Source: a virus (Duplodnaviria; Heunggongvirae; Uroviricota; Caudoviricetes). From it: a stretch of 64,000 bases of DNA. Below the pieces are notes generated by a model that was not told where the DNA came from, searched no databases, and worked only from the letters and a program-made list of their open reading frames with translations. Positions 1-64,000 of this stretch are shown one piece after another. The stretch is from IMG/VR virus record IMGVR_UViG_2648501802_000002. One strand, written 5' to 3'. A program made the position numbers and the translations under genes. How positions within the stretch are numbered: position 1 is the stretch's first letter; each line of letters begins with the position of its first letter.

Positions 1-1
1 C

Positions 2-259
2 ATGCTTATCGACCTGATGGCCGCGATGTCGCATAAGGACTGGCTGAGCCGTCGCCAACGGCAACAACAGGGAATTGAACGGGCTCATACGCTGGGTAAA
101 TACCGGGGATAACAGGCCGATCAGGAACGGCATCAGAAAGTCCTGTACTACTGGCAGGTCAAGAAACTAAGTATCCATGAAACGGCAGATGCGACAGGGT
201 ACAGTCCTTCACAGATATGCCGCATTCAAGCCCTTTATAGAGAGCCTGAATCGGAATAA
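2..259 (+). pseudogene. Serine recombinase (resolvase/invertase family) 3' fragment with in-frame TAA stop at 110-112; 5' end outside window
   Basis: Frame 2 reads MLIDLMAAMSHKDWLSRRQRQQQGIERAHTLGKYRG-stop-QADQERHQKVLYYWQVKKLSIHETADATGYSPSQICRI: E-helix-like segment followed by a C-terminal HTH, as in serine recombinases, interrupted by an in-frame TAA. Confidence 0.45.
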
Positions 260-365
260 AAAGTAGCCCAGGCGTTAATGGATTACCTTTCCAGGCTAAG
301 CTCATTGCTCCTGTCAGATACGCAGCCCTGCCTGTAATAATACAGACTGGGCAATGTGTTGCCAC

Positions 366-695
366 TCAGGCTGACAACTGTCGGAGGATATCCGCTGTAT
401 TATAATGAGCCCGTTTTTCTATATATTTCCCGTCTTTCAGAGTGATCATAAACATCAGAGAAAAGCGCACTTTCCTGCCGCTGGCAGGATGCCCAAGGAA
501 TTCACGGGTCTGCACGCCTTCAAAGATAAGATAGCAGGCGACTTTATCGTCTCTGGCAAAGATTTCGTGGATACGCATTGTAAATCCCGGAAAAGCATCC
601 ATATGGCCTTTTTCCTGTACGATAAACTGCTCACTGTTCAGCGGTGTATCCACCTGAGAATAGAATTTAAAATCCGGATGGCAGAGGTTTTTCAC
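366..695 (-). CDS. SnoaL-like / ester cyclase family protein
   Basis: 109-aa ORF; small alpha+beta fold protein resembling ester cyclase / NTF2-like family; first gene of a three-gene minus-strand cluster. Confidence 0.55.
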   Translation of the reverse strand: MKNLCHPDFKFYSQVDTPLNSEQFIVQEKGHMDAFPGFTMRIHEIFARDDKVACYLIFEGVQTREFLGHPASGRKVRFSLMFMITLKDGKYIEKRAHYNTADILRQLSA

Positions 696-775
696 CTCAT
701 CATATTTATTTTCTTCAATCAGACGATAAAACTTTTTAACCGTTTTGATATTTTCTTAAACAGACATATTGCACC

Positions 776-1765
776 TCATTTTTCAGTTTCTTTACCTGCC
801 GGAATATTGCCTTCCGGCGTTCCGTTAAATGTTTTTCGCCATTCACTGGGACTGACTCCCATCCGCTGCCGGAATATCTGCCGGAAAGTAATGGTGGACT
901 GAAAGCCTGCCAGTTCGGCAACCCGCTCCACTGCAATATCTGTACTTTCCAGCAGTTCCTGACTCCGCCGGAGACGCTCTGTGGTGATCCACTCCCAGAC
1001 CGTCATTCCTGTGGCCGAATGAAAATGGCGTGTAAGCGTTCTTCGGCTCATGGAGGCTAAATGGGCCAGAGTGTCAATATCATGTGGTAATCCCAGATTT
1101 GCGGACAGGTATTCCAGCAGCTGGTTTATGCGGTTATCGGACGTACTTTTGGGAATAAGCAGTTGCCGGTACTGTGCCTGTCCGCCTTCCCGGTAAGGAG
1201 GAGCAACCATCCGGCGGGCTATTTGATTAGCCGTATATCTGCCCAGGCGTTGCCGGATCACATGGAGACAACAGTCCAGTGCTGCGGCTGTACCGGCTGA
1301 GGTGATAATCCGCTCGTCCTCAACATAAAGCACGTTCACGTCCAGATGAACCGCCGGGAAAAGCATCTGGAAATCCCGTTCAGCCTCCCAGTGCGTGGCC
1401 GCCCGTTTACCATCCAGCAGACCGGTGTAAGCCAGAACAAAACTCCCCAGGCACAGGCCCACCACCTGAGCTCCATTTTTCCAGGCTGCAACCAGGGCAC
1501 TGAGCAGAGTTTCAGAAGGCCTTTCATGGATGTGTTTCCAGAAAGGAATAATAACGATATCGGCCTCTGCCAGTGCATCAAGCCCGTATTCTGCCCTCAT
1601 CGCCGTACCTTCAGCAGACCAGATAAGCCCGGGCTCTTCCGCACATACCCGGCGGCTGAAGAGGGCCTTCCCTTCCAGTATCTCCCCGAACAGGATTAAT
1701 GGAACGGAGACATGAAATGTACTGAACCCTTCGGTGATCACTATAGCGACAGTGATGGTGGACAT
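776..1765 (-). CDS. GlxA-family transcriptional regulator (DJ-1/PfpI domain + AraC-type HTH)
   Basis: 329-aa ORF; N-terminal DJ-1/PfpI-like domain (VGLCLGSFVLAYTGLLDG) and C-terminal AraC HTH (RTLTRHFHSATGMTVWEWITTERLRRSQELL). Confidence 0.7.
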   Translation of the reverse strand: MSTITVAIVITEGFSTFHVSVPLILFGEILEGKALFSRRVCAEEPGLIWSAEGTAMRAEYGLDALAEADIVIIPFWKHIHERPSETLLSALVAAWKNGAQVVGLCLGSFVLAYTGLLDGKRAATHWEAERDFQMLFPAVHLDVNVLYVEDERIITSAGTAAALDCCLHVIRQRLGRYTANQIARRMVAPPYREGGQAQYRQLLIPKSTSDNRINQLLEYLSANLGLPHDIDTLAHLASMSRRTLTRHFHSATGMTVWEWITTERLRRSQELLESTDIAVERVAELAGFQSTITFRQIFRQRMGVSPSEWRKTFNGTPEGNIPAGKETEK

Positions 1766-1780
1766 GCCATGGCCTCCGGG

Positions 1781-2557
1781 TTAAATCGTAACTGATTCAC
1801 CATCAGCAGGAGCGACAACTGACGCCTGGATCTGGTTATCGCGGGCATATTCCAGCAGTTCCTGACGGGTCAGCAGACAGTGGTTTACGGCCTCCATGTG
1901 CGTTGCCACAATCAGTGCCTCTGGTACGATACGATGGGCTTTCAGGACATCTTCCCTGCCGAAAATAATGGGGCCGAATCCGAGAACATGCGCCCAGCCC
2001 GTATTCATAATAACGACGCCAGGATTGAACCGACGTAAATTATCCTCTACAGCCTTGATCCAGATGGTATCCCCAACCAGATAGAGCGTTTTTTCGGACG
2101 GATGCTGGAAGACCACCCCACAGGCATCCCCAAGAATTGCTGCGAGTTGCGGGTTAGCATAGGCTTCGTCCGAACCATGCTGACAAACGGTTTTAATAAG
2201 TGAAATTTCGCCAAATGTGCTTTTGTCAGACAGAATAACAAGGTTGCTGAAGCCCTGGGAACGCAGGATCTTTTCATCATGTTCATTCTGAACATAAATC
2301 AGTTTATCTTTCGGGATGTGCGCAACAGCCGCTTCATCCCAGTGGTCAGGGTGTGTGTGGGTGACAATAATGGCATCCACATCCAGCAGTACATCAAGGT
2401 CAAAAGGCAGCTCAGTCATCGGGATGCGGATATCTGACCGGGCCGTTCCTTCGAATCCCGGATAGGCTTCTTTTTTCGCAAGCATCGGATCGACAAGAAA
2501 TTTTTTACCAGCGTAAGAAATGAGTTGTGTGGCGTTACGTACCTGGATGATCTTCAT
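1781..2557 (-). CDS. MBL-fold metallo-hydrolase
   Basis: 258-aa ORF with metallo-beta-lactamase motif THTHPDHWD. Confidence 0.7.
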   Translation of the reverse strand: MKIIQVRNATQLISYAGKKFLVDPMLAKKEAYPGFEGTARSDIRIPMTELPFDLDVLLDVDAIIVTHTHPDHWDEAAVAHIPKDKLIYVQNEHDEKILRSQGFSNLVILSDKSTFGEISLIKTVCQHGSDEAYANPQLAAILGDACGVVFQHPSEKTLYLVGDTIWIKAVEDNLRRFNPGVVIMNTGWAHVLGFGPIIFGREDVLKAHRIVPEALIVATHMEAVNHCLLTRQELLEYARDNQIQASVVAPADGESVTI

Positions 2558-2772
2558 TTTAGCAAGTCCTGTATTGGTTAATAACCATCAGAGCCATATC
2601 ATGATGGCCTAATGTGATAATTATGATTAAATCAGGCCTGCCTGCCACTGAAATAATGCCATATTTGGATGATATCAGGCCATTCTTCTGGCTCTCAGGT
2701 TTCAGGAATATGTCTGCTGAAAGCGGGTACAGATCTGACGCATTGAAGGGAAGTATCGTCCTTTAAGGCTTA

Positions 2773-3162
2773 TTGATGTCAGCCAGTACAAAAAATCATC
2801 TTAACGTACAATATCTTCCGTTTCCCAAACGGAGCCCACCAACGACGGAGGAACGGCGCATCGCCAATGCTCTTGGCGCTCTCCCCTGCATTGCCTGCTA
2901 TATGCCTGGAGTAATATCTAATGAGGTGTCTCTGAACCATATCGCCGGTCGTACCGCGCCGGGTTGTCACAAAAAGCAATTGCCACTTTGTAGATGGCAC
3001 CACCAGCATGCAGCACCGGCTGAAGTAAGAGAAAAATACCCCTGGCTGGTCCCTGTTCATGCCGATGGTGTGGTTGGAGGCAAGAAAGAATTCACCTTGC
3101 TGAACAAGTCAGAGATGGAGTTGCTGGCTGACGCCTATGAAATGGCAAACGTCATGCACTAA
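2773..3162 (+). CDS. ref: Ref-like recombination enhancement function protein (HNH-type endonuclease), P1 ref-like
   Basis: 129-aa ORF with Cys/His-rich HNH-like motif (CIACYMPG...NHIAGR...CHKKQLPLCRWHH) typical of P1 Ref family. Confidence 0.55.
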   Translation: MMSASTKNHLNVQYLPFPKRSPPTTEERRIANALGALPCIACYMPGVISNEVSLNHIAGRTAPGCHKKQLPLCRWHHQHAAPAEVREKYPWLVPVHADGVVGGKKEFTLLNKSEMELLADAYEMANVMH

Positions 3163-3351
3163 TAAATATATTATTTTTAATCTTAAATGATTGACAACTG
3201 ACAAGTGACTTGAGTCAGAATCATCACACGCCCGGTACGGATGGATCCCTTTTCAAATATTCCATGGACGGCACAGTCTGAGTACCGGGCGCTACCTTCT
3301 GTTGTATTGCTAAGCCGCCGCTGGTGGCTTTTCTTTTTTATAGGGGGCGAT

Positions 3352-3996
3352 ATGGATAAGAAAATATGCGTTGTTTCGATGAGCGTCGGTAAACCGGCGT
3401 CAATGACTGCTGCATGGATCAACAACGAGCTGATAATGGCTGAGCGGACCAGCTACCCTGAACGCCGCCGCGATATGGAACTCCAGCTGCTGCGCGAATT
3501 GCGAGAAAAAGAGGAAAAGGGTTTTATCGTGCTGGTGGAAGAGGAAAACAGCTTTATTACCGGTCGAGTTGGCCAGCGTGTAAGGTTGCGCGATCCCTTC
3601 ATGAACGGCAGGCCGGTACTAATTGAAGCAATGCAGATTTACAAGGAGCTGGAACGCCAGAAAGCGATCAAGTTACCGCGCAAGGAATCCGGCAAATACA
3701 TCCTCCACCAAAGCATCTTCGATTCCGAACACGATAAAAAAGGCGATGAGTTTTTCAACATCAACTGGAGCGAAATAACGACAGAGCATGTTCTGACGTT
3801 GTTATGCTGCTTCGCAACAGAATACAACAACGTGGTAAGCGCAGACTACATCAGGACAATGACAGACACCGTTACTAAACAAGACAACGAATATTCACCA
3901 TATGAGCCATTTGTAAATATGATAAAAGCATTTTATCGGATGGAGCTCGCTAAAGTTCCTCAAGGTAAATTAACAGGTAAGGATAACATCTTTTAA
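3352..3996 (+). CDS. Hypothetical phage protein (at the position P1 mat would occupy)
   Basis: Start moved to internal ATG (MDKKICV...) preceded by AGGGGG ribosome-binding site; no recognisable domain. Confidence 0.4.
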   Translation: MDKKICVVSMSVGKPASMTAAWINNELIMAERTSYPERRRDMELQLLRELREKEEKGFIVLVEEENSFITGRVGQRVRLRDPFMNGRPVLIEAMQIYKELERQKAIKLPRKESGKYILHQSIFDSEHDKKGDEFFNINWSEITTEHVLTLLCCFATEYNNVVSADYIRTMTDTVTKQDNEYSPYEPFVNMIKAFYRMELAKVPQGKLTGKDNIF

Positions 3997-4049
3997 GCAC
4001 AGTAATGAGGTGCTTAGATGTTAATATCAATATCCTAACTCTCTGCATC

Positions 4050-4739
4050 TCATAAATCTGATAGCCACTTACTATCTATGGACTCAATCTCCGTCAGCGG
4101 AATTGATGGGAAAAAATATCCCTGAGCGCCCCATAGCCCTATTCCTTTTGATAACTTATGACAATCAATGTTTTCGACGCCTTCAGCGATGATATTCGGA
4201 CATAACTTTTTTAAATTGCTAATAATGACATCAAAATGAGGCTTAATCATATGCTCTTGAAAAAATGACTTATCAAGTTTTATTGCATGGTATTTATTTT
4301 TAATTAATGCTTTCATGGTGGCGTTACCACTTCCAAAATCATCAAGCCAAACATAGTCTGTCAAAGTCAGGAGAAAGGGTATAACGTAATCCTCATCGCT
4401 TAAATCAGGGTAGTTTTCTGATATCTCAAGAACTATAAATTTATTGTTTTTAATTAACTCTTGAGTTTGTTTATTACTGTATATATATATACATGTATCA
4501 TAATCTACATTAATAGAACATAGTATATTATGGCGTTCAAAAAAACACTTGTATTTCATTATTGTGTTAAGTTGTGATTTAAGTAAATTAATCTTCATCT
4601 TATTGGTAAACATACCCAATACTCTTTGAGTAGGAAGAGCGACACCATCTTTGGAGCGAAATCTGCTTAACACTTCTACTGCAATCAACTTGTTCGTGCT
4701 CGTAGAAATGATTGGTTCTGCAATGTAGATAACTTCCAT
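4050..4739 (-). CDS. YdiV-like degenerate EAL-domain protein (AT-rich cargo)
   Basis: 229-aa ORF; aligns by eye to E. coli YdiV blocks (FIVLEISENYPDL vs FIELLINENYPHL; DDFGSGNATMKAL...KLDKSFFQE vs GNLGAGNSTMKAV...MLDKSFIQQ); very AT-rich relative to neighbours. Confidence 0.6.
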   Translation of the reverse strand: MEVIYIAEPIISTSTNKLIAVEVLSRFRSKDGVALPTQRVLGMFTNKMKINLLKSQLNTIMKYKCFFERHNILCSINVDYDTCIYIYSNKQTQELIKNNKFIVLEISENYPDLSDEDYVIPFLLTLTDYVWLDDFGSGNATMKALIKNKYHAIKLDKSFFQEHMIKPHFDVIISNLKKLCPNIIAEGVENIDCHKLSKGIGLWGAQGYFFPSIPLTEIESIDSKWLSDL

Positions 4740-4975
4740 ATCCCCACCCTCAAGTTTTAAATTGCTTGATTTTGCTCAGATAACGAGCCCCCTATATTTA
4801 CAAGAGTTACACTCTACTTTTGTAGATTAAATGTCAATTTATTTGTTTGTGATAATATTGAAAAATATCAATTAAAACAATCAAAAAATGTGACATAAAT
4901 CAATAATTTTATTTTTACACAACTTCTTGATTTCTGAGCCTAGCTATCTCTATTCTTATTCAAAGCCTCTTTAGA

Positions 4976-5710
4976 ATGGTGGTGGCCATGTCAGCAGTTT
5001 GTTACTTCATACTCATAAAGAAACCTATAAGCTTTCAATTTCTTAAGGATTTCTTAATATTAAATTATGGTGATGTGTTGTTGCTTAAGCATTCTGAGCA
5101 TGAATGCTTAAAAATCTATTCAGACAAATATATAGAATTCGAACTCAATGATAATACCGTAAGAAACTATTTATCATGCAACAACAACCATGGAAACCAA
5201 TCGCTGGATAAGTGTCCGCATTTGCTAAAAAAGTCTTTTGCCTATCCTGATTTATTAATCAGGATGATCGATAATATAAGCGATCAAAATCATATCCATT
5301 CTGATTTTAGGGAGGCAGTAACTTTTTCATTACTCTCAATTTTTAATGATGTTGATAACTTTAGAGCATTTCTTACGTCTGGTATGCCCACTTTCTCAGG
5401 GAAAGTGCGCAGCATATTTCTTTCAGATGTATCTAAACACTGGAAACTAAGAGACCTAACCGATTATCTCTACATGAGTGAAAGCTTAATAAAGAAAAAA
5501 CTATTATTGGAAAACACCTCCTTCAGTAAGTTATTACTTGATACACGGATGGCTTTTGCTATTAAATTACTAAAGCAAAATCATCCAGTCAAACAAGTAT
5601 CAGAAAGCTGTGGCTTTAGTAGTACATCGTACTTTGTGTGCCTGTTCAGGCAATATTATAATTGCACGCCACGTGAATATGCAAAACATCAATTATTATC
5701 TGGAAAATAA
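4976..5710 (+). CDS. AraC/XylS-family transcriptional regulator (GadX/AppY-like), AT-rich cargo
   Basis: 244-aa ORF; C-terminal AraC HTH (SESLIKKKLLLENTSFSKLLLDTRM...SSTSYFVCLFRQYYNCTPREY) close to GadX/AppY pattern; divergent from the EAL gene across an AT-rich intergenic region. Confidence 0.65.
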   Translation: MVVAMSAVCYFILIKKPISFQFLKDFLILNYGDVLLLKHSEHECLKIYSDKYIEFELNDNTVRNYLSCNNNHGNQSLDKCPHLLKKSFAYPDLLIRMIDNISDQNHIHSDFREAVTFSLLSIFNDVDNFRAFLTSGMPTFSGKVRSIFLSDVSKHWKLRDLTDYLYMSESLIKKKLLLENTSFSKLLLDTRMAFAIKLLKQNHPVKQVSESCGFSSTSYFVCLFRQYYNCTPREYAKHQLLSGK

Positions 5711-5748
5711 GATGCATTTATCTCCCAGATAATATTGTAATATTAAAC

Positions 5749-5997
5749 TCAGTCAGCATTTAGTAGCAGAGCATTATCTATGATGATCTGCTCCCATTCT
5801 TCGAATGCCCGGTCACGGACGCCCTGGGGAACACTGTTTGTTTTGAAATCAACGACTGTCCGCCATTTCCCGTCCGGACGGTACATGCGCAGAGCTTTAC
5901 TTCCCCCTTCCCTACGCACCTCAACGTTATGCTTGTCAGCAAACTCTTGTAATGCTCGTAGCGTCCCATGCTTTACTGTGTAGTATCGCTTTTTCAA
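5749..5997 (-). CDS. lxc: Small phage protein, lxc-like by position
   Basis: 82-aa ORF immediately downstream of the next ORF and two genes from darB, as lxc is in P1 by my recollection of gene order; no motif-level confirmation. Confidence 0.3.
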   Translation of the reverse strand: MKKRYYTVKHGTLRALQEFADKHNVEVRREGGSKALRMYRPDGKWRTVVDFKTNSVPQGVRDRAFEEWEQIIIDNALLLNAD

Positions 5998-6434
5998 GTT
6001 TTCTCTCCAGCCTGTGCCAAGGCTTCAACTTCCAAATCGTAAGACTCAAACTCATAGTCCTGGTCGTCAACTTCTTCAGGCACTGGCAGTAAATGCCAGG
6101 CTGAGTATATCTGACCATTATCAAAACGCTCCTGGCTGTAGAGCGTCGCAGCTATGAGCGTCAGCGCCGGGCGGTCATAACGGTAAATTTTGCGAACGTC
6201 ACGGTCAACGAGACGACCGAAATTACCATAACCGCGCTCCAGTAATAATTTTTTAATTTCCGGCCAGTATGGGCCATAGCTGCGGTACAGGCGGGGATTT
6301 TTCAGTAATCGCCCGCGTAGCCCTGACAGGAAGAAATCAACGTATTCGTCTTCTGTCTTTCCTAACAACGCTGTACGGAGTACCGCCTCAAGATATGTTT
6401 TATTCGGTTTTATTGTATCAGATAGTGTGGCCAT
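5994..6434 (-). CDS. ulx: Hypothetical phage protein, ulx-like by position
   Basis: 146-aa ORF directly downstream of the darB-like gene on the same strand with 4-nt overlap to the next ORF. Confidence 0.3.
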   Translation of the reverse strand: MATLSDTIKPNKTYLEAVLRTALLGKTEDEYVDFFLSGLRGRLLKNPRLYRSYGPYWPEIKKLLLERGYGNFGRLVDRDVRKIYRYDRPALTLIAATLYSQERFDNGQIYSAWHLLPVPEEVDDQDYEFESYDLEVEALAQAGEKT

Positions 6435-6467
6435 ATTATGCGACGCCCGGCGAACCGGGCGCTCCTG

Positions 6468-9110
6468 TTATGCGTATTGTTGGATGACGGCCAGAACGTC
6501 CGCCACGTTGTGTTTTGTCTCGATAATCCACCAGTTACCCGGGAAATCGCTGTTCTTCGCCTTCGCTGGCAGCCAGCGAGCGCCGAATTTCGCCTTGATT
6601 GCGTCTTTCGCACGGAAAAGAACGCCTTTCATGCCTGAGGCTTCCTGAAGCCCAAATACCTCGCCAGCGGCGAATTTTGGTGCGTACATCATCTTCAGGT
6701 CGGCGGTGGATACGCGATAATTCAGACCTAGAGACTGAGCTATGCTGGTGGCATCACCCTGTATTGATGATAACTCTTCTTGTTTCTCGTTTCTGGCGGC
6801 AATCTCTTCCTCCGTGATGTTGCCAAGGGCCAGGTTTATCCGATCAGCGTCGGCCTGTTTCTCTTCATCGGTGCGCCCGGCAAGAACCGTGTTAATTCTC
6901 TGCAATATCTCCACATGATTCTTGCGCATGCTGAGCAATTCCGGCGTAACCTCGTTAAGATCCACCAGCCCAAGGATGGCAAGGTCGGAAAACATTGATA
7001 CCAGGTTGTAGGTCATGCGATAGCTGAGTTGACCATAGGCTGATGGCAACTTCACCGCATCCATTTGATAGGCATCCATAAATTTAGAGCCGTCGTTTAC
7101 GACATCCGCTATTGCAGGTGTGATTTTCCCTGTGGTGGCGGCCTCCCTGATTGCTGTTACCCACGATTGAGTCAGCGCGGCGACTGCATGATTCAGATTG
7201 GCTTCCCGTTCTGCTGCGATGCGCGCGCTTGCTGCGTCCATTGCCTGCTTGATCTCGGCTTTATTGCTGTAAATGCCAATGGTGCCAAACTGTGCTGTGG
7301 TGATCTCATAATCTGACGCCCGGAACTCATTGGTACCGAAAATGGCATTGGTGACTTCAAGTTCAGAATCCCCGTTACGAGTAGCCCCCTGGCTTGTTTT
7401 TTCCGGCATTCTGGCGATCGCATCCGCTATTTTCTCCTGAATTGCTTCAGGGGATAGCGTATCTCCGTATGACGCGATTACATCGCCATAATTGGAGCCA
7501 AACAATTCAACCAGGAATGTTTCTGCCGAACGGATCTGGCGGTTATTCCCTTCCGACATCATACCAAGCACCCATTTTGCAATTGACGACTTCAGCGCGA
7601 CGTCACGGCGATCCGGGTAAACCGCATGCTTCAGTGGGTCCGTATAGGTACCAACAAAATCAATGCTATAGCCTGACTCTGTAGTCTGAACGCCGTATGA
7701 GTCAGTGATTTTGATCATGCCGCGCTGCTGGAAACGGTAGAAATCGTCACAGGAAATGATGTCGTTAATCCCGGCGATGGAGACGCCGCCACTGATTTTC
7801 TGCATAACAGCATCTTCATCGGGAGTTACATCAACCTGTTTATCCAGCGTCTTCACATCCCAGTTACCCGATTTGGTACCTTTGAAGGTAAAGATAATCT
7901 CCACGTCTGCGCGCAGGCTGTCGAAGTCCAGCGACTTAATGCGAACGATATCACCGGCACAATCGTAGTATTGGCCTACACGCCATGAGCGATCGCCGAT
8001 AATAAGGAACTCACTCGCATGGTTAACCAGGTCAGGATCAACATCCAGAATGCCTTTATTTATTGCATCCTCCACCAGCGGGCGCAGGCGTTTGATATCC
8101 GTCGCGGCCTTCTGAGTACGGTTCAATAATTTCTCATAGCGGGAGATGGCTTGAGAGATATTAGCCTTGCGCTGAATGGCGCTTTTCAACGACGCGCGAT
8201 ACTGTGCTAACAACGTACGGTCTGTGTGATGGACGCTACCCCAGCGGGCTTTCCAGTCTGCGTTATCAGCTGCTTTGGCCATTACCGCCTGTTTGAATTT
8301 GGCGACGTCGGCGGTGGTCTTTTCAAGTTCCGCTTTGCTTCGCTCTAATTCAGCGGTAAGCACCTCCACATCCTCACCAGCTGCGTGCTGCGCCTTGATG
8401 TAGTTCTGAAGGTCGATAGTAGCCTGTTCTTTCTGGCGAGCGCGTTGCGCGGCTTTCGCCTTATCCATTTGAACCTGCATCATTGCCAGACGTTCGCCAT
8501 CATCCTTAGCGGTATACATCTGCATTTCGATCATATCGTTGGCGTCGGCGTTCTCCATTTCTGACTTATCTGAACGGAGGATATCGGAGATCCAACCTGC
8601 TTTACGCTTCAGCGTCTTCAGTCGGTATTCATCGAAAGAACCCTTGCCGCAGTAGTAGTGAACGCGAACGCTTGCACGGTTGGAACCAACTCGGGCACCG
8701 CGACCGTTACGCTGTGCGATACTGGCTGGTGTCCATGGCAACGTCAGATGATGGATGTCAGTCGTTCCTCGATGCAGGTTGATACCCACCTCTGCCTTTT
8801 TGTTGCAGATGATGATCGGAGTCCGGCCCTCCTGGAAGTCGGCTGCAATCTTTTCCAGACCGCCCAACGACATTTCATTTTGCTGCGCGATATAGGCGTC
8901 ATACAGAGCTATTTGCTCGTTGTATTTCGCTATCTGTGCATCTGTTGGTTCATCCGGTAACTCTTTCGGCGGTTTAACCGCTTTCAGTTTCTTACCGGTT
9001 TTACCTGCCTCGGCAACCGTCTGAGCATTCAGGATCCCCACCTTTGAAGGTTCAAGGTTAAGAGCATTGCAGATAATGCGCTTGAGCTTCTGGTGTTGCG
9101 TTTTTTTCAT
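6468..9110 (-). CDS. darB: DarB-like protein, C-terminal piece: helicase C-terminal domain and long tail
   Basis: 880-aa ORF with helicase motif VI-like segment (HHLTLPWTPASIAQRNGRGARVG); contiguous with the two upstream pieces if two single-base indels are corrected. Confidence 0.6.
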   Translation of the reverse strand: MKKTQHQKLKRIICNALNLEPSKVGILNAQTVAEAGKTGKKLKAVKPPKELPDEPTDAQIAKYNEQIALYDAYIAQQNEMSLGGLEKIAADFQEGRTPIIICNKKAEVGINLHRGTTDIHHLTLPWTPASIAQRNGRGARVGSNRASVRVHYYCGKGSFDEYRLKTLKRKAGWISDILRSDKSEMENADANDMIEMQMYTAKDDGERLAMMQVQMDKAKAAQRARQKEQATIDLQNYIKAQHAAGEDVEVLTAELERSKAELEKTTADVAKFKQAVMAKAADNADWKARWGSVHHTDRTLLAQYRASLKSAIQRKANISQAISRYEKLLNRTQKAATDIKRLRPLVEDAINKGILDVDPDLVNHASEFLIIGDRSWRVGQYYDCAGDIVRIKSLDFDSLRADVEIIFTFKGTKSGNWDVKTLDKQVDVTPDEDAVMQKISGGVSIAGINDIISCDDFYRFQQRGMIKITDSYGVQTTESGYSIDFVGTYTDPLKHAVYPDRRDVALKSSIAKWVLGMMSEGNNRQIRSAETFLVELFGSNYGDVIASYGDTLSPEAIQEKIADAIARMPEKTSQGATRNGDSELEVTNAIFGTNEFRASDYEITTAQFGTIGIYSNKAEIKQAMDAASARIAAEREANLNHAVAALTQSWVTAIREAATTGKITPAIADVVNDGSKFMDAYQMDAVKLPSAYGQLSYRMTYNLVSMFSDLAILGLVDLNEVTPELLSMRKNHVEILQRINTVLAGRTDEEKQADADRINLALGNITEEEIAARNEKQEELSSIQGDATSIAQSLGLNYRVSTADLKMMYAPKFAAGEVFGLQEASGMKGVLFRAKDAIKAKFGARWLPAKAKNSDFPGNWWIIETKHNVADVLAVIQQYA

Positions 9111-9657
9111 CGGTGAAGATGATTTGCTTACCTTCTGGGAAAAACTCCTTCAGCGTGGCAATCAGCTTCGCGTATTTGGGCGTAACGGGGTGAGTTACGG
9201 TCTGTTCGTCAATGCCAAACTTGGCCAGGCGCTTATTCACTTCCTGCTCAAATGCTTCCGGTACCTGCAACTGAATAAACTCGCCCTTATCTATCAGGGA
9301 GTATTGCGATTGCTGCGTGATTGAATCATCACTGTCGTCGTCTTCGCTGGTGGCTTGTTTGGGCAAACTGTCCGCCAGCTGCTGCACCGCATCGGCGTAC
9401 TCCGGCAGGAAACGATAGGTGATCCGGCGATAGTACAGGTCCATGTCAGTACATACGCGGTCCATATCCCTGATTATTGAGAAGATCGGACGGGCTTTCT
9501 CGTGCTCAATCACGCCGTCTTCATTGACCGAGGTCATTACGCCATTGTTGGCTTTGGCCGCCGCTTCCGCCTGCTGACGCAATTCTTCATACGCCGCCAG
9601 TTGTTCTTCAGTAAGTGGTGCATCCTGCTGGTGTTCGTCCAGCTCCGGGATCTCCAC
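9058..9657 (-). CDS. darB: DarB-like protein, middle piece (linker into helicase C-terminal domain)
   Basis: 199-aa ORF; open frame extends upstream to about 9738; ends ...KQIIFTDEK at a T7/A7 run (9101-9107) where the frame switches into the downstream piece. Confidence 0.45.
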   Translation of the reverse strand: MEIPELDEHQQDAPLTEEQLAAYEELRQQAEAAAKANNGVMTSVNEDGVIEHEKARPIFSIIRDMDRVCTDMDLYYRRITYRFLPEYADAVQQLADSLPKQATSEDDDSDDSITQQSQYSLIDKGEFIQLQVPEAFEQEVNKRLAKFGIDEQTVTHPVTPKYAKLIATLKEFFPEGKQIIFTDEKNATPEAQAHYLQCS

Positions 9658-9721
9658 GGTATCCTTAACGTCTTCCGCCGTTTTAAGCGTTACCCAGCGA
9701 TGGAATATACCGCGCAGCGCA

Positions 9722-11287
9722 TCAACCCGACAATTTCGCTATAGGACCGCGACCAGGATTACCAAAGCGGTCAATCTCTGCCTGCAAACGGGATACCAGA
9801 GAAAGGCGCTGCTGTTCGATTTGTTCAGCACTATGCCCGGCGGCCTTCATATCCTGATATTCAATTAACATCCGGCCAATCATCGCCCCGCGATACAAGC
9901 GTTCACGGTATTTTTCAGGCTGGCTGTTAATCCAGTCCACCAGCTGCACCATATCGTCGCTGATTGATGTGGTGTACTTATCGCGGACATTTGCCATCTG
10001 GGTAAATGTCATGCCGAGACGGCCTTCTGTTGTAGTCAGGTTACGCTGAAGAGCCTCCCAGCTATCCGCGCCATAACTGGCAGCATCGATCTTAAGTTCC
10101 TTCCCGGCATCAGCTTCAATCCAGCGACCACCAGCATATTTTTGCCATACGCCATTAATCAGGCGCATTTCCCCTTCACCAACAACGTCTGCGGTCGGTG
10201 ACGGTTCAGCCATATCGAGCAAAGACCAGTCGATACGGCTTTCGAAACGATGAATCAGCTTCGCTTTAAGAGCCTGGTTATCAATCTGACCGTCGGCACG
10301 AACCTCAATACGCCCCTGGAAGCCCTTTTCCTGGGTGCCATGAACAAACCGGCGGCCATCCTTTTCAAACCACTTGCCAGAAATAAACGTTGGCCAAAGC
10401 ACATTTGCCGATTCAAGAGTGCTTTCATCCACCAGGGGGATTTTCTCAGCCATCTCTGCCGGATGTTTGCGCATCAGCACCACATCAACGACTGTACTGG
10501 TCCCGTTTGCGTCAAAAGTACCGGTAGGCAAGCGGTGAGCGCCAAGAAATTCAGCTTTACGGGATAAGCGCAGGCGTAACCGCTTCATGTTTGAACCTGA
10601 AACAATGGACGGCGGCACAATCACGCACATGAATCCGCCTGGCTTTATCTTGTCCAGCATGCGGAGCATGAAGTAAGAACCCATGTCCGTTTCTTCTGCG
10701 TAAGGCTTATCGATGTTGCGTGTGTTATCACGACCGCCGAACGGAACGTTACCCACAACATGGTCGAATGAATCGTTAGGCGTGCTTATAGCCAGCTGTT
10801 CGAACGGGGAAATCTGTACGCTGTCTTCCGGGTGTAACAACTGGTTTATACGACCGGAAACACTGCTGATCTCAGTCGCGGTCATCACCGTACCAACCGG
10901 TTTTGTCTCATTAAAAACGCCGGTTCCCGCCGATGGTTCCAGAGTGTTACCTACGTCCGCGCCGTAGAGCTTCATGATCTCCCAGACACCTTCAGCGATC
11001 GGCTTTGGTGTGTAATATTCGGAGACGGACCCGCCAATGCCGCCTTCACCGGTGTACCCAGCCAGGATCTGGCGCTGTTCATCTGTCAGTGTCGCGCCGT
11101 CCACCAGCGAATTAAGCAAATCTATCGCCTTCTGATTCGCCTCCCGGCGCAGTCGGTCATAGCTTTTGCCTTCCACCTTTTCCACGCCGTATTTAATCGG
11201 CGCTCGGTGAGATGTTATTGCCCTAATGTATTTCAATATTTCGCTGACACTTGAACAGCAAAACACCCCCATAAATAGCTTGTTCAT
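9722..11287 (-). CDS. darB: DarB-like protein, N-terminal piece: N6-adenine DNA methyltransferase domain
   Basis: 521-aa ORF with amino-MTase motifs (YYTPKPIAEGVWEIM; VVGNVPFGG); reading frame continues into the next piece after a 1-nt shift near 9722-9738. Confidence 0.6.
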   Translation of the reverse strand: MNKLFMGVFCCSSVSEILKYIRAITSHRAPIKYGVEKVEGKSYDRLRREANQKAIDLLNSLVDGATLTDEQRQILAGYTGEGGIGGSVSEYYTPKPIAEGVWEIMKLYGADVGNTLEPSAGTGVFNETKPVGTVMTATEISSVSGRINQLLHPEDSVQISPFEQLAISTPNDSFDHVVGNVPFGGRDNTRNIDKPYAEETDMGSYFMLRMLDKIKPGGFMCVIVPPSIVSGSNMKRLRLRLSRKAEFLGAHRLPTGTFDANGTSTVVDVVLMRKHPAEMAEKIPLVDESTLESANVLWPTFISGKWFEKDGRRFVHGTQEKGFQGRIEVRADGQIDNQALKAKLIHRFESRIDWSLLDMAEPSPTADVVGEGEMRLINGVWQKYAGGRWIEADAGKELKIDAASYGADSWEALQRNLTTTEGRLGMTFTQMANVRDKYTTSISDDMVQLVDWINSQPEKYRERLYRGAMIGRMLIEYQDMKAAGHSAEQIEQQRLSLVSRLQAEIDRFGNPGRGPIAKLSG

Positions 11288-11353
11288 TGGTAATCCTTAA
11301 CAAGTGACTAGTGTTAAATTCCGTTCAAACACGATGCGAATTATTCTAATTAA

Positions 11354-13084
<1,731 letters not shown>

Positions 13085-14340
13085 ACGGCAAACATTCCCA
13101 ATTCACAGAGTCCGACCTAAACCACATGAAGCGGCTTAGGAATTACAGACTCTCCAAGGGCTAACACTGCCAGCCCGGCAGCTTTTATATTACGGGCCGC
13201 GTTAATATCACGATCATGCTCTGCGCCACATTCCGGGCAGTGCCATTTACGAATATTAAGAGGCATTTTTTGCATGGTGAAGCCGCAACTGCTGCAACGT
13301 TTGGAAGAAGGGAAATACTGGTCGATAGCGACAATGCTACGTCCACCCCATTCTCCTTTGTACTGGAGTTGGCGTACAAGTTCGCTCCAGCCTGCGTCAG
13401 CTATTGCTTTAGACAGCTTCGGGTTACGGATCATGTTTTTCACTTTAAGGGATTCGACGCAAACAACTTGGTTTTCGTTAATCAGTTTGCGGGACAACTT
13501 ATGCAGGTTATCCATCCGACAATCGACTATTCTCGCGTGGAGGCGGGCAACCTTTAAACGTGCTTTGGCGCGGTTCTTTGAGCCTTTTTGTTTCTTGCTC
13601 AATCTGCGCTGTAACACTGCTAATCGCTTCGCGTATTTAGCGTTGTGTCGAGGATTGCCAGTTTTAAAACCGGTATCGGTGACGAACAAATCTTTTAAAC
13701 CAATATCAATGCCGACCGTGGAAACGGTGATCGGCAGTGATACAGGCTCAAACTCGCAGAGACAGGATACAAAATATCGTCCGGCAGCATCCCTGGTGAT
13801 AGTGACAGTGGATGGAGCAGACGGCAACGGACGGCTCCAGCGAACATCTAACGGCTCTTTGCTCTTTGCCATGTACAGCTTGCCGTCACGGTATTTAAAT
13901 GCGCTGGCAGTTAGTTCTGCGGCCTGTTTATGCCGCTTGCTCTTAAAAACTGGGTATGCAGCACGCCCGGCGAAAAAGTTAGCAAAAGCCGTTTGTTGGT
14001 GGCGCAGAGACTGCTGGAGGGGGACGCAGGAAACGTCATTCAGCCAAGCGAATTCTGGTTCTTTTTTCAGTGCCGTTAATTTGGCGCTGGCTTGTGCATA
14101 GCCGACCCTCTCATGGCGTGCGTAGTACGCATCGGTGCGCCAGCGAAGGAGGCTGTTATAGACAAAACGCACACACCCAAAAGTCCGGGCTAATAGCTCG
14201 GTTTGTTCGGGAGTTGGATAGAATCGATATTTATAGGCACGCTTCATGTTCTATATAATACATTGAAACTAATGAGTATATAAATGAATACACGGACGAA
14301 AATGTTATCAAAGCCAATATACCAACAGACATTAGGTAAG
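13085..14340 (-). mobile_element. IS200/IS605-family insertion sequence (tnpB-only, IS1341-like); ends approximate
   Basis: Single TnpB ORF without tnpA, inserted between the prt-like and pro-like genes; element boundaries not mapped, taken as the flanking intergenic space. Confidence 0.4.
13117..14247 (-). CDS. tnpB: TnpB (IS200/IS605 OrfB) RuvC-like RNA-guided endonuclease
   Basis: 376-aa ORF; N-terminus MKRAYKYRFYPTPEQ typical of OrfB; C-terminal zinc finger CSSCGF...CPECGAEHDRDINAARNI. Confidence 0.8.
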   Translation of the reverse strand: MKRAYKYRFYPTPEQTELLARTFGCVRFVYNSLLRWRTDAYYARHERVGYAQASAKLTALKKEPEFAWLNDVSCVPLQQSLRHQQTAFANFFAGRAAYPVFKSKRHKQAAELTASAFKYRDGKLYMAKSKEPLDVRWSRPLPSAPSTVTITRDAAGRYFVSCLCEFEPVSLPITVSTVGIDIGLKDLFVTDTGFKTGNPRHNAKYAKRLAVLQRRLSKKQKGSKNRAKARLKVARLHARIVDCRMDNLHKLSRKLINENQVVCVESLKVKNMIRNPKLSKAIADAGWSELVRQLQYKGEWGGRSIVAIDQYFPSSKRCSSCGFTMQKMPLNIRKWHCPECGAEHDRDINAARNIKAAGLAVLALGESVIPKPLHVV

Positions 14341-14359
14341 GTAGCTGGAGGGCAATATA

Positions 14360-15379
14360 ATGACTGATGTTTTGAAAACGGTCACTGACCGCTTTTGTCT
14401 CTATAGCAATGCTCGAAAAGGTCGCCAGAACGGGCGACAGTATGTATTAAGCGCGGTTAAGACCATGCTTGAAAGCAAGGAAACTCAGGAAGGTTTACGC
14501 CTTGGAGAGCTTTTCGGCTATTACGGTCACGGTCGCCGACAGCTGACCGGCAAACTGGAAGTACCAGAAACCAGCGTAATCATGGTGGAAGGTCGCCCGG
14601 TCGTAATCGACAATGTTCCAGCGTGCCGCACAGTGGCTATATCCGTTGACGACAACGGCATCGTTACCCATACACAGGAAATTCTTAACACAGAGCCGGG
14701 TAAAATTGTCGCCGCGATGATCGAAAGCCGAGCTGGTGGCTGGAGCTGGGCCACTGGCGGGCGTGAGTCCGGGAAAATCGCTGTAACCACCAGCTTCCAT
14801 GGTGTGGATTATGTGACAACGCCGAACTATATCAGTCTGGATCATCCTGCCAGCGCCGGAATGTTTGAAAGCGCGGATTCTAAATCTTTACTGGCAGAGT
14901 CCCTGGCGGCGCATGGGTACTCCGACGAGTCAGTGCAGGCCGTTATATCCCATTACGGCAAAATGGCTGAACTGGAAATGATGGTGGAGGCGACAGAGCG
15001 TACGGCAGAACTGGAAACTGCACTACTCGAAAGCCAGGGCCGCCACCTCGAAGCAATGGCCAAGATCGCAGATGCTGAAGCGCGAATCGCTTTGCTGGAG
15101 GAAACAGCGGGTATCCGCGACGATGTGCTGGCAGCAATGCAAGACGAACTGGATAACCTCCCGATCTTCGTCTCCGCCGCCCAAAAAGACGCATTCCGCC
15201 TCAAAGAACCTGGTGATGCAAAAATCGTTGCCACACTTTTCGAATCTCTGATCAAAGTTGGCGCACGCAACTTGCCTGTCACCAAGAAAATTAAGGAGGT
15301 TCCGCAAGCGGCTAACGTCCAGGCACCGCGTGAGACAAGCATCATCACGTTTAATAATTCAATCAATCCGTTTAAATAA
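14360..15379 (+). CDS. pro: Head-processing protease/scaffold-like protein (pro-like by position)
   Basis: 339-aa ORF; globular N-terminal half followed by helical acidic C-terminal half; position after prt as in P1. Confidence 0.35.
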   Translation: MTDVLKTVTDRFCLYSNARKGRQNGRQYVLSAVKTMLESKETQEGLRLGELFGYYGHGRRQLTGKLEVPETSVIMVEGRPVVIDNVPACRTVAISVDDNGIVTHTQEILNTEPGKIVAAMIESRAGGWSWATGGRESGKIAVTTSFHGVDYVTTPNYISLDHPASAGMFESADSKSLLAESLAAHGYSDESVQAVISHYGKMAELEMMVEATERTAELETALLESQGRHLEAMAKIADAEARIALLEETAGIRDDVLAAMQDELDNLPIFVSAAQKDAFRLKEPGDAKIVATLFESLIKVGARNLPVTKKIKEVPQAANVQAPRETSIITFNNSINPFK

Positions 15380-15392
15380 CCACCAAAAATAA

Positions 15393-15417
15393 CCCCGGCA
15401 GCTGCCGGGGTTCTCGT
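15393..15417 (+). terminator. Candidate intrinsic terminator after pro-like gene
   Basis: Perfect palindrome CCCCGGCAGCTGCCGGGG followed by TTCTCGTT. Confidence 0.4.
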
Positions 15418-15423
15418 TAACTA

Positions 15424-15678
15424 TTATCGCCTTCGTGCCATATATTTGCGCACCGCGCGGCGTGGACAATCTGAAGCGGTTTCTTTCTGCTGCATCAATC
15501 TCGCAGCCATGCTCAAAAATGTCAGGCACAGCCGAAGCCCGGCATACAATAGCGGTTCCAGTGGCCACGTCTCATTGAGCACATATACCGCCATGAAAAT
15601 CGAGTCAAAAACTATCGCCGCCAGCGATAACTTCATTGTCGAAAGTCGGCGGAGCTGCCGGAGTTTATTCATTGACAA
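15424..15678 (-). CDS. Small hydrophobic protein (possible membrane protein) downstream of lyz
   Basis: 84-aa ORF with hydrophobic stretch LSLAAIVFDSIFMAVYVL; overlaps lyz stop; coding status uncertain. Confidence 0.25.
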   Translation of the reverse strand: MSMNKLRQLRRLSTMKLSLAAIVFDSIFMAVYVLNETWPLEPLLYAGLRLCLTFLSMAARLMQQKETASDCPRRAVRKYMARRR

Positions 15679-16222
15679 GCCCCGTCAGGCAAAGCTGGCG
15701 TTCTTTTTCACGGCGAATCTTTAAACCTCGCAGGGGCACGCCGTTACTGTTCACGAAATCAGGGAGATGGTTACACATATTCACCCATTCCCCTTTCTGC
15801 GCCCACTTGTGGATGGACGTTTCTACTCGCATGCCTCGCGCTTTGCTGTAGTAGGTCCGTAAGCTATTGCATCCCATATTGAATGCCGCGCTTGTCATTG
15901 CACTGAAGGCATTATCGGGCATGTCTTTGCCCCGGAAGTGCTGATTAATACAGCGTTCAGCGATCAGGATATTCTTTTCCCAATCAGCGGCGATTTGCTG
16001 GTCGGTTTTTCGCACACCCGGCGTTACCCCGTGTGTATTACCGATCCCGTCAGTCCATACCCCCGCCGGGCACATGTATGGATCACGTCGGCAACCTTCA
16101 GCGTTACCAATCTGCTCAAGCCCCGCCTGGTTGGTTCGCACATTGCCATTACCCATCACGATGGTAATCATCACCGCGATAGCGCAAATTGCACCGCCTC
16201 CTGCGGCTGTTTTTCCCTTCAT
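15665..16222 (-). CDS. lyz: P1 Lyz-type SAR endolysin (glycoside hydrolase family 24 lysozyme)
   Basis: 185-aa product from internal ATG: MKGKTAAGGGAICAIAVMITIVMGNGNVRT (signal-arrest-release domain) then ...NAEGCRRDPYMCPAGVWTDGIGNTHGV; matches my memory of P1 Lyz including the three regulatory cysteines. Confidence 0.8.
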   Translation of the reverse strand: MKGKTAAGGGAICAIAVMITIVMGNGNVRTNQAGLEQIGNAEGCRRDPYMCPAGVWTDGIGNTHGVTPGVRKTDQQIAADWEKNILIAERCINQHFRGKDMPDNAFSAMTSAAFNMGCNSLRTYYSKARGMRVETSIHKWAQKGEWVNMCNHLPDFVNSNGVPLRGLKIRREKERQLCLTGLVNE

Positions 16223-16355
16223 AAAGACCTCATAAGCGAATTTTTTACGCTCCAGGACAAACACCCATTCACAGCCAATACCGACTGACTCGATCCCTTT
16301 AGAAGGCACAGGATAATGCAAATCACTTGTTAGCTACGTTTCAAAGATATACATT

Positions 16356-16372
16356 ATTGCTCTAATTAATTT
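16356..16372 (+). promoter_or_regulatory. P1 C1 repressor operator-like 17-mer upstream of ssb
   Basis: ATTGCTCTAATTAATTT, 16/17 match to the C1 operator consensus ATTGCTCTAATAAATTT as I recall it. Confidence 0.35.
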
Positions 16373-16391
16373 ATTTTATTAGGTAAGATAA

Positions 16392-16880
16392 GTGGCACAA
16401 CGCGGTGTAAACAAAGTCATCCTGATTGGTACCCTGGGGCAAGACCCGGAGATCAGGTATATACCAAATGGCGGAGCGGTCGGAAGACTCAGCATCGCAA
16501 CGAATGAATCATGGCGCGACAAGCAAACTGGCCAACAGAAAGAGCAAACAGAATGGCATAAAGTCGTTTTGTTCGGAAAACTTGCTGAAATTGCGAGTGA
16601 ATATTTACGAAAAGGTTCTCAGGTCTACATCGAAGGGAAACTTAAAACCCGTAAGTGGACAGATGACGCCGGTGTAGAACGTTACACGACGGAAATTATC
16701 GTCAGCCAGGGCGGCACCATGCAAATGATCGGCGCTCGCCGTGACGATTCACAGTCCTCAAATGGCTGGAGGCAATCAAACCAACCTCAAAACCACCAGC
16801 AATACAGCGGTGGCGGTAAACCTCAGAGCAACGCCAATAACGAACCTCCAATGGACTTTGACGACGATATTCCGTTTTGA
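16392..16880 (+). CDS. ssb: Single-stranded DNA-binding protein
   Basis: 162-aa ORF; OB-fold N-terminus ([18 protein letters not shown]...[30 protein letters not shown]), Gly/Gln-rich linker, acidic tail DFDDDIPF. Confidence 0.85.
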
Positions 16881-17077
16881 ATGTGTAAAAAACGACTGAA
16901 AGAAAAGCGGTGGTCCAAACGCCAACAAAAGCACGAACTCGCTAAAAAACGCCAAAGTTGGCAATGGCACGCGCTTTTCACGAAAAGAACACCCCGAGAT
17001 ATTGCTTTCGCTGGTGGGAAAACATTCCTGACCCACCTGAAGGCGCAATACATCAGGTTTTAAGCAGAGGAAAGACT

Positions 17078-17755
17078 ATGAATAACATGACAACGAAAGA
17101 GCTTTTGACGGCACTTCCAAAATACAAAAGCCATAAAACAGTTCGTGCCTCAAAAATCAAAGATATCGAAATTATCGCCCTAATGGATGTGGTCCTTCTT
17201 TGCAACATCGAAGTCGTTGAGCCAGAAGGGGTAAAAGTCCATGTTGATAAAATGTTTTTGCAAAAACACCGACCAGAAATTGGCGGATATCTGGTCGCTT
17301 ACGAGGACGGATCTCTGTCCTATTCACCAGAAAAAACATTTGAAGAAGGCTTTAGTCGGACTAACGACTTCTTCGAAAATGGGGTATCGCTCAGCATTGA
17401 AGGTCACAACGGGGTGACATTCATTACAGCCAAGGACGTAACTATTTCTGCTGGCGGTATCGCTACTCTACAAGAAGAAATCGACCTTGAAGCAGCCGAC
17501 TTTTCTGACGCGCTGATGTGGCTGAAGGATGGCAAGAAAGTTGCTCGACGCGGGTGGAACGGCGAAAACCAATTCTGCTGGCTGGTTCCTGAAGGACAGT
17601 ACCCGGCACGAATGGAAGCCATTAAGGGATATTTCCCCGGCGACCTCGTTCCGTATGGTGCTTATTTCGCCTTAAAAAATGCACAAGGTGTAGTTGTTCC
17701 GTGGGTTCCTTCTGTAGGCGACTTACTGGCATGTGACTGGTTTGTAGTGGAGTGA
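17078..17755 (+). CDS. Two-domain phage protein with C-terminal DUF2829-like (Tad2-like) domain
   Basis: Start at ATG 17078 with AGAGGAAAG ribosome-binding site; C-terminal segment FSDALMWLKDGKKVARRGWNG...VVVPWVPSVGDLLACDWFVV fits the DUF2829 pattern as I remember it. Confidence 0.5.
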   Translation: MNNMTTKELLTALPKYKSHKTVRASKIKDIEIIALMDVVLLCNIEVVEPEGVKVHVDKMFLQKHRPEIGGYLVAYEDGSLSYSPEKTFEEGFSRTNDFFENGVSLSIEGHNGVTFITAKDVTISAGGIATLQEEIDLEAADFSDALMWLKDGKKVARRGWNGENQFCWLVPEGQYPARMEAIKGYFPGDLVPYGAYFALKNAQGVVVPWVPSVGDLLACDWFVVE

Positions 17756-17761
17756 TTTAAC

Positions 17762-18550
17762 GTGGAAAATACTAAAGCAATTCAATACCGCCTGCGTAAT
17801 GGCCAGAGTGTCGAAGTGACCATCAATAATGATGGTGTACCTGGCGAAAAGGTTTCTATCTCTGATCTGGCTATCGAAAAAACCATCATGTGCCACCTTG
17901 GCTTTACTGAAGAAGTGAGCAAAAAGCATGGTGTAGCTATCTGGCGAACAATGGATACTGGCATGCGCAGATTCATTACCGCTCGTACCCCAGGTATGAC
18001 CATGATGGACCTCATGCAGATTGCGCCGCTGTTTGAGTGTGAACCTTTGGATGTATTCAGCAATCCAGCTATCTGCCAGCAGTTATATGGTGAGATGAAA
18101 CTCGCGGTTACCCCCATTGTGCTGCATGAAGGATCGCTTGCTGGCGTATGGAAAGTAGAGCGAATTTCAAGCTATATGCCCTTCCACATCCATGTCAACG
18201 GCGTAATCGCAGGTGAAAATCAACCTGTTTCAGTTACAAAGTCAGACCTCAAGCGCGCAATTCTTGAAGCAAGTTGTCGAGTTATCGGCCTGGGCAAACA
18301 GTCTTATGTTTTCTTCCCGGCTGGCCCTGAAGGCCCGGCAGAAATTCTGATTATGGATGCCGATCTGCTCTGGCAAATACAGTTTCTGATTGGCAAAAGC
18401 ATCATCCGCGCTGAAGAACTCGATCAGTACATTACCTGCACGATGACGGATGAAGTCAAAAGTGTGGCTATAGCCAATGCCCGGAACCTATGTCGTGCTG
18501 CATTAACAGAACTGCAAGAAAACACCACGGAAGAAGTGGAAAGCGATTAA
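17762..18550 (+). CDS. Hypothetical protein (cargo, co-oriented with DUF2829 gene)
   Basis: 262-aa ORF starting 7 nt after the previous stop; no recognisable motif. Confidence 0.4.
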   Translation: MENTKAIQYRLRNGQSVEVTINNDGVPGEKVSISDLAIEKTIMCHLGFTEEVSKKHGVAIWRTMDTGMRRFITARTPGMTMMDLMQIAPLFECEPLDVFSNPAICQQLYGEMKLAVTPIVLHEGSLAGVWKVERISSYMPFHIHVNGVIAGENQPVSVTKSDLKRAILEASCRVIGLGKQSYVFFPAGPEGPAEILIMDADLLWQIQFLIGKSIIRAEELDQYITCTMTDEVKSVAIANARNLCRAALTELQENTTEEVESD

Positions 18551-18552
18551 AA

Positions 18553-18580
18553 AAATCCCGCCGATTGGCGGGATTTCTTC
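18553..18580. terminator. Candidate bidirectional intrinsic terminator
   Basis: AAATCCCGCC-GATT-GGCGGGATTT hairpin flanked by A-run and T-rich sequence, between convergent ORFs. Confidence 0.45.
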
Positions 18581-18887
18581 AATATACGATCTGGTCTACA
18601 TGATCACCAAAATCATCGTCGTCGTCCTCATCGCCACCATCTACTGCTGGCCAATCAACAAACCAGCCAGCGTAAAGATGCAGCGTTCGGAGAACATCAC
18701 TTGCGGGAGCATCAAGGGTGTTAACGAATCCCATATAGCTATTGGGATTTGCTCCAGCTATGGCTTCAGCGATCATGTCCTCGGTAATGTCACCGGAGAT
18801 AATGCTTAAACGCCCGGAAACTTCTTCATTATCATCAAATTCGATAATGGCATCTCCGCCTAATGGCGCTGCGATTTTAATCTGCAT
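18579..18887 (-). CDS. Small acidic hypothetical protein
   Basis: 102-aa ORF, strongly acidic C-terminal region (DGGDEDDDDDFGD); last gene downstream of ddrB-like. Confidence 0.35.
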   Translation of the reverse strand: MQIKIAAPLGGDAIIEFDDNEEVSGRLSIISGDITEDMIAEAIAGANPNSYMGFVNTLDAPASDVLRTLHLYAGWFVDWPAVDGGDEDDDDDFGDHVDQIVY

Positions 18888-21864
18888 TATTTAGCTCCTT
18901 TGCCACACCTAATAACAGTTCCAGCAATCCGTCACCATTCATCAGTGATGCGGCAGCGGCCTCTTTGTCATGATACAACTGAAGAGCCATAGAGAACACT
19001 TCCGTTGCTGACGTTTTGGAAATTGTCGGAGATTTGTGTCGAAATTTACCAGAATTACTCACTGAGACAGGCGGGTATACCTTCGCCATATAAATATCAC
19101 TCAATCGAGATCTGAAGCACCATTCAGGCTTGCCACGCCCACCGATATTAACGAAAGATGGCTTATCCCCTTCAACATTGGCCTTCAGGAATGACCTGGC
19201 TTTCTCTAACAAACCCGGGTTACTGTACTCAAGATGATGACCCAGCTCGTGCCACAGTGCATTTGCATTTTCATCGTGCAAATCGACAGCAACAACACCA
19301 TTAAGATTTGCATACGCCCTACCCTTGTGGTGAATTACCCTTGATAAGGTTGATATTTTCCCGCCGGTCAGGCGATAAATATCAGCAAGTTCCTTGCGCA
19401 GGTCTATTCCACCATTCTGTCCAGCGCGGGCTTCTTCCACTTCTTCCGTGATAAAAGAGTCGGCCCACTCAAGAGCTTTTTCTTCTGATACGGATGAGTT
19501 GGTGATCGCACTGTTCATGGCAGATAACACTTTCTCGTAGACCGAATCCATACTTCGCTGATTCATTTGCCAGCGTTTCTGCGGGATATATGAAAATCGA
19601 TTGAGTAGCTGGTCAAGCTGCTCAAGTTCTTCTTCACTGACATGCTTTTTAGCCTCACCAATAATGCTGGGGAGAATAATGCCGTTAGGATTAAACGCTC
19701 GCGAAAGGAAGAGTTTCAGCGCCCCCATGCCCTCCGATGCTTCAATATCACCAATAACACGGTTAACAATGGCCGCATTCTTCGGATTAACGTCCTCCAA
19801 CGCCCTAGCTACGATTTGCAGGGACGATACGACCTCACGCTGCATATCCGTCCTGATCTCATCAATTAACTCTGGCGTTATGCCGTGCTCTTTAAGGATA
19901 TCCCGGCCTTCCGCCGTTACCCCATCGATATCACCGACATGTTTATTAACACGACTTTGCAATGCCTTAAATGCCTTCAGAATTCCACGGGCATCATCCG
20001 CTTTACTAACGGCCTTCCTGAATGCTGGCAAGAAGTCTGAGTTAACCTCATTTTGTTGATCGGCCCACTGAATGGAGGCTTCCTTCATCTCGTCCAGAGT
20101 CAGATCACCCAACGCGGTATGGTCTGTGAATATGAGCGATAACCTCTGAACCATTTCTGCCAATGGTGATACTGATTGCGCCGCGCTAAGGAATGCTTTC
20201 ACCCTGGTTGGGCGAATGGAAAACCAGTCAATAGCTGGTGGCATATCTCCGTTTTGTATCGCCTGCGCTATCTCATCAAAGCCGTCGCGCCCAAGGGAGG
20301 ATGCGTGATTTAACAATCCGCGAAGTAACGAATTGCTGATACCGAATAATCGGCACCATTTATTCACGTCGGCAACAGGCATTCGAACAAAATGCGCAAG
20401 CACTTGTACAAGCTGTTCATCCTGGGGATCTCTACGGGAAAGCAGCCTTATCAGATGAATAATGTCTTTGATGCCGGATGACCGATGTAATAGCAAGCTG
20501 GTATATGGAGCAACACCGTTGTAACTACCGCCGGAAACGGACTCGAAAAGACCGCCTGATATCCCTTGCATGCCTTCGTTTTCCAGTTCCTGAGACACCT
20601 GGCGAAGGATATCCTGTAACGACACATCACCACCGCCAAACATATCCCCCAGCGCCTGGCCCTGGTGCTGTAACTCATCATTGATACGTTGAGCCATCAA
20701 TTTAAAGGCGGTGGCCATACGCTTCGCGCTACGGTTATTCGCGACGATGAACAACGCGAGAGCTTTCACTTCCGGGGCTGTTTCGCTGAACATATCCCCC
20801 TGAGCAATGACATCGGTAATATGCTGGCCTGACTCCTTCGATTGCCTTACCAGGTCTACCGCATCTTTCAATGCCGCCAGCGCCTTTTTATCGAGGCTAT
20901 CCGCTGTCTCAATGCCATCAACAATAGTTGTCACAGCCTGCTTGTGCGCTTCTCCTGATAAAGCCTGCATCTGGACAAAATCATTGGCTGCCGCATTAAG
21001 CGCCGTCAGAACATTACGCATATCCGGATCAGGTTCTTCTGCAACCATCCTTACCAGGCGCGCATCCTTATATGCCTTGGCAAAGATCGCGTTTTGTATA
21101 CGGTCTACAAGTTGCCGCGTTGGTCGCCCATCTTCCGTTACAAGGCCAGCAGCCTGTGTGGCACCAACTTGCGTCATGAATCCGCGAATAAACGCGTCAT
21201 TACTGCGGCTAAGCAGATCTCCACTTTCTGACGGGTTAAACAACGCCATCATCGCCGGTGTTATGCTGTCGGCATCAACAAAAGCCTTTTCACTGGCTGC
21301 CATTTCCTGGAGATCAGAAATATTTGAGTCCTTGGCAAACTGAACACGGTCAGCCTTCGTTAACCGGCGGCGCACCAGTACCGGAGCCGTCATTGATTCA
21401 ACCTTTTCAGGCCGTATGCCGAATTCGGTCGCATGTTCAATCAGGTACTCCCGATACCGATCCGCATTACCGTCCTGATAGGCTTTAATGATCCCCATGG
21501 TCCGCCCATTACCTGACTCAACGGCATTGTCCTCACCAATTATTGGCGCGCCATGGCTGGATAAACCGGAATCGGTAAGCTGGGCAGGACGCAAATCCTT
21601 GGATATCTGGTTGACCTGAAGAAGGCTGGATGCGCGGGTCCGGTCGCGCGGCTGAAGTTCCTGGGGATAGTCTGGATTAATTTTCCCATCCAGAGTATTG
21701 GATACCAAAAGAACTGAGGCATCGACGATATCAAACGCTGTTTTTACCTCGTCTCCCTTCGCTGTCACCACATACGAAACCCGCCCGTAATCGGGCAGGT
21801 TTTTTAGCAGCTCGATCAGCGTTTCTATGCTGGTGGCCATCACCACCTGATCGCTTAAGCTCAT
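18877..21864 (-). CDS. ddrB: DdrB-like large capsid-associated antirestriction protein with HExxH motif
   Basis: 995-aa ORF; contains HELGHH (zincin-like); size and position (last large gene of the lydA operon) match my recollection of P1 DdrB. Confidence 0.5.
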   Translation of the reverse strand: MSLSDQVVMATSIETLIELLKNLPDYGRVSYVVTAKGDEVKTAFDIVDASVLLVSNTLDGKINPDYPQELQPRDRTRASSLLQVNQISKDLRPAQLTDSGLSSHGAPIIGEDNAVESGNGRTMGIIKAYQDGNADRYREYLIEHATEFGIRPEKVESMTAPVLVRRRLTKADRVQFAKDSNISDLQEMAASEKAFVDADSITPAMMALFNPSESGDLLSRSNDAFIRGFMTQVGATQAAGLVTEDGRPTRQLVDRIQNAIFAKAYKDARLVRMVAEEPDPDMRNVLTALNAAANDFVQMQALSGEAHKQAVTTIVDGIETADSLDKKALAALKDAVDLVRQSKESGQHITDVIAQGDMFSETAPEVKALALFIVANNRSAKRMATAFKLMAQRINDELQHQGQALGDMFGGGDVSLQDILRQVSQELENEGMQGISGGLFESVSGGSYNGVAPYTSLLLHRSSGIKDIIHLIRLLSRRDPQDEQLVQVLAHFVRMPVADVNKWCRLFGISNSLLRGLLNHASSLGRDGFDEIAQAIQNGDMPPAIDWFSIRPTRVKAFLSAAQSVSPLAEMVQRLSLIFTDHTALGDLTLDEMKEASIQWADQQNEVNSDFLPAFRKAVSKADDARGILKAFKALQSRVNKHVGDIDGVTAEGRDILKEHGITPELIDEIRTDMQREVVSSLQIVARALEDVNPKNAAIVNRVIGDIEASEGMGALKLFLSRAFNPNGIILPSIIGEAKKHVSEEELEQLDQLLNRFSYIPQKRWQMNQRSMDSVYEKVLSAMNSAITNSSVSEEKALEWADSFITEEVEEARAGQNGGIDLRKELADIYRLTGGKISTLSRVIHHKGRAYANLNGVVAVDLHDENANALWHELGHHLEYSNPGLLEKARSFLKANVEGDKPSFVNIGGRGKPEWCFRSRLSDIYMAKVYPPVSVSNSGKFRHKSPTISKTSATEVFSMALQLYHDKEAAAASLMNGDGLLELLLGVAKELNNAD

Positions 21865-21876
21865 CCCTGTTACGCC

Positions 21877-22242
21877 TTATGCTGCCTCTTTAATGTTGGC
21901 GGCTATCCATGCCGCCGTGTGCTGTTTAACCTGGTCCAGATCGATGTATGTGCCAACATATTGACTCAAGTCCTGCAACGTACCGATAAATGCATCGGTG
22001 CTCTGATCGACGAATTTATCAGCCAGGAAATCAGCAACCAGTTTTGGCACACCATCATGTACCGAAGGTTGTTTTTCCTCGCCACTACCGCCGCCGGACG
22101 CGCCGTACCCCATCTGTTGCATGATCTGGTCAATTTCATCGCTGATATCCAGCAACTCCATGCCACTCGCGGTAGCCGCTTTGGACATCAGAGCATCCAA
22201 CTTATCGCTGAGATCCATTAACTCAATAGCTGATAGTGTCAT
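21877..22242 (-). CDS. ddrA: DdrA-like protein
   Basis: 121-aa ORF between darA-like and ddrB-like genes. Confidence 0.4.
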   Translation of the reverse strand: MTLSAIELMDLSDKLDALMSKAATASGMELLDISDEIDQIMQQMGYGASGGGSGEEKQPSVHDGVPKLVADFLADKFVDQSTDAFIGTLQDLSQYVGTYIDLDQVKQHTAAWIAANIKEAA

Positions 22243-24158
22243 GCCGCTACCCCCGCTTTCTGGATTGCTACCAGCAGATCAGCCAGGTGGCGAGCTGCGC
22301 CGTTAACCAGCTCTTCGTTTTCCTCAAAACGTCCGGCAGCCTGAAGGGCTGCAATCGCTTCCCGGACATTGCCCCGGGCGTTACGGATCTCCGCCATGTC
22401 AGTGCTTTGTATATCCATCACGTTATTGAGATATTCAATGGCTTTATTAGCCTCTGCATCTGCTTCGCTAACCGTTTCATCAGGCTGTGCCGGGGCCGGT
22501 TCTGGCTGAGTAATCTCACCGACTTCGGCCTGCAATGCATTGATCATGCTCTGCACCATTTTCTCGGTGCCAGCGCCCCCAGGAAACGCAATATTGGGGA
22601 AAGTTTTTTGAAACTGAGTTTTCAGCATTACGCGGAACTCGTCTGGTGAGCTGGTGGCCAGCTCCAGAGCTTTTTGTGCATATTTGCCAAACGGACCATT
22701 AGTAAGTGTCTTCGCCAGGAAGTCGAAAGAATCCTCGCGAGGCAATAACTTCAGGTCGTACTCACTCATTTGCTGATCAGAAAGCGGGGTATCGTAAGTA
22801 GCAATGCCGTAGCGTGCATATTCATAATACGGGTCACCTTCATCAGGGCGCGGCAGAATTGCTTTGTTACCTTCAGGTATTGCGCCAGGGGCCGCCGGAC
22901 GCATTTGCAGGGCATATCGATATGCACCTACAGAGACTTCTGGTTCAGGCGAAGAGCTACCGGTATCCTCCGCTGGTTCAGGCTCGACGTTTTCCGGTTT
23001 ATGTTCTTCTGGTTGGACCAGGTATTCCGATACATTACCCGCTTTATAGGCTTTAAACAGCTTGCCGATCGCATCTGCCATGTCCACACCCTGTATGGAT
23101 TTAGCCTTGATCATGTATACGCTGCCATCCGGATCGGTTAACTGGATATACCCTTCGCCGCCCCCAATGAATTGCTTCATTGATGCACCATTACTGAGCG
23201 TCACTTCCCCGTCCATATGCATACGATTTTTGATACTGGCAAGGCGATCCGTCAGCGCGCGAGAGTGCCCACCAGTCATCCCCGCTGGAGCAATGGTATC
23301 GCGCCCACCAGTGCGATTGAGCTGATCAATCTCCGTCTGCAAACGCTCATTCTCTTCATAAAGAGAATCCGCTTCCGATGCAACAGCGTTAATTTTCTGC
23401 TCCAGATCTGCCTTCTGCCCTTCTACCGCTGCCACCTGATCCGCGAGGTCGCTCATGGCATCCTCTTTCTGGTCACTGTCAGCCTGTAGTTGGGTTATTT
23501 CATCAACAAGGGCTTTTTTCTTCTTCTGCGCACGCTGGAATTTTGCCGAGTTTTTCTCTGCAAGGTTGGCAAGTTTCATGGTGACCTGCGCCAGCGTCAT
23601 ATCACGTCCACTCATCGGAGCAACGGTGTGAGTAACGTCTTTTTTATTCAGTAAGAACTGGAAAGCAACCAGCGTATCGCTATTGGTGATCCGGTTTTCC
23701 GCTGTCGGGCTATGAAACAGAATGCTGATAGTCTGACCATCACTGAGCGGAATAATGGCTGGCAGGACTGGCAGCCCGTTAACGTTACGTGCCCGGCCAA
23801 TTTCAGCGCCGCCGATCGCGCGCGCGCCGCTCTGGGCCACATCCCCCGTTTTATCACTCCCCGCAGAGATTCCGGTACCATTCAGCTTCTGGTTCAATGC
23901 CCGGACAAATGCCTGCATGGTCCGGTGTAACTGCAAACGAGTAGAACTAATCGCCTCCAATAAATCCGTAGCACACCAGTGGATCGGCGTGTCATAGAAG
24001 AACGTTGCCTCGATTTCCTCCAGGGTGTTGGATTCCGTCATCAGATAGCGGTCCTGACCAGCCATTAATGCGCGATATTCATCATCAGTCACCGGCGGGG
24101 GAAGCACGTCAAGCCCCGGCTTAATCGTCACCCCTTTATTGATATTGAACTGTTCCAT
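22239..24158 (-). CDS. darA: DarA-like capsid-internal antirestriction protein
   Basis: 639-aa ORF with central coiled-coil; size and order match recollection of P1 DarA precursor. Confidence 0.5.
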   Translation of the reverse strand: MEQFNINKGVTIKPGLDVLPPPVTDDEYRALMAGQDRYLMTESNTLEEIEATFFYDTPIHWCATDLLEAISSTRLQLHRTMQAFVRALNQKLNGTGISAGSDKTGDVAQSGARAIGGAEIGRARNVNGLPVLPAIIPLSDGQTISILFHSPTAENRITNSDTLVAFQFLLNKKDVTHTVAPMSGRDMTLAQVTMKLANLAEKNSAKFQRAQKKKKALVDEITQLQADSDQKEDAMSDLADQVAAVEGQKADLEQKINAVASEADSLYEENERLQTEIDQLNRTGGRDTIAPAGMTGGHSRALTDRLASIKNRMHMDGEVTLSNGASMKQFIGGGEGYIQLTDPDGSVYMIKAKSIQGVDMADAIGKLFKAYKAGNVSEYLVQPEEHKPENVEPEPAEDTGSSSPEPEVSVGAYRYALQMRPAAPGAIPEGNKAILPRPDEGDPYYEYARYGIATYDTPLSDQQMSEYDLKLLPREDSFDFLAKTLTNGPFGKYAQKALELATSSPDEFRVMLKTQFQKTFPNIAFPGGAGTEKMVQSMINALQAEVGEITQPEPAPAQPDETVSEADAEANKAIEYLNNVMDIQSTDMAEIRNARGNVREAIAALQAAGRFEENEELVNGAARHLADLLVAIQKAGVAA

Positions 24159-24159
24159 G

Positions 24160-24771
24160 TTAATTTCCTGCTTTCAGTTGCTTAAGACGGCGTTTGAGTT
24201 CGCCATTCCGTGCCTTTTCGTTATTGAGTCGGCCCGTCTCCTTATCCAACTTCGCCCGCAAATCTGTGATCTGCTGTTGATTGAAAGACACCGAATTCTG
24301 CGCGGACTTATAAGCGGCAACCACCTGAGCATTCCGCTGTTTTGCTTCTTGCAGGCGCTGAAAGTTGGATTTAACTGCCGGTTTCTTGTCTACCGGATTG
24401 GCAACACGCTTCGCTTTGGCGATCAGTGATTTCTGGAATTTCGCAGAGTTTTTGCGGGCCGCTTGCCCCATGACGGTACCAAGCGTCTTGATATCTGGCG
24501 ACTGTGCGTTAGGAATAGATTTTCCATTCAGTTTCACAGCCGATATATCACCAGTATCGTTTACCTGTATGGCAAGAATTTGTCCGTCGTTAAGAACCAG
24601 TTTTGCGGTTTTAACTTTAACGCCATCTTTCGTTGTTGCGCGGTTGCTGGAGTCAACCTCAATTACCGTAACACCGGTTTTATTGATCGCCGCGATAAGG
24701 GATTTCAGCCCCTTTTCATTAACCTGGTCAAAATCGACCGTTGCATACTTATTTTTCGTCATCTGACACAT
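24160..24771 (-). CDS. hdf: Hdf-like protein
   Basis: 203-aa ORF between lydB-like and darA-like genes. Confidence 0.4.
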   Translation of the reverse strand: MCQMTKNKYATVDFDQVNEKGLKSLIAAINKTGVTVIEVDSSNRATTKDGVKVKTAKLVLNDGQILAIQVNDTGDISAVKLNGKSIPNAQSPDIKTLGTVMGQAARKNSAKFQKSLIAKAKRVANPVDKKPAVKSNFQRLQEAKQRNAQVVAAYKSAQNSVSFNQQQITDLRAKLDKETGRLNNEKARNGELKRRLKQLKAGN

Positions 24772-25192
24772 CCTGTGCGAGATTTATTACGTAACTTCTG
24801 CGGATTTGCTGAGTAACAGGGAAAATCCGATACAACGGGTTAATGAACGAGTCGCCATGCGTAACCATGACGTTGAAATGCCACAGTCGCTCTCCTTTAC
24901 CCATATATTCAGTGGGTATGTACAACCATTCACTGTTTTCGCCCTGTTCAGCCGACGTCAGACAACGTTGTTCGCCTTCAATCACTGTCGTCGGCTTCTG
25001 AACATCGCGGATCCAATATCTGACCGTTGCGCCGCGCAAAAACGGGAATTTAGACCGGTATTTGAACGGCACCCGAATGAAACCCGGTTTAATTTCCACA
25101 TCACCAAGTTCTAAATGCGTGATGTCCTTGCGTTTTAGCAAATAGCGATCGGCTAAGGCTAACGCAAGAACGCATACACCCCAGCCAATCAT
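24749..25192 (-). CDS. lydB: LydB-like protein (putative antiholin/lysis regulator)
   Basis: 147-aa ORF with N-terminal hydrophobic segment, directly downstream of holin-like gene. Confidence 0.45.
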   Translation of the reverse strand: MIGWGVCVLALALADRYLLKRKDITHLELGDVEIKPGFIRVPFKYRSKFPFLRGATVRYWIRDVQKPTTVIEGEQRCLTSAEQGENSEWLYIPTEYMGKGERLWHFNVMVTHGDSFINPLYRIFPVTQQIRRSYVINLAQDVSDDEK

Positions 25193-25518
25193 TTCCCACC
25201 TCCCTTTTTCACCAAACTTGTAAGAACATTCAGAATGCTATCGATATTCACTCGTTTCATCCCTGAAATCACCTCATGACCGTTATTGCTGGCTATCGTT
25301 ACCATTAAGTACGTAATTGATAACTCCCAGCCTTCGTGTTGCCCCAATAGGTACGCCACCGCGCCAGCTGTCACTGCAACAAAGATCTCCGTAACCAATC
25401 CCAACAAGTTGCCAGACTGGCGACCATCTCGGACATCCATCAGGAACGTGCCTATCCCACCAATTACTGAAAGCAGGAGCGCAATAGCAACTGGAGCTAA
25501 TTCCTGTGTGTCAAGCAC
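25189..25518 (-). CDS. lydA: LydA-like holin
   Basis: 109-aa ORF with three hydrophobic helices and charged C-terminus KKGGGK. Confidence 0.55.
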   Translation of the reverse strand: MLDTQELAPVAIALLLSVIGGIGTFLMDVRDGRQSGNLLGLVTEIFVAVTAGAVAYLLGQHEGWELSITYLMVTIASNNGHEVISGMKRVNIDSILNVLTSLVKKGGGK

Positions 25519-25590
25519 AAGTTCCCTCCTACGTTGTCAGGAGGTAATGGTATGCAAAGTAACTTCTCAACCGGTCATGTTACTTGACAT

Positions 25591-25616
25591 CCTCCACGTC
25601 CTTTAGAGCGTGGAGG
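25591..25616. other. 8-bp perfect inverted repeat hairpin immediately 5' of the intron-like element
   Basis: CCTCCACG-(10 nt loop)-CGTGGAGG, 4 nt upstream of the GTGCG start at 25621. Confidence 0.4.
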
Positions 25617-25620
25617 ATGT

Positions 25621-26460
25621 GTGCGCCCAGCATGGGCGCGATCTTGGAGGTGAAAGCCCTCCCGCGAGCTGACCACAGCGAGCGAAAGGAAGTGCAACTG
25701 CGTGAGGGCGGCTAGGCGTGGGGAGGAAGCACGGAATGAACCCGTGAGCCGATGAACAAGAATCGGATATGAGGCGCGATGGAGCAAGGCGAGCAGGCAC
25801 ATCACTGCGAAGCTTTCGTGACAAAGTCGCGTAGATCCGACGGTTGTGCGGGGAAGGATCGCGTTCTTACCTGGGGAGTTCTCGCCTCATGCCTGAAAGG
25901 GCAACGTCGTAAGACGGAGCGAGAAGTCAGCAGAGGCCGTAGTAGTCAGGACTCCGACGAAGGGCCGAACGAGAAGGAAAGCCAAAAGATATGACTCTTG
26001 ACAGGACATTGCGTCAGAAGCCGGGGAAGCCCGGTACGGACCCGCATGCCGGGTGGTGTGGCAGGGGCGCAGCCTTGTGCTCCCCCCTATGCCGATCAAG
26101 CAGAACATTGTGCTGGGCCTCTGACGCATCTCCTTGATGGTCTTGGCATCGTGCTTAAGTGGATTGGTGTCGTCTCTGATAGGCTCATGGAGGCAGAATG
26201 AAACTCAAAAATCCGGGACAGCACGCAAAACAGGCTGCACAAAAAGCGCAGGTTGCGTAGGAGTGGAATCCCGCTCCCAAAAAATGGTGCAGAAGTTGCG
26301 GCAGTGGTCATCCGACGCACTGGAAAATAACAAACCCGCCGTGACCAGAATCGGAGGCCTGAGGGAGTGACCGTAAAACCGGATAACCCAGGCAGCAAAT
26401 ACCCGCTGGATGAGGCATGGTTCCGGCAGATAATACCGAAAACCGCCAGACACACTGGAT
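25621..26460 (+). mobile_element. Group II intron 5' fragment (domains I-III-like RNA, no intact maturase ORF); 3' boundary approximate
   Basis: Starts GTGCGCCCAGCATGGGCG (compare Ll.LtrB GTGCGCCCAGATAGGGTG); shares motifs GCGAAAG, AATCGG, GTCGC and CGTAGTAGTC...GAAGGG with LtrB domains I-III; GNRA-rich; only short ORFs on either strand. Confidence 0.5.
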
Positions 26461-26516
26461 AATCAGTAGAAATAACCCATTAAAATCATTATAATAATTG
26501 GGCACATTATTATATT

Positions 26517-27080
26517 ATGCTGAATAATAGAGACATGAATATTAATGAACTTAAAGACTGTATTCACTATGAAGTAATCGGTAGCGAGCGTCCTTTCTCC
26601 TGGCGAAAGGCAATTGTTCGCGCAATAAAACATAGAAGAGTTCGTTATTTATTTTGGTGGCGCATAGCCAAATACCTTTTTGATAAAGGCGGATACTGTC
26701 GGAAGATTGCGGGGAAAATGGAACGTTTCATTCTTGATAAATATAGTGTAACAGTCCCTTTAACTGTAAATATAGGGAAAGGCTTTGATATTTCTTATCT
26801 CAACGGTGTTGTTATCGGTCACAAAGTAACCATTGGTGAAAATTGTTCAATAAAACCAGGGGTAACTATTGGGCTACGTGGTGATTTTAATGATATGGAT
26901 ATTGTTATAGGACATAATGTGACCATTGGTTGTAATGCCACCATTCTTGGTGGCAAAGTGCGTATAGGAAACAATGTCACAATAGGTGCTCATGCATTGG
27001 TATTGCATGATATTCCTGATGATTCAACATTCATCACTAAATTTCAGTCTGAAGTTATCTGCTCGTCCTCTTGCACATAA
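26517..27080 (+). CDS. Hexapeptide-repeat (left-handed beta-helix) acetyltransferase, AT-rich cargo
   Basis: 187-aa ORF with tandem hexapeptide repeats ([23 protein letters not shown]...[34 protein letters not shown]); 3' end overlaps the convergent tfa stop by 37 nt. Confidence 0.7.
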
Positions 27081-27661
27081 CCCTGATTCATCAGCTCTGG
27101 CCATACGATATCCGGAGCTGTACTGGTGTCAATTCGACTCACTAATACTCTGTATTTTCTCCAGGAATCCAGTTGTGAATTTTCCTCGGTTGTTGCTATT
27201 TCAAGATTAACTGCATCCTGCAGAATTGCGATGTTATCTGTTGCCTCCTGAATCAACCTTGCCTTTTTCTCTTCCGCTTCCCGTATCCGAAACAGTTTTT
27301 CTGCTTCCTCATCCTTCACCCAGGATACGCCGTCCCACTTCTGATACTCCCCTGCTGGCGACAACCAGGTGACATTCTCTGGTAACGGTCCGAGTTCAGA
27401 AATAAACAACGCGTCCCCCGATGCCACGTCATAGACCGTTTTACCACGATGGTCTTCAACAATAATCCATGATTCATTTTCACTGTTAAAAACTGCCACA
27501 AAGCCAGCAGGAATTTCCGGTGGGGCGATATCTGTAGAATTAGCTGGTAGCCCTGTATGAGGTGGAATATATGCGTCACCTTCACCAATAAACTCATTAG
27601 TTCCGGCGAGCAGGTTATAAATTTTTACAGTACGTGATTGTTCACTCATTCTGAATGCCAT
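27044..27661 (-). CDS. tfa: Tail fibre assembly protein (lambda Tfa-like) with altered C-terminal tail
   Basis: 205-aa ORF; [60 protein letters not shown]... nearly matches lambda Tfa; last about 16 residues differ. Confidence 0.8.
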
Positions 27662-28552
27662 TATGCAAGCCTCACAATATAATTAAATGCGATGTTTTTA
27701 ACGGTGTTTTCCGAGTTACCAGCAGCGTTAACGGTGATGGTGTGTCCATGTGAACCAATCGCAACAGAGTGCGTATGAGCGCCAATATCAACTGTATGTG
27801 CATGCGCCCCTGCACTTGCAGCGGTGCCTGATACTGAGTGGGTGTGTGCACCAGAAGAAGGCACAGTTCCATTCCCCACCACAGTGCCGCTTGATGAGCC
27901 ATCAAGCCAGTCGAAATTCATACCGCCACCATCTGGTCTCCTTAATGGAACGGTATGAGTATGTGCGCCAGCACTATTTGCAGTACCAGATACATTGTGG
28001 GTATGTGCACCTGTGTTATTCGTTGATTTAGTACCGTAATCAAACGAAGATGTGGTTTTCGTACCCAAATCCGTATTGGATGCGCTGGCGCTGTGGGTGT
28101 GCGATTTAATGCCATCCTGTTCCAGAGACAATACGTCCCGACCACTGGCGGGTTTGCCCTTGATTGTCCAGCCACGCATATCCGGGATCACGCCTGACGG
28201 ATAAGCGGCTGCAAGTTTCGGGTATGCAGATTTGTCAAAAGTCTGTCCCTGCATCAGGGCGTAACCAGACGGCACAGTATCTGATGGCCACGGATGCGGA
28301 ACACCAACAGGAAGGACCTCAATATCCCCGGAACCATCAAACGAAACGTTATTAATTTTACGGGCTGTTTTCAGCTTTGTAGCCGTTGAGGCATTGCCGG
28401 ACAGCTCACCAGAAATGCCACCAACAACTGTTAGATCACCAGTTATTGTGCCGCCTGAACTTTCCAGTTTTTTAGCAACATCACTCTTAATAGAGTCGAT
28501 TTCTTTTTTTCAGATTAGTTATATCTGCTGGTATCGTTGTCACTGTTGCCAT
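27661..28552 (-). CDS. Tail fibre receptor-binding protein (lambda Stf C-terminal domain-like); frame broken at an A7/T7 run
   Basis: ATG at 28552 ([16 protein letters not shown]) then frame switch at T7 run 28504-28510 into ...[40 protein letters not shown]...[11 protein letters not shown], which matches lambda Stf C-terminus. Confidence 0.6.
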
Positions 28553-28725
28553 ATTAATTCCTTACGCCCATTCCCGCAGCGGTTGTTCTAATTGAACTTC
28601 AAAACCATCAAACATTTGTTGTTTCAAACTGTTGTTTAAAATACGAACATTAACGAAGAAGCCATCATTTTTAATCACTGTTGGTTCTTCGTTCTCGCCG
28701 TTTGGTATTTCGGTATATGTAACAC

Positions 28726-30153
28726 CTACAACATCAAGAAGAATGTTGTTTTGCAGCTCTTCATTATCGTGGTGCCGAGTTCTCTTAAACCAAGGTATTG
28801 GATAACAGCAAGGACGCTTGTTTTGGACAGAATATCGCGACCGACTGACGTTAAGTCAGTCTGAGAAACAGTGTCTGTACCGGTAAAGTACGGCAGTTTA
28901 TTTGCGCCTGTAGCAAGACCAGCAAGCGCGGTTAAAGTTGCATCCAGAGGCTGTTTGCCTGCCAGCGCATTTGTCATTGTTGTCGCAAAGTTCGGGTCAT
29001 TACCAAGTGCTGCGGCAAGCTCATTCAGGGTATCAAGAGCTTCTGGTGATGAACCAACCAATGCGGATATGGCAGCTCTTACATAAGCAGTCGTAGCAAT
29101 CTGCGTATTATTTGTGCCCTGCGCAGCCGTAGGCGCAGTAGGGACTCCCGTTAATGCAGGGCTTGCCAAAGGCGCTTTGAGGGCTAGGGCATTGTTGATA
29201 GTTGTGCTGAAATTCGGGTCGTTATTGATCGCAGCAGCTATTTCTTTAAGCGTATCCAGTGTGCCAGGTGCACCGTTGATAAGTGCCGTTATAGCTGACT
29301 TAACAAAGGCTGTATTTGCGATCTGCGTGCTATTTGTACCTTGCGCTGCCGTCGGCGCGGTTGGCGTTCCTGTCAGACTCGGGCTTTCTATTGGCGCTTT
29401 GGTATCAGCAAGACCTTTTACAGACTTAACGGCTTTAGGGGTAGCCGCCATTGTTTCGCTGTCGCTGTTAGTTTCGCTACTGAGCTGAACTAATCCCTTT
29501 TGCGTTGTGCTTGCATCCTGTGCCGTATACTTGCTTTTCGCCAGATCGTAGGCTTTTTTAGCTGCCAGCGAACTTGCAGCAACATCACTTCTGCTACTGG
29601 TTACAGAGTCTGAAATATCAATGCCGATCGTGCGGTTAATACGCTCGGATGTATCAATCATCTCCTGGGTAATGGCTGATACGCCAGCAGGGATATTCAC
29701 CGTACAAACAAGCAGCTCTCCATCTCCTAACTGATATGAATCGGTATAGGTTCTGGCAACAAATTCAGCCGCATGAATATGTGACGCGGTATTAACCTGA
29801 TAGGTATCCTCTCCAAGGAGGTATCTTCCCTTCAGCACAATTGCATATTTCTTGCCTTCACTAAGTGCAAGAGAAATATCCTTACGGTGCCGAATAGTTA
29901 CCTGGTAGAATTCACCAATATCCACTGACGCAGCGCCAGCAGTTTTATCACCATCCACTGAGGTGATTAACAGGTTCATACCACCGCCAGGCTTCGGCAG
30001 GAAACCGGCATAAAACCCAGGATCAACAATTCCCCTGAATTTTCGGTTTAGCGCGGCTGACAGATATGGTTCGTGGTATTGCACATCAGCCACCAGAGCC
30101 AGTGACTCGGGCGATGGGTAAGTAACTGATGTAACAACTGTAACGTCATTCAT
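28726..30153 (-). CDS. Tail fibre protein, constant part (P1 S / lambda Stf middle-region-like)
   Basis: Start at ATG 30153 (MNDVTVV...); contains fibre repeats GTPTAPTAAQGTN.TQIANTAFV and ...TALAGLATGANKLPYF...GRDILSKTSV as in lambda Stf; frame ends 12 codons after the crossover site. Confidence 0.6.
   Translation of the reverse strand: MNDVTVVTSVTYPSPESLALVADVQYHEPYLSAALNRKFRGIVDPGFYAGFLPKPGGGMNLLITSVDGDKTAGAASVDIGEFYQVTIRHRKDISLALSEGKKYAIVLKGRYLLGEDTYQVNTASHIHAAEFVARTYTDSYQLGDGELLVCTVNIPAGVSAITQEMIDTSERINRTIGIDISDSVTSSRSDVAASSLAAKKAYDLAKSKYTAQDASTTQKGLVQLSSETNSDSETMAATPKAVKSVKGLADTKAPIESPSLTGTPTAPTAAQGTNSTQIANTAFVKSAITALINGAPGTLDTLKEIAAAINNDPNFSTTINNALALKAPLASPALTGVPTAPTAAQGTNNTQIATTAYVRAAISALVGSSPEALDTLNELAAALGNDPNFATTMTNALAGKQPLDATLTALAGLATGANKLPYFTGTDTVSQTDLTSVGRDILSKTSVLAVIQYLGLRELGTTIMKSCKTTFFLML
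28773..28798. other. Din-family DNA invertase crossover site (gix/cix/hix-like 26-bp dyad) inside tail fibre gene
   Basis: TTCTCTTAAACCAAGGTATTGGATAA: 12-bp inverted half-sites around a central AA; lies where the fibre constant region ends. Confidence 0.5.
28885..29420. repeat. Tandem repeats of about 180 bp within tail fibre gene; coordinates approximate
   Basis: Protein-level repeat (...PTAPTAAQGTN.TQIA.TA.V..AI.AL...P..LDTL.E.AAA..NDPNF.TT..NALA.K.P) occurs twice, with matching DNA repeats. Confidence 0.4.
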
Positions 30154-30164
30154 CAAGCATATCC

Positions 30165-30599
30165 TTATGCTATAGTCGTGTTGATGGCCATAACTGCGGT
30201 ATATGTTTTTCCCACATACAGCGAGTCTTCCTGAACACAAATAATTGCGATGGGCTTATTCTCGTTATCCAGAACAACCAGAGTGTTGAATGGATAGTTT
30301 TTCCCTTCCTGCAACTGGCTTTGATCAAGGTCCATTCGGACAGTAATTATCCCGCCAGAGTAGGTTGGGACGAGGTTGATGGTGCAAAATTGACTGGTCA
30401 GTTCTGCCAACTCGAAAGTCTTTGGCAGTTCTCCAATGTCATAAGTACCATCTTCATTTTTGGTAACCAGCGAACTGGTGCCGAAAACGGCCTTGCTGAT
30501 TAAAAATCGAGAGCCTTTGTTAATGGACGATTCAGCGCGTCGCTGATAGTAATAATCCAACAACTGACTCTTATAGAGATTTGTTGAGACGTCAGACAT
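30165..30599 (-). CDS. Tail fibre-associated protein (P1 R-like by position)
   Basis: 144-aa ORF immediately upstream of the fibre gene. Confidence 0.35.
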   Translation of the reverse strand: MSDVSTNLYKSQLLDYYYQRRAESSINKGSRFLISKAVFGTSSLVTKNEDGTYDIGELPKTFELAELTSQFCTINLVPTYSGGIITVRMDLDQSQLQEGKNYPFNTLVVLDNENKPIAIICVQEDSLYVGKTYTAVMAINTTIA

Positions 30600-30677
30600 G
30601 ATTTTCCCTAATCAATGTTGTGAAGCCTCATTGTAAGAGAAGTAACTTGTCACCCCGCCCTGCGGACGGGGTAATTG

Positions 30678-31517
30678 TCAGGCATCGCTATCCAGCAGCA
30701 AATCATCTGCGCGGGAGCGATCAAACGTAGGCGTTGCTTTCACAATAGTGCCGCCCGGCGTTGCAGTGATCGGGGCACTAATCGACGTAACTCCGGCAAG
30801 CGAAGTTGTATCCGAAGTTTCAAACCAGCAGTACGCTTTTTCGGTATCAGAAATCTCGTTCAAAGTGATCATGTCGGCCTGTTCATTTACAACAACCGAC
30901 AAATAGAGCGTAAGCCCATCAAACACTATATGCAGTGGCAGTAGAGGCTTTACGAACTGATTAAACTTTCTGAGAATTTCTTCTGTAATTGCGGACTGAT
31001 CTATCGTGCCAGTAATACCCATTGTCCTGGCCAGGTCGTTTATGGGAATACTGATCATCCCTCTGGAAGTCAGAAACATCTCGCCGAATGTGCCGCCAGT
31101 AGTCTCCAGTGTGCTTTCTGGTATTAGAACTGTGCCATAGGGATGACGCTCAAGGTCCACCGGTGCATATATCGGATCCCATAAAACAGAAATACCGTTA
31201 AATTCGCGGTAAATTGTCTGGTTTATAGGACGTTCAGTTCCCTTAAAGTGGATCTCATCAAGCCGCTGTTGTAACAACATCGGAACGGAAGATGAGTTCG
31301 AGGTTCTGATAGTAAAGAACTGGCCAAGTTCATTTGTCCTGGTCTCCAGATCCTCCTTGCTCATGGAGAAAATAGACTTCCGGTTGGTAATTCGCTCCAA
31401 CCATGGGTCAACAAAGGTGTCCATCATTGACTGAACCAAATCAGCCAATGATTTATAGAGCAATGACTTTTGCTTAGCTGATGTAAGCCGGTTATTAAAC
31501 CAGGAACGCTGCATCAC
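30678..31517 (-). CDS. Baseplate/tail structural protein
   Basis: 279-aa ORF in tail module, overlapping stop/start with upstream gene. Confidence 0.35.
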   Translation of the reverse strand: MMQRSWFNNRLTSAKQKSLLYKSLADLVQSMMDTFVDPWLERITNRKSIFSMSKEDLETRTNELGQFFTIRTSNSSSVPMLLQQRLDEIHFKGTERPINQTIYREFNGISVLWDPIYAPVDLERHPYGTVLIPESTLETTGGTFGEMFLTSRGMISIPINDLARTMGITGTIDQSAITEEILRKFNQFVKPLLPLHIVFDGLTLYLSVVVNEQADMITLNEISDTEKAYCWFETSDTTSLAGVTSISAPITATPGGTIVKATPTFDRSRADDLLLDSDA

Positions 31518-32947
31518 TCCTCCTCATACGAAATATTAAAGGTGGAGCTTTCTGTATCCAGATAAACGAAATCGTAAAAGCCGTTGGACTCATTCCACTC
31601 GACAAATTCCAGATAAAAGTCGCGGAAATAACCCAGCGTTTCGATAAACGCCCAAACGTCTTTTTTCTTAATCAGGATGTACTTTCCGACGCGGTTCGGA
31701 TCAAAGAAAGTTGAGTCGCGCCCAAATTTTGTTTCCAGTGCCGACTTCAGCTCATCGGTCACATTCTCAATGGTCAGGCTTGCCGATATCCGTCCGGTGA
31801 TGGTTATCTTAAATGGTAGTTTTCTGACCTCTTTATAAGAGAATTTCTTGTTCAGTTCATTCGGTACCTTCTTAAAGGCAGTCAGGATCATTTCTTCAAG
31901 CTCTGACTGGCTTTTATTTGGATGCCATCCTGAAATAAATATCTTATTGATATTCTGAACATTATAAGCACCATCTAATTTCTCTTGCTGGCCTTCGCCC
32001 CATGCCTTTACCCAGGACAGCCCCGGGATGTTACGAACCAGAAAATACGTATAGTCCCCGCCCCATACGACCTGATCATCATAGGCAAGGTAATATTGTG
32101 CACGGTTACGTGTGATCTCCGTTGTTTCAGCATCGGTACCTGCGGTTATAGGTGTCGTTGTCTTAACTGAAATCAAATTAGCTAAATCAGCCGCAGAATC
32201 GACAGGCGTCAGGTTTTGGCCAGCAACCAGGGTTATATCGCCGTTGGTGCACCATACCTTAAGCGTAATTGTCGAACCTTCTGGCGGTATTTGCCCAATT
32301 AGCCCATCGCCGAATCGAACCCCCAACTGCTCGGATGGTTTATAAAACTCAACGTAGACCTGGCTTTTACTACCGGCTAACCGGAACATAGTGCTGGAAG
32401 ACCACTGCGTGGTCTTCCCATCGGTTGTCACGAATACTTCCAGCTTATAGCAGACAGCAGTAAGAGCCTTTGATAACACGACTTCCAGAAATTCTTTGGC
32501 TGCCGTAACGGTATATGTCACCTCCTGGATTTCCAACTGTGCCACTTCTACCGTACCGGTGCCGTCAACCAACCTGCATACATCCATAGTCATGTAAGGG
32601 TACTGGTCGTCAGATATTAAAGGCATGTTTTTGGGGATTACCGCTGGGGCATCTTCACTTGTGGCGGTGATCTCAATCATCCCCGATGACGGTGTTGGCT
32701 TGGTACCAACATAACTGTTCGTTTCTGCCGCAGCCAGGATAGAGGAACGCCGCGTCGCGGTCGATATAAAGCCTTCAGCCAGCGCCGCATCGGCATACTG
32801 AAAGCACCTGTAGACAATCTGGGTAATAAACAATGTCAGCATCGAGACAAATTGAGAGCCGACAAACTTCGACCAGAATGAATCTTTCTCGACAAGCTCT
32901 TCAAACTCTGCACGAATACTGTCTTTAGTCGGTGTTGTTTTACTCAT
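31514..32947 (-). CDS. Baseplate protein (J-like)
   Basis: 477-aa ORF in tail module between sit-like and fibre genes. Confidence 0.4.
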   Translation of the reverse strand: MSKTTPTKDSIRAEFEELVEKDSFWSKFVGSQFVSMLTLFITQIVYRCFQYADAALAEGFISTATRRSSILAAAETNSYVGTKPTPSSGMIEITATSEDAPAVIPKNMPLISDDQYPYMTMDVCRLVDGTGTVEVAQLEIQEVTYTVTAAKEFLEVVLSKALTAVCYKLEVFVTTDGKTTQWSSSTMFRLAGSKSQVYVEFYKPSEQLGVRFGDGLIGQIPPEGSTITLKVWCTNGDITLVAGQNLTPVDSAADLANLISVKTTTPITAGTDAETTEITRNRAQYYLAYDDQVVWGGDYTYFLVRNIPGLSWVKAWGEGQQEKLDGAYNVQNINKIFISGWHPNKSQSELEEMILTAFKKVPNELNKKFSYKEVRKLPFKITITGRISASLTIENVTDELKSALETKFGRDSTFFDPNRVGKYILIKKKDVWAFIETLGYFRDFYLEFVEWNESNGFYDFVYLDTESSTFNISYEEE

Positions 32948-33303
32948 AGCACCACGTCCTGTGTGATAGTTATATCCCTGATACGAATGGATATTTTCAA
33001 CTTATCAAAAGCATCTCCCTCGGCTACTGACAAGCCAGAAATCGGTATGTCAGGTAAATCTACCGTCAGTTTTTGCAACAGCATTGCCTCAACCGCAATT
33101 TGAACATGCGACAAGTTGGTCGGTTCGTGTTTAAACTGCGGTAAAACATTGCCCCATGACGGATCTCCGTATACCTCACCCTGATAAGTGTTTAGCCACT
33201 CATATAAACGAGCGCCCCAGGCCTCCTCCTGGGACTCATACGTTTTTACGCCGGATAACTCCAGCGTCAGCAAAGGATCAATTTCGTTATTGTTGGCCAT
33301 CAA
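32944..33303 (-). CDS. Small baseplate-associated protein
   Basis: 119-aa ORF translationally coupled between sit-like and baseplate genes. Confidence 0.35.
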   Translation of the reverse strand: MMANNNEIDPLLTLELSGVKTYESQEEAWGARLYEWLNTYQGEVYGDPSWGNVLPQFKHEPTNLSHVQIAVEAMLLQKLTVDLPDIPISGLSVAEGDAFDKLKISIRIRDITITQDVVL

Positions 33304-36300
33304 TCAACTCTCGCGTAGTCATTCATCAACGGATCATCAATTGACAGTGGCACCGTGCGCATAACGCCCGGTTGAGGCGTGCTGACCTTTACGACAGTTC
33401 CCTGGCCTTTCGCCGAGTCTTTAGTGTGCTCTTCAATCCTGGCAAGCAATGAGGTCATCTGCGCAAACAGCCGCTTCGTTTCACCATCAAGTGAAACGGT
33501 ATTATCAGCCAACTGCATTGTCGGCTTGGCACCAGAGCCGCCAAGGTCACTAATAACCTGTCCGTCTATCTGCATACGACCGGTTGGTTGCTGCAAATCG
33601 TTGGCGGCAGTCGTCACCTGGGACGTGGAGGCTGGTTGAGGAGAGTTATTTGAGCGCATTCCCCGGGCATTAATGAGTTTGTCATACAGCCCATCAATCC
33701 CCATTTGTGCACCGAGTTGGTCAAAGTAACTTGAGTTGTTTGCTACCGGACGTGCCTCTTCAACTGGCATAGGTGTATCAACATACACATTGCCAGCAGC
33801 CGTTGCGGTTCCCCTTCCTCGTGCACGTTCTTCGAGGGTTCCCTGAACGACTTCCCGACGCATCCCCCGACCATTCATGAATTTGTTGACCAGATCGTTA
33901 ACGCCAACAGCATTACCGATTTTGTCTACCAAACCGCCTTTCTCAAACGGGCTATCACCAGGGGTAAACGCCAGACCAGTAGACTGATCGATAACGGCGT
34001 TATCAGGCAGTGGTCCCCTCACTCCATATTGCGCCCCACCCTGTGCTCCTGCTCCAGGTGTATAGATTTCACCACCTAAATAGCGAGCACGATGAGTATT
34101 GACCTTGATCGCGTACTCACGGTTTTCTTTCGATAAGTCACCTGTGCCTTTTTTCCACTTATTGATAGTGCCAAACCCAGCATTATATGCAGTGATGGCC
34201 TCGTTTAAGTCTCCATTGGCTTGCTTCAGATACTTGCTCATGAGAAGAGCCGCAGCTTCTGCCGATTTCACAGGATCAAATGCATCCTGTTCCGATATCC
34301 CTGTCTCTTTACGAGCAATACTCGTGAACTGGAACATCCCGAGTGCGCCACCACTTAACTTTCCATCTGGTGATCTTGTAAGCGGAGACTTTGCGTTAGG
34401 ATCCCCTCCTGATTCAGTTGCCGCAATCGAGTAAAGAGTGCCTTCAGGAAGGCCATATTTATTCTCTAGTTCAGCAAAATACGGAGCCAGCTTATCCAGA
34501 TTTGCCTTACCTTCAGCGCCAAGGCTTCCGACTTTTACATCTAAGTTGCCATTGTTGTAGGTATCCGCAGCTTTCTGAATGTCATTCCTAGTGCCAGTAG
34601 TATTAAGCGACGATGATGATGAGCTATTTTGACCAATAGCATTATCAATTTTCTGCAACGCTCGATTGCCCGTTTCTACGGCATTTGCATTGATAATCTG
34701 ATTGGCAGTTTCTTTAACTGTTTTATTGCTATCTTTCGCCGTCTCTAGGGATGCATTTACAACACGAGTGACAATATTAGCCTTTTTAGGGGTATATTCA
34801 GTCTTAGGAGCATTGTCCTCCTGACTTTCTTTAGCTGGTGTTTTTAATTCAGGTGTAACCTCTTTCGCATCCGCTTTGTTGACTAGCTTTGATGCAACCC
34901 AGGCCACAGGGGTGCTCTGAACAGCGGCATCGGCAACCTTACCAGGAAGCTCTTTTGCGGCATTCCATAGATTACTACCAGCCTCTTTAATGTATTTTCC
35001 CGGGTTCTTAATGAAATCAATTGCACTATCAATTGCATCACTGAAAACCTTTTTCAGGTTATCGACAGTAAAGAAGTCTTTGATGGCGTCTAATTTTTCG
35101 TTCAGACTCTTGGTTGTGTCACTGAACCAGGCTGAAATAGCATCGCCAATCTTGGCTGTGTAATCGTTGAATGTTGTGGATATGGTGTCACCAAGGTTAG
35201 AAATATATGTTTCTAAATTGGTAATCCCACTATCAATGGCCTGGGCAATACTTTCCGTCGAAAATGATTGCAACATATTGCCGATATCCTCAAATCCAAG
35301 TGATTTGAGAACGCCACCAATGGCATTGCTAATACCAGATACCAGTCCTCCCATATCGAGAACGTTAGCCAGTGTATAAGCCGCTTTTTGCTGAAAAGAT
35401 GGATCTTCCCCATCCTTAAGCCCAAAGGTCCGACGTTGTGCTTCTGTATCATTCCAACCGGTTACCGCATCATAGATACCTCCAGCCACCGTGCCGACTA
35501 GCGGAATTGCGCGTAAAGCCCCCTTTGCAAAAGCCTTAACACCTAGTTTCTCCAATCCCTTAGTTGCAAGTTTTCCGGCACCGCGAGTAGCCAATTCGCC
35601 AGCTTCTTTGGCAGCAGCTTTTTTCCCACCAAAGCCCAATAAGCTTGCAACTTTTTTTATACCTAAAGCGCCTAGTGCCATCGAGCCAACTTTCTTTAGT
35701 GCCCCACGGCAAAAAATAAGGGAAGCAATACCACCGGCCCCCTTCCCTAACAGGCTAAATAATTTGGACAGCAAGCCGCCCTTCTTTTTCCCGGTGTTTT
35801 TGGCTATCTGATCAAGGGCGCTGAGAATCTTGTCATTGCCCTCTTTAATTTCGCTGGTCTGATCCTGAAGTTCCTGAACCGTCCGTTTTTGGGTGTTAAC
35901 CTGAACGACATCGGCACTACTTTGCGATTTACGCCTAAAAAAACCTTTTCTACGGCTGTTATCGTCATTGCCACGAATCACATCGGCAATTGACTTTCTG
36001 GCACCATTAAGCGAACCGCCAACTTCTTTTGATATTCCGCCAAGCTCCTTTCCTGCTGCCCACAATGGACCAGCAACGGCATAACCTAAAGCATCGACGG
36101 CACGAGTCTCTGAAGGGTTACCTATGCCTTCAGCTACTTTTGACAGTTTTTTTAATAAACCCGATTCAGCATTTAGACGCTCATCATCCTCTTTGCGCCT
36201 AGCTTTTTCAGCACGTTCAGCACGGGCATCTTCCGCTGCGGCCTTACTCCCTGACTTCCCAATAAAACGACCACGCGCATCGCGTTGGTTTTGGCTTTTT

Positions 36301-36728
36301 TGCGCACCGCCTTTTTGACCGAACATTTCGCGAGCGTGTTCGGCTGCTTCGGTCCGTTGTGCCTTTACATCCTCTGGTATAGCCTTCCTGCGTCGTTTTT
36401 TACCCTTTGGTGTGGTTGATTTGGCCCGCTGTTCCTGTTGAGCAACATCTTCCTGAACTACACGAGAAACGTCCCCTAAGTTAAGCCGTTTCATTGCCTC
36501 AACAATAGGGTCCACTGATGGCGCATTGGCCACAAAGTCTGGCCGTGAATTTTCGATTGTGCGATTTAATGCCGACACACTGCGAGAGACAGGATCAACA
36601 GTTGCAACGCGCCCCCCTTTCAAATCTTCAACAGCTTCCCGGATACCTGCAAGCTCTTCCAGCTCTTTTGCGCTGGCGGTTTCAACTGTCCTTATAACAT
36701 CGTCAATGTTGGCGTTTTTTCGTTCCAT
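33300..36728 (-). CDS. sit: Sit-like tape-measure/injection protein with soluble lytic transglycosylase domain
   Basis: 1142-aa ORF; Gly/Ala/Lys-rich repetitive centre; SLT motifs ATESGGDPNAKSP...GALGMFQF...AYNAG; size matches recollection of P1 Sit. Confidence 0.6.
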   Translation of the reverse strand: MERKNANIDDVIRTVETASAKELEELAGIREAVEDLKGGRVATVDPVSRSVSALNRTIENSRPDFVANAPSVDPIVEAMKRLNLGDVSRVVQEDVAQQEQRAKSTTPKGKKRRRKAIPEDVKAQRTEAAEHAREMFGQKGGAQKSQNQRDARGRFIGKSGSKAAAEDARAERAEKARRKEDDERLNAESGLLKKLSKVAEGIGNPSETRAVDALGYAVAGPLWAAGKELGGISKEVGGSLNGARKSIADVIRGNDDNSRRKGFFRRKSQSSADVVQVNTQKRTVQELQDQTSEIKEGNDKILSALDQIAKNTGKKKGGLLSKLFSLLGKGAGGIASLIFCRGALKKVGSMALGALGIKKVASLLGFGGKKAAAKEAGELATRGAGKLATKGLEKLGVKAFAKGALRAIPLVGTVAGGIYDAVTGWNDTEAQRRTFGLKDGEDPSFQQKAAYTLANVLDMGGLVSGISNAIGGVLKSLGFEDIGNMLQSFSTESIAQAIDSGITNLETYISNLGDTISTTFNDYTAKIGDAISAWFSDTTKSLNEKLDAIKDFFTVDNLKKVFSDAIDSAIDFIKNPGKYIKEAGSNLWNAAKELPGKVADAAVQSTPVAWVASKLVNKADAKEVTPELKTPAKESQEDNAPKTEYTPKKANIVTRVVNASLETAKDSNKTVKETANQIINANAVETGNRALQKIDNAIGQNSSSSSSLNTTGTRNDIQKAADTYNNGNLDVKVGSLGAEGKANLDKLAPYFAELENKYGLPEGTLYSIAATESGGDPNAKSPLTRSPDGKLSGGALGMFQFTSIARKETGISEQDAFDPVKSAEAAALLMSKYLKQANGDLNEAITAYNAGFGTINKWKKGTGDLSKENREYAIKVNTHRARYLGGEIYTPGAGAQGGAQYGVRGPLPDNAVIDQSTGLAFTPGDSPFEKGGLVDKIGNAVGVNDLVNKFMNGRGMRREVVQGTLEERARGRGTATAAGNVYVDTPMPVEEARPVANNSSYFDQLGAQMGIDGLYDKLINARGMRSNNSPQPASTSQVTTAANDLQQPTGRMQIDGQVISDLGGSGAKPTMQLADNTVSLDGETKRLFAQMTSLLARIEEHTKDSAKGQGTVVKVSTPQPGVMRTVPLSIDDPLMNDYARVD

Positions 36729-36809
36729 GATCTTATCGCCTACCGTTTCGGTTTAAGTTTTTCTTCCAGTTTCTCCAACAGGAAAAACGCATAGGATTCA
36801 GTAAGCCTT

Positions 36810-37550
36810 TCAGCGTCCTGAATCGGTATACCCCCATACAAAACCAGGTTGGACACTAAGGTCTGATAGCTTTTCAATCCCCACCTGTGGAATGAAGTCG
36901 GTAGCCCGAAAGGGCACCCACAGACGGGTATATGCACCCTCTGTGGACTCCTTTTTATCCTGATTTGGGCATTTATGCGGCGGGAGACGAAGACGCATTT
37001 CACCTTTATCGATGTAGCACGGCAAACCATGTTCGAGCTTTTCATGAGCCAGTCGGATGTGTGCCGCCAGCTTCATAAATTCAGTATCAATGGCCATCCG
37101 TTTAATCGTTTCATAACGACGCTCAGCCTGATCTTCACGAGTACCGCTAACATCGTTATAAAGCTCACACTGATAAGCGAATTCCCAAAAACGCAAATCA
37201 ACGATCGCTTCTTTGAATTCCGCGTCGTCTTCAGGTGGCAATGCTGCACGGCGCATCTCCAGCATTTCCATTGCCCAACCATCAAGCGGCACGATACGCC
37301 ATTGATAAGGCACTCCCTCTACAGACACCTCAATATCGTCAATGAACGGTTCCGCTTCCAGGACCTGGATATCTTCAGCCAGGGCATTCATATCGCAATC
37401 GTAATAATGCTCTTTACCGCAATGTTTACAGGTGTAGGTGAATGTCTCGACCGGTGTTTCACGGGAGCCGGTAAATATCCACCATAACGCGGTAATCCGG
37501 TCCTGCGCCGTCCATGTCAGGGGATCATGTTTCGCGGGTTCAGCCAGCAA
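36810..37550 (-). CDS. Hypothetical protein at the lambda/P1-like junction; no ATG start as sequenced
   Basis: 246-aa ORF begins at TTG directly after the truncated stf stop; contains CKHCGKEHYYDC; may be 5'-truncated. Confidence 0.3.
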   Translation of the reverse strand: MLAEPAKHDPLTWTAQDRITALWWIFTGSRETPVETFTYTCKHCGKEHYYDCDMNALAEDIQVLEAEPFIDDIEVSVEGVPYQWRIVPLDGWAMEMLEMRRAALPPEDDAEFKEAIVDLRFWEFAYQCELYNDVSGTREDQAERRYETIKRMAIDTEFMKLAAHIRLAHEKLEHGLPCYIDKGEMRLRLPPHKCPNQDKKESTEGAYTRLWVPFRATDFIPQVGIEKLSDLSVQPGFVWGYTDSGR

Positions 37551-37555
37551 GGCTT

Positions 37556-38036
37556 TTAAATACGCGCTGCCGCCTGTGCGCTGTTAGCTGCATTCGTTTC
37601 TGAGGTTTTCGCCGCGTTCTTTCGATGATGCCGCTGCAGTTTCGGATTTCTTTGCCGCCGCTGCGCTCTGAGAGGCGGCTTCAGCGTTGCGTGCCGCTTC
37701 TTCCACCATTTCCTCAAAACGACGCAATGCCTCCGGCATGACATCATCTTCCGTCATGGCACCGAGAAAATCATTCAGCGTACCTGGTCTGGAACCTTCA
37801 TAGACGGTAATGGTCCCGGCATGTGAAGGCGGAAAACCTTCAACCAGCAGGGTGACGCTGTACTGACCATACTCAACATCCATGCTGTAACGCCCGGCTT
37901 CATCCGGATTTTCAGAGGCCACCGTGTTCACCAGTACCGTGGTGCTGTTACGCTTTGCCTTCAGTTGAATAGTGCAGTTCTGTATTGGTTTTCCCGCACC
38001 ATCTTTCAGCACACCTGAGATTTTTACTGCTGCCAT
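37556..38036 (-). pseudogene. stf: Side tail fibre stf, N-terminal fragment only, truncated and frameshifted
   Basis: MAAVKISGVLKDGAGKPIQNCTIQLKAKRNSTTVLVNTVASENPDEAGRYSMDVEYGQYSV... matches lambda Stf N-terminus; frame breaks after ...AAASSKE and an alternative frame ends ...KTSETNAANSAQAAARI-stop at 37556. Confidence 0.6.
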
Positions 38037-38046
38037 ATCCACTCCA

Positions 38047-38073
38047 CAAAAAAGCCGCCTGAACCGGCGGGCT
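38047..38073 (-). terminator. Candidate intrinsic terminator after lom
   Basis: Minus-strand hairpin CCGCC-GGTTCAG-GCGG followed by CTTTTTTGTGG. Confidence 0.35.
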
Positions 38074-38099
38074 GTCATAACACTGTGTTACCTGGCTAA

Positions 38100-38700
38100 T
38101 CAGAACTTATAACCGACACCACCGATGAAACCGTCAGTGCGCCAGTCGCCACTGCCGGAGCCTTCATAAGCAATATCAATGGCCACGGATTCGGTCGGGT
38201 TAAACTGCACGCCAGCTCCCCACGCCAGAGACGTGTTGCTGTGGCGATCGTCATCACTTCCGGTCAGCACATCGTGCGTTTTCCCCTTGTTGTCAGTTAC
38301 GCGGAGATAATCCCCGGAGAACGTCGAAACACGGCTGTAAGCCACACCTGCCATCGCATAAGCACTGAACCATTCATTCACGCGTACAGATGGCCCCGCC
38401 ATCATGCTGAACCAGCGGTTACGCACTGAATCTTCATGCCAGCGGGTATCGCTGTAATGCGTTTTTTGCTCATCTTTGGCATTGGCATAACTGAATGACG
38501 TCACCAGCCCCAGCGTGTCCGTAAATTCATAACGGTATTTCACGTTAATGCCCTTCAGGTCATCACTGCCTGGCATATCAGTATGGGCCCTGAAGATACC
38601 CGGCGCTTAGTGTGGACTGATGCTCTGCTGCGCTCGCTGGCGTACCAGCGGCAACCAGCCAGACTACTGCGGACAGAATAACAGCACATAATTTACGCAT
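38100..38700 (-). pseudogene. lom: Lom outer-membrane protein gene, frameshifted after the signal peptide
   Basis: ATG at 38700 gives MRKLCAVILSAVVWLVAAGTPASAAEHQSTLSAGYLQGPY-stop (38578-38580); remainder MPGSDDLKGINVKYRYEFTDTLG... in another frame matches lambda Lom; break at a G3 run. Confidence 0.75.
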
Positions 38701-38702
38701 AA

Positions 38703-41700
38703 TTACCTCTCGCTTTTCTGCAATAAAAAAGGCGTCATTTCTGACGCCCGTATTGGGGTTATAAAATTCAGCTGATACTGATGCCTGCGGTGGCTTTCTT
38801 CATCACCACAACCAGCAAATCGCTGATACTTGCTGTGGGATACCAGCCATTTACCCACCATGCTGATACCGAAAACTCCAGTGTCATTACCACTGCCTGC
38901 AGGCATATCAATAACACCCGTGTATATCAGAGTATTATCCAGAGCCGTTCGGTTATAAATTTCAGCCCCCGTTTTTTCTCCTATCAGACGGCATGACGAA
39001 TAAGTATCGCTATTTCTCCGTTCATCGTCTGGCACCGCTGAAAGCCACCGCCGGATAACAATTTGCCGGTCAAACGGCTGATCGTCATAAACCCTGACGG
39101 TAATGGTCCCTGATGGCCACCGTTCCGGTGCACGGGAGTCACGGGGGAAAGCTTTGCCCACTGTTTTAACGAGATCGCCTTCAATCTGGTTCGCGGACAG
39201 TTTTCCCAGAACCCGGCAGTTCTCGTTAATCGTGACGTTGTTGAGCGTCCCGGAGTTCGCATTCACGTTACCGCTGATATCGGCATTTTTTGCCGTCAGC
39301 CGCCCGTCCGGTGTCAGGGAAAATGCCGGAGGATTACCGCCGCTGGTAATGGTGGGAGCCGTCAGATATTTCAGGAACACTTCATTCATAAATATCTGAT
39401 CGCCCTGACCAACAAACATCGGCTTTGTGTTGCCATTCGCAGGATTAATCATCGCAATCCTGTCCGCCGCCAGCAGCACCTGACTCTGCATACCGTCAGG
39501 GGTATTCTCAATACCGGCACCAATACCCGCGATATAAAGGCGTCCGTCCTGCATCTGCTGCAGCTTCACAGCCCACATGCTGTTCAGGTTATTATTTGTA
39601 TCAACCTGAACCTTCTGTATCTGCTGAATTGCCGCACTCTGGTCTTCCAGTTTCTTATTGACGGTCTGCGTGATTTCATTGCTGACATCCGTAATGGACG
39701 TCCTGATTTCAGCCAGGTCAGGCGCAAGCTGACCGTTATCAATCTGCGTCCACAGCTCCTGAGCCAGATGGCTTTTCCCTATCTCTCCTTTGAAAAAATC
39801 CAGATAGCCGGATGCATCATCACTCGGCTGGCCAACAGCCTCCACAAATGCCGATTTGCCAACGGTGTTCACACTGCGGATGTAAAAATAATAATCATGG
39901 CCCGGTTTGATATTGATACTGGCGGCTATCCAGTACAGCGCCGTGCCAAGATAGCGGGCTGTGGTTTCAACCTGCCTGATATCGGTAATCCGCTTTTCCG
40001 AGAACCAGAACTCAAACTGTACCGTCGGGTCATAAATGGCAAGATGCGGCGTGGCGGTTATCTGAAAATAGCCCGGCGTCAGCTCAATCCTCGACGGTGC
40101 TGCCGGTGCGGCAATCCGGAACGATACCGACGCCGCATCGCCCTGCTGCCCCCACGCATTTACCGCCCGGACTGTCAGCCTGTAGTTCCCCAGCGCCAGT
40201 TGCGTGAAGCGGTATGTGGTTTCCGTCGTCCGGGCCGTGCTGACCAGCCGCTCACTGCCGTCGTCCGCTGTTACGGTCAGACGGAGCAGGAAGCTCACGC
40301 CCTTCACCACCTTCGGTGTGTCCCATCGCGCCAGCACCTGATATTCCCCGCTGTCTGCAGTGACTTCTGCGGTCAGGTGCTGCACCGCTGGCGGCGTGAC
40401 ACCATTCACCGTGCCACTCTGTTCGCCGTCAAAGTGCGCCCCGTTATCCACGATGGCCTCTTTTTCCGGCACATGCTGCACGGCGGTGATGGCATACGTG
40501 CCGTCGTCGTTCTCACGGATACTCACGCAGCGGAACAGGCGCTGGCGCAGCGTCGGCAGCTTCAGCCCCCATACGCTGTATTCAGCAACACCCTCAGGAA
40601 CACGGCTCACTTTTACCTTCACGCCGTCGTTGACGGACTGAACCTCCACGCTGACCGGATTGCCACTTCCGTCAACCAGGCTTATCAGCGTGGTACCGGA
40701 GGATGGCAGCGTGATTTCACGGTCGAGCGTCAGCGTCCGGGTCTGGCTGTTCACCGCCAGCACACGACCACCGGTGCTGATACCGGCATAGTCATCATCG
40801 CAGATTTCAATAACATCGCCCGGTACATGGCGAAGCCCTTCTGCGCCGACGCTGAAATCCACGGTCTGCGTCTCCAGCAGCTCCGTTTTAATCAGCCACA
40901 GCCCGGCGCGGTGTGCCTGCCCCCGGCTGGTACAGCCAAAGGCATCCATCTTCGTAACATTACGACCGTAACGGGCAATGGCCTGCGTATCTTCAACAAG
41001 CTCTGTCGCCGTCTCCCAGCCGTTGTCCGGGTCAATCCAGTTCACCTCAACGGCATTATGGCGGTCTTTCAGGGCGCTGAAGCTGTAGCGGAACGGCGCG
41101 CCATCATCCGGCATCACCACATTACTGCGGTTATAGGTCCACGCCTTATCCGACGGTCGGTCCTGCACGAACGTCAGCGTCTGCCCGTTCCATACCGGCA
41201 TACAGCGCATCGCCGAGCAGAAATCACTGAGAACGTCCCACGCCTTGCGCTGTGTGGTCAGGTACGCATTACAGGTGATGCGCGGCTCCGTGCCGCCAAA
41301 GCCGTCCGGCACTGACTGGTCGCAGTACTGGCCGATGACATACAGCGCCCATTTGTCCACATCCGCCGCACCAAGACGTTTCCCCATGCCGTAGCGCGGA
41401 TGGGTCAGCATATCCCACAGACACCAGGCCATGTTGTTGCTGTATGCTGGCTTAAACGTTCCGTCCCAGATACCGCTGTATTGTCGCGTCTGCGGGTTAT
41501 AGTTCGACGGCACCTGCAGAATGCGCCCGCGAAGATGATAATTACGACTCACCTGCTGGCTGCCGAACTGCTCCGAGTCCACCTGTACGCCGACCAGTGC
41601 CGTGTTCGGGTAGCACTGTTTCACATCGATGATTTCGGTGTATGACGACCAGAGCGTTTTGTTCTGCAGCTGGTCTGTGGTGCTGTCCGGCGTCATCCTG

Positions 41701-42245
41701 CGCATCCGGATATTAAACGGGCGCGGCGGCAGGTTATCCACCACCACCGAGGCCAGATACTGCGAGGTGGTTTTGCCTTTAATGGTGATGTCTTTTTCCG
41801 TCACCCAGCCACCGTTACGCTGTATCTGAACCAGCAGGCGGACTTCCGACGGATTCCGGTCCCCCTTTGAGGTGGTTTCCACCAGTGCCTGCACACCGAA
41901 GGTAAAGCGCAGACGGTCGATGTTTGCAGACGTGATGGTCCGGGTAATCGGCGTGTCGTACTTCACTTCCGTACCCAGCACCGTCTCGGAGCCGGAGGAT
42001 TCAAACCCCTCCGGCGGTGTCTGCTCCTGCTCACCGGCACGGAACACCACCGTGACACCGGAGATGTTGGTATTCCCCTCAGTGTCCAGCACCGGCGTAC
42101 TGTTCAGCAGCACGCTTTTTAATCCATCCACCGGACCTTCAACCGGCCCTTCGCTGATGGCATCGATCACACTCAGCAACTGCGTGGACTTCAGGTTGTC
42201 CTTCGCTTCGCGCGGGGTATGCCCCTTACTGCTTCCTTTACTCAT
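38703..42245 (-). CDS. J: Tail tip host-specificity protein J
   Basis: 1180-aa ORF following I; lambda J-like throughout. Confidence 0.85.
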
Positions 42246-42305
42246 TCCTCACGCTCCATAAATGACAAAACCGCCCGCAGGCGGTTTCACATAAAACATT
42301 TTGCA

Positions 42306-42977
42306 TCAGCGACCAATCACCACAACCTGACCACCGTCCCCTTCGTCTGCCGTGCTGATCTCCTGAGAAACCACGCGTGACCCCACGCGCATTTCCCCGT
42401 ACAGAACAGGCAGAACATTGCCCTGGGCAACCATGTTATCCAGTGAGGAGAAATAGGTGTTCTGCTTACCGTTATCCGTTGTCTGTGTACGGGGAGTTCT
42501 GGCTTTCGGTGCCAGCATCTGCGCCACACCACCGAGGACCATACTGGCACCGAGAGAAAACAGGATGCCGGTCATACCACCGGCCCCAATGGCTGCCCCC
42601 CATGCTGCAAGGGTGGCTCCGGCGGTAAAGAATGATCCGGCAATGGCGGCAGCCCCCAGGACAATCTGGAATACGCCACCTGACTTGGCCCCGGCGACTC
42701 TGGGAACAATATGAATCACAGCGCCATCAGGCAGAGTCTCATGTAACTGCGCCGTTAACCCGGACGTGCTGACGTCCCGCCCGGCAATCCGTACCTGATA
42801 CCAGCCGTCGCTCAGTTTCTGACGAAACGCCGGGAGCTGTGTGGCCAGTGCCCGGATGGCTTCAGCCCCCGTTTTCACACGAAGGTCGATGCGGCGACCA
42901 AATCGTTGTAAATCCCCGTAAAGGCAGATGCGCGCCATGCCCGGTGACGCCAGAGGGAGTGTGTGCGTCGCTGCCAT
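42306..42977 (-). CDS. I: Tail assembly protein I
   Basis: 223-aa ORF; lambda I-like, Gly/Ala-rich hydrophobic centre. Confidence 0.8.
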   Translation of the reverse strand: MAATHTLPLASPGMARICLYGDLQRFGRRIDLRVKTGAEAIRALATQLPAFRQKLSDGWYQVRIAGRDVSTSGLTAQLHETLPDGAVIHIVPRVAGAKSGGVFQIVLGAAAIAGSFFTAGATLAAWGAAIGAGGMTGILFSLGASMVLGGVAQMLAPKARTPRTQTTDNGKQNTYFSSLDNMVAQGNVLPVLYGEMRVGSRVVSQEISTADEGDGGQVVVIGR

Positions 42978-43619
42978 TTGTCGGTGTACCTCTCTCGTTT
43001 GCTCAGTTGTTCAGGAATATGGTGCAGCAGCTCACCGTCACCACAGTAAATGGCGGCATGATTCGGCACCGATGAACCAAAACAGCACAGCAGCACATCG
43101 CCCGGCTGCGCCGCTGACAACGGCACCTGATACAGCCCTGTGGCCTCCAGATTATCCAGATAGAGATTCTGACCGTGACGCCACCAGTCATCCCCGCGAT
43201 GAAAATCCGGCATCTCAATCCCCGCCAGATGATAAGCATCCCGGAACAGCGTGTAACAGTCCGTCACCCCCGTGCTCAAAGCGCCGCCCGGTGAGATGCG
43301 GCACACAGCGGAACTTATGAATCGCCCCCCGGCAGACCAGCCACCACGGCAAATCACTCTGCACCTGCAGCCGCCGGTCAGCCTCACTCAGCCAGGGCAG
43401 ACCACCGGGGTGGCTGTGGACCAGCGCCACAATCTCACCCTGCATTTCTGCCTGCAGCCAGTCCTCCGGAGCCATCCGGAAATAATCCTCCGGCTCACCG
43501 GAAATATTCACGCCGGGAAAATATCTTTCCCCCTCCGGCGTGCTTACCACGAAGCCGCACGACTCCGCTGGCGCACATCGCCGGGCGTGCGCCAGAATCG
43601 CTGATTCTGTCTGTGTCAT
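42875..43619 (-). CDS. K: Tail assembly protein K (MPN/JAB + NlpC/P60); frame broken at a C5/G5 run as sequenced
   Basis: Upstream ORF MTQTESAILAHARRCAPAESCGFVVSTPEGERYF...HSHPGG...TGRRFEH switches frame at 43267-43271 into GVTDCYTLFRDAYHLAGIEMPDF...NHAAIYCGDGELLHH; together this is near-identical to lambda K. Confidence 0.8.
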
Positions 43620-43624
43620 GGGAT

Positions 43625-44323
43625 TTACTGCGAAAGTTTGTTAATGGAAAGGAAGCCGCCAAAGTTGCCGACGTTATTGCGAAACTTACAGCCACTCAGG
43701 CATTTGCTGCATTTATCCTTCGTGATATCGGACGTCGGCTGGTCATATTCATCCGCGACCGCCGGACCGCTATAACCGCACTCATCGCCGCGATAGGTCC
43801 AGGTGCAGGTGTTGGCCAGCATGATACGTCCCGGAAAAACAGCGCCATCCGTTTCAGTCGGCGTGGACAGTACAAAAGAGGCACTGACCGCGCTCAGTTC
43901 GCTGCACTGCTCGATGCGCCAGCGGCTGATCACCTCCTGCTCCGGATCGGCTTCGCTGTTTCCGTTGACGAAGTTCACCGCATCCAGAAAGCGGGCGTAA
44001 ACCTTACGCCGGACCACCGTTCCGCCGACCAGACTCTGCAGATCTTCCGCCATCCCGGTGATCATGCCGTGCAGGTTAGAGACCGTCAGTGTCGGACGGG
44101 CAGCACTGCCCTTGCCGTTCATCTCAAATCCACTCCCCTGAATGGGATAGGCCTGATACTGCCGACTCTGCCAGGTGACAGACTCACCTTTTTCGTTCTG
44201 CTCATTACAGAAAAAGTAGCGATCCCCGTCTACCTCTGTCAGGTCGATTTCCCAGAGCACCACGCTGGCAGACTGCTCCGCACGAATGCATTCATTCAGC
44301 GTTTCCTGTTGTATGTCCTGCAT
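43625..44323 (-). CDS. L: Minor tail protein L
   Basis: 232-aa ORF; lambda L-like with C-terminal Cys cluster. Confidence 0.85.
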   Translation of the reverse strand: MQDIQQETLNECIRAEQSASVVLWEIDLTEVDGDRYFFCNEQNEKGESVTWQSRQYQAYPIQGSGFEMNGKGSAARPTLTVSNLHGMITGMAEDLQSLVGGTVVRRKVYARFLDAVNFVNGNSEADPEQEVISRWRIEQCSELSAVSASFVLSTPTETDGAVFPGRIMLANTCTWTYRGDECGYSGPAVADEYDQPTSDITKDKCSKCLSGCKFRNNVGNFGGFLSINKLSQ

Positions 44324-44661
44324 CAGATCACCACTTCGTCAAACTGACACGAAAAATCGGTATAGGTGATATGTTCTGTCGCTGACCACGTTCGACACAC
44401 CACTCTGATTTTTCTGTTAATACCCGGCGGGCGCCAAAAAAAAGATTTATAGCCTTCATGCCGGGCTAAAAATTTTTCAAATGAATCACGTTCATTCGCC
44501 TCAACTTTGAAATCACAGGTGAAAACGCGCAGAGAATGATTAAGTCCATTTGGACTTCGTTGCTCATAACCATCGCCAAATCTTACAGTTTTTATCGATG
44601 GTTTATTTTCTGTTTTCATTCCATCCTCTGGTAACCAGTGAAATTCTTCCGTATTAGCCAC
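44323..44661 (-). CDS. M: Minor tail protein M
   Basis: 112-aa ORF between H and L, lambda M-like size and position. Confidence 0.8.
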
Positions 44662-47600
44662 TTAACATTCCCCCATCACGTCGCATATTTAACAGATTGC
44701 CCTGCACCCGCTGATCAACCATCCCCATAAGTGCTTTTATTGCCTGAGGGCCAATCTCTCCATTCTGGCCGTCATTTTGAATAGTGATTTGGTATACAGG
44801 GGCATAGGTAATATCTCCGCCTCCATTACCACTTTTACTATTAATAGCTCTGACACCAAGAGAACCATCGGAAGTTCGTGTTAATGGCATAATGGCTTCC
44901 GGACCAGCCTCACCAAAAACACCAGCCCCTCTTGCAAAAGCAAAAAATTGCGGGGAATCATAAATACCGTTCGAATACGTGTTCAATGACGGAGACTCAT
45001 AAACACCGCCCTTTGCATTCGGAATAAATTTACTAATAGCACTCCCGATAGTTCCTAAAATCCCCCCAGAAGAACTGTTACTAATGCTGTCGAAAATCCC
45101 AGTAATTGAAGCCTTTAATGCTATTCGACTAAGATCCGAAATCACGGAAGTAGCGAAAGAACGAAAATTTGCCTTGCCTGTCGTGACAAAATCACCCAGC
45201 GCATCGGTCATTCCATCAAACATCTGAGTCGTGGTTGATTTTATCTGCTCACTGATATCCTTAGTGTCATCCAGCCAGTTATTGAATCCCTGGGAGGCAC
45301 CACTAACCCAGTCTCCTGCCTGAATATCGAGCTGCTCGTTTTTCTGTCTGACAATTTCTTTTTCTCGTTCCAGAGCATCATTCAGAGCCTGCATTTTCTC
45401 CTGAAAAACATGATTTGACATCCCACGGGATTTATCTGCATAGTCACGTTCAAGTTGCAGACGCTGATTGTTATATTCACGTTCAATCCGCAGTAATTCC
45501 TGCTGGCGTTGCTGATTTTTATCGCCAACCCCATAACCAGCAATCTGAATATCATACCCCTGTTGACGATTATCAATCGAAGCCTGCAATGAATCACGCC
45601 ATGCAGCTATTTCGGCGGATTCCTTGATTAGCCTGTTATTTTTTTCAATCGCAACATTTTTCTCCATCAACGCGGTTATTTCTTCCAGGTGTAAGAGAAG
45701 CGATTTCTGATCCTGGGTTAATTTCGATGACGGTCGTGACTCCAGGTCGGCAATCTGCTGACGCCACTTAACCAGTTCCTGTTCAGAGGAACTTAATTTA
45801 ACGGTTAATTCAGTTTGTGAACTTAGTAACGCATTCTGTTGATTCAGATGATCAATCATTCGTTGGGCAGCATCATCCGAATAACCTTTCGCCTTTGGTT
45901 GCTTTGGATCTTTATAACGCTCATTTATTTGAGCGATAAAATTATTATATTCTTCCTTTGAATACTGACTCTTTAGCTTTTCCAGTTTTGCAAGTTCACT
46001 AGCTCTCTGCTGCTCCCGGGTCTGATATTGTTTTGAAAAGGCATCTGCTCTCTGTCTGAGTTCAATTCCTTCCTGTTGTCGCTTGTTGTAATCGTTTATT
46101 GATGAATTTAGGACGTCCTGAGCAATTTTTTCTGCTTGAAGTACGCCCAATTGCTGCTTTAATCGTGCCAGCCTTTTATTTTGAGCTCCGCCATCTCCAA
46201 TGCCACCTAACCCGAAAACTCCGGGTCGGGTATTTTTTTCTATTTCATCAATTTGACGGAGAACATCTGAGATTTTTTGATCAAGGGAGGCCTCACGGCC
46301 AATGTCCAGCATGGAATCCCATGCCCATTTTGCGGAGTCTGCGACAGCTTTCCATGCAGTCTCAAGATAACCAAGATTTTCTTTAATCTGGTTGGTGCGC
46401 TGGATCATTGAGGATGAGTATTCTTCTGTCGCAATGCGGGCGGCCTCCTGCTGGTTCCCTTCATCCTGTAGCGCCTTAATCTGGTTATAAGTCGCAAGTG
46501 TCAGAAAATGGTACTGATCATTAAGTTTTGATATGGCACTGACAGGATCCTTTGCAATTTCATTGAAGTCATTAACCAGTTGTTCGGTTGATATTCCTGT
46601 TACTTCGCTCGTTTTTACTATCGCTGTCGTCACTTGCTCCAGCGAACTGCTCGCTACCTTTCCCGAACGCACAAGCTGATTTAATACTGCCGCCGCAGCA
46701 CCAGTTGTCGAATCAGCCGCATTCCCGGCACGTTGAGCTATATCGCCCAATTGCCCGCTGGTTGTCCCCAACTGATTTCCGGTAAGAATAAGAGATTTAT
46801 TAAATTCGTCCTGCTCCTGAGAGCCTTTATAGTAAGCCAGTCCTAAGACCCCAACGGCTGCTGCGGCCAGGGTAAAAGGATTAATTAATCCCAGCACATA
46901 AGAACCTACACCTTTGATCGCCGGGCCAATCCCACCGAACATATCTTTTAGCTGGCCGCCCTGCTGCATTAACACCATAAATGGCGACTGACCAGTGGAC
47001 AACCCAACAACAATATCCGTCATTTGTGCAGGCAACATGCGCATAGCAAAAGCCGTTTGTTTTGCCGACATTCCGGTTTTGCTTAATTGTGATTGAGTAA
47101 CCTCAAGCTCACTCCGCATAGCACGAAGTTTTCCAGAAAGCTCCTCATACATTTCAGGAGAAAGCATCCCCTTAGCTTTTGCTTCATTGAGCTGTTTCTG
47201 TTGTTCTACCAGACGATTAAAAGCAGTTCCGACAGGATCAAGTTGAGCAATCAGACGTTGCAAAGCAACAACCTGTTCATCATGCGCTTTTGCTGCTTCT
47301 CGCTCTGCCTGAGCCTCTCCGGTAAGCTCTCGCCGTGTTTCCTGTATTTTTCGGCTATAATTCTCAAACTGAGAACCATTTATTTTCCCGGATGCAAACG
47401 CAGCATTAAGTTCATCATGCTGTTGTTCAAGATTTCTTAGCGCCGCAGCCAGAGGGTCGATCTTGTCCAGCATTCTTTGAAAGGCCTGAGCCTGCGCTTC
47501 CTGCTGGGCGGCAGCAAGTTTTCCGGCCTTCTCGGCTTCTCTCTGCGCTTGCGCAACCCCGCTCAATTCCTCTGTGGTTTCATTAAGTTTACGGACAAGA

Positions 47601-47887
47601 AATTCATATTCTTCTTTATCAATAAGCCCTTTATCGAAAAATTTCTTTAATTCAGAATAGCGTCGACCGACAGTATCAATTGCGGCACCAACTGGATCAA
47701 TAGCTGCTTTTAATTTTGCGAGCGCGTTCTTCTCATCTTCTGTTGCCTTAGTCACTTTCCCTGCGCTATTTGCAGCAGTTTCCCCAGCCTGCGTCATTTT
47801 GACTAATGAGGAGGTCAGATTGTCAGCATTATTTTTCGCTCCAGTGCTATCAATAATTATTGCGAGACGCGAGGTTTGCTCTGCCAT
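44654..47887 (-). CDS. H: Tail tape measure protein H
   Basis: 1077-aa coiled-coil-rich ORF downstream of G/T. Confidence 0.85.
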
Positions 47888-47902
47888 TTATTAAAACTCC
47901 TG

Positions 47903-47932
47903 ACAACAAAAAACCCACCGCGAAGTGGGTTT
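47903..47932 (-). terminator. Candidate intrinsic terminator between G/T and H
   Basis: Minus-strand hairpin AAACCCAC-TTCGCG-GTGGGTTT followed by TTTGTTG. Confidence 0.35.
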
Positions 47933-48052
47933 CAGGCGACATAATAGTAGATATAGCGATTACGAGGCCACGCAATGCTTTTCTCCAGGAGCATCATCGA
48001 TTTAATTAAAGACACCATCACATCTCTGTAACAGAGTGTACGTAATTAACAA

Positions 48053-48373
48053 CTACACACACTGCTCCTGAAAATACTGGTCATCCAGTGCAAAGATCAC
48101 TGCTTCAAATTCATCGCGCTCAATCAATACCGGATGAGTGGCTAAATATTCATTTATCTCTGTCAGAGATAAAGGCAAAGGCACCCCAGCCATTCCAGCA
48201 TAACGTCGGGCACGGGATATTACCGAATAGGCGTACAACAACTCCTTAAGCACCGGGTCTATTTCTGGTTCCGGTATCGGTGGCAACCTGAGTTTTTCTC
48301 GCTTCCATCTTGCCTTTTCCCCCCTTTCTCCCCCGAACTCCGATAACCACCGCTGGGCAGCTATGGCTTTTTT
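48053..48373 (-). CDS. T: Tail assembly chaperone T-extension (expressed as G-T fusion by -1 frameshift)
   Basis: -1 frame downstream of the slip site is open to 48053 (...KKAIAAQRWLSEF...PEPEIDPVLKELLYAYSV...); no independent start. Confidence 0.6.
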   Translation of the reverse strand, partial: KKAIAAQRWLSEFGGERGEKARWKREKLRLPPIPEPEIDPVLKELLYAYSVISRARRYAGMAGVPLPLSLTEINEYLATHPVLIERDEFEAVIFALDDQYFQEQCV

Positions 48374-48756
48374 ATCGTATCCTGCTTCTGCTGCTCTTTA
48401 CCCTGGGCGATGCTGGCTGCTTCTGCAAGGATCTGCCAGTACAACTCTGGATTCTGCTTAAGCAGCGCGATCCCTCGTTCTGCCGTATATTCCAGTGCAA
48501 CCTCAACACCATTAACCAGTTCACCAACCCCTTTCCAGTCTTTCAGCAGATAACGAGCGGCATTATCAATGAGTAAATCATCAACAGAATCCACCTCGGA
48601 AACCTTTGAAATATCAAACTCCTTCGTTCCGACGTGCAAACTGGCATCCATTTTCTCAATGTGGCGACGGATTAATGCATTACGGGAGCGATACTGATCG
48701 TTATCGCTGCTTGCCACCAACAGTTTTAACCCGTCTACAGGTTTTAAGTCCTTCAT
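48361..48756 (-). CDS. G: Tail assembly chaperone G
   Basis: Start set at internal ATG (MKDLKPVDG...) preceded by GGAGAA; ends ...KEQQKQDTIKKP immediately after the slippery site. Confidence 0.65.
   Translation of the reverse strand: MKDLKPVDGLKLLVASSDNDQYRSRNALIRRHIEKMDASLHVGTKEFDISKVSEVDSVDDLLIDNAARYLLKDWKGVGELVNGVEVALEYTAERGIALLKQNPELYWQILAEAASIAQGKEQQKQDTIKKP
48367..48373 (-). other. Programmed -1 ribosomal frameshift slippery heptamer A-AAA-AAG (G/T)
   Basis: Minus strand ...GAT ACG ATA AAA AAG CCA TAG: heptamer AAAAAAG three codons before the G stop; -1 frame continues open. Confidence 0.55.
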
Positions 48757-48883
48757 TGGCGTAAACCAGCGTTCTCCACCAATGATAATTTTCTGATTAA
48801 GAATAAACATCCATAACCTCATTCAATGCGTCCCCCTGTAGGGCAGTACCACAGGAGGAATAACGGAAAATCAACTAATCGCC

Positions 48884-49834
48884 TCAGCACTGGCTTTTGC
48901 GATCACGGCAGCCGGGGAATTTTTTTTTTCTGGTTATCGTAGGTGCTTCATCTGCTGCGGTAATGCTCAATTGAACCTGGATAATGTCGCTATTACCCCC
49001 ATCAGGCCATTCACCTGACACCTGAACCTTCGGGAAACTGAAAGTGTATGCCCCCTCTCCATTCGAAAGCGTGAAGCTGAACGGAACTGTTTCTCCAGTC
49101 AGTGTTTTACTCCAGATTTCCCACGCGGCTTTAGACCATGAAAGCGTCACCGTACCGGACGGTGTAAAAGTAGTCGGAATATTTGCTCCTGCATAAGGCG
49201 AGCCAGTCCCGATACAACGCTGTGTCTGGAGTTTGTTATCGAACTGAATATCAAAACTGTCGATACAAAAACCGTTACCTCCGGCAACACCATTCAGGCT
49301 TACTGCTGAAACCTCCTTAAACGAATAACGTAGCTTTCCTGCACTATCCACAGGTTCGCCTTTGATAAAATTCGTATCATCGGCCTTTGATTCCCAGTCC
49401 AGTCCGGCAAAGGTTACGGTCGCTGTAATATCGCCGTCGTTAGGGATCTGCATTTTCCATGAGCCAACCTGCGCTCCTCTGACGACAGAGGCAATTCCGA
49501 CATCGGACGCATAGGTCGCCAGAGAAAATGTTATTCGCTCATTCCCCATTGTCAGAGAATCGCCTGACCATTCCGCGCCGAAACAGGATGCAAGAAAATC
49601 ATCATGTTGACCCCAGCGAAATTTGGTACCAACATCACCGCCGACATCCACAGTGCCAGGCGTCGCCCCCTGAGCCATCCGGGAGCCACCAATCTCATTA
49701 TTTTCGCCTTTATTATGGGTGGGTTTTACTCCCCAGCTTGTGCGTTTTAATAAACTCCAGTCACCACTTGCTGGCGTAGTGCCTGCAACCGTCTCCCGGA
49801 TAAATGCCGAGATAACCTTTGCACCTGAACTCAC
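48884..49834 (-). CDS. V: Major tail protein (V-like); 3' end probably shifted by an A10 run
   Basis: 316-aa ORF; A10 run at 48925-48934 near 3' end; with one fewer A the product would end ...SPAAVIAKASAEAIS rather than ...FPGCRDRKSQC. Confidence 0.7.
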   Translation of the reverse strand: MSSGAKVISAFIRETVAGTTPASGDWSLLKRTSWGVKPTHNKGENNEIGGSRMAQGATPGTVDVGGDVGTKFRWGQHDDFLASCFGAEWSGDSLTMGNERITFSLATYASDVGIASVVRGAQVGSWKMQIPNDGDITATVTFAGLDWESKADDTNFIKGEPVDSAGKLRYSFKEVSAVSLNGVAGGNGFCIDSFDIQFDNKLQTQRCIGTGSPYAGANIPTTFTPSGTVTLSWSKAAWEIWSKTLTGETVPFSFTLSNGEGAYTFSFPKVQVSGEWPDGGNSDIIQVQLSITAADEAPTITRKKKFPGCRDRKSQC

Positions 49835-49860
49835 AGGAGCCTCCTATGTCATTAATTGCG

Positions 49861-50253
49861 CTAGAGCGCGCGATATGGAATTTGAAGATTAAGCTGGAAC
49901 CAGCCATTCTTTTCGCCAACGGCTATTGAGGAAACAGCCTGGTAACTGAGACGATCGTCATCCTGAAACTCAAACAGTTCCCGCAATTTATCGGCTGTCT
50001 CAGTAATGAGTTTTGAACCAGAACCTGCGGGGACAAATAACTGAATAATGATTATCCCCGTGCGATAAACAATCGGCCCCGCGCCAATTTCATTAACTCC
50101 AGCCTGCCCGGGAATATTACTTAACCGCGCCCAGATTAACTTACCGGAAGGATCGAACGTTGGCGCGTTCGGATACAATACGTCTTTTCCATCAATAATC
50201 GTCTGTGCCGTCATTCTGGAAATAACCGTATTTCTGATTTCAGTAAACGTCAT
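49861..50253 (-). CDS. Tail completion/terminator protein (U-like)
   Basis: 130-aa ORF immediately upstream of major tail gene. Confidence 0.5.
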   Translation of the reverse strand: MTFTEIRNTVISRMTAQTIIDGKDVLYPNAPTFDPSGKLIWARLSNIPGQAGVNEIGAGPIVYRTGIIIIQLFVPAGSGSKLITETADKLRELFEFQDDDRLSYQAVSSIAVGEKNGWFQLNLQIPYRAL

Positions 50254-50630
50254 TTGTAAGCCTGTAAAACACCATGAAAAGCGTTGGCATACACGCCAGT
50301 TGGCGCTTGTTGTGAATGACCGTTTTCAAGAGCCTCTGCATAAGGAAGGTTATTCTGGATATAAATAACTCCGTAATTTGCAGCTTTCGAAATAACCCCG
50401 ATCCCACGCTGAACAGCAATCGTACCGTTCGGATCCACGTTATCAGATATACCAAAATCGGGATGCTGTAACGACACCAGGTTGTTATTTCTGAAACGTC
50501 CGGTATCAACCGGAGCAGCAATATCAATAGCAGTAAGAATCTGAATAGCGATGTAGCGAATCTTCAGCCCTACATCTTCCTCAATCATCCCGGCAAATAT
50601 TGACGGTTCTATATCCCATGCCTTTGCCAT
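50250..50630 (-). CDS. Head-tail adaptor/tail attachment protein
   Basis: 126-aa ORF, translationally coupled within head-tail joining cluster. Confidence 0.45.
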   Translation of the reverse strand: MAKAWDIEPSIFAGMIEEDVGLKIRYIAIQILTAIDIAAPVDTGRFRNNNLVSLQHPDFGISDNVDPNGTIAVQRGIGVISKAANYGVIYIQNNLPYAEALENGHSQQAPTGVYANAFHGVLQAYK

Positions 50631-51014
50631 TTACGCTCTCCTTAACTGGATAGAGTAAACTGATGCGGAAGGATCTACACTTGCTGTAATTACCTCGTAT
50701 CGTTGTAACTGCCTTGATACAGGATCATAAATCTCAATAATATGGTCGACAGCTGGTTTATCCGTAACCTCGCATACCAGAGCGGTTAATTTAAGGTCAC
50801 CATGCAAAATATTAATCCCATCAATTCTGCCCAGCTTATAACGTGTCAACACGCCTCGCCCGGTATAGATTGCGGTGGATTCGCCGCCAGTTTCCGTCAC
50901 AGGATCCCAGTGCCGGTGCGTAACGTAAGAACCAGAAAAATCACTCACGGCGTCCGCTAAATCCTCATCAAAAGCAGCGGCAACCTCTGACTGAATCTCT
51001 TCACGAAGCCCCAT
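50631..51014 (-). CDS. Head-tail connector protein
   Basis: 127-aa ORF in head-tail joining cluster. Confidence 0.45.
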   Translation of the reverse strand: MGLREEIQSEVAAAFDEDLADAVSDFSGSYVTHRHWDPVTETGGESTAIYTGRGVLTRYKLGRIDGINILHGDLKLTALVCEVTDKPAVDHIIEIYDPVSRQLQRYEVITASVDPSASVYSIQLRRA

Positions 51015-51409
51015 TATCCCCCCCTCACAACCCTGACTTGTGAGCGACTAAGTCCGTACGGTTTCAGCAGTGCTATCGCAAGCTGTAAATCGGGTTCAAG
51101 CAATGCAGTGCTGTTTGCTGGCAACTCAGAAAATGATTTCGATACACTGACCCCGTCAGCCGACACGGCTTTACTGATAACAACGCCAGAATCATTTTTC
51201 TGCTGAAACAACTTACCGAATGAGGCAATTCTGGCTGCATATGCTCCCGCAAGTTTTACCTCTTCCGGAATACGGGATGGGTTAATTTTCAGGTTGAAGC
51301 CATTAAGCCAGGCATTAGCCATTAAAACAGCTTTATTTTTAGCGTTCTCACTCGTCCAGGCGTTCCCAAACGCATTATCAACGTCATCACAGGTCACGTA
51401 AGTGATCAT
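51014..51409 (-). CDS. Head completion/DNA-packaging connector protein
   Basis: 131-aa ORF downstream of capsid gene. Confidence 0.45.
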   Translation of the reverse strand: MITYVTCDDVDNAFGNAWTSENAKNKAVLMANAWLNGFNLKINPSRIPEEVKLAGAYAARIASFGKLFQQKNDSGVVISKAVSADGVSVSKSFSELPANSTALLEPDLQLAIALLKPYGLSRSQVRVVRGG

Positions 51410-51412
51410 GTG

Positions 51413-51589
51413 TTACTCCTGAGTTTTCCAGCCCATAGCCTTCCAGTTGTCAACTTCATCAGGATGAACATTAGCGATAGTTGGTGCGCCGGGAAACATC
51501 TGATAATCGGTCACCATAACCACTAACTCAATTTGCGTTTTTTGTGCGGCTTCACGCTGTGCTCTTTGCTCTTTAGTTAATCCGGCCAT
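51413..51589 (-). CDS. Small phage protein (58 aa) between capsid and connector genes
   Basis: ORF not in supplied track (<60 aa): MAGLTKEQRAQREAAQKTQIELVVMVTDYQMFPGAPTIANVHPDEVDNWKAMGWKTQE; fills the gap exactly. Confidence 0.3.
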   Translation of the reverse strand: MAGLTKEQRAQREAAQKTQIELVVMVTDYQMFPGAPTIANVHPDEVDNWKAMGWKTQE

Positions 51590-51631
51590 ATGCCCCCCAT
51601 TAAAAATGGGGCCGAAGCCCCGTTTGAATGT

Positions 51632-52771
51632 TTAACCAAGAATCAGACAACCATGTGCCGGCTTCACTGATGAAACACCCCATGCCAGTCCAACTTCATA
51701 GCGCACCTGGCGATACTGACGATACAGTGCAATCTGGAACGTAATCCCTGAAATCGGGTCCGTAACATTCATTACATCATCAGCATTATCGCCACCTTCC
51801 GGCATTGCCGGAGTACGGGATGCCAGCAGAAACGCGTTGCGATCAAACGCCATATTTGCCGTAAAGGCCCCAACAACTGTGATGGCAGTATCATCGGCCA
51901 GATCCTGACGCAGTCCGGGCGCTGCAAGAGTAATCAGATTGCTGGTCGCTGCTGCCACAACATACTGATTCGGATCACCAGCGAACGTAACAATCTGACC
52001 TGCAGAAATACTCCCCGAACCAGTATCAATGGAAATAAGAACATCGCCTTCTTTTTTCTCTCCATTCACGAGATAACCAGTTGCAGCAACCTTTGGCGCT
52101 CGTTTCACACCTGCCGAACTGTGAATATTGAATCCCTCCAGACGCCCCAACACGCCCTCACGCAGTAGCTGTTCAGTGCCGGATTCATTCACTTTAAACA
52201 ATACAGACTGTTTTCCGCGCAAATTAGCAATGGCAGTGGAGCCAAGCACCATCTGCAGATCGGTTGTCGGTGCGCCGTTATCCTCCAGAACCTGACGAGC
52301 CAGAGCAGCATCAGAAAGATCATCTTTAACACCAAACGGCGTTGTCCCTGCGGTTCCCACGGCGCGGGAAGCACCGAAATACAACGCACCAAGATCAGCC
52401 TCAACCTCGTTTGCAAGGGCGCGAAAAGCCTGCTTGAACTGATCAGCCAGAATGGTGTTGTAAGTCCCTGAAGGGCCAAGAGCCAGTTGTTCTTCACCAT
52501 TCCATTTAACCGGTGCCATTTTGGATTTAGTAATTTTTACATCAACAGTGCCAATATTTTGATCACCGGTATTCGGAGCTGACGGCCCCGGTACGATATC
52601 TTCGGTTTTCGCCTCAGGCGCAACTGGCGCGGTTACCGTCTGATCTTTTGCTGCGGCGTCAGCTTTTGCGTTTTTTGCTACCGCAGGGATAAAACCTACC
52701 TGCTCACGGGATACAACATCCAGGGCGGTATAAATAGTCGGGATCAACCCGGTCAGGGTATTTCCAGCCAT
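51632..52771 (-). CDS. Major capsid protein
   Basis: Start moved to internal ATG (MAGNTLTGLIP...) with AAGGA ribosome-binding site; about 380 aa, follows scaffold gene. Confidence 0.7.
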   Translation of the reverse strand: MAGNTLTGLIPTIYTALDVVSREQVGFIPAVAKNAKADAAAKDQTVTAPVAPEAKTEDIVPGPSAPNTGDQNIGTVDVKITKSKMAPVKWNGEEQLALGPSGTYNTILADQFKQAFRALANEVEADLGALYFGASRAVGTAGTTPFGVKDDLSDAALARQVLEDNGAPTTDLQMVLGSTAIANLRGKQSVLFKVNESGTEQLLREGVLGRLEGFNIHSSAGVKRAPKVAATGYLVNGEKKEGDVLISIDTGSGSISAGQIVTFAGDPNQYVVAAATSNLITLAAPGLRQDLADDTAITVVGAFTANMAFDRNAFLLASRTPAMPEGGDNADDVMNVTDPISGITFQIALYRQYRQVRYEVGLAWGVSSVKPAHGCLILG

Positions 52772-52869
52772 AATTAAATATTCCTTAAAAATTTGCGTAA
52801 TTGTGAATAGATGGAGTAATGAGCTATCCAGCCCTGACACCAGCTCCCATCCGGAAGCTGACAAATGTG

Positions 52870-53634
52870 TTAATCAACGATTGTGATACCGTCTTTCAAT
52901 GCGTTTTGCTTACCTGCAACATCCAGTGCATCAAAAGCAGAGCGTTTCATCGTTTTCTGACCAATATCATGCTGTGTCGGACGGGAGCCGCCGCCATTGT
53001 TGCCACTGGCTTTCAGGATGTAGTCTTTCTGAGGGTAATTTTCGACAAGGAACTCCAGCGCCTCATCAAACTGCGCCAGTTCGCCAGGCTTCGCGCGGGA
53101 ATAAATTTTGTTGCCGGAAGCGTCATAAGCAACGATCCTCCCTTCTTCCACTTTGAATGCCTGCCCGAAGCGGGCTTGTAATAAATCTGCCGGGATCGCA
53201 ATTTTATCGGCAATATATTTTGAACCCGCAAAACTACCGCCAATCATAGAATCGTAAAGCTGCTTCTCCAGCATCTGAGAGCGTTGCTTTTCTTCATCTA
53301 ATTGCTGCTGAAAATTTTTCGTAATTTCTGCCTTAACCTGGTCAACCTGTCCCGCATCGAGCAGCTTTTTCTGGTCGATTTTTGACAGCATTTCCAGTGC
53401 CTCGATCGCCTTCTTCGGGTCTTCGATAGCGGCAAACTTAGCCAGTTTTTCCTCTGCAGCTTCTTTAGCCAGGCGATGATTTTTTGCCTCGCCATTAAGC
53501 TCTGTAATTTTTTTTGTCGCCAGCGGTGCATCGAAGCCAATTTCTTTACCATCGTCGTGCACATAAACTGGCAGGCCAGCAGTATCAATTTCTGCGTATT
53601 GTTTTCCGTTAATCTCGACCGTTTTCAGTTTCAT
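52870..53634 (-). CDS. Capsid scaffolding protein
   Basis: Start moved to internal ATG (MKLKTVEINGKQYAEID...); helical, charged, between head-morphogenesis and capsid genes. Confidence 0.6.
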   Translation of the reverse strand: MKLKTVEINGKQYAEIDTAGLPVYVHDDGKEIGFDAPLATKKITELNGEAKNHRLAKEAAEEKLAKFAAIEDPKKAIEALEMLSKIDQKKLLDAGQVDQVKAEITKNFQQQLDEEKQRSQMLEKQLYDSMIGGSFAGSKYIADKIAIPADLLQARFGQAFKVEEGRIVAYDASGNKIYSRAKPGELAQFDEALEFLVENYPQKDYILKASGNNGGGSRPTQHDIGQKTMKRSAFDALDVAGKQNALKDGITIVD

Positions 53635-53738
53635 ATTAGTACCTGGTTTAAGTCTTCCGACAGTTACGCTGCTCACCATCCGGATCGCAGCAATAAAAAA
53701 GGCCACCCGAAGGTAGCCTGTTGTAATAAATGATTTAT

Positions 53739-54854
53739 TTAAATCCCTGCTTTTCTGAATACCTGTGCATCACGCTCACGGAGCTGCTTCAGCGTCAGCC
53801 ATTCGCCTTTATCGGTGTAAAATTCATCTGGCGACATACCACCATCCCGAATCAGCTTTGCTCGGGTTTCCCCCACAATCTGTTTTTGTCTGGTGTAAGG
53901 CTGACGCAAAAACCATTCCCTGTAGGTTGTATCTCCGGCCACCACGCCATCCATGCTGGCCCGCTCAGCCGGGGAAATATCGCGAACATCAATACCCAGT
54001 TCCTTCGCTGATTTCAGAATGAACGTTTCCGTTGAGCGGCAGCAGAAATGAATTTTTCCCGGCCCCTGCAAATAAGGCACGCTGTGACCTACAGGTTTAT
54101 TATTCAGCGTATATTTGAGGCGATCCCTGATTCGACATTGTGGCGTAGTACGATTATCAAGCGTTGATAACCATTGCTTACCCTTAATCAAATCATTATT
54201 CGCGCTGGCAAAACTCTCACGGGCAGTAGCAGCAAGATGTCCAACCGCTGTTTTTGCAATGCTGGCCGCATTAGCCCGGCTCATCTGCAATGCACCATCC
54301 TGAAATCCCTTACTGACATGTCCCCGAATTTTTCTTGCGATCTGCTCATTGGTATCCCCCAGCAAAAAACCCTGACGCACTGTATTTGTTATGCGTCTGA
54401 GCCGATCCGCCTCAAGATCTGAGGCCCACTCACTGAGCAGTCGTCCCTGGAATGGTCGCGCCATTGCAGCGGCATAAAGTGCATCAGGAGAGATACCAAC
54501 CAGAGGGTGAACATCAGCAACAAAATCAGGTAGCATAGAATCAAACAGACTTAACTGATAACCAGCCTCATAAATTGCCAGCTCGTTCAGCTCTCCGGAG
54601 AGACTGGTAAACATGCTGTTAATAGCAGTGCGGTTAACCTTTCTGACGCTCGCCAGAAGTGACTCCAGGCGCTTAACGGTAAAATTACCTGGATCGAGGC
54701 TGTCCAGTGCTATCAGCAGGCGAGCAGTAAGTTCCGCATCGCTGTCATTCAGTATTTTCACCATTCTGGCAGCCACGCCAGTGCTATAGCGGGATATCCA
54801 GACTGCATGAGCAATTGATTCATCACGCAGCCGTTCATTCACGGTTTGCATCAT
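53739..54854 (-). CDS. Head morphogenesis protein (Mu F / SPP1 gp7-like)
   Basis: 371-aa ORF directly downstream of portal. Confidence 0.7.
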   Translation of the reverse strand: MMQTVNERLRDESIAHAVWISRYSTGVAARMVKILNDSDAELTARLLIALDSLDPGNFTVKRLESLLASVRKVNRTAINSMFTSLSGELNELAIYEAGYQLSLFDSMLPDFVADVHPLVGISPDALYAAAMARPFQGRLLSEWASDLEADRLRRITNTVRQGFLLGDTNEQIARKIRGHVSKGFQDGALQMSRANAASIAKTAVGHLAATARESFASANNDLIKGKQWLSTLDNRTTPQCRIRDRLKYTLNNKPVGHSVPYLQGPGKIHFCCRSTETFILKSAKELGIDVRDISPAERASMDGVVAGDTTYREWFLRQPYTRQKQIVGETRAKLIRDGGMSPDEFYTDKGEWLTLKQLRERDAQVFRKAGI

Positions 54855-56241
54855 TGATTTCCATCAGCATTACACTCTGATTTTTTAATTCATCGATCAC
54901 TTCCTCTGGACGGGAATCCTGATCGATAAATTTCAACGCCTGCAACACCCGAACCGCATCAATCTGACGTATATCACCGCCCTGACGCAATGACTGAACA
55001 GCCAGCGCGGAGGATGAGTCAAACACCTGGGCAGATACATCCAGTTCAGTGCGCACATCCACATTGCCACCGCAACTCTCTCCGATCCATTCCGCCATTA
55101 TCTGGAGAATATTATCGAGGGCATCTTCGAGGGAGTTCGCCATTGTATAAAGCGGCGAGTTTTCCTGCATTCGCTCTTCATTAGTCTGATCAACAGATTT
55201 GGTGGATGTATTTTCAGCACGCAGAAGTTTAGCGCCGGCATGACGCATCTGATTTTCCAGCTTCTCAAGTGATGTTTCGCCAGATTCTATCGCTGCGCCA
55301 CTATGTTCAACATATTCGAGGCCATTTTTTGTTCTGTCCTCAAAAATCGTAGCGGTGGATGCACCAACCGTCAGTTCTTCATTCCTGTCCAGCCCGTAGG
55401 CCACCAGCAATGGAACGCGGGTAACATGAAGAATATTGTCCTGCTCGCTCTGGCTTTGCCAGTGCTTGATATTCAGCAAGCCAAGATTAAGCAATGGCGG
55501 TGTACCACGCATAAATCCTGTTTTCTTCGTGTACAGTGTTACCAGAGGAATATCATCACGGCTGGTATTCCATGACTCATGAAGCGTCCAGACAGATTCG
55601 CCATTAGTGCCTTCGCTACGTCGATAAATTTCAACTCGACGGGGCATAATATGGCGGATCTGCTCCACCTTCTTCTGCCCGAAATCATCACCATCAATAA
55701 TGATGACCTCTTTTATACGCAAATCAGTGAGAACAACTTTCCCTTTTTCAACTTTCGATTTCCATCCAATAACCTGGCGTGGATTCAGCATCGTAACGTA
55801 CGGACGACCACCGGTCGCGTTTTCATCGGCTTTTGTACGAATCTCTTTCATATCCGTTCGTGGATAGTCCACCAGCGCATGTGCCACACCATACTGAAAT
55901 GCGAGGCTGAAAAATTGCTGGGCCCACACATCCAGTCGGCTCCCCTCCATGTCGATATTTTCTGCATATTCCCTGATTTTTGCCGGCGTTTCCTCACTCA
56001 ATACTGTCGGCTCTGCAAATATGCGCCCAATATTTTGCTTGATGCTTTCTTCATACACAGGAAGTAGCGTAGCCACAGACAGGCGTTTTTTATAAGCGTC
56101 TTCATCTTCGTTAGGCCATTTTGGGAGATAATTTTCCCCCTGCCTGCGCATTTCAAGCGTACCGCCCATCAGTGCGTCGTTAATATCCCACGCCTCCAGC
56201 ATATCGTTATAGTCGAGGTTGGGTGTTGATATATCAGCCAT
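54835..56241 (-). CDS. Portal protein
   Basis: 468-aa ORF immediately downstream of terminase large subunit. Confidence 0.75.
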   Translation of the reverse strand: MADISTPNLDYNDMLEAWDINDALMGGTLEMRRQGENYLPKWPNEDEDAYKKRLSVATLLPVYEESIKQNIGRIFAEPTVLSEETPAKIREYAENIDMEGSRLDVWAQQFFSLAFQYGVAHALVDYPRTDMKEIRTKADENATGGRPYVTMLNPRQVIGWKSKVEKGKVVLTDLRIKEVIIIDGDDFGQKKVEQIRHIMPRRVEIYRRSEGTNGESVWTLHESWNTSRDDIPLVTLYTKKTGFMRGTPPLLNLGLLNIKHWQSQSEQDNILHVTRVPLLVAYGLDRNEELTVGASTATIFEDRTKNGLEYVEHSGAAIESGETSLEKLENQMRHAGAKLLRAENTSTKSVDQTNEERMQENSPLYTMANSLEDALDNILQIMAEWIGESCGGNVDVRTELDVSAQVFDSSSALAVQSLRQGGDIRQIDAVRVLQALKFIDQDSRPEEVIDELKNQSVMLMEINDANRE

Positions 56242-56243
56242 AA

Positions 56244-57554
56244 TTAAATCCGAAGTGATGTGACTCTTCCGGTCGGTTTGACAATAGGGAATTGCTTAAC
56301 GATGAAATAACCTCCTGCATCATTCGGGTGATCATTGCCAGATTTTTTATCAGGCTCCCCCTTCTCATCCCAGACCTGTTGCTCCAGAGATTCGGCATAT
56401 AACGGGCAACGCTTCACATTAACTTTATAGCGACGCTCACCATTGGCATTGCAGAACATTGCATTCATTGAGTTAACGCGATCTTTTACTGGCGGGTTCG
56501 AGCTGTTCACCACAACGTTAAAACCAGCCTGCTTAAGCTGGGCTATATCCGTCGTACTTGCGTTACTTGATTTTCTGGAATCCCCGGAAGCATCTGGATA
56601 AATATAAATTTCCCTCACTTTCCGGTAATCATTCCCATCATACAGCCAGAAGCGTTCTTTAATGATGCGGATCATATCCGGCGTATCGTAGGCATTGATG
56701 ATTTCAGTTACCGCACATGGAAGCCCCAAACGCAGCACATGGACGATTCCCGCCATCTTTCCAACGTTAAAATCCATCCCAATATAAATCGGCTCCCCTG
56801 GCTGCTCCACTTCTTCGCAATTATTCAGTTTCCGGTCAAACTGATGGTAAACAGTACCACTTGTCAGGTTAGTAAACTGTCCTCGAAGATAGGCTTTAAT
56901 CAGCTCTGGAGGGTATGATTCAAGAAGCGAAGGAATGTAATCTGCTGGCAGGTTCTTTTCATTATCGAAAGTAGATGCCTGCACCAGACCATACAGTGAG
57001 GCCAGCTCTGTTTTTTCACGCACGGCTTTAACAAACTGCTCGTAGACAAATTTGAATCCTTCCGGCGTGGTTGTAACGTCAATACCGTTGCGAAGTCCAT
57101 CAATCTTATAACGCATACGTGCAATTATCTTGCGCCACGCCGTTCTGGCTTTTTCCTTCGGCAAAATGTCCAGTTCATCCACCAACGCATTACCAATTTT
57201 GAAACCGACGATCGTTTGTGGCTTCTCCATCGATCTGCAGATAGTGGTTCCCCGATACTGGCGTCCGTAATAAAAGTGAACCTCTTTATTTCCCTCATTA
57301 ATTTTTACGTTCAATCCCCAGTCAGCAGCAACTTCTTCCACTGTAGGGTAAAAAATATCGCGAATTTGGGGATACGTTGGCGCAAAATATCCCTGATTTA
57401 TACCTGGATGCTCCCAAATCCCCTTGCATATGCCGCCACACCCAACCCATGTTTTGCCCGAGCCAAAACCAGCAATATAGGCTTTAAATTTATGGGGCAT
57501 TGAAAGAAATCGCGCCTGAGGCACATTAAGCGTCGGAGAGATCATCTTCATCAC
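56244..57554 (-). CDS. Terminase large subunit
   Basis: 436-aa ORF with Walker A AGFGSGKTW and C-terminal nuclease-like region. Confidence 0.85.
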   Translation of the reverse strand: MMKMISPTLNVPQARFLSMPHKFKAYIAGFGSGKTWVGCGGICKGIWEHPGINQGYFAPTYPQIRDIFYPTVEEVAADWGLNVKINEGNKEVHFYYGRQYRGTTICRSMEKPQTIVGFKIGNALVDELDILPKEKARTAWRKIIARMRYKIDGLRNGIDVTTTPEGFKFVYEQFVKAVREKTELASLYGLVQASTFDNEKNLPADYIPSLLESYPPELIKAYLRGQFTNLTSGTVYHQFDRKLNNCEEVEQPGEPIYIGMDFNVGKMAGIVHVLRLGLPCAVTEIINAYDTPDMIRIIKERFWLYDGNDYRKVREIYIYPDASGDSRKSSNASTTDIAQLKQAGFNVVVNSSNPPVKDRVNSMNAMFCNANGERRYKVNVKRCPLYAESLEQQVWDEKGEPDKKSGNDHPNDAGGYFIVKQFPIVKPTGRVTSLRI

Positions 57555-58620
57555 TCCTTACTCTGGCATCAACCACATTAATATTGATCGCCACAGGCTG
57601 GGGATGTTCATTATCTTCCACCGTTTCGATCTCTTTGCGCAGCTTCTGGTTTTCCATTCTGCGCCGTTCAATTTCCAGTTCCTGTAGCCGTTTATCTGCA
57701 CATAAAGCCCCGCCAGCAGAAAACAAACGCAACAATTCACGCCGGGCGGCAGCCTTATCCTCCAGCAGGATCTCAACGCCGAATTTTCCGAATTTTGCCC
57801 CTGCATATAATTGCCGCGCATCCCCATCAAGCAGAGTGGTATCAGCCATATAAAGCTGTCCCGTTCCCTCACCGCAGCACTTCGGGCAGTCCGGATTGGG
57901 TATGGCGTTATCAACAAAGCCGAGGCCTCCATATTCCGGTTCGGGTTTGCCATCTCTGGAAGCCTGCGCCGCTGCCTTGTCGAATTCTGCTATATCGCGC
58001 CACTGGTAGAGATGATTCTCGCCCCAGCAATAACGGCAGTTAACACGGCGAAATTGTGCAAGCTGATTGGGGTCGGCCAGGACAATAGCCATCAACTGAC
58101 TCACTAGTAAATCCAGGTCTGCGGTATAGCGTTTCTGGTACTGATTGCGGAAGTAGCTGATAGCGCGAAAAACCCTGGCATTTCTAAGCATACGACTGGC
58201 GTTGCTGTTAGCTGTCGCACCTTGCCCCTCATAACCGGCTAGTCGGTACGCCTCTGTCGGCTTTTTACCCTGAGCAACAAGCATCGCAAACTTAGCCTGC
58301 TGGTCAGAAATGCCGAATTCATCGGGACAGAACGAAAATTCCTCCGCGTCGCCCTCATTCAGGCCCGCATCGAATACTGGCTTTTTTTCCTGAGATTTTT
58401 CGTTCCGCTTTTGTGCAGTCTGCGCAGATTTTTTCTGCGCACTTTTTTGCGCAGTTTTGCACATTTCTGTCTGCGCATTTTTCGGAGTTTTTTTGATGTA
58501 ACGACGGGCTGTTGCGTAATTCAGTCCCCTTGCTTCACACCATGCCACCGGAGATATACCGGAGCGGGTGTATTCAGCAATATACTCCTGCTGCAACGCC
58601 CCCCAGTCCGGTCTGCTCAT
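57526..58620 (-). CDS. Terminase small subunit
   Basis: 364-aa ORF; N-terminal HTH (MSRPDWGALQQEYIAEYTRSGISPVAWCEARGLNYATARRY); overlaps terminase large start. Confidence 0.65.
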   Translation of the reverse strand: MSRPDWGALQQEYIAEYTRSGISPVAWCEARGLNYATARRYIKKTPKNAQTEMCKTAQKSAQKKSAQTAQKRNEKSQEKKPVFDAGLNEGDAEEFSFCPDEFGISDQQAKFAMLVAQGKKPTEAYRLAGYEGQGATANSNASRMLRNARVFRAISYFRNQYQKRYTADLDLLVSQLMAIVLADPNQLAQFRRVNCRYCWGENHLYQWRDIAEFDKAAAQASRDGKPEPEYGGLGFVDNAIPNPDCPKCCGEGTGQLYMADTTLLDGDARQLYAGAKFGKFGVEILLEDKAAARRELLRLFSAGGALCADKRLQELEIERRRMENQKLRKEIETVEDNEHPQPVAININVVDARVRSDEDDLSDA

Positions 58621-58623
58621 CAG

Positions 58624-58875
58624 TTAGTCCTGATTTTTATCCACCCTGAGTAGTTCGCGCAGAGCAAAGGCATCCCCTTTTCTGGCAAGCTTAAACAATG
58701 CCGCTCGTAACTCGGCTTCACCTTTCGCTCTGCCCTTACGGATGGCCGCATAAAAATCTGTCATTGCTTCCCGATTTTCTTTCAGTCGGTTCAGATCAAC
58801 ATCCAGAACGTCAGCGATTTGTTGTGCAGTCATCCGGCACGCTGCCAGAGACTCGACTTTCGAATACGGAATCAT
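58624..58875 (-). CDS. Small hypothetical protein upstream of terminase
   Basis: 83-aa helical ORF; overlaps upstream ORF by 65 nt so true start uncertain. Confidence 0.3.
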   Translation of the reverse strand: MIPYSKVESLAACRMTAQQIADVLDVDLNRLKENREAMTDFYAAIRKGRAKGEAELRAALFKLARKGDAFALRELLRVDKNQD

Positions 58876-59764
58876 TTGTCACCCCCATTGATATGCAGGG
58901 TGTCTTCTTCCTGTATTTTTCGTGAAGGATTTTTACTGCAGCGTTGTTCCAGGTGACCTGATGGTGAATGCGTTTATGGCTGGCACCCATCAGTGAGATT
59001 TTTACGCACGACGGCGCATACATGACGGAGTAAAAACTTTTAACGTAGGTTCCGGAATCCAGATACAGCTCGGTCATTCCGCCGCTGTTTTTCTGCGTCT
59101 GTTTCTGCCCTAACTGGACAGCACCGATCGTCATAAACAATTCACCACAGCGACCGAGATTCGTGTACGTATTCACATCCTCGTTAATGCGCCCCATGAA
59201 TGAGAACGGTCGATCAACCGAACAGATAAAGCTGTTCATTGCCTTGCGTTTCACCCACGAAGCATGGCCGCCATTGTCACCAAGAAAATCCCCGCCCTGC
59301 GACATAGCGATGGAAAGAGCAGGTATTGATTCGTAGTACGCCAGCATTTCAGAAAGGATCGCATCCAGTTTCCTTATCGGAAAATAGGCCTGGTCATAGT
59401 TGCGATCCACCCGAAACTGGAACTCGTGATAATCATCATCGAGCTGAATGAAGTATTTACACCCGACCAGTTTTGCCAGGTCGAAACAGGCATTACGGGC
59501 GTAAAAAATTGAGCGGCGGTCACAGAAATTATCGGCTTCGTCAAAACGACTGGCGATATCGGCTTTGGAAAACACCAGCACCTGTTCACCAAATTCAGCC
59601 ATGTACTGATTCCGTGTCTTATCTTCATCATCAACAACGATAAAAATTTTCCCGGTATAGCCAGCACGACGCAACGTCCGGTAAGTCAGAACTTTGTCCG
59701 GTCGCCCGTGAGTCAGAATAAAGGCGCAAAAATCATCACGCATATTCCTCCTCCTCACCACCAT
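58811..59764 (-). CDS. Hypothetical protein with GT-A-like fold features (DXD-type motifs)
   Basis: 317-aa ORF; FILTHGRPDKVL...IFIVVDDED and FIQLDDDY resemble nucleotide-sugar transferase motifs; function unverified. Confidence 0.4.
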   Translation of the reverse strand: MVVRRRNMRDDFCAFILTHGRPDKVLTYRTLRRAGYTGKIFIVVDDEDKTRNQYMAEFGEQVLVFSKADIASRFDEADNFCDRRSIFYARNACFDLAKLVGCKYFIQLDDDYHEFQFRVDRNYDQAYFPIRKLDAILSEMLAYYESIPALSIAMSQGGDFLGDNGGHASWVKRKAMNSFICSVDRPFSFMGRINEDVNTYTNLGRCGELFMTIGAVQLGQKQTQKNSGGMTELYLDSGTYVKSFYSVMYAPSCVKISLMGASHKRIHHQVTWNNAAVKILHEKYRKKTPCISMGVTNDSVFESRVSGSVPDDCTTNR

Positions 59765-60527
59765 GCATGATCTCCACCATGCGCTGCGTCATCCGGACAA
59801 ATCCATTTTCAATAGCCTGCTGATAATCAATGATCACCAGCGCCGACTCCTCGAAAAAACACTGAATTTCAGAGGGGGCGTGAGCGTAATAGTCCGCAAT
59901 TCTGCTGAAATTAAACACCGTGTGACGTTCTGCCGCACACAGGAGGAATTTCTCAATATCAGGCTCAAGGGACGCCGAACGTATCCGGCTGATCAGCTCC
60001 TGAGTTTTCGTATCGTCGTACAGTTCACTGATATCCGGTTTACCGCCCGACGGCTCATAAACAGGCGTATCAATTTTCGTCGCATACGGCTCCTCCTCAT
60101 TTCCTGTACCGGGCAAAACATCCGTCAACAGTTCATCAATTTCTGTCGGGATGAAGCCTGTCAGGGAGACATCAAAATCAGCATTGATTAGGTCCGACAG
60201 CTCCATCCGCAACAGATCTTCATCCCAGCCAGCATTCATCGGCAGGCGATTATCTGCCAGGCGGTACGCCTTTTTCTGCTCATCCGTCAGGCCAGACAGA
60301 ACAATGACCGGAACAGAATCCATTTTGAGCATTTCAGCCGCCATAACACGACCGTGACCCGCAATAATTTCGCCCTTTTCGTCAATCAGCACCGGATTAG
60401 TCCAGCCGAATTGCTTAATACTTTCTACCAGTTGTGCCACCTGCTCAGGGCTGTGCGTCCTGGCGTTGTGCGCATACGGTGACAATTCTTGTAATGGGCG
60501 ATAGACTATCTTTAATTTCTCGCTCAT
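59736..60527 (-). CDS. ParB-like nuclease domain protein (YnaK-like)
   Basis: 263-aa ORF; ParB N-terminal domain motif (VLIDEKGEIIAGHGRVMAAEML). Confidence 0.7.
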   Translation of the reverse strand: MSEKLKIVYRPLQELSPYAHNARTHSPEQVAQLVESIKQFGWTNPVLIDEKGEIIAGHGRVMAAEMLKMDSVPVIVLSGLTDEQKKAYRLADNRLPMNAGWDEDLLRMELSDLINADFDVSLTGFIPTEIDELLTDVLPGTGNEEEPYATKIDTPVYEPSGGKPDISELYDDTKTQELISRIRSASLEPDIEKFLLCAAERHTVFNFSRIADYYAHAPSEIQCFFEESALVIIDYQQAIENGFVRMTQRMVEIMHGGEEEEYA

Positions 60528-60664
60528 ACAGCCTTGCTTTATGAATAAAACGCACCCCAGCAGCCAGTGCTACTGGGGACGGAGGGGTTGCTGGTAAAGT
60601 TAGGTATTGGATCAATGAGTGAGTCAACATAATATTAAACTCACAATTATAAATCAGCCATATA

Positions 60665-62140
60665 TTAGGAGCGCCAAAAAAAACCTGAAAACAATATAAT
60701 AACAGGATAAATTTCAAGGCGACCAAGAATCATAGCTATGCACATTAAACATTTTGCAATGTCATTAAGCACTCCGAATGACGATGCAGTAGCCCCAAAA
60801 CCTAATCCCATATTATTAATACATGCAGCCACTGTTGCAAATGATGTAAGAAAATCATATCCCATACCATTTAACACCAGTATAAAAAACACCGTGAAGA
60901 GAGTATAAAGAAAAAAGAAACTCCATACAGACCTCATTACACGATCTGTAACTATCTTCCCTCCTACATTTACACTCAACAACGCTCTGGGATGAGAAAG
61001 CTGATTTATCTCGTGTTTGCTTTGTTTGAAAAGTATAAGAAATCGAAGTGACTTAATTCCACCACAAGTTGAACCTATACATCCCCCAAAGAAACTTGAC
61101 AACAGCAAAAACACTATCGTGTGCGTGGGCCAACTTGCATAATCCTGCGTAGCTAAACCATTATCAGTGAGCATGGAGCTGGCAAGAAAAAACGAATGAA
61201 TAAAACTTCCATGCAAGTCATACATACCTATATGCCAGACCTGGAAAGAGGTAACAATGATCACCCCTAAGGCTATTAACAGAAAGAAACGAAGTTCAAT
61301 ATCTCTGATTAAAGGTTTTATCGTTTTCCTGCTAATAACAATATACCAAAGAGTGAAGTTGAAAGCCGATAGCAGGGAAAAAGAACCAGCCACCAGCTCA
61401 ACCAAATAGTTATTAAAATATCCGATACTCTCGCTATGAGTTGAGAAACCACCAAGCGAAACTGTGGAAATCCCGTGACAAATAGCATCAAACAAAGGCA
61501 TTCCTGCAAGTCTATAACAGACAATACAAGCAATACCTAATAAAGAATAAGTTATCCACAGTGTCCGTGACGTATCGGCCAGGCGGGGAGTGAGTTTGTC
61601 ATCCTTAAATGGCCCCGGCATTTCTGACTGATAAAGCTTTGCACCACCAATACCCAATAATGGCAATACAGCAACCGCCAGAACAATAACTCCTAAACCA
61701 CCTATAAAATTTAACTGTGACCGATAGTACAAATATGCCCGAGGTAATGAACTAACATCATCAATTACAGTTGCTCCTGTTGTTGTTATTCCAGAAACCC
61801 CTTCAAACAGAGCATCAATGAACGTTAAATTAAGTTCTGAGTCAATCCATAAAGGGAATGCACTAATAACAGAAAACAAAATCCAAAACATTACAATTAT
61901 AATAAACCCATCACGGGTACGTAATTGAATGCCAGATTTCTTAGTTGTATACCACGCTCCGCCACCAATGCAAAAAAATATAACGAAAGTTATAAAGAAA
62001 ACGAACAGGCTTTTTTCTTTATAAAACAATGCTACAACCATTGGTGGCAACATTGAAAGACTATAGAGCCAAACCAGGAACCCACACATATGAGTAACAA
62101 CTCTTACATGAGATGTATTCATATCTAAATATTCTTTCAA
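60665..62140 (-). CDS. trkG: TrkH/TrkG-family potassium uptake membrane protein (Rac trkG-like cargo)
   Basis: 491-aa polytopic membrane ORF, AT-rich; N-terminus MNTSHVRVVTHMCGFLVWLYSLSMLPP as I recall for E. coli TrkG; sits between lysis cassette and packaging genes as in Rac. Confidence 0.8.
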   Translation of the reverse strand: MKEYLDMNTSHVRVVTHMCGFLVWLYSLSMLPPMVVALFYKEKSLFVFFITFVIFFCIGGGAWYTTKKSGIQLRTRDGFIIIVMFWILFSVISAFPLWIDSELNLTFIDALFEGVSGITTTGATVIDDVSSLPRAYLYYRSQLNFIGGLGVIVLAVAVLPLLGIGGAKLYQSEMPGPFKDDKLTPRLADTSRTLWITYSLLGIACIVCYRLAGMPLFDAICHGISTVSLGGFSTHSESIGYFNNYLVELVAGSFSLLSAFNFTLWYIVISRKTIKPLIRDIELRFFLLIALGVIIVTSFQVWHIGMYDLHGSFIHSFFLASSMLTDNGLATQDYASWPTHTIVFLLLSSFFGGCIGSTCGGIKSLRFLILFKQSKHEINQLSHPRALLSVNVGGKIVTDRVMRSVWSFFFLYTLFTVFFILVLNGMGYDFLTSFATVAACINNMGLGFGATASSFGVLNDIAKCLMCIAMILGRLEIYPVIILFSGFFWRS

Positions 62141-62259
62141 TTATAACCACCTTGCTGCAATATTATGATTATACTGTATAAAATTTAACTCCTCTTAGAT
62201 CTTACTTCACTGTTCCTTATGAAACAATCATCAAAATGAATCATATTGTAGTTAAGATT

Positions 62260-62724
62260 TTACTTTAAACACTGCTCGGTTATGTATTGCTGAGCACCTT
62301 CAAGTTGGGCCTGCATCATTACCAGTCGTTCCCGGAGGGTGAAATAATCCCGTTCAGCGGTGTCTGCCAGTCGGGGGGAGGCTGCATTATCCACGCCGGA
62401 GGCGGTGGTGGCTTCACGCACTGACTGACAGACTGCTTTGATGTGCAACCGACGACGACCAGCGGCAACATCATCACGCAGAACATCATTTTCAGCTTTC
62501 GCATCAGCTAACTCCTTCGTGTATTTTGCATCGAGCGCAGCAACATCACGCTGACGCATCTGCATGTCAGTAATTGCCGCGTTCGCCAGCTTCAGTTCTC
62601 TGGCATTTTTGTCGCGCTGTTCTTTGTAGGCGATGGCGTTATCACGGTAATGATTAACACCCCATGACAGGCAGACGACGATGCAGATAACCAGAGCGGA
62701 GATAATCGCGGTTACTCTGTTCAT
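62260..62724 (-). CDS. Rz: Spanin inner-membrane subunit Rz
   Basis: [55 protein letters not shown]... near-identical to lambda Rz; start set at MNRV. Confidence 0.8.
62319..62504 (-). CDS. Rz1: Spanin outer-membrane lipoprotein subunit Rz1 (embedded in Rz, +1 frame)
   Basis: 61-aa ORF with lipobox LVVVGC and proline run [15 protein letters not shown]. Confidence 0.75.
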
Positions 62725-63218
62725 TGCTGACCCCACAAACAGATTTCACGCTCAATCTCACGACGAGTCATGAGACCTTTCCATTGCTTACCGCCAGCAT
62801 ATGTCCAGCGACGTAGCTGATCACATGCGCCTTTGATATCGCCCTGGTTTATTTTGCGAAGAAGCGTCGATGTTCTGAAATTGCCAGCACCCACGTTGTA
62901 AACGAATGAGTAAAGAGCGCCGCGCGTTGTTTCCGGTATATCGACTTTGATGTACGGGTTAATTTGTCTGGCGACCGTGGCAAGGTCTTTATTCAAGAGT
63001 GTTTTGCATTCTGCTTTGGTATACGTTTTACCGAGCATGATGTCTTTTCCTGTATGCCCGTGACATACAGTCCATACACCAACAATATCTTTGTATGGTA
63101 TGTAGCTGACACCTTCCAGACCATCGTTACCACTTGGGCCAGTGATTAACACTGATGCTATAGCAATTGCTCCGCCACCAATAGCAGCAGCAACGACTTT
63201 TCGTAATGATGGAGGCAT
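62721..63218 (-). CDS. R: P21 R-type SAR endolysin (GH24 lysozyme)
   Basis: 165-aa ORF; [27 protein letters not shown] signal-arrest-release domain and lysozyme core; matches remembered P21 R. Confidence 0.85.
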
Positions 63219-63433
63219 TATTCACCTCTCGCAGCCTTGCGCTTATCTTCTTTAATCTTGAAATAAAGGTTTGTCAGGTACGTCAGCAGGCCAAATACCA
63301 GACTACCCAGCACACCGATTGCAGCCCACTGTGACGGAGTTACTCTATCGAGCAACTGTAAAAACCAGTAGCCAGCACTGCCTGCGGAGGTGCCGTAGGC
63401 AATGCCTGTTGAAATTTTGTCCATGGATTTCAT
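63218..63433 (-). CDS. S: Pinholin S21 (dual-start holin/antiholin)
   Basis: [71 protein letters not shown], 71 aa; dual-start MKSMDK; matches remembered S21. Confidence 0.8.
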
Positions 63434-63535
63434 AGCCTCACCTCCGCACGGAACGGATGGCATAGTTATTATGTGTAGGCTTTCAGACACATCAATCAGA
63501 GCCTTAATTGATATATATGCTGGAGACGATGCAAT

Positions 63536-63562
63536 ATAAAAAGCTCGCCGTAGCGAGCTAAT
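63536..63562 (-). terminator. Candidate intrinsic terminator upstream of lysis cassette
   Basis: Minus-strand hairpin AGCTCGC-TACG-GCGAGCT followed by TTTTTAT. Confidence 0.4.
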
Positions 63563-63684
63563 AAAATGTATTTCTCTGATATTATGTTTATTTGTATTAG
63601 CTCAGACTTGACATCACAGGTTTCGTATATAGAACATCATCAAATCTGTCAGTTTGCTATGAATGAGATATAGTAACTGAAGAG

Positions 63685-64000
63685 CTAACCTCGCATGTCA
63701 AAGCCAGATTTCTGAAAATCTCTGTAGACTTCCGGATTGTTGAAGGCCGGAAATTTGGCTTTATGAGCTGCGGACTTTATCGCTTCGCAATAGGCTTTAT
63801 CACCGTTACTGGTAGATATTTTTAACGCCGTACCATCCTGAGAGAATTCCATATGCAACCTGCATTTTTTCCCTTTCCAGTTATGCGGCTCATCAAGTTT
63901 GGCATTAATTGCAGCTCTGATTCCCCGCGCTTGCGCCCCCCATTCATCCTGATCATCCCAGCGTCCTGAACTGCAACTACCTGTAGCAGTAGTTTTGTGG
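63685..64000 (-). CDS. Partial ORF (3' end only; 5' end beyond window), TolA C-terminal-domain-like protein
   Basis: Minus-strand frame reads ...NWKGKKCRLHMEFSQDGTALKISTSNGDKAYCEAIKSAAHKAKFPAFNNPEVYRDFQKSGFDMRG-stop (stop at 63685-63687); weak resemblance to TolA domain III. Confidence 0.3.
   Translation of the reverse strand, partial: HKTTATGSCSSGRWDDQDEWGAQARGIRAAINAKLDEPHNWKGKKCRLHMEFSQDGTALKISTSNGDKAYCEAIKSAAHKAKFPAFNNPEVYRDFQKSGFDMRG

Follow-up and report, generated by a model that had tools for sequence, protein, structure and literature searches.

Within the window, a 64,000-nucleotide stretch of a P1-like phage-plasmid of the Caudoviricetes (IMG/VR record IMGVR_UViG_2648501802_000002), the region 16958-18887 between ssb and ddrB contains three open reading frames. 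As originally predicted, all three (ORF1, ORF2 and ORF3) are real reading frames (Table 1). The original prediction had regarded the locus as unannotated and had placed it at a slot where P1 carries its immunity, addiction and packaging genes. Neither statement could be upheld: reference P1 shows the order isaA-IS1-isaB-hxr at the same slot, and public records already name all three products as DUF2829 domain-containing protein, IsaA and Hxr, the RefSeq label for ORF1 being DUF2829 protein. IS1 and isaB are absent from the window.

Table 1. Features of the region from the ssb promoters to hxr, in window coordinates.
Feature	Position	Strand	Basis or remark
P2ssb/P1ssb promoters and C1 repressor operator Ossb (Op21, about 16356-16372)	16327..16389	+	transferred from P1
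ssb	16392..16880	+	Pfam SSB E 6.6e-40; collinear with P1 ssb
ssb-ORF1 spacer, 197 nt	16881..17077	+	equals the annotated isaA 5' end in P1/SJ46, TAA-interrupted here
ORF1, 225 aa: Dec-like OB domain, linker, Tad2 domain	17078..17755	+	
ORF1 N-terminal domain, aa ~10-97, predicted Dec-like OB fold	17105..17368	+	profile, hhalign, Foldseek
ORF1 linker, aa 98-134, beta-rich	17369..17479	+	pLDDT 41-54
ORF1 Tad2/DUF2829 domain, aa 135-225	17480..17752	+	PF11195, ModTad2, Foldseek, Tad2_68
ORF2, IsaA homologue, 262 aa	17762..18550	+	
10-bp GC-rich hairpin AAATCCCGCC-GATT-GGCGGGATTT	18553..18576	.	read directly from sequence
hxr (ORF3), 102 aa, pI 4.05	18579..18887	-	

The longest mechanical reading frame for ORF1 extends from a TTG start at 16958 to 17755. 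Judged from the sequence, the true start is the ATG at 17078, since a GAGG motif is located 7 nt upstream and homologues begin with MNNMTTKELL. The protein is therefore 225 aa long; the original prediction was right about its existence and one residue off in its length (226 aa). The P1 and SJ46 annotations place the start at the GTG at 16910, but in the window an in-frame TAA (16943-16945) interrupts this frame. Predicted RNA folding of the spacer between ssb and ORF1 was not significant (z -1.26), and no Rfam family reached its threshold there. ORF2 starts with GTG (ATG in SJ46) 6 nt past the ORF1 stop, with a GGAG Shine-Dalgarno sequence 9 nt upstream that lies inside the end of ORF1. On the opposite strand, hxr and the ddrB stop share 11 nt; hxr closes the ddrB transcription unit, is part of the convergent dar/ddrB operon, and is located outside the ORF1 unit.

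The coordinates of the ssb promoters and operator were carried over from P1 (window = L001 + 15799), and window positions 16290-16400 are identical to the P1 region with these annotated elements at 110 of 111 positions. A sigma-70 scan of 16250-18950 revealed no internal promoter, and no terminator was predicted on the plus strand from ssb to the ORF2 stop. Based on the terminator scan, we infer that ORF1 is co-transcribed with ssb. The hairpin between the convergent ORF2 and hxr stops was overlooked by this simple scan; its sequence suggests that it is likely a bidirectional terminator. Sub-threshold Rfam 'leader' matches fall on the same hairpin.

The 262-aa and 102-aa reading frames, initially described as unknown, turned out to be genes already named in P1, isaA and hxr. 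ORF2 matches phrog_2326 at E 7e-151, is syntenic with P1 IsaA, aligns to this protein minus its annotated N-terminal extension, and shows 96-98% identity to cluster representatives; a fold comparison of IsaA gave no informative match. ORF3 is identical to P1 Hxr at 100 of 102 positions (phrog_2292), contains 23 acidic versus 3 basic residues, and matches no Pfam family at E<=1 and none in NCBIfam. The P1 annotation of Hxr as an Xre-type repressor found no support, as these searches detected no helix-turn-helix domain in ORF3. CRISPRi mapping of P1 classed both IsaA and Hxr as non-essential, and a paper retrieved under 'isaA' dealt with a different P1 region. Since both are named and uncharacterised, neither represents a characterised P1 gene of unrelated function.

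Relative to P1, ORF1 is the sole cargo among the three genes, and not the whole trio as first assumed. It is a common accessory gene, absent from reference P1 and present in SJ46, Ro157c2YLVW and D6. The original prediction had also tied the neighbours to ORF1 as parts of a candidate counter-defence or sequestering module; this probably applies to ORF1 itself and not to its proposed partners, because reference P1 has both IsaA and Hxr without ORF1, so that they are not obligate partners. No mechanistic tie of either neighbour to ORF1 emerged, and there was a single link: the order of a Tad2-like gene followed by IsaA occurs again in D6-like elements at a different, cre-proximal locus, with IsaA being 41-49% identical there and with a dUTPase-Tad2 fusion in one such element. 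Together with the 6-nt gap and the Shine-Dalgarno sequence within the end of ORF1, this recurrent order would fit a single multi-protein counter-defence module of ORF1 and IsaA, possibly including Hxr. We nevertheless consider such a module improbable. Besides the gene content of P1, PLSDB plasmids matching isaA (406) and hxr/ddrB (483) outnumber those matching ORF1 (229), remoter IsaA homologues come after a cre-like integrase without a Tad2 gene, and there are phages with two-domain Tad2 proteins that have no IsaA annotated nearby in the genomic regions examined. Moreover, Hxr is encoded on the opposite strand within the ddrB unit, and the fold of IsaA offers no informative match.

The C-terminal ~90 residues of ORF1 were correctly recognized as DUF2829/Tad2-like. 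Pfam PF11195 matches aa 142-225 over profile positions 2-73/73 (E 1.6e-22) with 80.3 bits, well above its gathering cutoff of 25 bits. Using phmmer, ORF1 matched ModTad2-His-ADPR (9eib; E 6e-21, 45% identity) and also SPO1 Tad2, HgmTad2 and SptTad2. In the AF2 monomer model, the Tad2 domain (aa 140-225) has a pLDDT of 86-92. The best 24 Foldseek matches in the PDB were all Tad2 structures, with target-normalised TM-scores of 0.62-0.88, in agreement with the Tad2 fold of an N-terminal helix followed by an antiparallel sheet. By sequence and predicted structure, ORF1 is a member of the known Tad2/DUF2829 sponge family. [quoted passage not shown] All of them are present in ORF1 as W160, N161, W209, S212 and D215, and their counterparts in HgmTad2 are W21, N22, W87, S90 and D93. 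Across 35 homologues, W160, W209, S212 and D215 are invariant. The residue contacting adenine, T78 in SPO1 (hydrogen bond) and T92 in HgmTad2, corresponds to G214 in ORF1, and SPO1 H71, D67 and T65 are likewise substituted. Because of these replacements, the ligand specificity of ORF1 is not readable from its sequence.

The ORF1 C-terminal domain also matches the AcrIIA7/HgmTad2 structures (E about 1e-11), which would be in line with an anti-CRISPR function of the DUF2829 domain, as first claimed for AcrIIA7. We regard this as highly improbable for ORF1, since E. coli, to our knowledge, has no type II CRISPR. Furthermore, Li et al. failed to reproduce the Cas9 inhibition and showed that HgmTad2 acts as a sponge for gcADPR and cyclic dinucleotides (10.1101/2023.11.15.567273).

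Comparing ORF1 to solved and tested Tad2 proteins, ModTad2 from a Myroides odoratus prophage (9EIB, 8V3E) and the metagenomic Tad2_68 share with its C-terminal domain the PF11195 match, the length class without a long beta2-beta3 insertion, and the pocket motif WN...W..S..D. The C-terminal motif version PSV[GS]D of ORF1 is that of ModTad2, a sponge for His-ADPR (type II Thoeris) as well as for cUMP/cCMP. Both relatives are single-domain proteins of 87-89 aa, whereas ORF1 has 134 extra N-terminal residues and carries G214 in place of the Ser/Thr contacting adenine. [quoted passage not shown] It differs at the four substituted positions listed above, originates from a phage with a Gram-positive host, and binds 3'cADPR only.

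The extra N-terminal domain, which was likewise part of the original prediction, appears in the AF2 model as a separate, well-folded unit (pLDDT about 80-93). Although it has no Pfam match at E<=10, its family profile matched the phage L protein Dec (PDB 6e3c) in hmmsearch (E 1.6e-4), hhalign aligned the family with Dec over 81 columns (94.6% probability, E 7e-8), and Foldseek matched ORF1 to 6e3c (E 1.2e-3, probability 1.0). Based on these profile and model comparisons, the N-domain is homologous to the OB fold of Dec (Dec residues 12-89), with which it shares the motif GGYL...G.L.Y...AFE..Y. The wider N-domain family contains a YKCHK/KH.P motif that Dec lacks.

This homology raises the question of whether the N-domain is a structural module that binds capsids or oligomerises and thereby localises or stabilises the Tad2 domain, rather than binding a signal. 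In ORF1, as in Dec, a beta-rich segment without a confident fold in the monomer model comes after the OB domain, and in one phage (Dolphis) a member of the family is labelled as a capsid decoration protein, although this label may be similarity-transferred. However, Dec is a late protein that binds to capsids as a trimer and bears a beta-helix spike, whereas ORF1 belongs to the early ssb operon, not to a head module, and has no recognisable spike: no resemblance to the C-terminal spike of Dec could be detected for its linker (aa 98-134), the sequence of which varies between alleles. This lack of spike similarity and the position of the gene in a C1-controlled operon do not match the class of Dec-like capsid decoration proteins. 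Family members are also found among early or small accessory genes and not in head modules. The P1 virion proteome lists no product of this slot, though reference P1 has no ORF1. Overall, a purely structural role seems rather unlikely.

Most members of the N-domain family are stand-alone proteins (median 94 aa) on phage-like contigs, and no known sponge genes adjoin them in their gene neighbourhoods. They share the motif P.YKCHK.V.A.KI ... KH.P..GGY.V.Y.DGY.SFSPA.AFE.GY, with Y16, H19, K20, K26, K63, H64, Y71, Y75, D77, S81, S83 and E89 being near-invariant. In other members, the domain is fused to Tad2, to Sequestin PF21825 (8 among 120 matches listed), to Tad2 plus Sequestin in one protein (P0099, P0109, P0114) or to the Acb2/Tad1 hairpin PF24729 (P0264).

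None of the examined sponge domains accounts for the N-domain. Acb4 was rejected, as there was no PF13876 match (Pfam, E<=10), the family profile did not match 9E4W at E<=10, and this SPO1 Acb4 structure was absent among the 50 Foldseek matches listed for ORF1. Sequestin-fused proteins in the tables of Tal et al. with a similar motif, GYLV...SWSP...FE..Y, are not PF13876 either. Sequestin was rejected because ORF1 has no PF21825 match, and Lockin because the LockinA sequence is unrelated. From three N-domain motifs compared with the tables of the LockinA paper, two were absent; the third, GGYLV, has a single occurrence there, within the N-terminal region of one of the Sequestin fusions listed.

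It is conceivable, albeit doubtful, that the N-domain serves as a second signal-binding module from an unnamed sponge family, so that ORF1 would neutralise two immune signals. The stand-alone family members have a size typical of sponges and are encoded among early or small accessory genes, and the near-invariant residues, which are polar or aromatic, point to a conserved binding site. Fusion to known sponges was also the route by which Sequestin was found (10.1101/2025.07.12.664507). Published precedents are the Acb4-Tad2 and Tad2-Sequestin (PF21825) fusions, and the Acb4-Tad2 fusion of Pasteurella phage Pm86 blocks both Thoeris and CBASS. As in these proteins, the Tad2 domain of ORF1 shares its polypeptide with another small phage domain; this partner, however, is neither Acb4 nor Sequestin but the unnamed Dec-like OB domain. 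Against a second sponge, Dec as the sole characterised relative binds capsids and not nucleotides (PMC6449081), scaffolds can be fusion partners too, and the N-domain is outside the seven named sponge families (PMC13243611). In addition, three residues that are near-invariant in the family are replaced in the P1-like copy (C18S, Y79S, Y92F). We thus put forward only tentatively that this ~90-aa OB module related to Dec might constitute an unrecognised phage sponge family and that P1-like phages might carry a two-headed sponge, the alleles of which swap OB, dUTPase and Sequestin heads. P1-like relatives of ORF1 do include Tad2-Sequestin and dUTPase-Tad2 fusions.

Our preferred reading is that ORF1 is probably a Tad2-family phage counter-defence sponge; the C-terminal Tad2-like domain together with the separate folded N-domain makes a sequestering role the best interpretation. 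Once C1 repression is lifted during infection or induction, ssb, ORF1 and isaA would be transcribed together from the C1-controlled ssb promoter. The Tad2 domain may then assemble as in solved Tad2 tetramers, and the inter-protomer pockets, lined by W160/N161 and W209/S212/D215, would bind TIR-made ADP-ribose-derived alarm signals, the likeliest ligands being His-ADPR and/or 3'cADPR. With the signal bound by ORF1, the Thoeris effector would stay inactive. The Dec-like OB domain would act as a separately folded module, and neither IsaA nor Hxr would be required as a partner. The N-domain and linker might change the way in which ORF1 forms tetramers or prevent it from doing so; tested Tad2 proteins are mostly short and single-domain. 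Moreover, roughly one in four of the sponge homologues tested failed to inhibit any of seven systems.

P1 serves as a model phage, and phage-plasmids related to it are common in E. coli and Salmonella of clinical and livestock origin. Since laboratory P1 does not carry ORF1, work on this phage would overlook any Thoeris evasion conferred by ORF1 in wild relatives. While ORF1 appears to be a sponge of a known family whose fusion partner is new, the N-domain represents the only novel and the more useful lead: a small, unnamed domain with strong conservation that is widespread in phages and occurs fused to three different sponge families. The evidence for it is of the same kind as that which led to Sequestin, and it is therefore directly testable with existing assay panels. 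Finally, the regions in which the ORF1 alleles differ are exactly those that determine ligand specificity in Tad2 proteins of solved structure.

The interval between ssb and ddrB contains three ORFs, as originally predicted. In a three-way DNA alignment, ORF1 proved to be exactly missing from P1, where the ORF1 ribosome-binding site and ATG are followed directly by the ORF2 coding sequence (P1 ATGACAGCACAAAATACTAAAACC versus ORF2 GTGGAAAATACTAAAGCA), which identifies ORF2 as IsaA. ORF3 is Hxr (100/102 identity to P1 Hxr). The original prediction regarded these neighbours as novel partners in a slot for P1 immunity, addiction and packaging genes; both are instead known P1 genes, and the P1 order at this position is ssb, isaA, IS1 (insA/insB), isaB, hxr, ddrB, with none of the immunity, addiction or packaging genes. 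Neither IS1 nor isaB was found in the whole window, and the cargo relative to P1 is ORF1 only. Among PLSDB plasmids, the hxr/ddrB segment matched 483, isaA 406 and ORF1 229 (193/229 with at least 80% query coverage). In RefSeq, ORF1 goes by ‘DUF2829 domain-containing protein’; the name given in one UniRef cluster is ‘Thoeris anti-defense Tad2 family protein’. Overall, ORF1 belongs to the known Tad2 family and is a putative sponge; the domain fused to it has not been described before, and real discovery potential lies only in this N-terminal partner.

Gene layout of the ssb–ddrB interval (window coordinates)
Feature	Coordinates	Strand	Length	Remarks
ssb	16392-16880			left flank of the three-ORF interval
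ORF1	16958-17755 (ORF listing, from TTG); biological start ATG 17078		225 aa	
ORF2 (isaA)	17762-18550		262 aa	begins 6 nt past the ORF1 stop
ORF3 (hxr)	18579-18887	minus	102 aa	11-nt overlap with the ddrB end
ddrB	18877-21864	minus		Pfam ddrB-ParB, E 6.5e-39

The predicted DUF2829 (Tad2-like) C-terminus was recovered by Pfam (PF11195, aa 142-225, E 1.6e-22). Compared with PDB sequences, this domain matched best to ModTad2 with His-ADPR (9EIB; E 6e-21, ~45% identity), followed in order by HgmTad2/AcrIIA7, SPO1 Tad2 and SptTad2. The AF2 model of ORF1, based on 35 homologues, reached a pLDDT of 86-92 across the Tad2 domain, and Tad2 structures occupied the top 24/24 ranks of a Foldseek PDB search with a target-normalised TM-score of up to 0.88. 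W25, N26, W73 and D79 of SPO1 Tad2 are reported to hold 3'cADPR, supported by S76 and T78 (10.1101/2023.05.01.538930); the HgmTad2 equivalents are W21, N22, W87, S90, T92 and D93 (10.1101/2023.11.15.567273). According to the HMMER alignment, ORF1 W160, N161, W209, S212 and D215 are the conserved counterparts of SPO1 W25, N26, W73, S76 and D79, whereas T78, H71, D67 and T65 are replaced by G214, V207, Q203 and N201. The closest experimentally tested relative found, Tad2_68 (87 aa), shows 68% identity over 82 residues. Based on these family and fold matches, the conserved pocket residues and the Tad2_68 relative, sequestration of TIR-derived ADPR signals is the best-supported putative function of ORF1, in agreement with the counter-defence reading proposed initially. 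In ModTad2, a second pocket also binds cUMP/cCMP.

The N-terminal domain (aa ~10-97) is also confidently folded in the AF2 model (pLDDT ~80-93), and Pfam and NCBIfam searches assigned it to no family. Dec (6E3C), the decoration protein of phage L, was the only solved protein matched by a 20-sequence profile of the domain, with a hit spanning its OB fold (E 1.6e-4); hhalign supported this relationship (94.6% probability, E 7e-8, 81 columns), and Foldseek ranked Dec directly below the Tad2 structures (E 1.2e-3, probability 1.0). Dec, the sole characterised relative, binds capsids (PMC6449081). Assignment to Acb4, Sequestin or Lockin was rejected by Pfam, profile, Foldseek and sequence comparison. 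A profile search retrieved 232 proteins, mostly stand-alone (median 94 aa) and on phage-like contigs. Of 120 listed proteins, eight end in a Sequestin domain (PF21825), and one has the Acb2/Tad1 hairpin domain (PF24729), scoring above the gathering threshold. Three relatives combine the N-domain with both Tad2 and Sequestin. Fusion to known sponges was the criterion by which Sequestin was discovered (10.1101/2025.07.12.664507), and the families named as of April 2026 are Tad1, Tad2, Acb2, Acb4, Sequestin, Lockin and TadIV-1 (PMC13243611). We consider the N-domain an unnamed sponge candidate, nothing more.

Across 119 family sequences, polar and aromatic positions are strongly conserved (Y16, H19, K20, K26, K63, H64, Y71, Y75, D77, S81, S83, E89); the copy in the window deviates at three near-invariant residues (C18S, Y79S, Y92F). 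In phages LASTA, Dolphis and YL4 and in metagenomic contigs, family members lie mostly amid early or small accessory genes, and one adjoins terminase genes. Longer proteins encoded in the early regions of unrelated phages also begin with the domain, namely Klebsiella phage LASTA gp52 (locus L012 3495-4370) and Pseudomonas phage Dolphis gp96 (locus L013 3495-3989). The label ‘capsid decoration protein’ of the latter is putative and may come from Dec by similarity.

The linker (aa 98-134), with beta strands predicted at low confidence by AF2, varies among alleles and bears no similarity to the spike of Dec. The same Tad2 domain occurs in other P1-like and D6-like elements behind the conserved junction EIDLEAADFSDAL, with swapped partners: a dUTPase domain or other unknown modules at the N-terminus, or Sequestin at the C-terminus. 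These alleles are mosaic (homologues P0024, P0034, P0056, P0061, P0073; homologue locus L011 4064-4978), with partner exchange at the conserved EIDLEAADF junction. They further differ in beta2-beta3 insertions, which form the second ligand pocket in HgmTad2 and ModTad2 (HgmTad2: 10.1101/2023.11.15.567273), and in one allele group WK replaces the WN pocket motif.

IsaA relatives are rare, with just 30 among 1.84 billion representatives. The order Tad2-like, IsaA recurs in D6 and D6-like contigs (IsaA 41-49% identical), where the cassette of dUTPase, Tad2-like and IsaA-like genes adjoins cre and phd/doc, not ssb (D6 locus L003 2085-3817; D6-like loci L004, L006 3808-5807); this linkage signal is real but weak. 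P1 has IsaA without a Tad2 gene, and the more distant homologues of IsaA lie behind a cre-like integrase, likewise with no Tad2 gene. Window positions 17434-17804 are 97% identical to D6, which suggests that the cassette was recently exchanged between P1-like and D6-like phages. One D6-like contig (L006 5788-6894) has an extra 368-aa ORF without domain match between the isaA-like gene and doc/phd. CRISPRi found isaA, isaB and hxr to be dispensable in P1 (PMC10695390), and the table of the virion proteome has no entry for their products (PMC9024508).

The P1 annotation describes Hxr as a possible Xre-like repressor, a label that fits poorly since a domain search found no HTH domain and the protein is highly acidic (pI 4.05; 23 acidic versus 3 basic residues; poly-Asp tail DEDDDDD). 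The antirestriction ddrB unit ends with hxr. A role as DNA mimic or as an acidic accessory protein to Dar appears as plausible as repression.

Regarding gene starts, ORF1 is the two-domain protein predicted, though one residue shorter than the 226 aa proposed; GAGG lies 7 nt upstream of its ATG, and homologues open with MNNMTTKELL or similar. ORF2 has a GGAG within the ORF1 3' end, and at its start position Salmonella phage SJ46 carries an ATG. SJ46 annotates the start of its DUF2829 gene, and P1 that of isaA (P1 locus L001 1111-1280, isaA 5' end), at a GTG 30 nt past ssb (window 16910). Because an in-frame TAA follows at 16943-16945 in the window, the resulting 56-aa N-terminal extension is probably not translated. 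In P1, translation of IsaA most likely begins at the MTAQNTK ATG, using the ORF1 ribosome-binding site. Over the ssb promoter region with its C1 operator Op21, the window and P1 agree at 110/111 positions, and no plus-strand terminator was predicted from ssb to the end of ORF2. We infer that ssb, ORF1 and isaA would be transcribed together once C1 repression is lifted; such early expression would suit a sponge. ORF2 and hxr converge on a 10-bp GC-rich hairpin (18553-18576) that lies between their stops. Passed over by a simple terminator scan, it is likely a bidirectional terminator and explains sub-threshold Rfam ‘leader’ matches.

P1-family phage-plasmids are collinear with the region at ~97% identity. 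Around ORF1-ORF3, all 3 kb are matched by SJ46 and only 76-77% by reference P1; the closest plasmid record, CP121349.1, comes from a broiler-chicken E. coli isolate and encodes a 100% identical ORF1. Upstream of the lysis/ssb region, a 376-aa TnpB-like ORF (13117-14247, minus strand; Pfam HTH_OrfB_IS605, OrfB_IS605 and Cas12f1-like TNB) points to insertion of an IS200/IS605-family element.

Follow-up and report, generated by a model that had tools for sequence, protein, structure and literature searches.

A probably inert, internally deleted group II intron within a palindromic unit of a P1-like phage-plasmid

Several described systems resemble the element studied here. RmInt1 and RmInt2 of Sinorhizobium meliloti are group II introns with a reverse transcriptase (RT)/maturase devoid of an endonuclease domain, which home by EBS-IBS pairing into insertion sequences (IS630 or ISRm17 sequence) and of which fragmented, inactive copies, such as FRE652, persist in genomes (PMC4615759, PMC5894124, PMC4181065). 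In RmInt2, inverted repeats provide a site on each strand. The class D IEP is characterized by the C-terminal motif LX3AX3PXLF[V/A]HW (PMC4615759). In Enterobacteriales, Leclercq and Cordaux (2012, PMC3522654) described inactivated copies carried by plasmids and mobile elements, including the fragments E.c.I3, E.c.I4, and E.c.I9, together with an 'extinction dynamics' of introns that target Rhs-associated IS, IS679, or IS3-family transposase genes, none of them an IS200/IS605 end. Class E/F (IIE/IIF) ribozymes are compact, with 450-700 nt without the IEP (PMC3753933), and class C (IIC) introns insert beside DNA stem-loops. In IStrons, a group I intron fused to an IS605/IS607 element is an integral part of the transposon (bioRxiv 10.1101/2023.11.20.567912). 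None of the papers that we found ties a group II intron to IS609.

The window, that is, the whole 64-kb stretch of DNA analysed here, is a P1-like phage-plasmid that carries on its plus strand an element which is, beyond reasonable doubt, a group II intron. A scan of the whole window with the Rfam covariance models at gathering thresholds gave exactly two matches, both within this element (group-II-D1D4-3 and group-II-D1D4-1, 95.5 and 46.8 bits), and the element starts with GUGCG at 25621-25625, in accordance with the GUGYG 5' terminus of group II introns and with the same start in six relatives. A previous reading of these letters, made without any database search (hereafter the sequence-only reading), had proposed a group II intron in this region and suggested such a scan as a check, and its proposal is borne out. 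The same holds for its description of a purine-rich stretch (purine fraction 0.60 at 25600-26100; GC 0.59-0.61) with only short open reading frames, as neither strand contains a long one. The features discussed below are the following:

25583-25620, no strand: the left arm, the 10-nt loop, and the greater part of the right arm of a palindromic unit of 40-42 nt (CTTGACATCCTCCACG-N10-CGTGGAGGATGT...), which forms the 5' exon; from comparison with IS609
25621-26096, plus strand: ORF-less, internally deleted group II intron of 476 nt (GUGCG...GAU); from the empty-site comparison, Rfam, and collinearity with locus L007, positions 2601-4432
25702-25866, plus strand: domain I core, full-length model match to group-II-D1D4-3 (RF02001; E=4e-18, gathering score 32)
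25799-25803, plus strand: EBS1, ACAUC; complementary to IBS1 and covarying with the 5' exon in six relatives
25884-25965, plus strand: domain II-III region, full-length model match to group-II-D1D4-1 (RF01998; gathering score 35)
25991-26035, plus strand: remnant of the RT/maturase ORF, first 15 codons (MTLDRTLRQKPGKPG), 14 of 15 identical to the parent; from comparison with L007
26029-26034, plus strand: GCCCGG, surviving copy of a 6-nt direct repeat at the deletion junction; from alignment with L007
26029-26057, plus strand: damaged domain V, whose 5' ACC, and with it the first C of the CGC triad, is missing and which has G>A at 26036; from alignment with L007 and the covariance model
26060-26096, plus strand: domain VI (GGCAGGGG...CCCU-A-UGCC), ending in GAU; from alignment, RNAfold, and the covariance model
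26097-26100, no strand: CAAG, last 4 nt of the right arm of the unit and first nucleotides of the 3' exon; from the empty sites L006 and L014
26101-26458, plus strand: decayed remnant from the interior of a phage tail tape-measure gene, frameshifted and interrupted by stops, not part of the intron; from nucleotide and protein matches

The exact extent of the intron follows from plasmids that lack it. We joined the two flanks into an artificial empty-site query and ran it against PLSDB, where 37 plasmids, among the 472 with the lydA side, possess both flanks. These are 476-483 nt apart in 35 of the 37 and contiguous in the other two (NZ_CP033848.1 and CP054337.1), the two intron-less plasmids being complete P1-like replicons. 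The contiguous sequence reads ...CGTGGAGGATGT|CAAGCAGAACATTG..., and these two empty sites (loci L006 and L014; ...GGAGGATGT|CAAGCAG) differ from the window at this position by exactly 25621-26096, the signature of a precise insertion. Because the empty sites fix both junctions, the intron spans exactly this interval. The length of ~850 nt initially attributed to it is therefore an overestimate, the right-hand ~360 nt not being intron, and its description as a 5' fragment has to be abandoned, since both splice-site ends are kept and domains I-III, a domain IV stub, a damaged domain V, and domain VI are present. The other intron copies are 97.4-99.5% identical to that of the window, with a divergence about the same as that of their flanks. 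The intron-bearing sequence is also present in 29 complete E. coli genomes, mostly in plasmids of 90-105 kb, and is annotated in none of them.

The last five nucleotides of the 5' exon, GAUGU (GATGT at 25616-25620), correspond to IBS1, complementary to EBS1. This assignment has good backing from covariation, as the sequence found at the EBS1 position in the relatives changes together with their exons: CAUGA and UCAUG in S. meliloti, AAGAA and UUUUU in Halomonas, AGGAA and UUUCU in Burkholderia, CCAAG and UUUGG in Ralstonia, and AAGA and UCUU in Marinobacter. By contrast with EBS1, a scan for EBS2 complementarity produced many short, G-U-rich candidates, none of them backed by position or covariation, and target recognition is thus only partly reconstructed. 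The first nucleotide of the 3' exon is C in the four copies read.

The sequence-only reading had missed domain V, and the corresponding Rfam model, Intron_gpII (RF00029), indeed finds nothing in the window at E<=10. Nevertheless, it finds nothing in the intact relative L003 either, so that its silence is uninformative for this lineage. For that reason we trained a custom covariance model on the 3'-terminal regions of two full-length introns and ran it on all the loci collected. It yielded one match per intron, with 83-103 bits in seven intact copies, 70 bits in the window (26024-26096), and 47 bits in L002; together with the alignment to full-length introns, it places domain V, domain VI, and a genuine 3' end at 26029-26096. 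The 32-nt domain V (ACCGCCCGGUGCGGACCCGCAUGCCGGGUGGU) is identical in the seven intact introns, which come from alpha-, beta-, and gamma-proteobacteria (E. coli, S. meliloti, Ralstonia, Marinobacter, Burkholderia, and Halomonas). As folded by RNAfold in L007, it consists of a 10-bp lower helix, a 2-nt bulge, and a 3-bp upper helix with a GACC loop, and a G-U at the seventh pair below the bulge designates CGC as the triad. No such intact domain V exists in the window copy: besides the loss at its 5' base, the G>A change breaks the upper helix, and the RNAfold minimum-energy fold, which contains domain V in L007 and L003, does not contain it in the window. Among the introns aligned, these changes are confined to the P1-plasmid copies. 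Against an outright loss of function, other introns tolerate some losses of domain V base pairs, and an A-C mismatch can be partly accommodated. Domain VI retains a candidate branch point, A26089, unpaired and located 7 nt from the 3' end, as well as the expected AY terminus. A G>C change at 26082 weakens its apical stem while the basal helix is kept. Compensatory pairs support this apical stem (CAGCC/GGCUG, GAGCC/GGCUC, CGGCC/GGCCG, and GGUCAGC/GCUGACC), and 97.7% of the alignment cells pair in the proposed structure versus 41-55% after a displacement of the partners by 1-3 columns.

The full-length parent of this intron is found in E. coli strain MFDS1022581 (L007), where it measures 1832 nt and has ends identical to those of the window copy; full-length copies sit in a few E. 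coli chromosomes. The parent IEP (456 aa) matches TIGR04416 with 419.8 bits and, in Pfam, only RVT_1 and GIIM, which implies that it has no endonuclease domain. The class D motif is absent from it, and the parent is therefore not a class D intron. We also considered whether the S. meliloti relatives could be RmInt1 (class D), an identification that we rejected as the motif is absent and the host IS differs, the relative L003 being located in an IS21-type istA gene. The window copy and its parent are collinear, save for 1350 nt absent between two GCCCGG repeats (L007 positions 3015 and 4365). This loss took away the IEP ORF past codon 15, domain IV, and the base of domain V on its 5' side. The rest of the 64-kb window encodes no IEP either, so that the RT/maturase ORF of an autonomous intron is lacking. 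The window copy is also devoid of 6 nt of the parent in domain I, between positions 25821 and 25822. The deletion junction and the G>A change of domain V are common to all the P1-plasmid copies examined, and therefore each of them arose once.

The hairpin preceding the intron forms, as it stands, a 12-bp stem (ACATCCTCCACG at 25587-25598 and CGTGGAGGATGT at 25609-25620). The sequence-only reading had placed the start of the intron four nucleotides after an 8-bp hairpin; it begins instead directly after the stem, within the 3' arm of the original structure, since the reconstituted empty site is a perfect palindrome of 16 bp, CTTGACATCCTCCACG-N10-CGTGGAGGATGTCAAG. Compared over 31 nt, this unit and the hairpin at the right end of IS609 agree at 29, the unit being an extended-stem variant. 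The relationship extends to the full-length intron, as the L007 copy begins 40 nt after the stop codon of an IS200/IS605-family tnpB, with ...GGGATCCACGTCCTTCAGGGCGTGGAGGATGT as its 5' flank and CAA 3' of the intron. The IS that hosts it corresponds to the insQ element, or IS609 of K-12, which 4903 of 5426 genomes contain. Uninterrupted IS609 right ends (K-12, O157, and one more strain) finish with ...GGAGGATGTCAA, beyond which their flanks diverge; since the right ends (terminal sequence ...GGATGTCAA) stop there, the homing point lies 3 nt inside the IS609 right end. The window copy is inserted at the same sequence as the IS609 copies, CGTGGAGGATGT^CAA, here in a solo palindromic unit. A hairpin at the 3' end of a TnpA/TnpB element, as in an IS200/IS605 right end, is found in the full-length copies and in K-12 IS609, whereas neither tnpA nor tnpB occurs in the window. 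The possibility that the hairpin is a leftover IS609 right end was dropped because solo 40-nt units have unrelated flanks on both sides. A scan for the unit variant in one genome per species detected it four times, always in the same Oxalobacter MAG, where every copy was an isolated 40-nt unit whose neighbouring DNA on either side was unrelated. At a coverage of 80% or more, the palindromic unit is matched by 241 E. coli records from 238 genomes. From these sequence comparisons, the target appears to be a small palindrome akin to the hairpin at the right end of IS609 and not an IS leftover. Because the unit is palindromic, the recognition sequence CGTGGAGGATGT occurs on both strands, as the inverted repeats ensure for RmInt2, and the plus-strand site alone is occupied by the intron. 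A minus-strand ORF covering the empty site (…NVLLDILHALKDVEDV…) was evaluated as a gene hit in antisense and discarded: it has no Pfam match, its "codons" are those of the palindromic unit, and the coding signal beside it belongs to the plus-strand tape-measure relic.

Leftward of the intron, the window is 97-99% identical to P1, with lydA (25189-25518, minus strand), lydB, hdf, darA, ddrA, and ddrB. The match with P1 breaks off at ~25578 and picks up again at 28770, in cixR and the constant part of the S fibre gene. In P1, this interval is occupied by lydC, cin, and an invertible C segment of 4.2 kb, in place of which the window has a 3.2-kb foreign module (25579-28769), and no cin homologue was found anywhere in the 64-kb window. 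The comparison of this region with P1 worked only through its flank, and megablast of the region against the phage collection returned no match. The sequence-only reading was therefore right in situating the intron where a fibre invertase would be expected, although it is the whole module, and not the intron, that substitutes for the invertase region. The palindromic unit marks the very point where the P1 backbone gives way to foreign DNA, and we infer that the intron entered it, at the left edge of the module, later than the module arrived.

The segment that follows the intron (26101-26458) has ~73% nucleotide identity with annotated prophage tail tape-measure CDSs and a tblastn match (E=4e-18) divided between two frames with stops; judging from these similarities, it is a pseudogene fragment. 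The peptide MKLKNPGQ, previously taken for the start of a maturase, lies here, outside the intron, and MKLKNPGQHAKQAAQKAQVA of the sequence-only reading can be aligned to the tape-measure stretch ...ETQKLQESAAKQSTQKAPVAW...; what does survive of the IEP is the 15-codon stretch at 25991-26035. The tape-measure fragment is equally present in the intron-less plasmids. On its 3' side, the module contains a sigma-70-like promoter (26467-26495) and a hexapeptide acetyltransferase gene (26517-27080).

These observations make it very probable that the window intron is an inert fossil of a mobile bacterial group II intron, with a deleted ORF and a crippled domain V. As its RNA, if any is made, would not fold a catalytic domain V and has no maturase in cis, the intron is predicted to be able neither to splice nor to move. 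The idea of a truncated, immobile copy put forward by the sequence-only reading thus persists in a modified form: the element is non-autonomous and very probably immobile, with its ORF reduced to 15 codons and its domain V damaged. Its history may have begun with a foreign module that would have replaced the lydC-cin-C segment in one P1-like lineage, bringing with it the palindromic unit together with the tape-measure relic, the acetyltransferase, and another fibre end. A full-length intron would then have retrohomed into the unit, guided at least by the EBS1-IBS1 pairing (ACAUC/GAUGU), and a slippage-type deletion at the DNA level between the GCCCGG repeats would have removed the ORF and crippled domain V. 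Insertion most likely came first and deletion second, because an RNA without the base of domain V could hardly catalyse reverse splicing. Later decay may account for the G>A of domain V, the G>C of domain VI, and the 6-nt loss in domain I of the window copy, while the relic would have spread with the plasmid lineage, inherited passively and accumulating damage.

A different situation, in which the element would be a functional ORF-less intron that is spliced, and perhaps mobilised, by a related RT/maturase acting in trans from the host genome, as happens with known ORF-less introns of bacteria, seems improbable to us. Both splice-site ends, EBS1, domains I-III, and the branch-point A of domain VI are intact. 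Bacterial ORF-less introns usually share their genome with related IEPs (PMC4424553), and the IEPs of related introns can cross-complement (PMC4615759). Nevertheless, the lesions affect precisely the domain V that is invariant in the seven intact relatives, the minimum-energy fold has lost that domain, and domain I carries an additional 6-nt deletion. The combination of an intact core and a related IEP, which would be expected of a functional ORF-less intron, does not exist in the window, where domain V is damaged and no IEP is encoded, and most of the cognate RT gene occurs in just 3 of 5426 complete E. coli genomes. Moreover, all 35 copies occupy one site with the same junction, hence there is no sign of spread.

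It is even harder to see the element as exapted, whether to shield the late lyd/dar promoter from the adjacent module, to block recombination or transposition at the palindromic unit, or to yield a regulatory RNA, and we regard this as very unlikely. Toro and colleagues (PMC5894124) speculated that intron remnants persist as cis-regulatory elements, the insert splits a palindrome of the type on which IS200/IS605 transposases work, and the relic has been kept in 35 of the 37 plasmids with the module. This retention is explained by hitch-hiking, and the divergence of the intron, about equal to that of its flanks, and the indels accumulating inside it argue against a selected function. Likewise, no sigma-70-like promoter was predicted on the plus strand upstream of the intron, a promoter and terminator scan inside it revealed nothing above the shuffled background, and the two plasmids without it are complete replicons. 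Least credible of all is the original version of the sequence-only reading, a 5' fragment of ~850 nt without domain V and with a maturase start at MKLKNPGQ, for which the missing Intron_gpII match and the lack of long ORFs could be invoked but which is refuted by the empty site, where the insertion ends at 26096, by the alignment of 26029-26096 to domain V, domain VI, and the 3' end of full-length introns, by the covariance-model match to both domains, and by the occurrence of the MKLKNPGQ sequence in intron-less plasmids.

The fossil and its parent share with RmInt1 and RmInt2 an RT/maturase without endonuclease domain, homing by EBS-IBS pairing into insertion sequences, and the persistence of inactive remnants. 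They differ in the smaller ribozyme of the parent (~461 nt without the ORF) and in the target, an IS200/IS605-type hairpin. The compact ribozyme, the IEP without endonuclease domain, and the position of EBS1 in domain Id recall class E/F, against which stands the domain V of this lineage, with its GACC loop and an upper helix of only 3 bp, which escapes the Rfam model; our analysis is consistent with class E/F by ribozyme size and En-less IEP alone. As in class C, insertion takes place beside DNA stem-loops, and three relatives are located right after terminator-like hairpins with T runs. In contrast with class C, the window and IS609 introns lie within the 3' arm of a hairpin or 3 nt before the end of the element, and not downstream of a terminator. 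Like the inactivated Enterobacteriales copies E.c.I3, E.c.I4, and E.c.I9, the window intron resides on a plasmid, although it results from an internal deletion that spared both ends and is not end-truncated as they are. Finally, the full-length E. coli intron resembles IStrons in its location at the right end of a TnpB-encoding IS605-family element, near the end of the guide RNA. It differs from them in being a group II intron and an invader, and the window, for its part, contains neither tnpA nor tnpB.

The relic itself is ordinary; what deserves notice is the site to which the lineage homes and its atypical domain V. It matters little to the biology of the phage-plasmid, being unannotated junk at a recombination-prone junction. 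Its identification guards against mistaking it for a gene, for a regulatory RNA, or for an active retroelement, and makes it a handy marker with which to trace the lineage of one P1-like (IncY) plasmid sub-group. It also defines a rarely intact E. coli group II intron that homes to the near-ubiquitous IS609 right end or to the related 40-nt palindrome, and to whose lineage the standard Rfam domain V model is blind. One may speculate, with considerable reserve, that this lineage specialises in DNA hairpins (IS200/IS605 right ends, solo palindromes, and, in other hosts, terminators), perhaps exploiting, as these transposons do themselves, a hairpin that is extruded or single-stranded in the lagging-strand template. 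In the full-length copies, the intron, situated 3 nt from the IS609 end, would separate the scaffold of the TnpB guide RNA from the guide. If the speculation were true, the guide RNA could be restored only through splicing, so that group II introns would have their own version of the IStron conflict, and the lineage and its ORF-less derivatives would be under-counted in domain-V-based surveys because their domain V escapes the standard model. Group II introns and TnpB guide-RNA loci may thus be linked in a way that can be put to the test.

The distribution of the lineage in E. coli agrees with the extinction dynamics proposed for Enterobacteriales introns: free homing sites are abundant (IS609 in 4903 of 5426 genomes) and full-length copies are rare, the cognate RT gene being found in only 3-5 of the 5426 genomes. 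The window relic adds a clean case to this 'invade, decay, go extinct' pattern of bacterial introns. Independently damaged copies occur on other E. coli plasmids. One of them (L002) has a different internal deletion, another (L004) is 5'-truncated, frameshifted, and interrupted by IS66, and a third (L020) consists of a short 5' piece only.

The 5.2-kb segment of P1 that comprises lydC, cin and the invertible C segment is replaced in the window by a 3.2-kb module (25579-28769), the right junction of which lies at the position of the P1 cixR site, with P1 homology restarting at 28770. No cin homologue was found in the window, and the fibre end of this lineage appears to be fixed and non-invertible. 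The features discussed here are the following.

Features of the window
25583-25620 plus 26097-26100: 40-nt perfect palindrome, TTGACATCCTCCACG-N10-CGTGGAGGATGTCAA, also present at loci L021-L024
26029-26057: damaged domain V of the intron; in the intact lineage (L003, the locus of an intact relative in S. meliloti, 4760-4791) this domain measures 32 nt, its upper helix has 3 bp and its loop reads GACC
26101-26458, + strand: degenerate remnant from the interior of a phage tail tape-measure gene, ~73% nucleotide identity to prophage tape-measure genes
26467-27080, + strand: hexapeptide-repeat acetyltransferase gene with its promoter, of low GC content (~37%)
27044-27661, - strand: tail-fibre assembly gene, convergent with the acetyltransferase gene, whose end overlaps it

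The tape-measure fragment, which has the palindromic unit on one side and the acetyltransferase gene on the other, matches tape-measure protein (tblastn, E=4e-18) over two frames with stops, and is likewise carried by plasmids that are devoid of the intron. The acetyltransferase gene, whose relatives are annotated as serine acetyltransferase, possesses its own sigma-70-like promoter (TAGAAA-17-TATAAT) and, sited where P1 has cin, could serve in lysogenic conversion or receptor modification. A sub-threshold match to the Rfam model IS009 (27120-27318, - strand; 79 bits against a gathering score of 117), which spans the full length of the model, falls within the tail-fibre assembly gene.

The 40-nt palindrome is covered over at least 80% of its length by 241 E. 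coli records and occurs four times in one Oxalobacter metagenome-assembled genome, each time as a solo repeated unit amid unrelated flanks. Because it has a core in common with the right-end hairpin of IS609, it may represent a miniature element that a transposase of the IS200/IS605 type mobilises. A second intron site, on its minus strand (25587-25598), is vacant. The full-length intron of E. coli MFDS1022581 (L007, flanks 2560-2600 and 4433; also L008) is inserted downstream of tnpB, 3 nt short of the right end of IS609; in TnpB systems this is the junction of guide-RNA scaffold and guide. There, unless spliced out, it would separate the TnpB scaffold from its guide, an arrangement that finds a parallel in the group I IStrons.

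Three relatives of the intron, on plasmids of Halomonas, Burkholderia and Ralstonia (L016, at about 2171-2202, L017 and L018), directly follow GC-rich stem-loops and T runs resembling terminators, and their IBS1, the recognition site in the 5' exon, is U-rich. The S. meliloti copy, located in an IS21 istA gene, and the Marinobacter copy have no obvious hairpin at the insertion. Insertion beside hairpins may be a trait of this intron lineage.

A 500-nt search of the intact copy at L003 with Rfam Intron_gpII (RF00029) found no domain V, even at E<=10; surveys based on domain V would overlook this lineage together with its ORF-less derivatives. The Z1323CEC chicken collection would be a natural one to search for contact between intron and relic: in this single study, three isolates (Z1323CEC0001, Z1323CEC0005 and Z1323CEC0006) carry the relic on P1-like plasmids, and a fourth, Z1323CEC0003, has a chromosomal, near-full-length intron copy with a split ltrA.

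Follow-up and report, generated by a model that had tools for sequence, protein, structure and literature searches.

How do genes of a siphovirus tail tip and of a myovirus tail come to lie side by side in one 64,000-nucleotide stretch of DNA (IMG/VR record IMGVR_UViG_2648501802_000002; the whole stretch is called the window here)? A sequence-only reading had rightly recognized a Rac/lambda-type siphovirus tail tip and, as the other parent, a P1-like myovirus tail block, and held, as we do, that tail-tip and baseplate genes of these kinds cannot be those of one virion. Its main explanation was that fibre homology shared by lambda- and P1-type phages had put a P1 tail block of 9 to 10 kb into stf; misassembly was named, rightly, as the alternative.

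Two unrelated elements, end to end

The window consists of two ordinary, unrelated Escherichia coli mobile elements that abut end to end. Positions 1 to 37565 are collinear P1-like phage-plasmid DNA, and positions 37566 to 64000 are a chromosomal Rac-type lambdoid prophage with 99.9% identity to that of E. coli FDAARGOS_1279. The features of both parts are collected in Table 1. Positions 1 to 27043 match a plasmid of E. coli CH427 with 95% coverage and 97.5% identity and hold cargo genes, darB, prt/pro, lyz, ssb, ddrB, darA, lysis genes, and a group II intron remnant. As this DNA is collinear with P1-like plasmids down to position 1, the P1-like block measures at least 37.5 kb, and the 9 to 10 kb first proposed for it (27044 to 38078) does not hold, since P1-like DNA runs on for 27 kb past tfa.

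Table 1. Features of the window, ordered by position
Feature	Position	Strand	Basis
P1-like phage-plasmid DNA	1..27043		collinear with P1-like plasmids
Hexapeptide-repeat acetyltransferase	26517..27080	+	Hexapep, E = 6.6e-13
tfa, tail-fibre assembly chaperone	27044..27661	-	Caudo_TAP, E = 2e-39; 81% identical to lambda Tfa
Second distal fibre gene, lambda Stf C-terminus-like receptor-binding part	27661..28552	-	PHROG 295 positions 607-794
3' remnant (69 codons) of a 92-aa gene	28562..28771	-	comparison with related P1-like plasmids
S tail-fibre gene, truncated: constant part, 15 out-of-context codons, stop	28726..30153	-	P1, Pfam, and PHROG comparison
Deletion joint, 1.59 kb lost, blunt ends	28771..28772		relative to AREA_494 and PSS-10 plasmids
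Orphan cix site TTCTCTTAAACCAAGGTATTGGATAA, perfect 26 bp	28780..28805		P1 cixR annotation
P1 gene R	30165..30599	-	PHROG 2032, E = 1e-83
P1 gene 16, baseplate or tail-tube protein	30678..31517	-	P1 annotation and PHROG
bplA, baseplate wedge protein (gp6/J-like)	31514..32947	-	P1 annotation, Pfam, PHROG
pmgA	32944..33303	-	P1 annotation and PHROG
sit, structural injection transglycosylase and tail ruler, 1142 aa, intact	33300..36728	-	SLT domain, E = 3e-25
pmgB 3' part, codons 43-293, without start codon	36810..37565	-	P1 and PHROG comparison
P1-like/Rac breakpoint	37565..37566		parental sequence comparison
Rac stf 5' fragment, ~157 codons, frameshifted	37566..38036	-	Pfam phage_tail_N, E = 1e-68
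Error-rich stretch adjoining the junction	37620..39054		versus the 99.9% identical reference
Rac-type lambdoid prophage: lom, J, tail, head, and terminase genes, trkG, lysis genes	38100..64000	-	comparison with reference

On the Rac side, a collinear trkG-head-tail-J-lom-stf block, reaching from stf codon 157 to the lysis genes, shares 99.9% identity over 26.4 kb with the Rac prophage that related strains (FDAARGOS_1279 and 042) carry at the ompN-uspF-pinR/trkG locus. Translated from the ATG at 38036, the stf stub reproduces the first 139 aa of the reference Rac Stf at 100% identity and has 82% identity to lambda orf-401. The lambda-like Stf N-terminus is thus where it had been placed, with 470 nt of Rac sequence and hence about 157 codons instead of about 175, and the frame break reported in it is present: one extra T at 37620 leads to a stop at 37584. 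Comparison with related Rac prophages, which had been proposed as a check, shows that in the reference an intact 791-aa stf is followed by more fibre genes, a tfa remnant, and pinR, whereas in the window stf gives way to P1-like DNA after about codon 157. Neither a full-length stf nor the distal Rac end (fibre genes, tfa, pinR) is found at the locus, and no similarity to the reference distal region occurs anywhere in 1 to 37565.

On the P1 side, the order pmgB-sit-pmgA-bplA-16-R-S is preserved, with matches in PHROG and Pfam, at 94.4 to 97.4% nucleotide identity to P1 (NC_005856) over 28770 to 37565 and at 96 to 98% to P1-like plasmids over 28772 to 37565. These genes account for what had been described as a Sit-like 1142-aa transglycosylase, baseplate-like genes, and an S-like fibre, and the open reading frame lacking an ATG right after the stf break is P1 pmgB minus its first 42 codons. 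The pmgB remnant is in frame from base 37565 to a stop at 36810, covers positions 48 to 276 of the 276 in the PHROG PmgB profile, and matches the MINF_9A plasmid at 100% identity over its last 316 nt before the join.

The breakpoint lies between codons 42 and 43 of pmgB and, in stf, behind about codon 157. Homology to P1 ends at P1 coordinate 45247, with 126 nt still to go to the start of pmgB; upstream of the remnant, Rac stf stands where the rest of pmgB, tub, pmgC, and the LPsit late promoter would lie, leaving the sit-to-16 genes without their late promoter. At the join the two parents have 1 nt in common, with no filler, and no IS, lox, cix, or att sequence is present there. No fusion protein is possible, as Stf ends before the join or, without the frameshift, two codons past it.

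The distal fibre cassette belongs to the P1-like element

The reappearance of a lambda-like Stf C-terminus and tfa 9 kb away had been taken as a resumption of Rac stf. Both are present, the second fibre gene product having 66% protein identity to lambda orf-314 and the chaperone resembling lambda Tfa as listed in Table 1. Rac stf does not resume there, however, as the Stf C-terminus and tfa have 97.8% nucleotide identity to the MINF_9A plasmid and are syntenic in P1-like plasmids. The cassette is contiguous with P1-like genes on both sides, and the same layout, with the lambda-like fibre C-terminus, tfa, and acetyltransferase, is found in plasmids of MINF_9A and 23CRST032 and in a P1-like region assembled in the PK8241 chromosome. 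Judged by sequence and synteny, we assign the cassette with high confidence to the P1-like element as its own distal fibre module. A continuous stf-tfa unit of the lambda Stf/Tfa family is not what the window holds: the N-terminus is Rac, the C-terminus and tfa are P1-like, and 9 kb of P1 genes lie between them.

The cassette is itself damaged. A poly-A run of seven A, against six in the AREA_494 plasmid, places an extra base at 28504 and causes a +1 frameshift in the second fibre gene, which without that base encodes a 296-aa protein. In related P1-like plasmids a 92-aa gene sits between S and the second fibre gene; here the 1.59-kb deletion has stripped S of its variable part and that gene of its first 23 codons, such that no intact S (constant plus variable part) followed by its chaperone is present in the window. 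The 28771/28772 joint is spanned in no complete E. coli genome and is absent from the genome_contigs and metagenome_contigs collections.

A crossover site ahead of the Stf C-terminus had been noted from the sequence, and a perfect 26-bp cix is found there, the only one in the window. The place of cin in P1 is occupied by the acetyltransferase gene, annotated as a serine acetyltransferase in P1-like plasmids; its open reading frame was considered as cin and rejected on the Pfam Hexapep match, and no cin occurs elsewhere in the window. With one cix, no cin, and a single cassette of fibre C-terminus and tfa, the region does not have the makeup of a Cin/cix invertible C segment. Cin is known to use quasi-sites, and with the deletion joint only about 10 nt from the cix site, Cin/cix recombination might have reshaped the fibre region, the 28771/28772 joint being a Cin-mediated deletion between cixR and a quasi-cix site. 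This is very improbable and is already contradicted by the position of the joint, which lies about 21 nt off the central crossover dinucleotide and leaves the entire 26-bp site in place; further, the partner sequence in the 92-aa gene has no resemblance to cix, and the window has neither cin nor a second cix.

Origin of the join

The explanation put forward first, recombination through shared fibre homology, has some basis in the gene content. Modules common to both families are present in the distal open reading frame and tfa, PHROG 295 matches both the N-terminal stf stub and the C-terminal open reading frame, and both modules occur, at about 87% identity, in the lambdoid phage Turner. The join itself speaks strongly against it, as the breakpoint lies in pmgB and not in a fibre gene, no stretch beyond 1 nt is shared, and a blastn comparison (word size 11) of the 37.5 kb of P1-like DNA with the Rac part of the window and with the reference's intact distal Rac region (the rest of stf, other fibre genes, tfa remnant, and pinR) gives no hit. 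Nor does the P1-like DNA return to Rac or chromosome beyond tfa, and the Stf C-terminus and tfa are syntenic in free P1-like plasmids. For 37565/37566 the mechanism is therefore refuted; as a general account of the locus we consider it a most unlikely one.

We infer instead that the join is most likely not biological but a chimera from sequencing or assembly, the reading that we slightly favour, at a probability of about 0.5. A chimeric long read, a chimeric clone, or a low-coverage bridge would have joined the strain's chromosome to a resident, defective P1-like plasmid. None of 5,426 complete E. coli genomes contains the junction, searched with a 30-mer probe, though 4,912 have a match to one of its sides, and it is likewise absent from 72,556 plasmids, 50,697 phages, GTDB representative genomes, and JGI metagenome contigs; exact-protein look-ups gave no match. 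This uniqueness in every collection searched argues for a chimera and against a real junction, as does the joint, since a blunt 1-nt join without IS, lox, cix, or att sequence is of the kind that chimeric reads or clones produce. Documented P1 integrations proceed via IS1 or loxP-loxB, and the one chromosomal P1-like cointegrate inspected is flanked by IS26 and integron DNA. These known routes, like homologous recombination, for which the two elements offer no substrate, leave recognizable sequence at the joint, and none is seen here.

Sequence quality points the same way. On the Rac side it falls right up to the join: 18 of the 28 differences from the reference lie in the error-rich stretch, as do 11 of the 13 gap positions. 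They are mostly changes in homopolymer length, and these indels frameshift stf, lom, and the J C-terminus, one of them at a distance of just 55 nt from the join. These variants are peculiar to the window, the best matches among the 5,426 genomes being 98.2% and 99.5%. The P1 side is clean, with no indels over 3.2 kb and a perfect plasmid match up to the join. Homopolymer errors occur elsewhere in the assembly as well, at 9101, 28504, 43267, and 48920. However, the J C-terminus/lom/stf N-terminus segment is multi-copy in most E. coli genomes (median of two places per genome, up to 14 to 15), and its errors could reflect poor polishing of a repeat, unrelated to the join.

Against a chimera stand also the other changes in the P1-like part: a second private blunt deletion of 1.95 kb at 9725/9726 in darB, a gene that is also frameshifted, the 1.59-kb deletion in S, and insertion of an IS605-family tnpB. 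As assemblers rarely invent such changes, homology-independent rearrangement probably did occur in the P1-like element. The junction may be real, a possibility that we put at somewhat below even odds, with a P1-like phage-plasmid, whole or in large part, having been linked to chromosomal DNA within Rac by illegitimate end joining. In that event pmgB and stf would have been destroyed and the element would now be a defective, decaying integrated P1-like prophage; a variant would be a plasmid-chromosome cointegrate or a hybrid plasmid with captured Rac DNA. More specifically, and tentatively, end joining independent of homology and of recombinase sites could have captured the element in Rac and also made both other blunt deletions, and that a single in vivo process could account for all three blunt joints is in its favour. 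So are the already defective state of the element (darB and S deletions, tnpB insertion, frameshifts), the high quality of the P1 side up to the breakpoint, and the P1-like blocks that other complete genomes hold in records labelled chromosome. Integrated P1-like elements, often flanked by prophage genes or recombinases, have been reported in complete genomes, including beside resident prophages (Pfeifer and Rocha 2024, Nat Commun, PMC10879196), which weighs against a chimera. Yet a 1-nt overlap is the rarest class of in vivo join in E. coli, and the indel-type errors cluster against the join on the Rac side. Although darB, S, and the second fibre gene are damaged among the long P1 genes, sit, ddrB, darA, and bplA are intact, which does not point to long-term decay. 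The window shows one junction only, and the second that an integration would have made would lie outside it.

Relation to known elements

The P1-like part shares gene order, orientation, and the cixR site with P1 (Punavirus, NC_005856) and with P1-like plasmids (MINF_9A plasmid 3 and pCRST032_1). It differs from them in the cut pmgB, the missing tub, pmgC, and LPsit, the lost variable part of S, the lack of cin, the single cix, the frameshifted second fibre gene, and the deleted and frameshifted darB. The Rac part differs from its reference by the frameshifts in lom and the J C-terminus.

Should the join be an artefact, the contig is to be flagged as chimeric, and the apparent siphovirus/myovirus hybrid is unfit for catalogues of prophages or phage-plasmids, whether as a mosaic or as an integrated P1. 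If it is real, it is one more P1-like phage-plasmid in a chromosome beside a resident prophage, a kind already reported. The integrated P1-like elements of PMC10879196 are likewise defective and contiguous with prophage genes; the join in the window, which is known from assembled sequence alone, differs in being homology independent and resolved to the base pair, and such a joint would be a modest addition. That study gives no mechanism and describes the cause of P1-like integration as still to be clarified, so that a true junction would offer a base-pair-resolved example of a phage-plasmid becoming an integrated, decaying prophage, a step called unexplained in the literature. Artefact or real, the tail-fibre-homology mechanism does not apply to 37565/37566.

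Tail-fibre and chaperone modules are exchanged among lambda Stf/Tfa, P1 S/U, Mu S/U, and P2 H/G. The window presents a P1-type locus with a lambda-like C-terminus and chaperone, here uncoupled from S by the deletion and frameshifted. P1 backbones commonly carry a lambda-like fibre cassette of this type, a module already known, and nothing about it is new.

Make-up of the window and its lambda-like fibre cassette

From the ORF listing and similarity searches, the window falls cleanly into two parts, one P1-like and one of Rac type (table). Bases 1-25000 match the plasmid of Escherichia coli CH427 at 97.5% identity over 95% coverage, with many other P1-like plasmids matching too, while 27000-37565 are 96-97% identical to the P1-like plasmids of VL7S7, MINF_9A and 23CRST032 and 95% identical to phage P1 itself. 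The sequence-only reading had described a P1-like block of 9-10 kb; these matches place it at the right-hand end of a P1-like stretch at least 37.5 kb long. The Rac part carries, in order, stf, lom, J, tail, head and terminase genes, trkG and lysis genes. Comparison with Rac prophages of related strains, which the same reading had suggested, finds this part in a single piece, at 99.9% identity, in the chromosome of E. coli FDAARGOS_1279, where the Rac locus is flanked by pinR, ydfK, uspF and ompN.

Features of the window and P1-like blocks in other records
Record	Feature	Position	Strand	Basis
Window	P1-like phage-plasmid DNA	1-37565		similarity searches
Window	Rac-type lambdoid prophage	37566-64000		similarity searches
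Window	group II intron domain 1-4 RNA fragments	25702-25965	+	RF02001 (95.5 bits), RF01998 (46.8 bits), Rfam
Window	tfa	27044-27661		Pfam and PHROG matches
Window	fibre C-terminus ORF	27661-28275		Pfam and PHROG matches
Window	perfect cix site	28780-28805		
Window	Rac stf, 5' part	start 38036	minus	phage_tail_N (Pfam), reference Stf match
Window	lom	38100-38700		
NZ_CP097001.1	chromosome-labelled P1-like block	383000-432000		
NZ_CP080139.1	chromosome-labelled P1-like block			
NZ_CM169485.1	chromosome-labelled P1-like block			

A lambda-like Stf C-terminus and tfa, the tail-fibre assembly chaperone gene, had been noted some distance from the Rac stf, and alignment upholds the likeness: the fibre ORF is 66% identical to lambda orf-314 and the chaperone 81% identical to lambda Tfa. 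The further claim that they resume the Rac stf does not hold. Bases 26001-28420 are 97.8% identical to the MINF_9A plasmid, in which holin, group II intron remnant, acetyltransferase, tfa and fibre C-terminus follow in the same order, and the same arrangement is found in the 23CRST032 plasmid (pCRST032_1) and the P1-like region of PK8241. As judged from sequence and gene order, the cassette belongs to the P1-like element and is not the remainder of the Rac stf. Phages of the lambda, P1, Mu and P2 types have long been known to share fibre modules, and the cassette is an instance of this.

Damage in the P1-like fibre locus

P1 homology ends at 28770, just beyond the cix site used by the Cin recombinase. 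In the plasmids of AREA_494 and PSS-10, the fibre gene S is followed by a 92-aa gene, a second fibre gene and tfa. Relative to these, the window lacks 1.59 kb, made up of the S variable part and codons 1-23 of the 92-aa gene, so that S stops 15 codons past its constant part, without its receptor-binding end. We considered a Cin-mediated deletion and rejected it, as the joint (28771/28772) is blunt and lies ~21 nt from the cix crossover dinucleotide, and the partner sequence bears no resemblance to cix. The 30-mer across this joint has no match in GTDB representative genomes (genome_contigs) or JGI metagenomes (metagenome_contigs). No cin gene was found in the window, which leaves the cix site an orphan; the ORF at 26517-27080, a candidate for cin, encodes a hexapeptide acetyltransferase.

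The second fibre gene (start 28552) is frameshifted 16 codons past its start codon, where a poly-A run (28490-28520) has 7 A versus 6 A in AREA_494; with the frame repaired it encodes 296 aa. This frameshift could be a sequencing error or reflect a slippage-prone tract. Upstream of R, the late promoter LPs (30625-30650) differs from its P1 counterpart at a single base, in the -10 hexamer region (GAGAAG versus GATAAG in P1), and is otherwise conserved.

The join between P1-like and Rac DNA

At the join (37565/37566), a truncated Rac stf abuts P1-type pmgB. The stub retains the phage_tail_N domain, and its first 139 residues are 100% identical to the reference Stf. The frame break that had been seen to end it is explained by an extra T at 37620, which leads to a stop at 37584; without this T, the frame would stay open for 157 codons as far as the join and end two codons past it. 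A Stf-PmgB fusion protein is thereby rejected in either frame. The neighbouring ORF without an ATG, likewise correctly noted, is P1 pmgB minus its first 42 codons, starting exactly in frame at base 37565.

When the window was aligned with each parent, both matched up to the same base, with an overlap of 1 nt; the join carries neither inserted sequence nor an IS end or a lox, cix or att site. By blastn (word size 11), the P1-like 37.5 kb shares no similarity with the Rac part of the window or with the intact distal Rac region of FDAARGOS_1279, comprising the rest of stf, further fibre genes, a tfa remnant and pinR. Homologous recombination therefore had no substrate and did not make the joint, and recombination through shared tail-fibre sequence, as originally proposed, is very improbable.

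We favor a sequencing or assembly artefact, at a probability of about 0.5. By megablast, none of 5,426 complete E. coli genomes spans the join, though one or other side is matched in 4,912 of them, nor does any of 72,556 plasmids or 50,697 phages; the 30-mer across the join is absent from genome_contigs and metagenome_contigs. It is blunt, as is typical of chimeric reads or clones, whereas P1 is known to integrate through IS1 or loxP-loxB, and the chromosome-labelled P1-like block of NCCP 15734 is bordered by IS26 and integron DNA. Hard against the join, 37620-39054 holds 18 of the 28 differences from the 99.9% reference and 11 of the 13 gap positions. The differences, mostly changes in homopolymer length, frameshift stf, lom and the J C-terminus and are private to this sequence, the best match in any complete genome being 98.2-99.5%. 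On the P1 side, the last 3.2 kb show zero indels, and a plasmid matches the final 316 nt at 100% identity.

Within this segment, an extra C at 38588 throws lom out of frame, and paired +1/-1 indels together with a 2-nt deletion garble the last ~100 codons of J (38703-39054), which then ends at a later stop, 38703. The indels in lom and the J C-terminus resemble sequencing errors left uncorrected. Outside the segment, candidate homopolymer errors lie at 9101, 28504, 43267 and 48920. No identical protein is on record for the Stf stub, the PmgB fragment, truncated S or Sit.

A genuine join, formed by homology-independent integration of the P1-like element or as a cointegrate, is only slightly less probable. 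Most E. coli genomes hold more than one copy of the error-rich segment, so poor repeat polishing could explain its errors. Moreover, the P1-like part contains two further joints that are blunt and private, that of the S deletion and that of a 1.95 kb deletion in darB relative to the CH427 plasmid (9725/9726, spanned in 0 of 573 genomes carrying darB), as well as an IS605-family tnpB insertion, and assemblers seldom invent deletions and insertions of these kinds.

Large P1-like blocks also occur in chromosome-labelled records of three complete E. coli genomes. The one chromosomal comparator with inspected flanks, NCCP 15734, has a class 1 integron and further plasmid genes beside its block as well as IS26, and is suggestive of a cointegrate that has integrated; the stretches inspected in PK8241 and EC16 cover block interiors, short of the boundaries. 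In favor of a real join, Pfeifer and Rocha describe P1-like elements in chromosomes beside genes of resident prophages, and leave open what made them integrate (PMC10879196). Two long-read papers on ETEC mention P1-like plasmids in free form only.

Whether the join is real or not, nothing new is encoded at the locus. The sit-to-16 genes lack tub, pmgC and the late promoter LPsit, and both parents and the fibre module are already well known. As the sequence-only reading held, siphovirus J, lom and stf cannot build one virion with myovirus baseplate and fibre genes. If real, the locus would join the defective P1-like elements already described as integrated in chromosomes, adding solely a homology-free joint resolved to the base pair; if not, it is a mis-assembly to be flagged.

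Other features of the P1-like part

The giant N6-methylase/helicase antirestriction gene darB also has a +1 T homopolymer frameshift at 9101 relative to the CH427 plasmid. Compared with the same plasmid, a 1.28 kb insertion (13070-14347) encodes an IS200/IS605-family TnpB of 376 aa, with OrfB_IS605 and Cas12f-like TNB domains; no tnpA was seen. The group II intron fragments, with no intron-encoded protein ORF nearby, sit in a purine-skewed gap of ~1 kb between the P1-like holin and acetyltransferase genes, a stretch conserved in the MINF_9A and 23CRST032 plasmids. A cargo block at 776-5710, common to several P1-like plasmids, encodes a DJ-1/PfpI-AraC (GlxA-type) regulator, an MBL-fold hydrolase, an EAL-domain protein and a second AraC-type regulator.

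What the first reader, a model, noticed from the sequence alone, without database searches (positions are those of the whole stretch)
26517..27080. AT-rich hexapeptide-repeat acetyltransferase inserted at the 3' end of tfa (possible surface-polysaccharide or receptor modification cargo)
A left-handed beta-helix acetyltransferase (CysE/LacA/WcaB-like repeats) sits convergent to tfa and overlaps its stop by 37 nt. The Tfa C-terminal 16 residues differ from lambda Tfa, consistent with the insertion rewriting the tfa end. Genes at the fibre locus often alter the cell surface to block superinfection, though this enzyme type is cytoplasmic rather than an Oac-type membrane acyltransferase.
Basis: partly seen in the sequence, partly recalled or inferred. 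Interest (0 to 1): 0.5.

Follow-up and report, generated by a model that had tools for sequence, protein, structure and literature searches.

The report
Phage tail-fibre cargo: odd acetyltransferase-like gene
A small, AT-rich gene for an acetyltransferase-like protein travels with a tail-fibre cassette between several kinds of E. coli phages; databases label it "serine acetyltransferase", which does not fit, it lacks the histidine such enzymes use for catalysis, and its function is still unknown.

Summary
ORF 26517..27080 (+) is a hexapeptide-repeat protein, convergent with tfa (27044..27661, -) and overlapping it by 37 nt. Its conserved start is probably 26535 (181 aa).

It is not a local insertion. 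It is one end of a cassette (leader, gene, tfa, fibre tip; 26447 to about 28300-28423). That cassette occurs in 191 of 5426 complete E. coli genomes, on P1-like and 47-kb phage-plasmids and in P2-like and lambdoid prophages.

The gene is under strong purifying selection (dN/dS about 0.06-0.09) and carries a conserved promoter-like leader. A confident model has the serine-acetyltransferase (SAT) fold.

It is not CysE. It scores far below the curated cut-offs and lacks the SAT catalytic and serine-binding residues. The catalytic His is Tyr (Y94) in this protein and its 13 closest relatives, and His in nearly all the ~240 more distant homologues examined.

Distant relatives sit in polysaccharide biosynthesis clusters. 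The best reading is a lysogen-expressed cargo gene derived from a glycan O-acetyltransferase that alters the cell surface, with uncertain chemistry.

The 37-nt overlap and the Tfa tail come from a stop-codon loss in one lineage. The gene is already annotated and has been remarked on in print, with no function known.

The parts
26447..26534 (+). Conserved leader of the cargo gene and left edge of the mobile cassette. It holds promoter-like hexamers TAGAAA (26467-26472), a 17-nt spacer and TATAAT (26490-26495).
   Evidence: Homology to P2-like prophages, 47-kb phage-plasmids and phage 613R2 begins exactly at 26447. The hexamers were found by the scan and recur as TAGAAA-17-TACAAT in the P2-like locus L003. 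In the second allele group, conservation starts at the first hexamer. GC is 0.284.
26535..27080 (+). Conserved CDS (181 aa) of the SAT-fold hexapeptide-repeat protein. The longest ORF starts at 26517 (187 aa).
   Evidence: Pfam Hexapep 5.7e-13. PHROG 2154, 'unknown function', 3e-79. NCBIfam EpsC 85 bits (cut-off 150), CysE 74 bits (cut-off 210.65), WcaB 59 bits (cut-off 194.65). AlphaFold pLDDT 92.6 and Foldseek SAT matches with TM 0.63-0.75. dN/dS 0.055-0.087 for the allele pairs that diverge at dS 0.31-0.70. The start at 26535 is supported by TTG/CTG at the first codon in allele group 2 and by the RefSeq call.
26796..26798 (+). Codon TAT = Tyr94 (187-aa numbering; Tyr88 in the 181-aa form), at the position of the catalytic histidine of SAT-type enzymes.
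   Evidence: This is an ungapped stretch flanked by IGKGF and G-VVIG. It is Tyr in the query and its 13 closest relatives (53-100% identity) and His in the other 99 of 112 homologues. Among 146 further representatives, 141 have His and none has Tyr. The profile-to-PDB alignment puts this column on the SAT catalytic His. The role of E. coli His158 is taken from PMC8786284.
27044..27080 (.). The 37-nt convergent overlap: the last 12 codons of each gene. This is a derived feature.
   Evidence: Coordinates. In allele group 2, Tfa stops at ...WPEL* and the genes are 10 nt apart (L127: gene 5019-5564, tfa 5575-6147).
27044..27661 (-). tfa, a lambda-type tail fibre assembly protein (205 aa) with an 11-residue longer C-terminus than lambda Tfa.
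   Evidence: Caudo_TAP 2.3e-39. PHROG 105. Aligned with lambda, mEp332 and cassette copies. Lambda homology ends at 27099.
27661..28423 (-). Receptor-binding end of the tail fibre (lambda Stf / T4 gp37-like, His-rich repeats). It is the right-hand part of the cassette, and its right edge varies between 28293 and 28423.
   Evidence: Collar and Phage_fiber Pfam hits. PHROG 295. The shared block ends at 28293, 28313 or 28422-28423 in different backbones. The tip co-occurs with the gene in about 40 of the 53 loci examined.

Best explanation
This is a self-contained cargo gene (a 'moron') that has become welded to the 3' end of a lambda-type tfa and now moves with the tfa and fibre-tip cassette between P1-like, P2-like, lambdoid and 47-kb phage-plasmid backbones by recombination.

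Shown: it encodes a soluble protein with the serine-acetyltransferase fold (four helices plus a left-handed beta-helix). The protein belongs to the short EpsC/WcaB-like branch, whose distant members sit in Wzx/Wzy-type polysaccharide clusters. The gene is intact, strongly constrained, and preceded by a conserved sigma-70-like leader that points away from the late operon.

Inferred: it is transcribed in the lysogen, forms a trimer that binds an acyl-CoA, and acts on a sugar acceptor at the cytoplasmic face of the membrane. Candidates are an undecaprenyl-linked repeat unit or a nucleotide sugar. This would change a surface glycan and so alter phage adsorption or antigenicity, in the manner of prophage-borne NeuO.

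Because the general-base His is replaced by a clade-invariant Tyr, and the SAT serine-binding residues are absent, the substrate is not serine and the chemistry may be atypical.
For: Cassette and mobility:
- The identical left edge at 26447 appears in four backbones.
- The cassette is in 191 of 5426 E. coli genomes, at 165 chromosomal and 58 plasmid places.
- In about 40 of the 53 loci examined (6 annotated records, 47 IMG/VR), including nearly all with a full-length gene, tfa is convergent immediately downstream.
- In P1 the same interval holds lydC, cin and the invertible C segment.

Functionality:
- dN/dS is 0.055-0.087 for the allele pairs that diverge at dS 0.31-0.70.
- The leader and its promoter-like hexamers are conserved.

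Fold and family:
- Hexapep 6.6e-13.
- The family profile matches SAT structures at 3e-43.
- The model has pLDDT 92.6, and its top 50 PDB matches are all SATs.

Ancestry:
- P0024, P0037 and P0100 (31-32% identity) lie among glycosyltransferases, flippase and EpsG polymerase genes.

Precedent:
- NeuO is a prophage-encoded left-handed beta-helix capsule O-acetyltransferase (PMC3046976).

Site conservation:
- The loop facing the putative active site (GLRGxFxxMD) is conserved within the Tyr clade. This argues for a retained specific binding site.
Against: The catalytic His is Tyr. The NeuO structure paper states that all crystallised family members share a catalytic His.

There is no experimental or expression evidence. 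No terminator was detected after the gene.

More divergent Tyr-type relatives (53-69% identity) lie beside transposases, not tfa. The link to the fibre is therefore one historical junction, not an ancient functional coupling.

Carriers include several O serogroups: O121, O6, O166 and various ETEC. This argues against a single O-antigen-specific target.

The co-travelling fibre tip resembles lambda Stf. From general knowledge, lambda Stf binds a protein receptor that a cytoplasmic acetyltransferase could not modify directly.
Confidence: 0.42

Rival explanations
1. A pseudo-enzyme. The Tyr clade kept the trimeric beta-helix and its ligand pocket but lost acetyl transfer. It would work by binding: sequestering a lipid-linked glycan intermediate, blocking a polysaccharide assembly enzyme, or binding a component of an incoming phage. 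That would make it an exclusion or defence factor rather than a modifying enzyme.
For: The His-to-Tyr change is confined to, and invariant in, the closest 13 relatives. No Tyr occurs among 146 further representatives. Strong purifying selection shows the protein is still used. SAT residues Asp143, Arg192 and His193 are also replaced, by Thr, Met and Asp (alignment). In P2-like prophages the gene sits between tfa and the tail genes, a position that from general knowledge holds exclusion genes such as P2 Z/fun.
Against: There is no match to any PADLOC defence model. Tyr can in principle act as a base or acid, and some beta-helix N-acyltransferases work without a catalytic base (general knowledge). 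No partner or target is known.
Confidence: 0.2
2. An active acyltransferase with a non-glycan or non-surface target. This could be a small molecule, an amine-containing metabolite or a nucleotide-linked signal. It would serve phage defence or counter-defence or host physiology, with no functional link to the neighbouring fibre.
For: The acceptor pocket is remodelled relative to SAT. Divergent Tyr-clade members occur away from fibre genes, beside transposases and a UDG-family gene. A His-type relative, P0018, sits at the end of another E. coli prophage several genes away from its tfa. Carriers span several serogroups.
Against: The only informative contexts for the wider family are polysaccharide clusters. 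Matches to Vat and CatB xenobiotic acetyltransferases are marginal, at 24-27 bits against cut-offs of 300-475.
Confidence: 0.2
3. A genuine serine O-acetyltransferase (CysE) that boosts host cysteine synthesis, as the database name implies.
For: RefSeq and GenBank name it 'serine acetyltransferase'. The fold and the best PDB matches are SATs.
Against: It scores 74 bits against TIGR01172 (cut-off 210.65) and 46 bits against PRK11132 (cut-off 397). The SAT catalytic His158 and Asp143 are replaced by Tyr and Thr, and the GDRHP serine-binding motif reads NDMDI (residue roles from PMC8786284). No SATase_N Pfam domain is detected, even at E up to 10. The C-terminus ends ...SSSCT rather than in the Ile tail used to dock CysK (general knowledge).
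Confidence: 0.02
4. A non-functional hitch-hiker: a decaying fragment carried along with the fibre cassette.
For: Truncated copies exist (L005, L135, L138, L142). In the window the adjacent fibre genes themselves look damaged.
Against: It is full length compared with all relatives of 177-191 aa. dN/dS is about 0.06 with dS up to 0.70. The reading frame is intact in dozens of loci.
Confidence: 0.03

Closest known systems
NeuO, the polysialic acid O-acetyltransferase of E. coli K1 prophage CUS-3
   Same: It is a prophage-borne, soluble left-handed beta-helix acyltransferase-family protein encoded outside any polysaccharide cluster. It gives a precedent for a cytoplasmic enzyme of this type changing a surface glycan (PMC3046976).
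   Different: NeuO has the catalytic His and Trp, and a 5' heptanucleotide repeat that gives phase variation. Here the His is Tyr and there is no tandem repeat. NeuO is not among the 60 best PDB sequence matches, which are dominated by SATs. The two therefore belong to different branches of the superfamily.
Short SAT-like polysaccharide O-acetyltransferases (EpsC, WcaB, and unnamed proteins of about 185 aa in O-antigen/EPS clusters)
   Same: Same length, and the same architecture of four helices plus a beta-helix. These are the best NCBIfam matches (EpsC 3.2e-24, WcaB 2.8e-16). Relatives at 31-32% identity lie inside glycosyltransferase/flippase/polymerase clusters.
   Different: It scores far below every equivalog cut-off. 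It is not in a polysaccharide cluster but on phages. The catalytic His is replaced.
Serine O-acetyltransferase CysE
   Same: Same fold: Foldseek TM 0.63-0.75 and probability 1.00 against 50 SAT chains. The family profile matches SATs at 3e-43.
   Different: It lacks the full N-terminal SATase domain, the catalytic His/Asp and the serine-binding Arg/His, and it falls below the curated cut-offs.
Membrane O-antigen acetylases of serotype-converting phages (Oac of Sf6, and the OafA/Acyl_transf_3 type)
   Same: Similar position in the genome, as lysogenic-conversion cargo near tail genes, and a similar supposed outcome.
   Different: An unrelated protein family. There is no Acyl_transf_3 hit and no hydrophobic segment: the maximum 19-residue Kyte-Doolittle mean is 1.06.

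Membership tests
Left-handed beta-helix (hexapeptide) acyltransferase superfamily | Tandem hexapeptide repeats | tested here: met
   Pfam Hexapep 6.6e-13, 48 bits against a cut-off of 27.
Left-handed beta-helix (hexapeptide) acyltransferase superfamily | Left-handed beta-helix fold | tested here: met
   AlphaFold model with pLDDT 92.6 and pTM 0.84. The 50 best PDB matches are all SATs, with probability 1.00 and TM 0.63-0.75.
Left-handed beta-helix (hexapeptide) acyltransferase superfamily | Catalytic histidine in the active-site loop | tested here: not met
   Tyr94 occupies the column that is His in 99 of 112 homologues and in 141 of 146 further representatives. That column aligns with the SAT catalytic His.
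Left-handed beta-helix (hexapeptide) acyltransferase superfamily | Homotrimer with acyl-CoA bound at subunit interfaces | not testable with these tools
   Only monomer prediction was available, and there is no ligand modelling.
Serine O-acetyltransferase CysE (EC 2.3.1.30) | Score at or above the curated equivalog cut-off | tested here: not met
   TIGR01172 gives 74.2 bits against 210.65. PRK11132 gives 46.1 bits against 397.
Serine O-acetyltransferase CysE (EC 2.3.1.30) | Catalytic His158/Asp143 and serine-binding Arg192/His193 (E. coli numbering) | tested here: not met
   Aligned residues are Tyr, Thr, Met and Asp (alignment to 8i04). The roles of His158 and Asp143 are from PMC8786284. The roles of Arg192 and His193 are from general knowledge.
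Serine O-acetyltransferase CysE (EC 2.3.1.30) | N-terminal SATase domain (long isoform) | tested here: not met
   No SATase_N hit, even at E up to 10. The profile covers only SAT residues from about 100 onwards. Short CysE isoforms without this domain do exist (PMC13040420), so on its own this feature is weak.
WcaB / EpsC polysaccharide O-acetyltransferases | Score at or above the curated cut-off | tested here: not met
   EpsC gives 85.5 bits against 150. WcaB gives 59.4 bits against 194.65.
WcaB / EpsC polysaccharide O-acetyltransferases | Location inside a polysaccharide biosynthesis cluster | tested here: not met
   Here the gene lies between a phage lysis/intron remnant and tfa. The feature is met only for distant homologues.
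NeuO-type prophage capsule O-acetyltransferase | Prophage-encoded beta-helix acyltransferase outside the capsule or O-antigen cluster | tested here: met
NeuO-type prophage capsule O-acetyltransferase | Phase-variable 5' heptanucleotide repeat, and a catalytic His/Trp pair | tested here: not met
   No tandem repeat in 26300-27300. The His is replaced by Tyr.
Phage 'moron' (independent cargo unit) | Present or absent between otherwise related phages, with deviant base composition | tested here: met
   Lambda, mEp332, P1 and the U2501-type plasmids lack it at the same locus. GC is 0.375 against 0.484 for the window.
Phage 'moron' (independent cargo unit) | Own promoter and terminator, and expression from the repressed prophage | tested here: inconclusive
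   There is a conserved promoter-like TAGAAA-17-TATAAT. No terminator was found downstream. No expression data are available.
Oac/OafA membrane O-acetylases (Acyl_transf_3) | Multi-pass membrane acyltransferase domain | tested here: not met
   No PF01757 hit and no hydrophobic segment.

The most novel reading that the evidence does not exclude
The phage clade is a repurposed SAT-fold protein that no longer performs His-catalysed O-acetyl transfer. It would be either a binding-only pseudo-enzyme or an enzyme with new Tyr-dependent chemistry. It would act as a prophage exclusion or defence factor, for example by trapping a lipid-linked glycan intermediate or an acyl-CoA-linked signal. That would be a new functional class carried in the fibre-adjacent cargo slot of four phage lineages.
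Probability: 0.2. Interest if true: 0.7.

Novelty: new variant of a known kind. Interest (0 to 1): 0.4.

Why it matters
The gene is in about 3.5% of complete E. coli genomes and in many P1-like phage-plasmids that also spread resistance genes. It is uniformly labelled 'serine acetyltransferase', a name the sequence does not support. One paper on P1-like plasmids explicitly could not explain its presence (PMC9603915).

If it alters a surface glycan, it would be a second E. coli example, after NeuO, of a soluble beta-helix enzyme doing lysogenic conversion. It could affect serotyping, phage-therapy host range and superinfection.

If the Tyr substitution means lost or changed catalysis, it becomes a compact test case for how an enzyme fold is repurposed on a mobile element.

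The practical results are a corrected annotation, a defined cassette with exact boundaries, and a single-residue hypothesis (Y94) that can be tested directly.

Tried and rejected
- First AlphaFold run with a 26-sequence alignment. The beta-helix was poorly formed (pLDDT 75) and Foldseek gave nothing significant. It was replaced by a 101-sequence run.
- PADLOC defence models: no hit.
- Literature searches by protein accession and by topic found no functional study. They found only the remark in PMC9603915 and general statements on prophage acetyltransferases in Klebsiella.
The best hit, Erwinia typographi at 37% identity, has His.
- I looked for tfa next to divergent Tyr-clade relatives. The contigs are short, and where they are readable the neighbours are transposases or a UDG-family gene, not tfa.
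- CysE was rejected, and so were the Vat/CatB antibiotic acetyltransferases and the membrane Oac type.
- A NeuO-like phase-variable repeat was rejected.
- The idea that the overlap with tfa is a designed regulatory feature was rejected, because allele group 2 lacks it.

Full report
**Observation**

The ORF 26517..27080 (+) of 187 aa is present. It is convergent with tfa at 27044..27661 (-), and the two share 37 nt.

It carries hexapeptide repeats (Pfam Hexapep 6.6e-13). tfa is a Caudo_TAP protein (2.3e-39).

The gene and its leader are markedly AT-rich. GC is 0.375 for the gene and 0.284 for the leader, against 0.484 for the window; GC3 is 0.29.

The first ATG is not conserved. In a second allele group that codon is TTG/CTG, and only the Met at residue 7 is shared. 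RefSeq also aa. The CDS is therefore most likely 26535..27080.

**Setting**

The window is a P1-like (IncY) phage-plasmid, 98.5% identical over this region to NZ_CP083486.

Homology to P1 runs up to 25578, which is the LPdar promoter upstream of lydA. It resumes at 28770, at the cixR end of the constant part of S.

P1's lydC, cin and invertible C segment are replaced by 3.2 kb containing:
- a group II intron 5' fragment (Rfam D1-D4, 25702-25965);
- the AT-rich gene;
- a lambda-type tfa;
- a lambda Stf / gp37-like fibre tip.

**A mobile cassette, not a local insertion**

The block from 26447 to about 28300-28423 recurs at 93-96% DNA identity, with the identical left edge, in:
- P2-like chromosomal prophages, between gpU and tfa (L003, L006);
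- 47-kb phage-plasmids, next to repA (L004);
- phage vB_EcoM-613R2 (L001).

It is found in 191 of 5426 complete E. coli genomes, at 165 chromosomal and 58 plasmid places.

In about 40 of the 53 loci examined (6 annotated records and 47 IMG/VR contigs), including nearly all with a full-length gene, the convergent tfa and the fibre tip follow directly.

A second allele group (gene 89-90% identical, tfa 83-85%, tip 75-83%) lies in lambdoid prophage remnants. In L127 it is bracketed by inverted IS1 copies.

**The tfa end**

DNA homology to lambda and mEp332 tfa stops at 27097-27099, just after the codons for ...DIxWP.
- In allele group 2, Tfa ends ...DIVWPEL* and the two genes are 10 nt apart.
- In the window type that stop is lost. 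Tfa then reads 15 further codons into the antisense of the cargo gene's 3' end.

The 37-nt overlap and most of the novel tail are a secondary accident in one lineage, not a designed feature.

**The gene is functional**

For the allele pairs that diverge at dS 0.31-0.70, dN/dS over codons 7-175 is 0.055-0.087.

About 60 nt upstream are conserved in both allele groups, starting at a promoter-like TAGAAA-17-TATAAT/TACAAT. No terminator was detected downstream. This meets the composition and presence/absence criteria of a moron. Promoter use is untested.

**What the protein is**

- The best curated models are EpsC (85 bits; cut-off 150), CysE (74; 210.65) and WcaB (59; 194.65). All are far below their cut-offs.
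- It belongs to PHROG 2154, 'unknown function' (3e-79).
- It matches no PADLOC defence model.
- A family profile matches SAT crystal structures at 3e-43.
- With 101 aligned sequences, AlphaFold gives pLDDT 92.6. The model shows four helices followed by a beta-helix, and the 50 best PDB matches are all SATs (TM 0.63-0.75).
- It has no hydrophobic segment, and no SATase_N or Acyl_transf_3 domain.

**Why it is not CysE, and why it is unusual**

In the alignment to Salmonella and E. coli-type CysE:
- catalytic Asp143 and His158 correspond to Thr and Tyr;
- the GDRHP serine-binding stretch reads NDMDI.

The roles of Asp143 and His158 are from PMC8786284.

The His column lies in an ungapped stretch (IGKGF-x-I-x-H/Y-x-x-G). 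It is Tyr in the query and its 13 closest relatives (53-100% identity), and His in the other 99 of 112 homologues.

An exhaustive HMMER scan of 1.84 billion representatives found only four clusters at E <= 1e-30. Among 146 further relatives from that scan, 141 have His and none has Tyr.

The NeuO structure paper notes that all crystallised family members share a catalytic His. Within the Tyr clade the adjacent loop, GLRGxFxxMD, is conserved. This suggests a retained, specific pocket.

**Clues to function**

Three distant relatives of about 185 aa (31-32% identity) all sit among glycosyltransferase, flippase, EpsG polymerase and sugar-nucleotide genes. The lineage therefore descends from polysaccharide repeat-unit O-acetyltransferases.

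A His-type relative at 46% identity, P0018, lies at the end of another E. coli prophage.

More divergent Tyr-type relatives (P0009, P0014) lie beside transposases, not tfa. The coupling to the fibre is therefore a single historical junction that has since co-diverged.

Carriers span several serogroups, including O121, O6 and O166. This argues against one O-antigen-specific acceptor.

**Verdict**

The best reading (about 0.4) is a lysogen-expressed cargo protein of glycan-acetyltransferase ancestry that alters the cell surface, as prophage NeuO does for the K1 capsule. The chemistry is uncertain because of Tyr94.

The rivals are:
- a binding-only pseudo-enzyme (about 0.2);
- an acyltransferase with a non-surface target (about 0.2);
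- true CysE (about 0.02);
- a dead hitch-hiker (about 0.03).

The gene is already annotated in hundreds of records. It was noted, unexplained, in PMC9603915.

What is new here:
- the cassette anatomy with exact boundaries;
- the origin of the overlap with tfa;
- rejection of the CysE label;
- the clade-specific loss of the catalytic His.

Noticed in passing
window 25579-26446, with Rfam hits at 25702-25866 and 25884-25965 (+): A GC-rich (0.565) stretch with no ORF lies between the lydA promoter and the cassette. It contains a group II intron 5' fragment: D1-D4-3 at 95.5 bits and D1-D4-1 at 46.8 bits. No reverse-transcriptase ORF and no domain V/VI match were found. It is shared by the P1-like plasmids that carry the cassette. 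It probably explains the Sinorhizobium, Rhizobium and Pseudomonas plasmid hits.
   Followed up: partly
window 25579-28769: Compared with phage P1, lydC, cin and the whole invertible C segment (5.2 kb) are replaced by this 3.2-kb block. Homology to P1 resumes at 28770, right at the cixR end of Sc. This element therefore has no invertible fibre switch at this locus.
   Followed up: yes
window 28504-28510 (- strand A-run), in the distal fibre gene that starts at 28552: The gene for the fibre tip begins ATG at 28552 (-). It has a run of 7 A where the plasmid U2501 (L149) has 6. This shifts the frame and gives a stop after about 21 codons. The long ORF listed at 27661..28275 is the out-of-frame remainder. 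It could be a homopolymer sequencing error, an inactivating mutation or slippage.
   Followed up: partly
window 28726-28772: The constant part of tail fibre S (504-aa ORF 28726..30240) ends 15 codons after a junction at about 28770-28772. There it is joined out of frame to the middle of a 92-aa ORF known from U2501-type plasmids. The closest relative, L002, has an intact 1181-aa fibre with 1.4 kb more here. The fibre of this element may be defective.
   Followed up: partly
window 27120-27318 (-): A sub-threshold Rfam match to the candidate sRNA family IS009 (79 bits; gathering score 117) lies entirely inside the tfa coding sequence on the tfa strand. It most likely reflects tfa homology, not an RNA gene.
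   Followed up: no
L127 3951-4718 and 7459-8226: In one lambdoid prophage remnant, the gene, tfa and fibre-tip block is bracketed by two 768-nt IS1 copies in inverted orientation at 100% identity. This forms a composite-transposon-like unit next to chromosomal two-component and DUF1456 genes.
   Followed up: partly
L009 6001-7697: In Enterobacteriaceae bacterium BIT-l23, the His-type relative P0015 (49% identity) is followed by two more hexapeptide-repeat genes in tandem. The setting is non-phage and chromosomal, near an OprD-family porin gene.
   Followed up: no
plasmid hit H38 (CP056621.1): One P1-like plasmid has a macro-domain protein gene within this same fibre and cargo region. The slot evidently accepts other cargo.
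   Followed up: no
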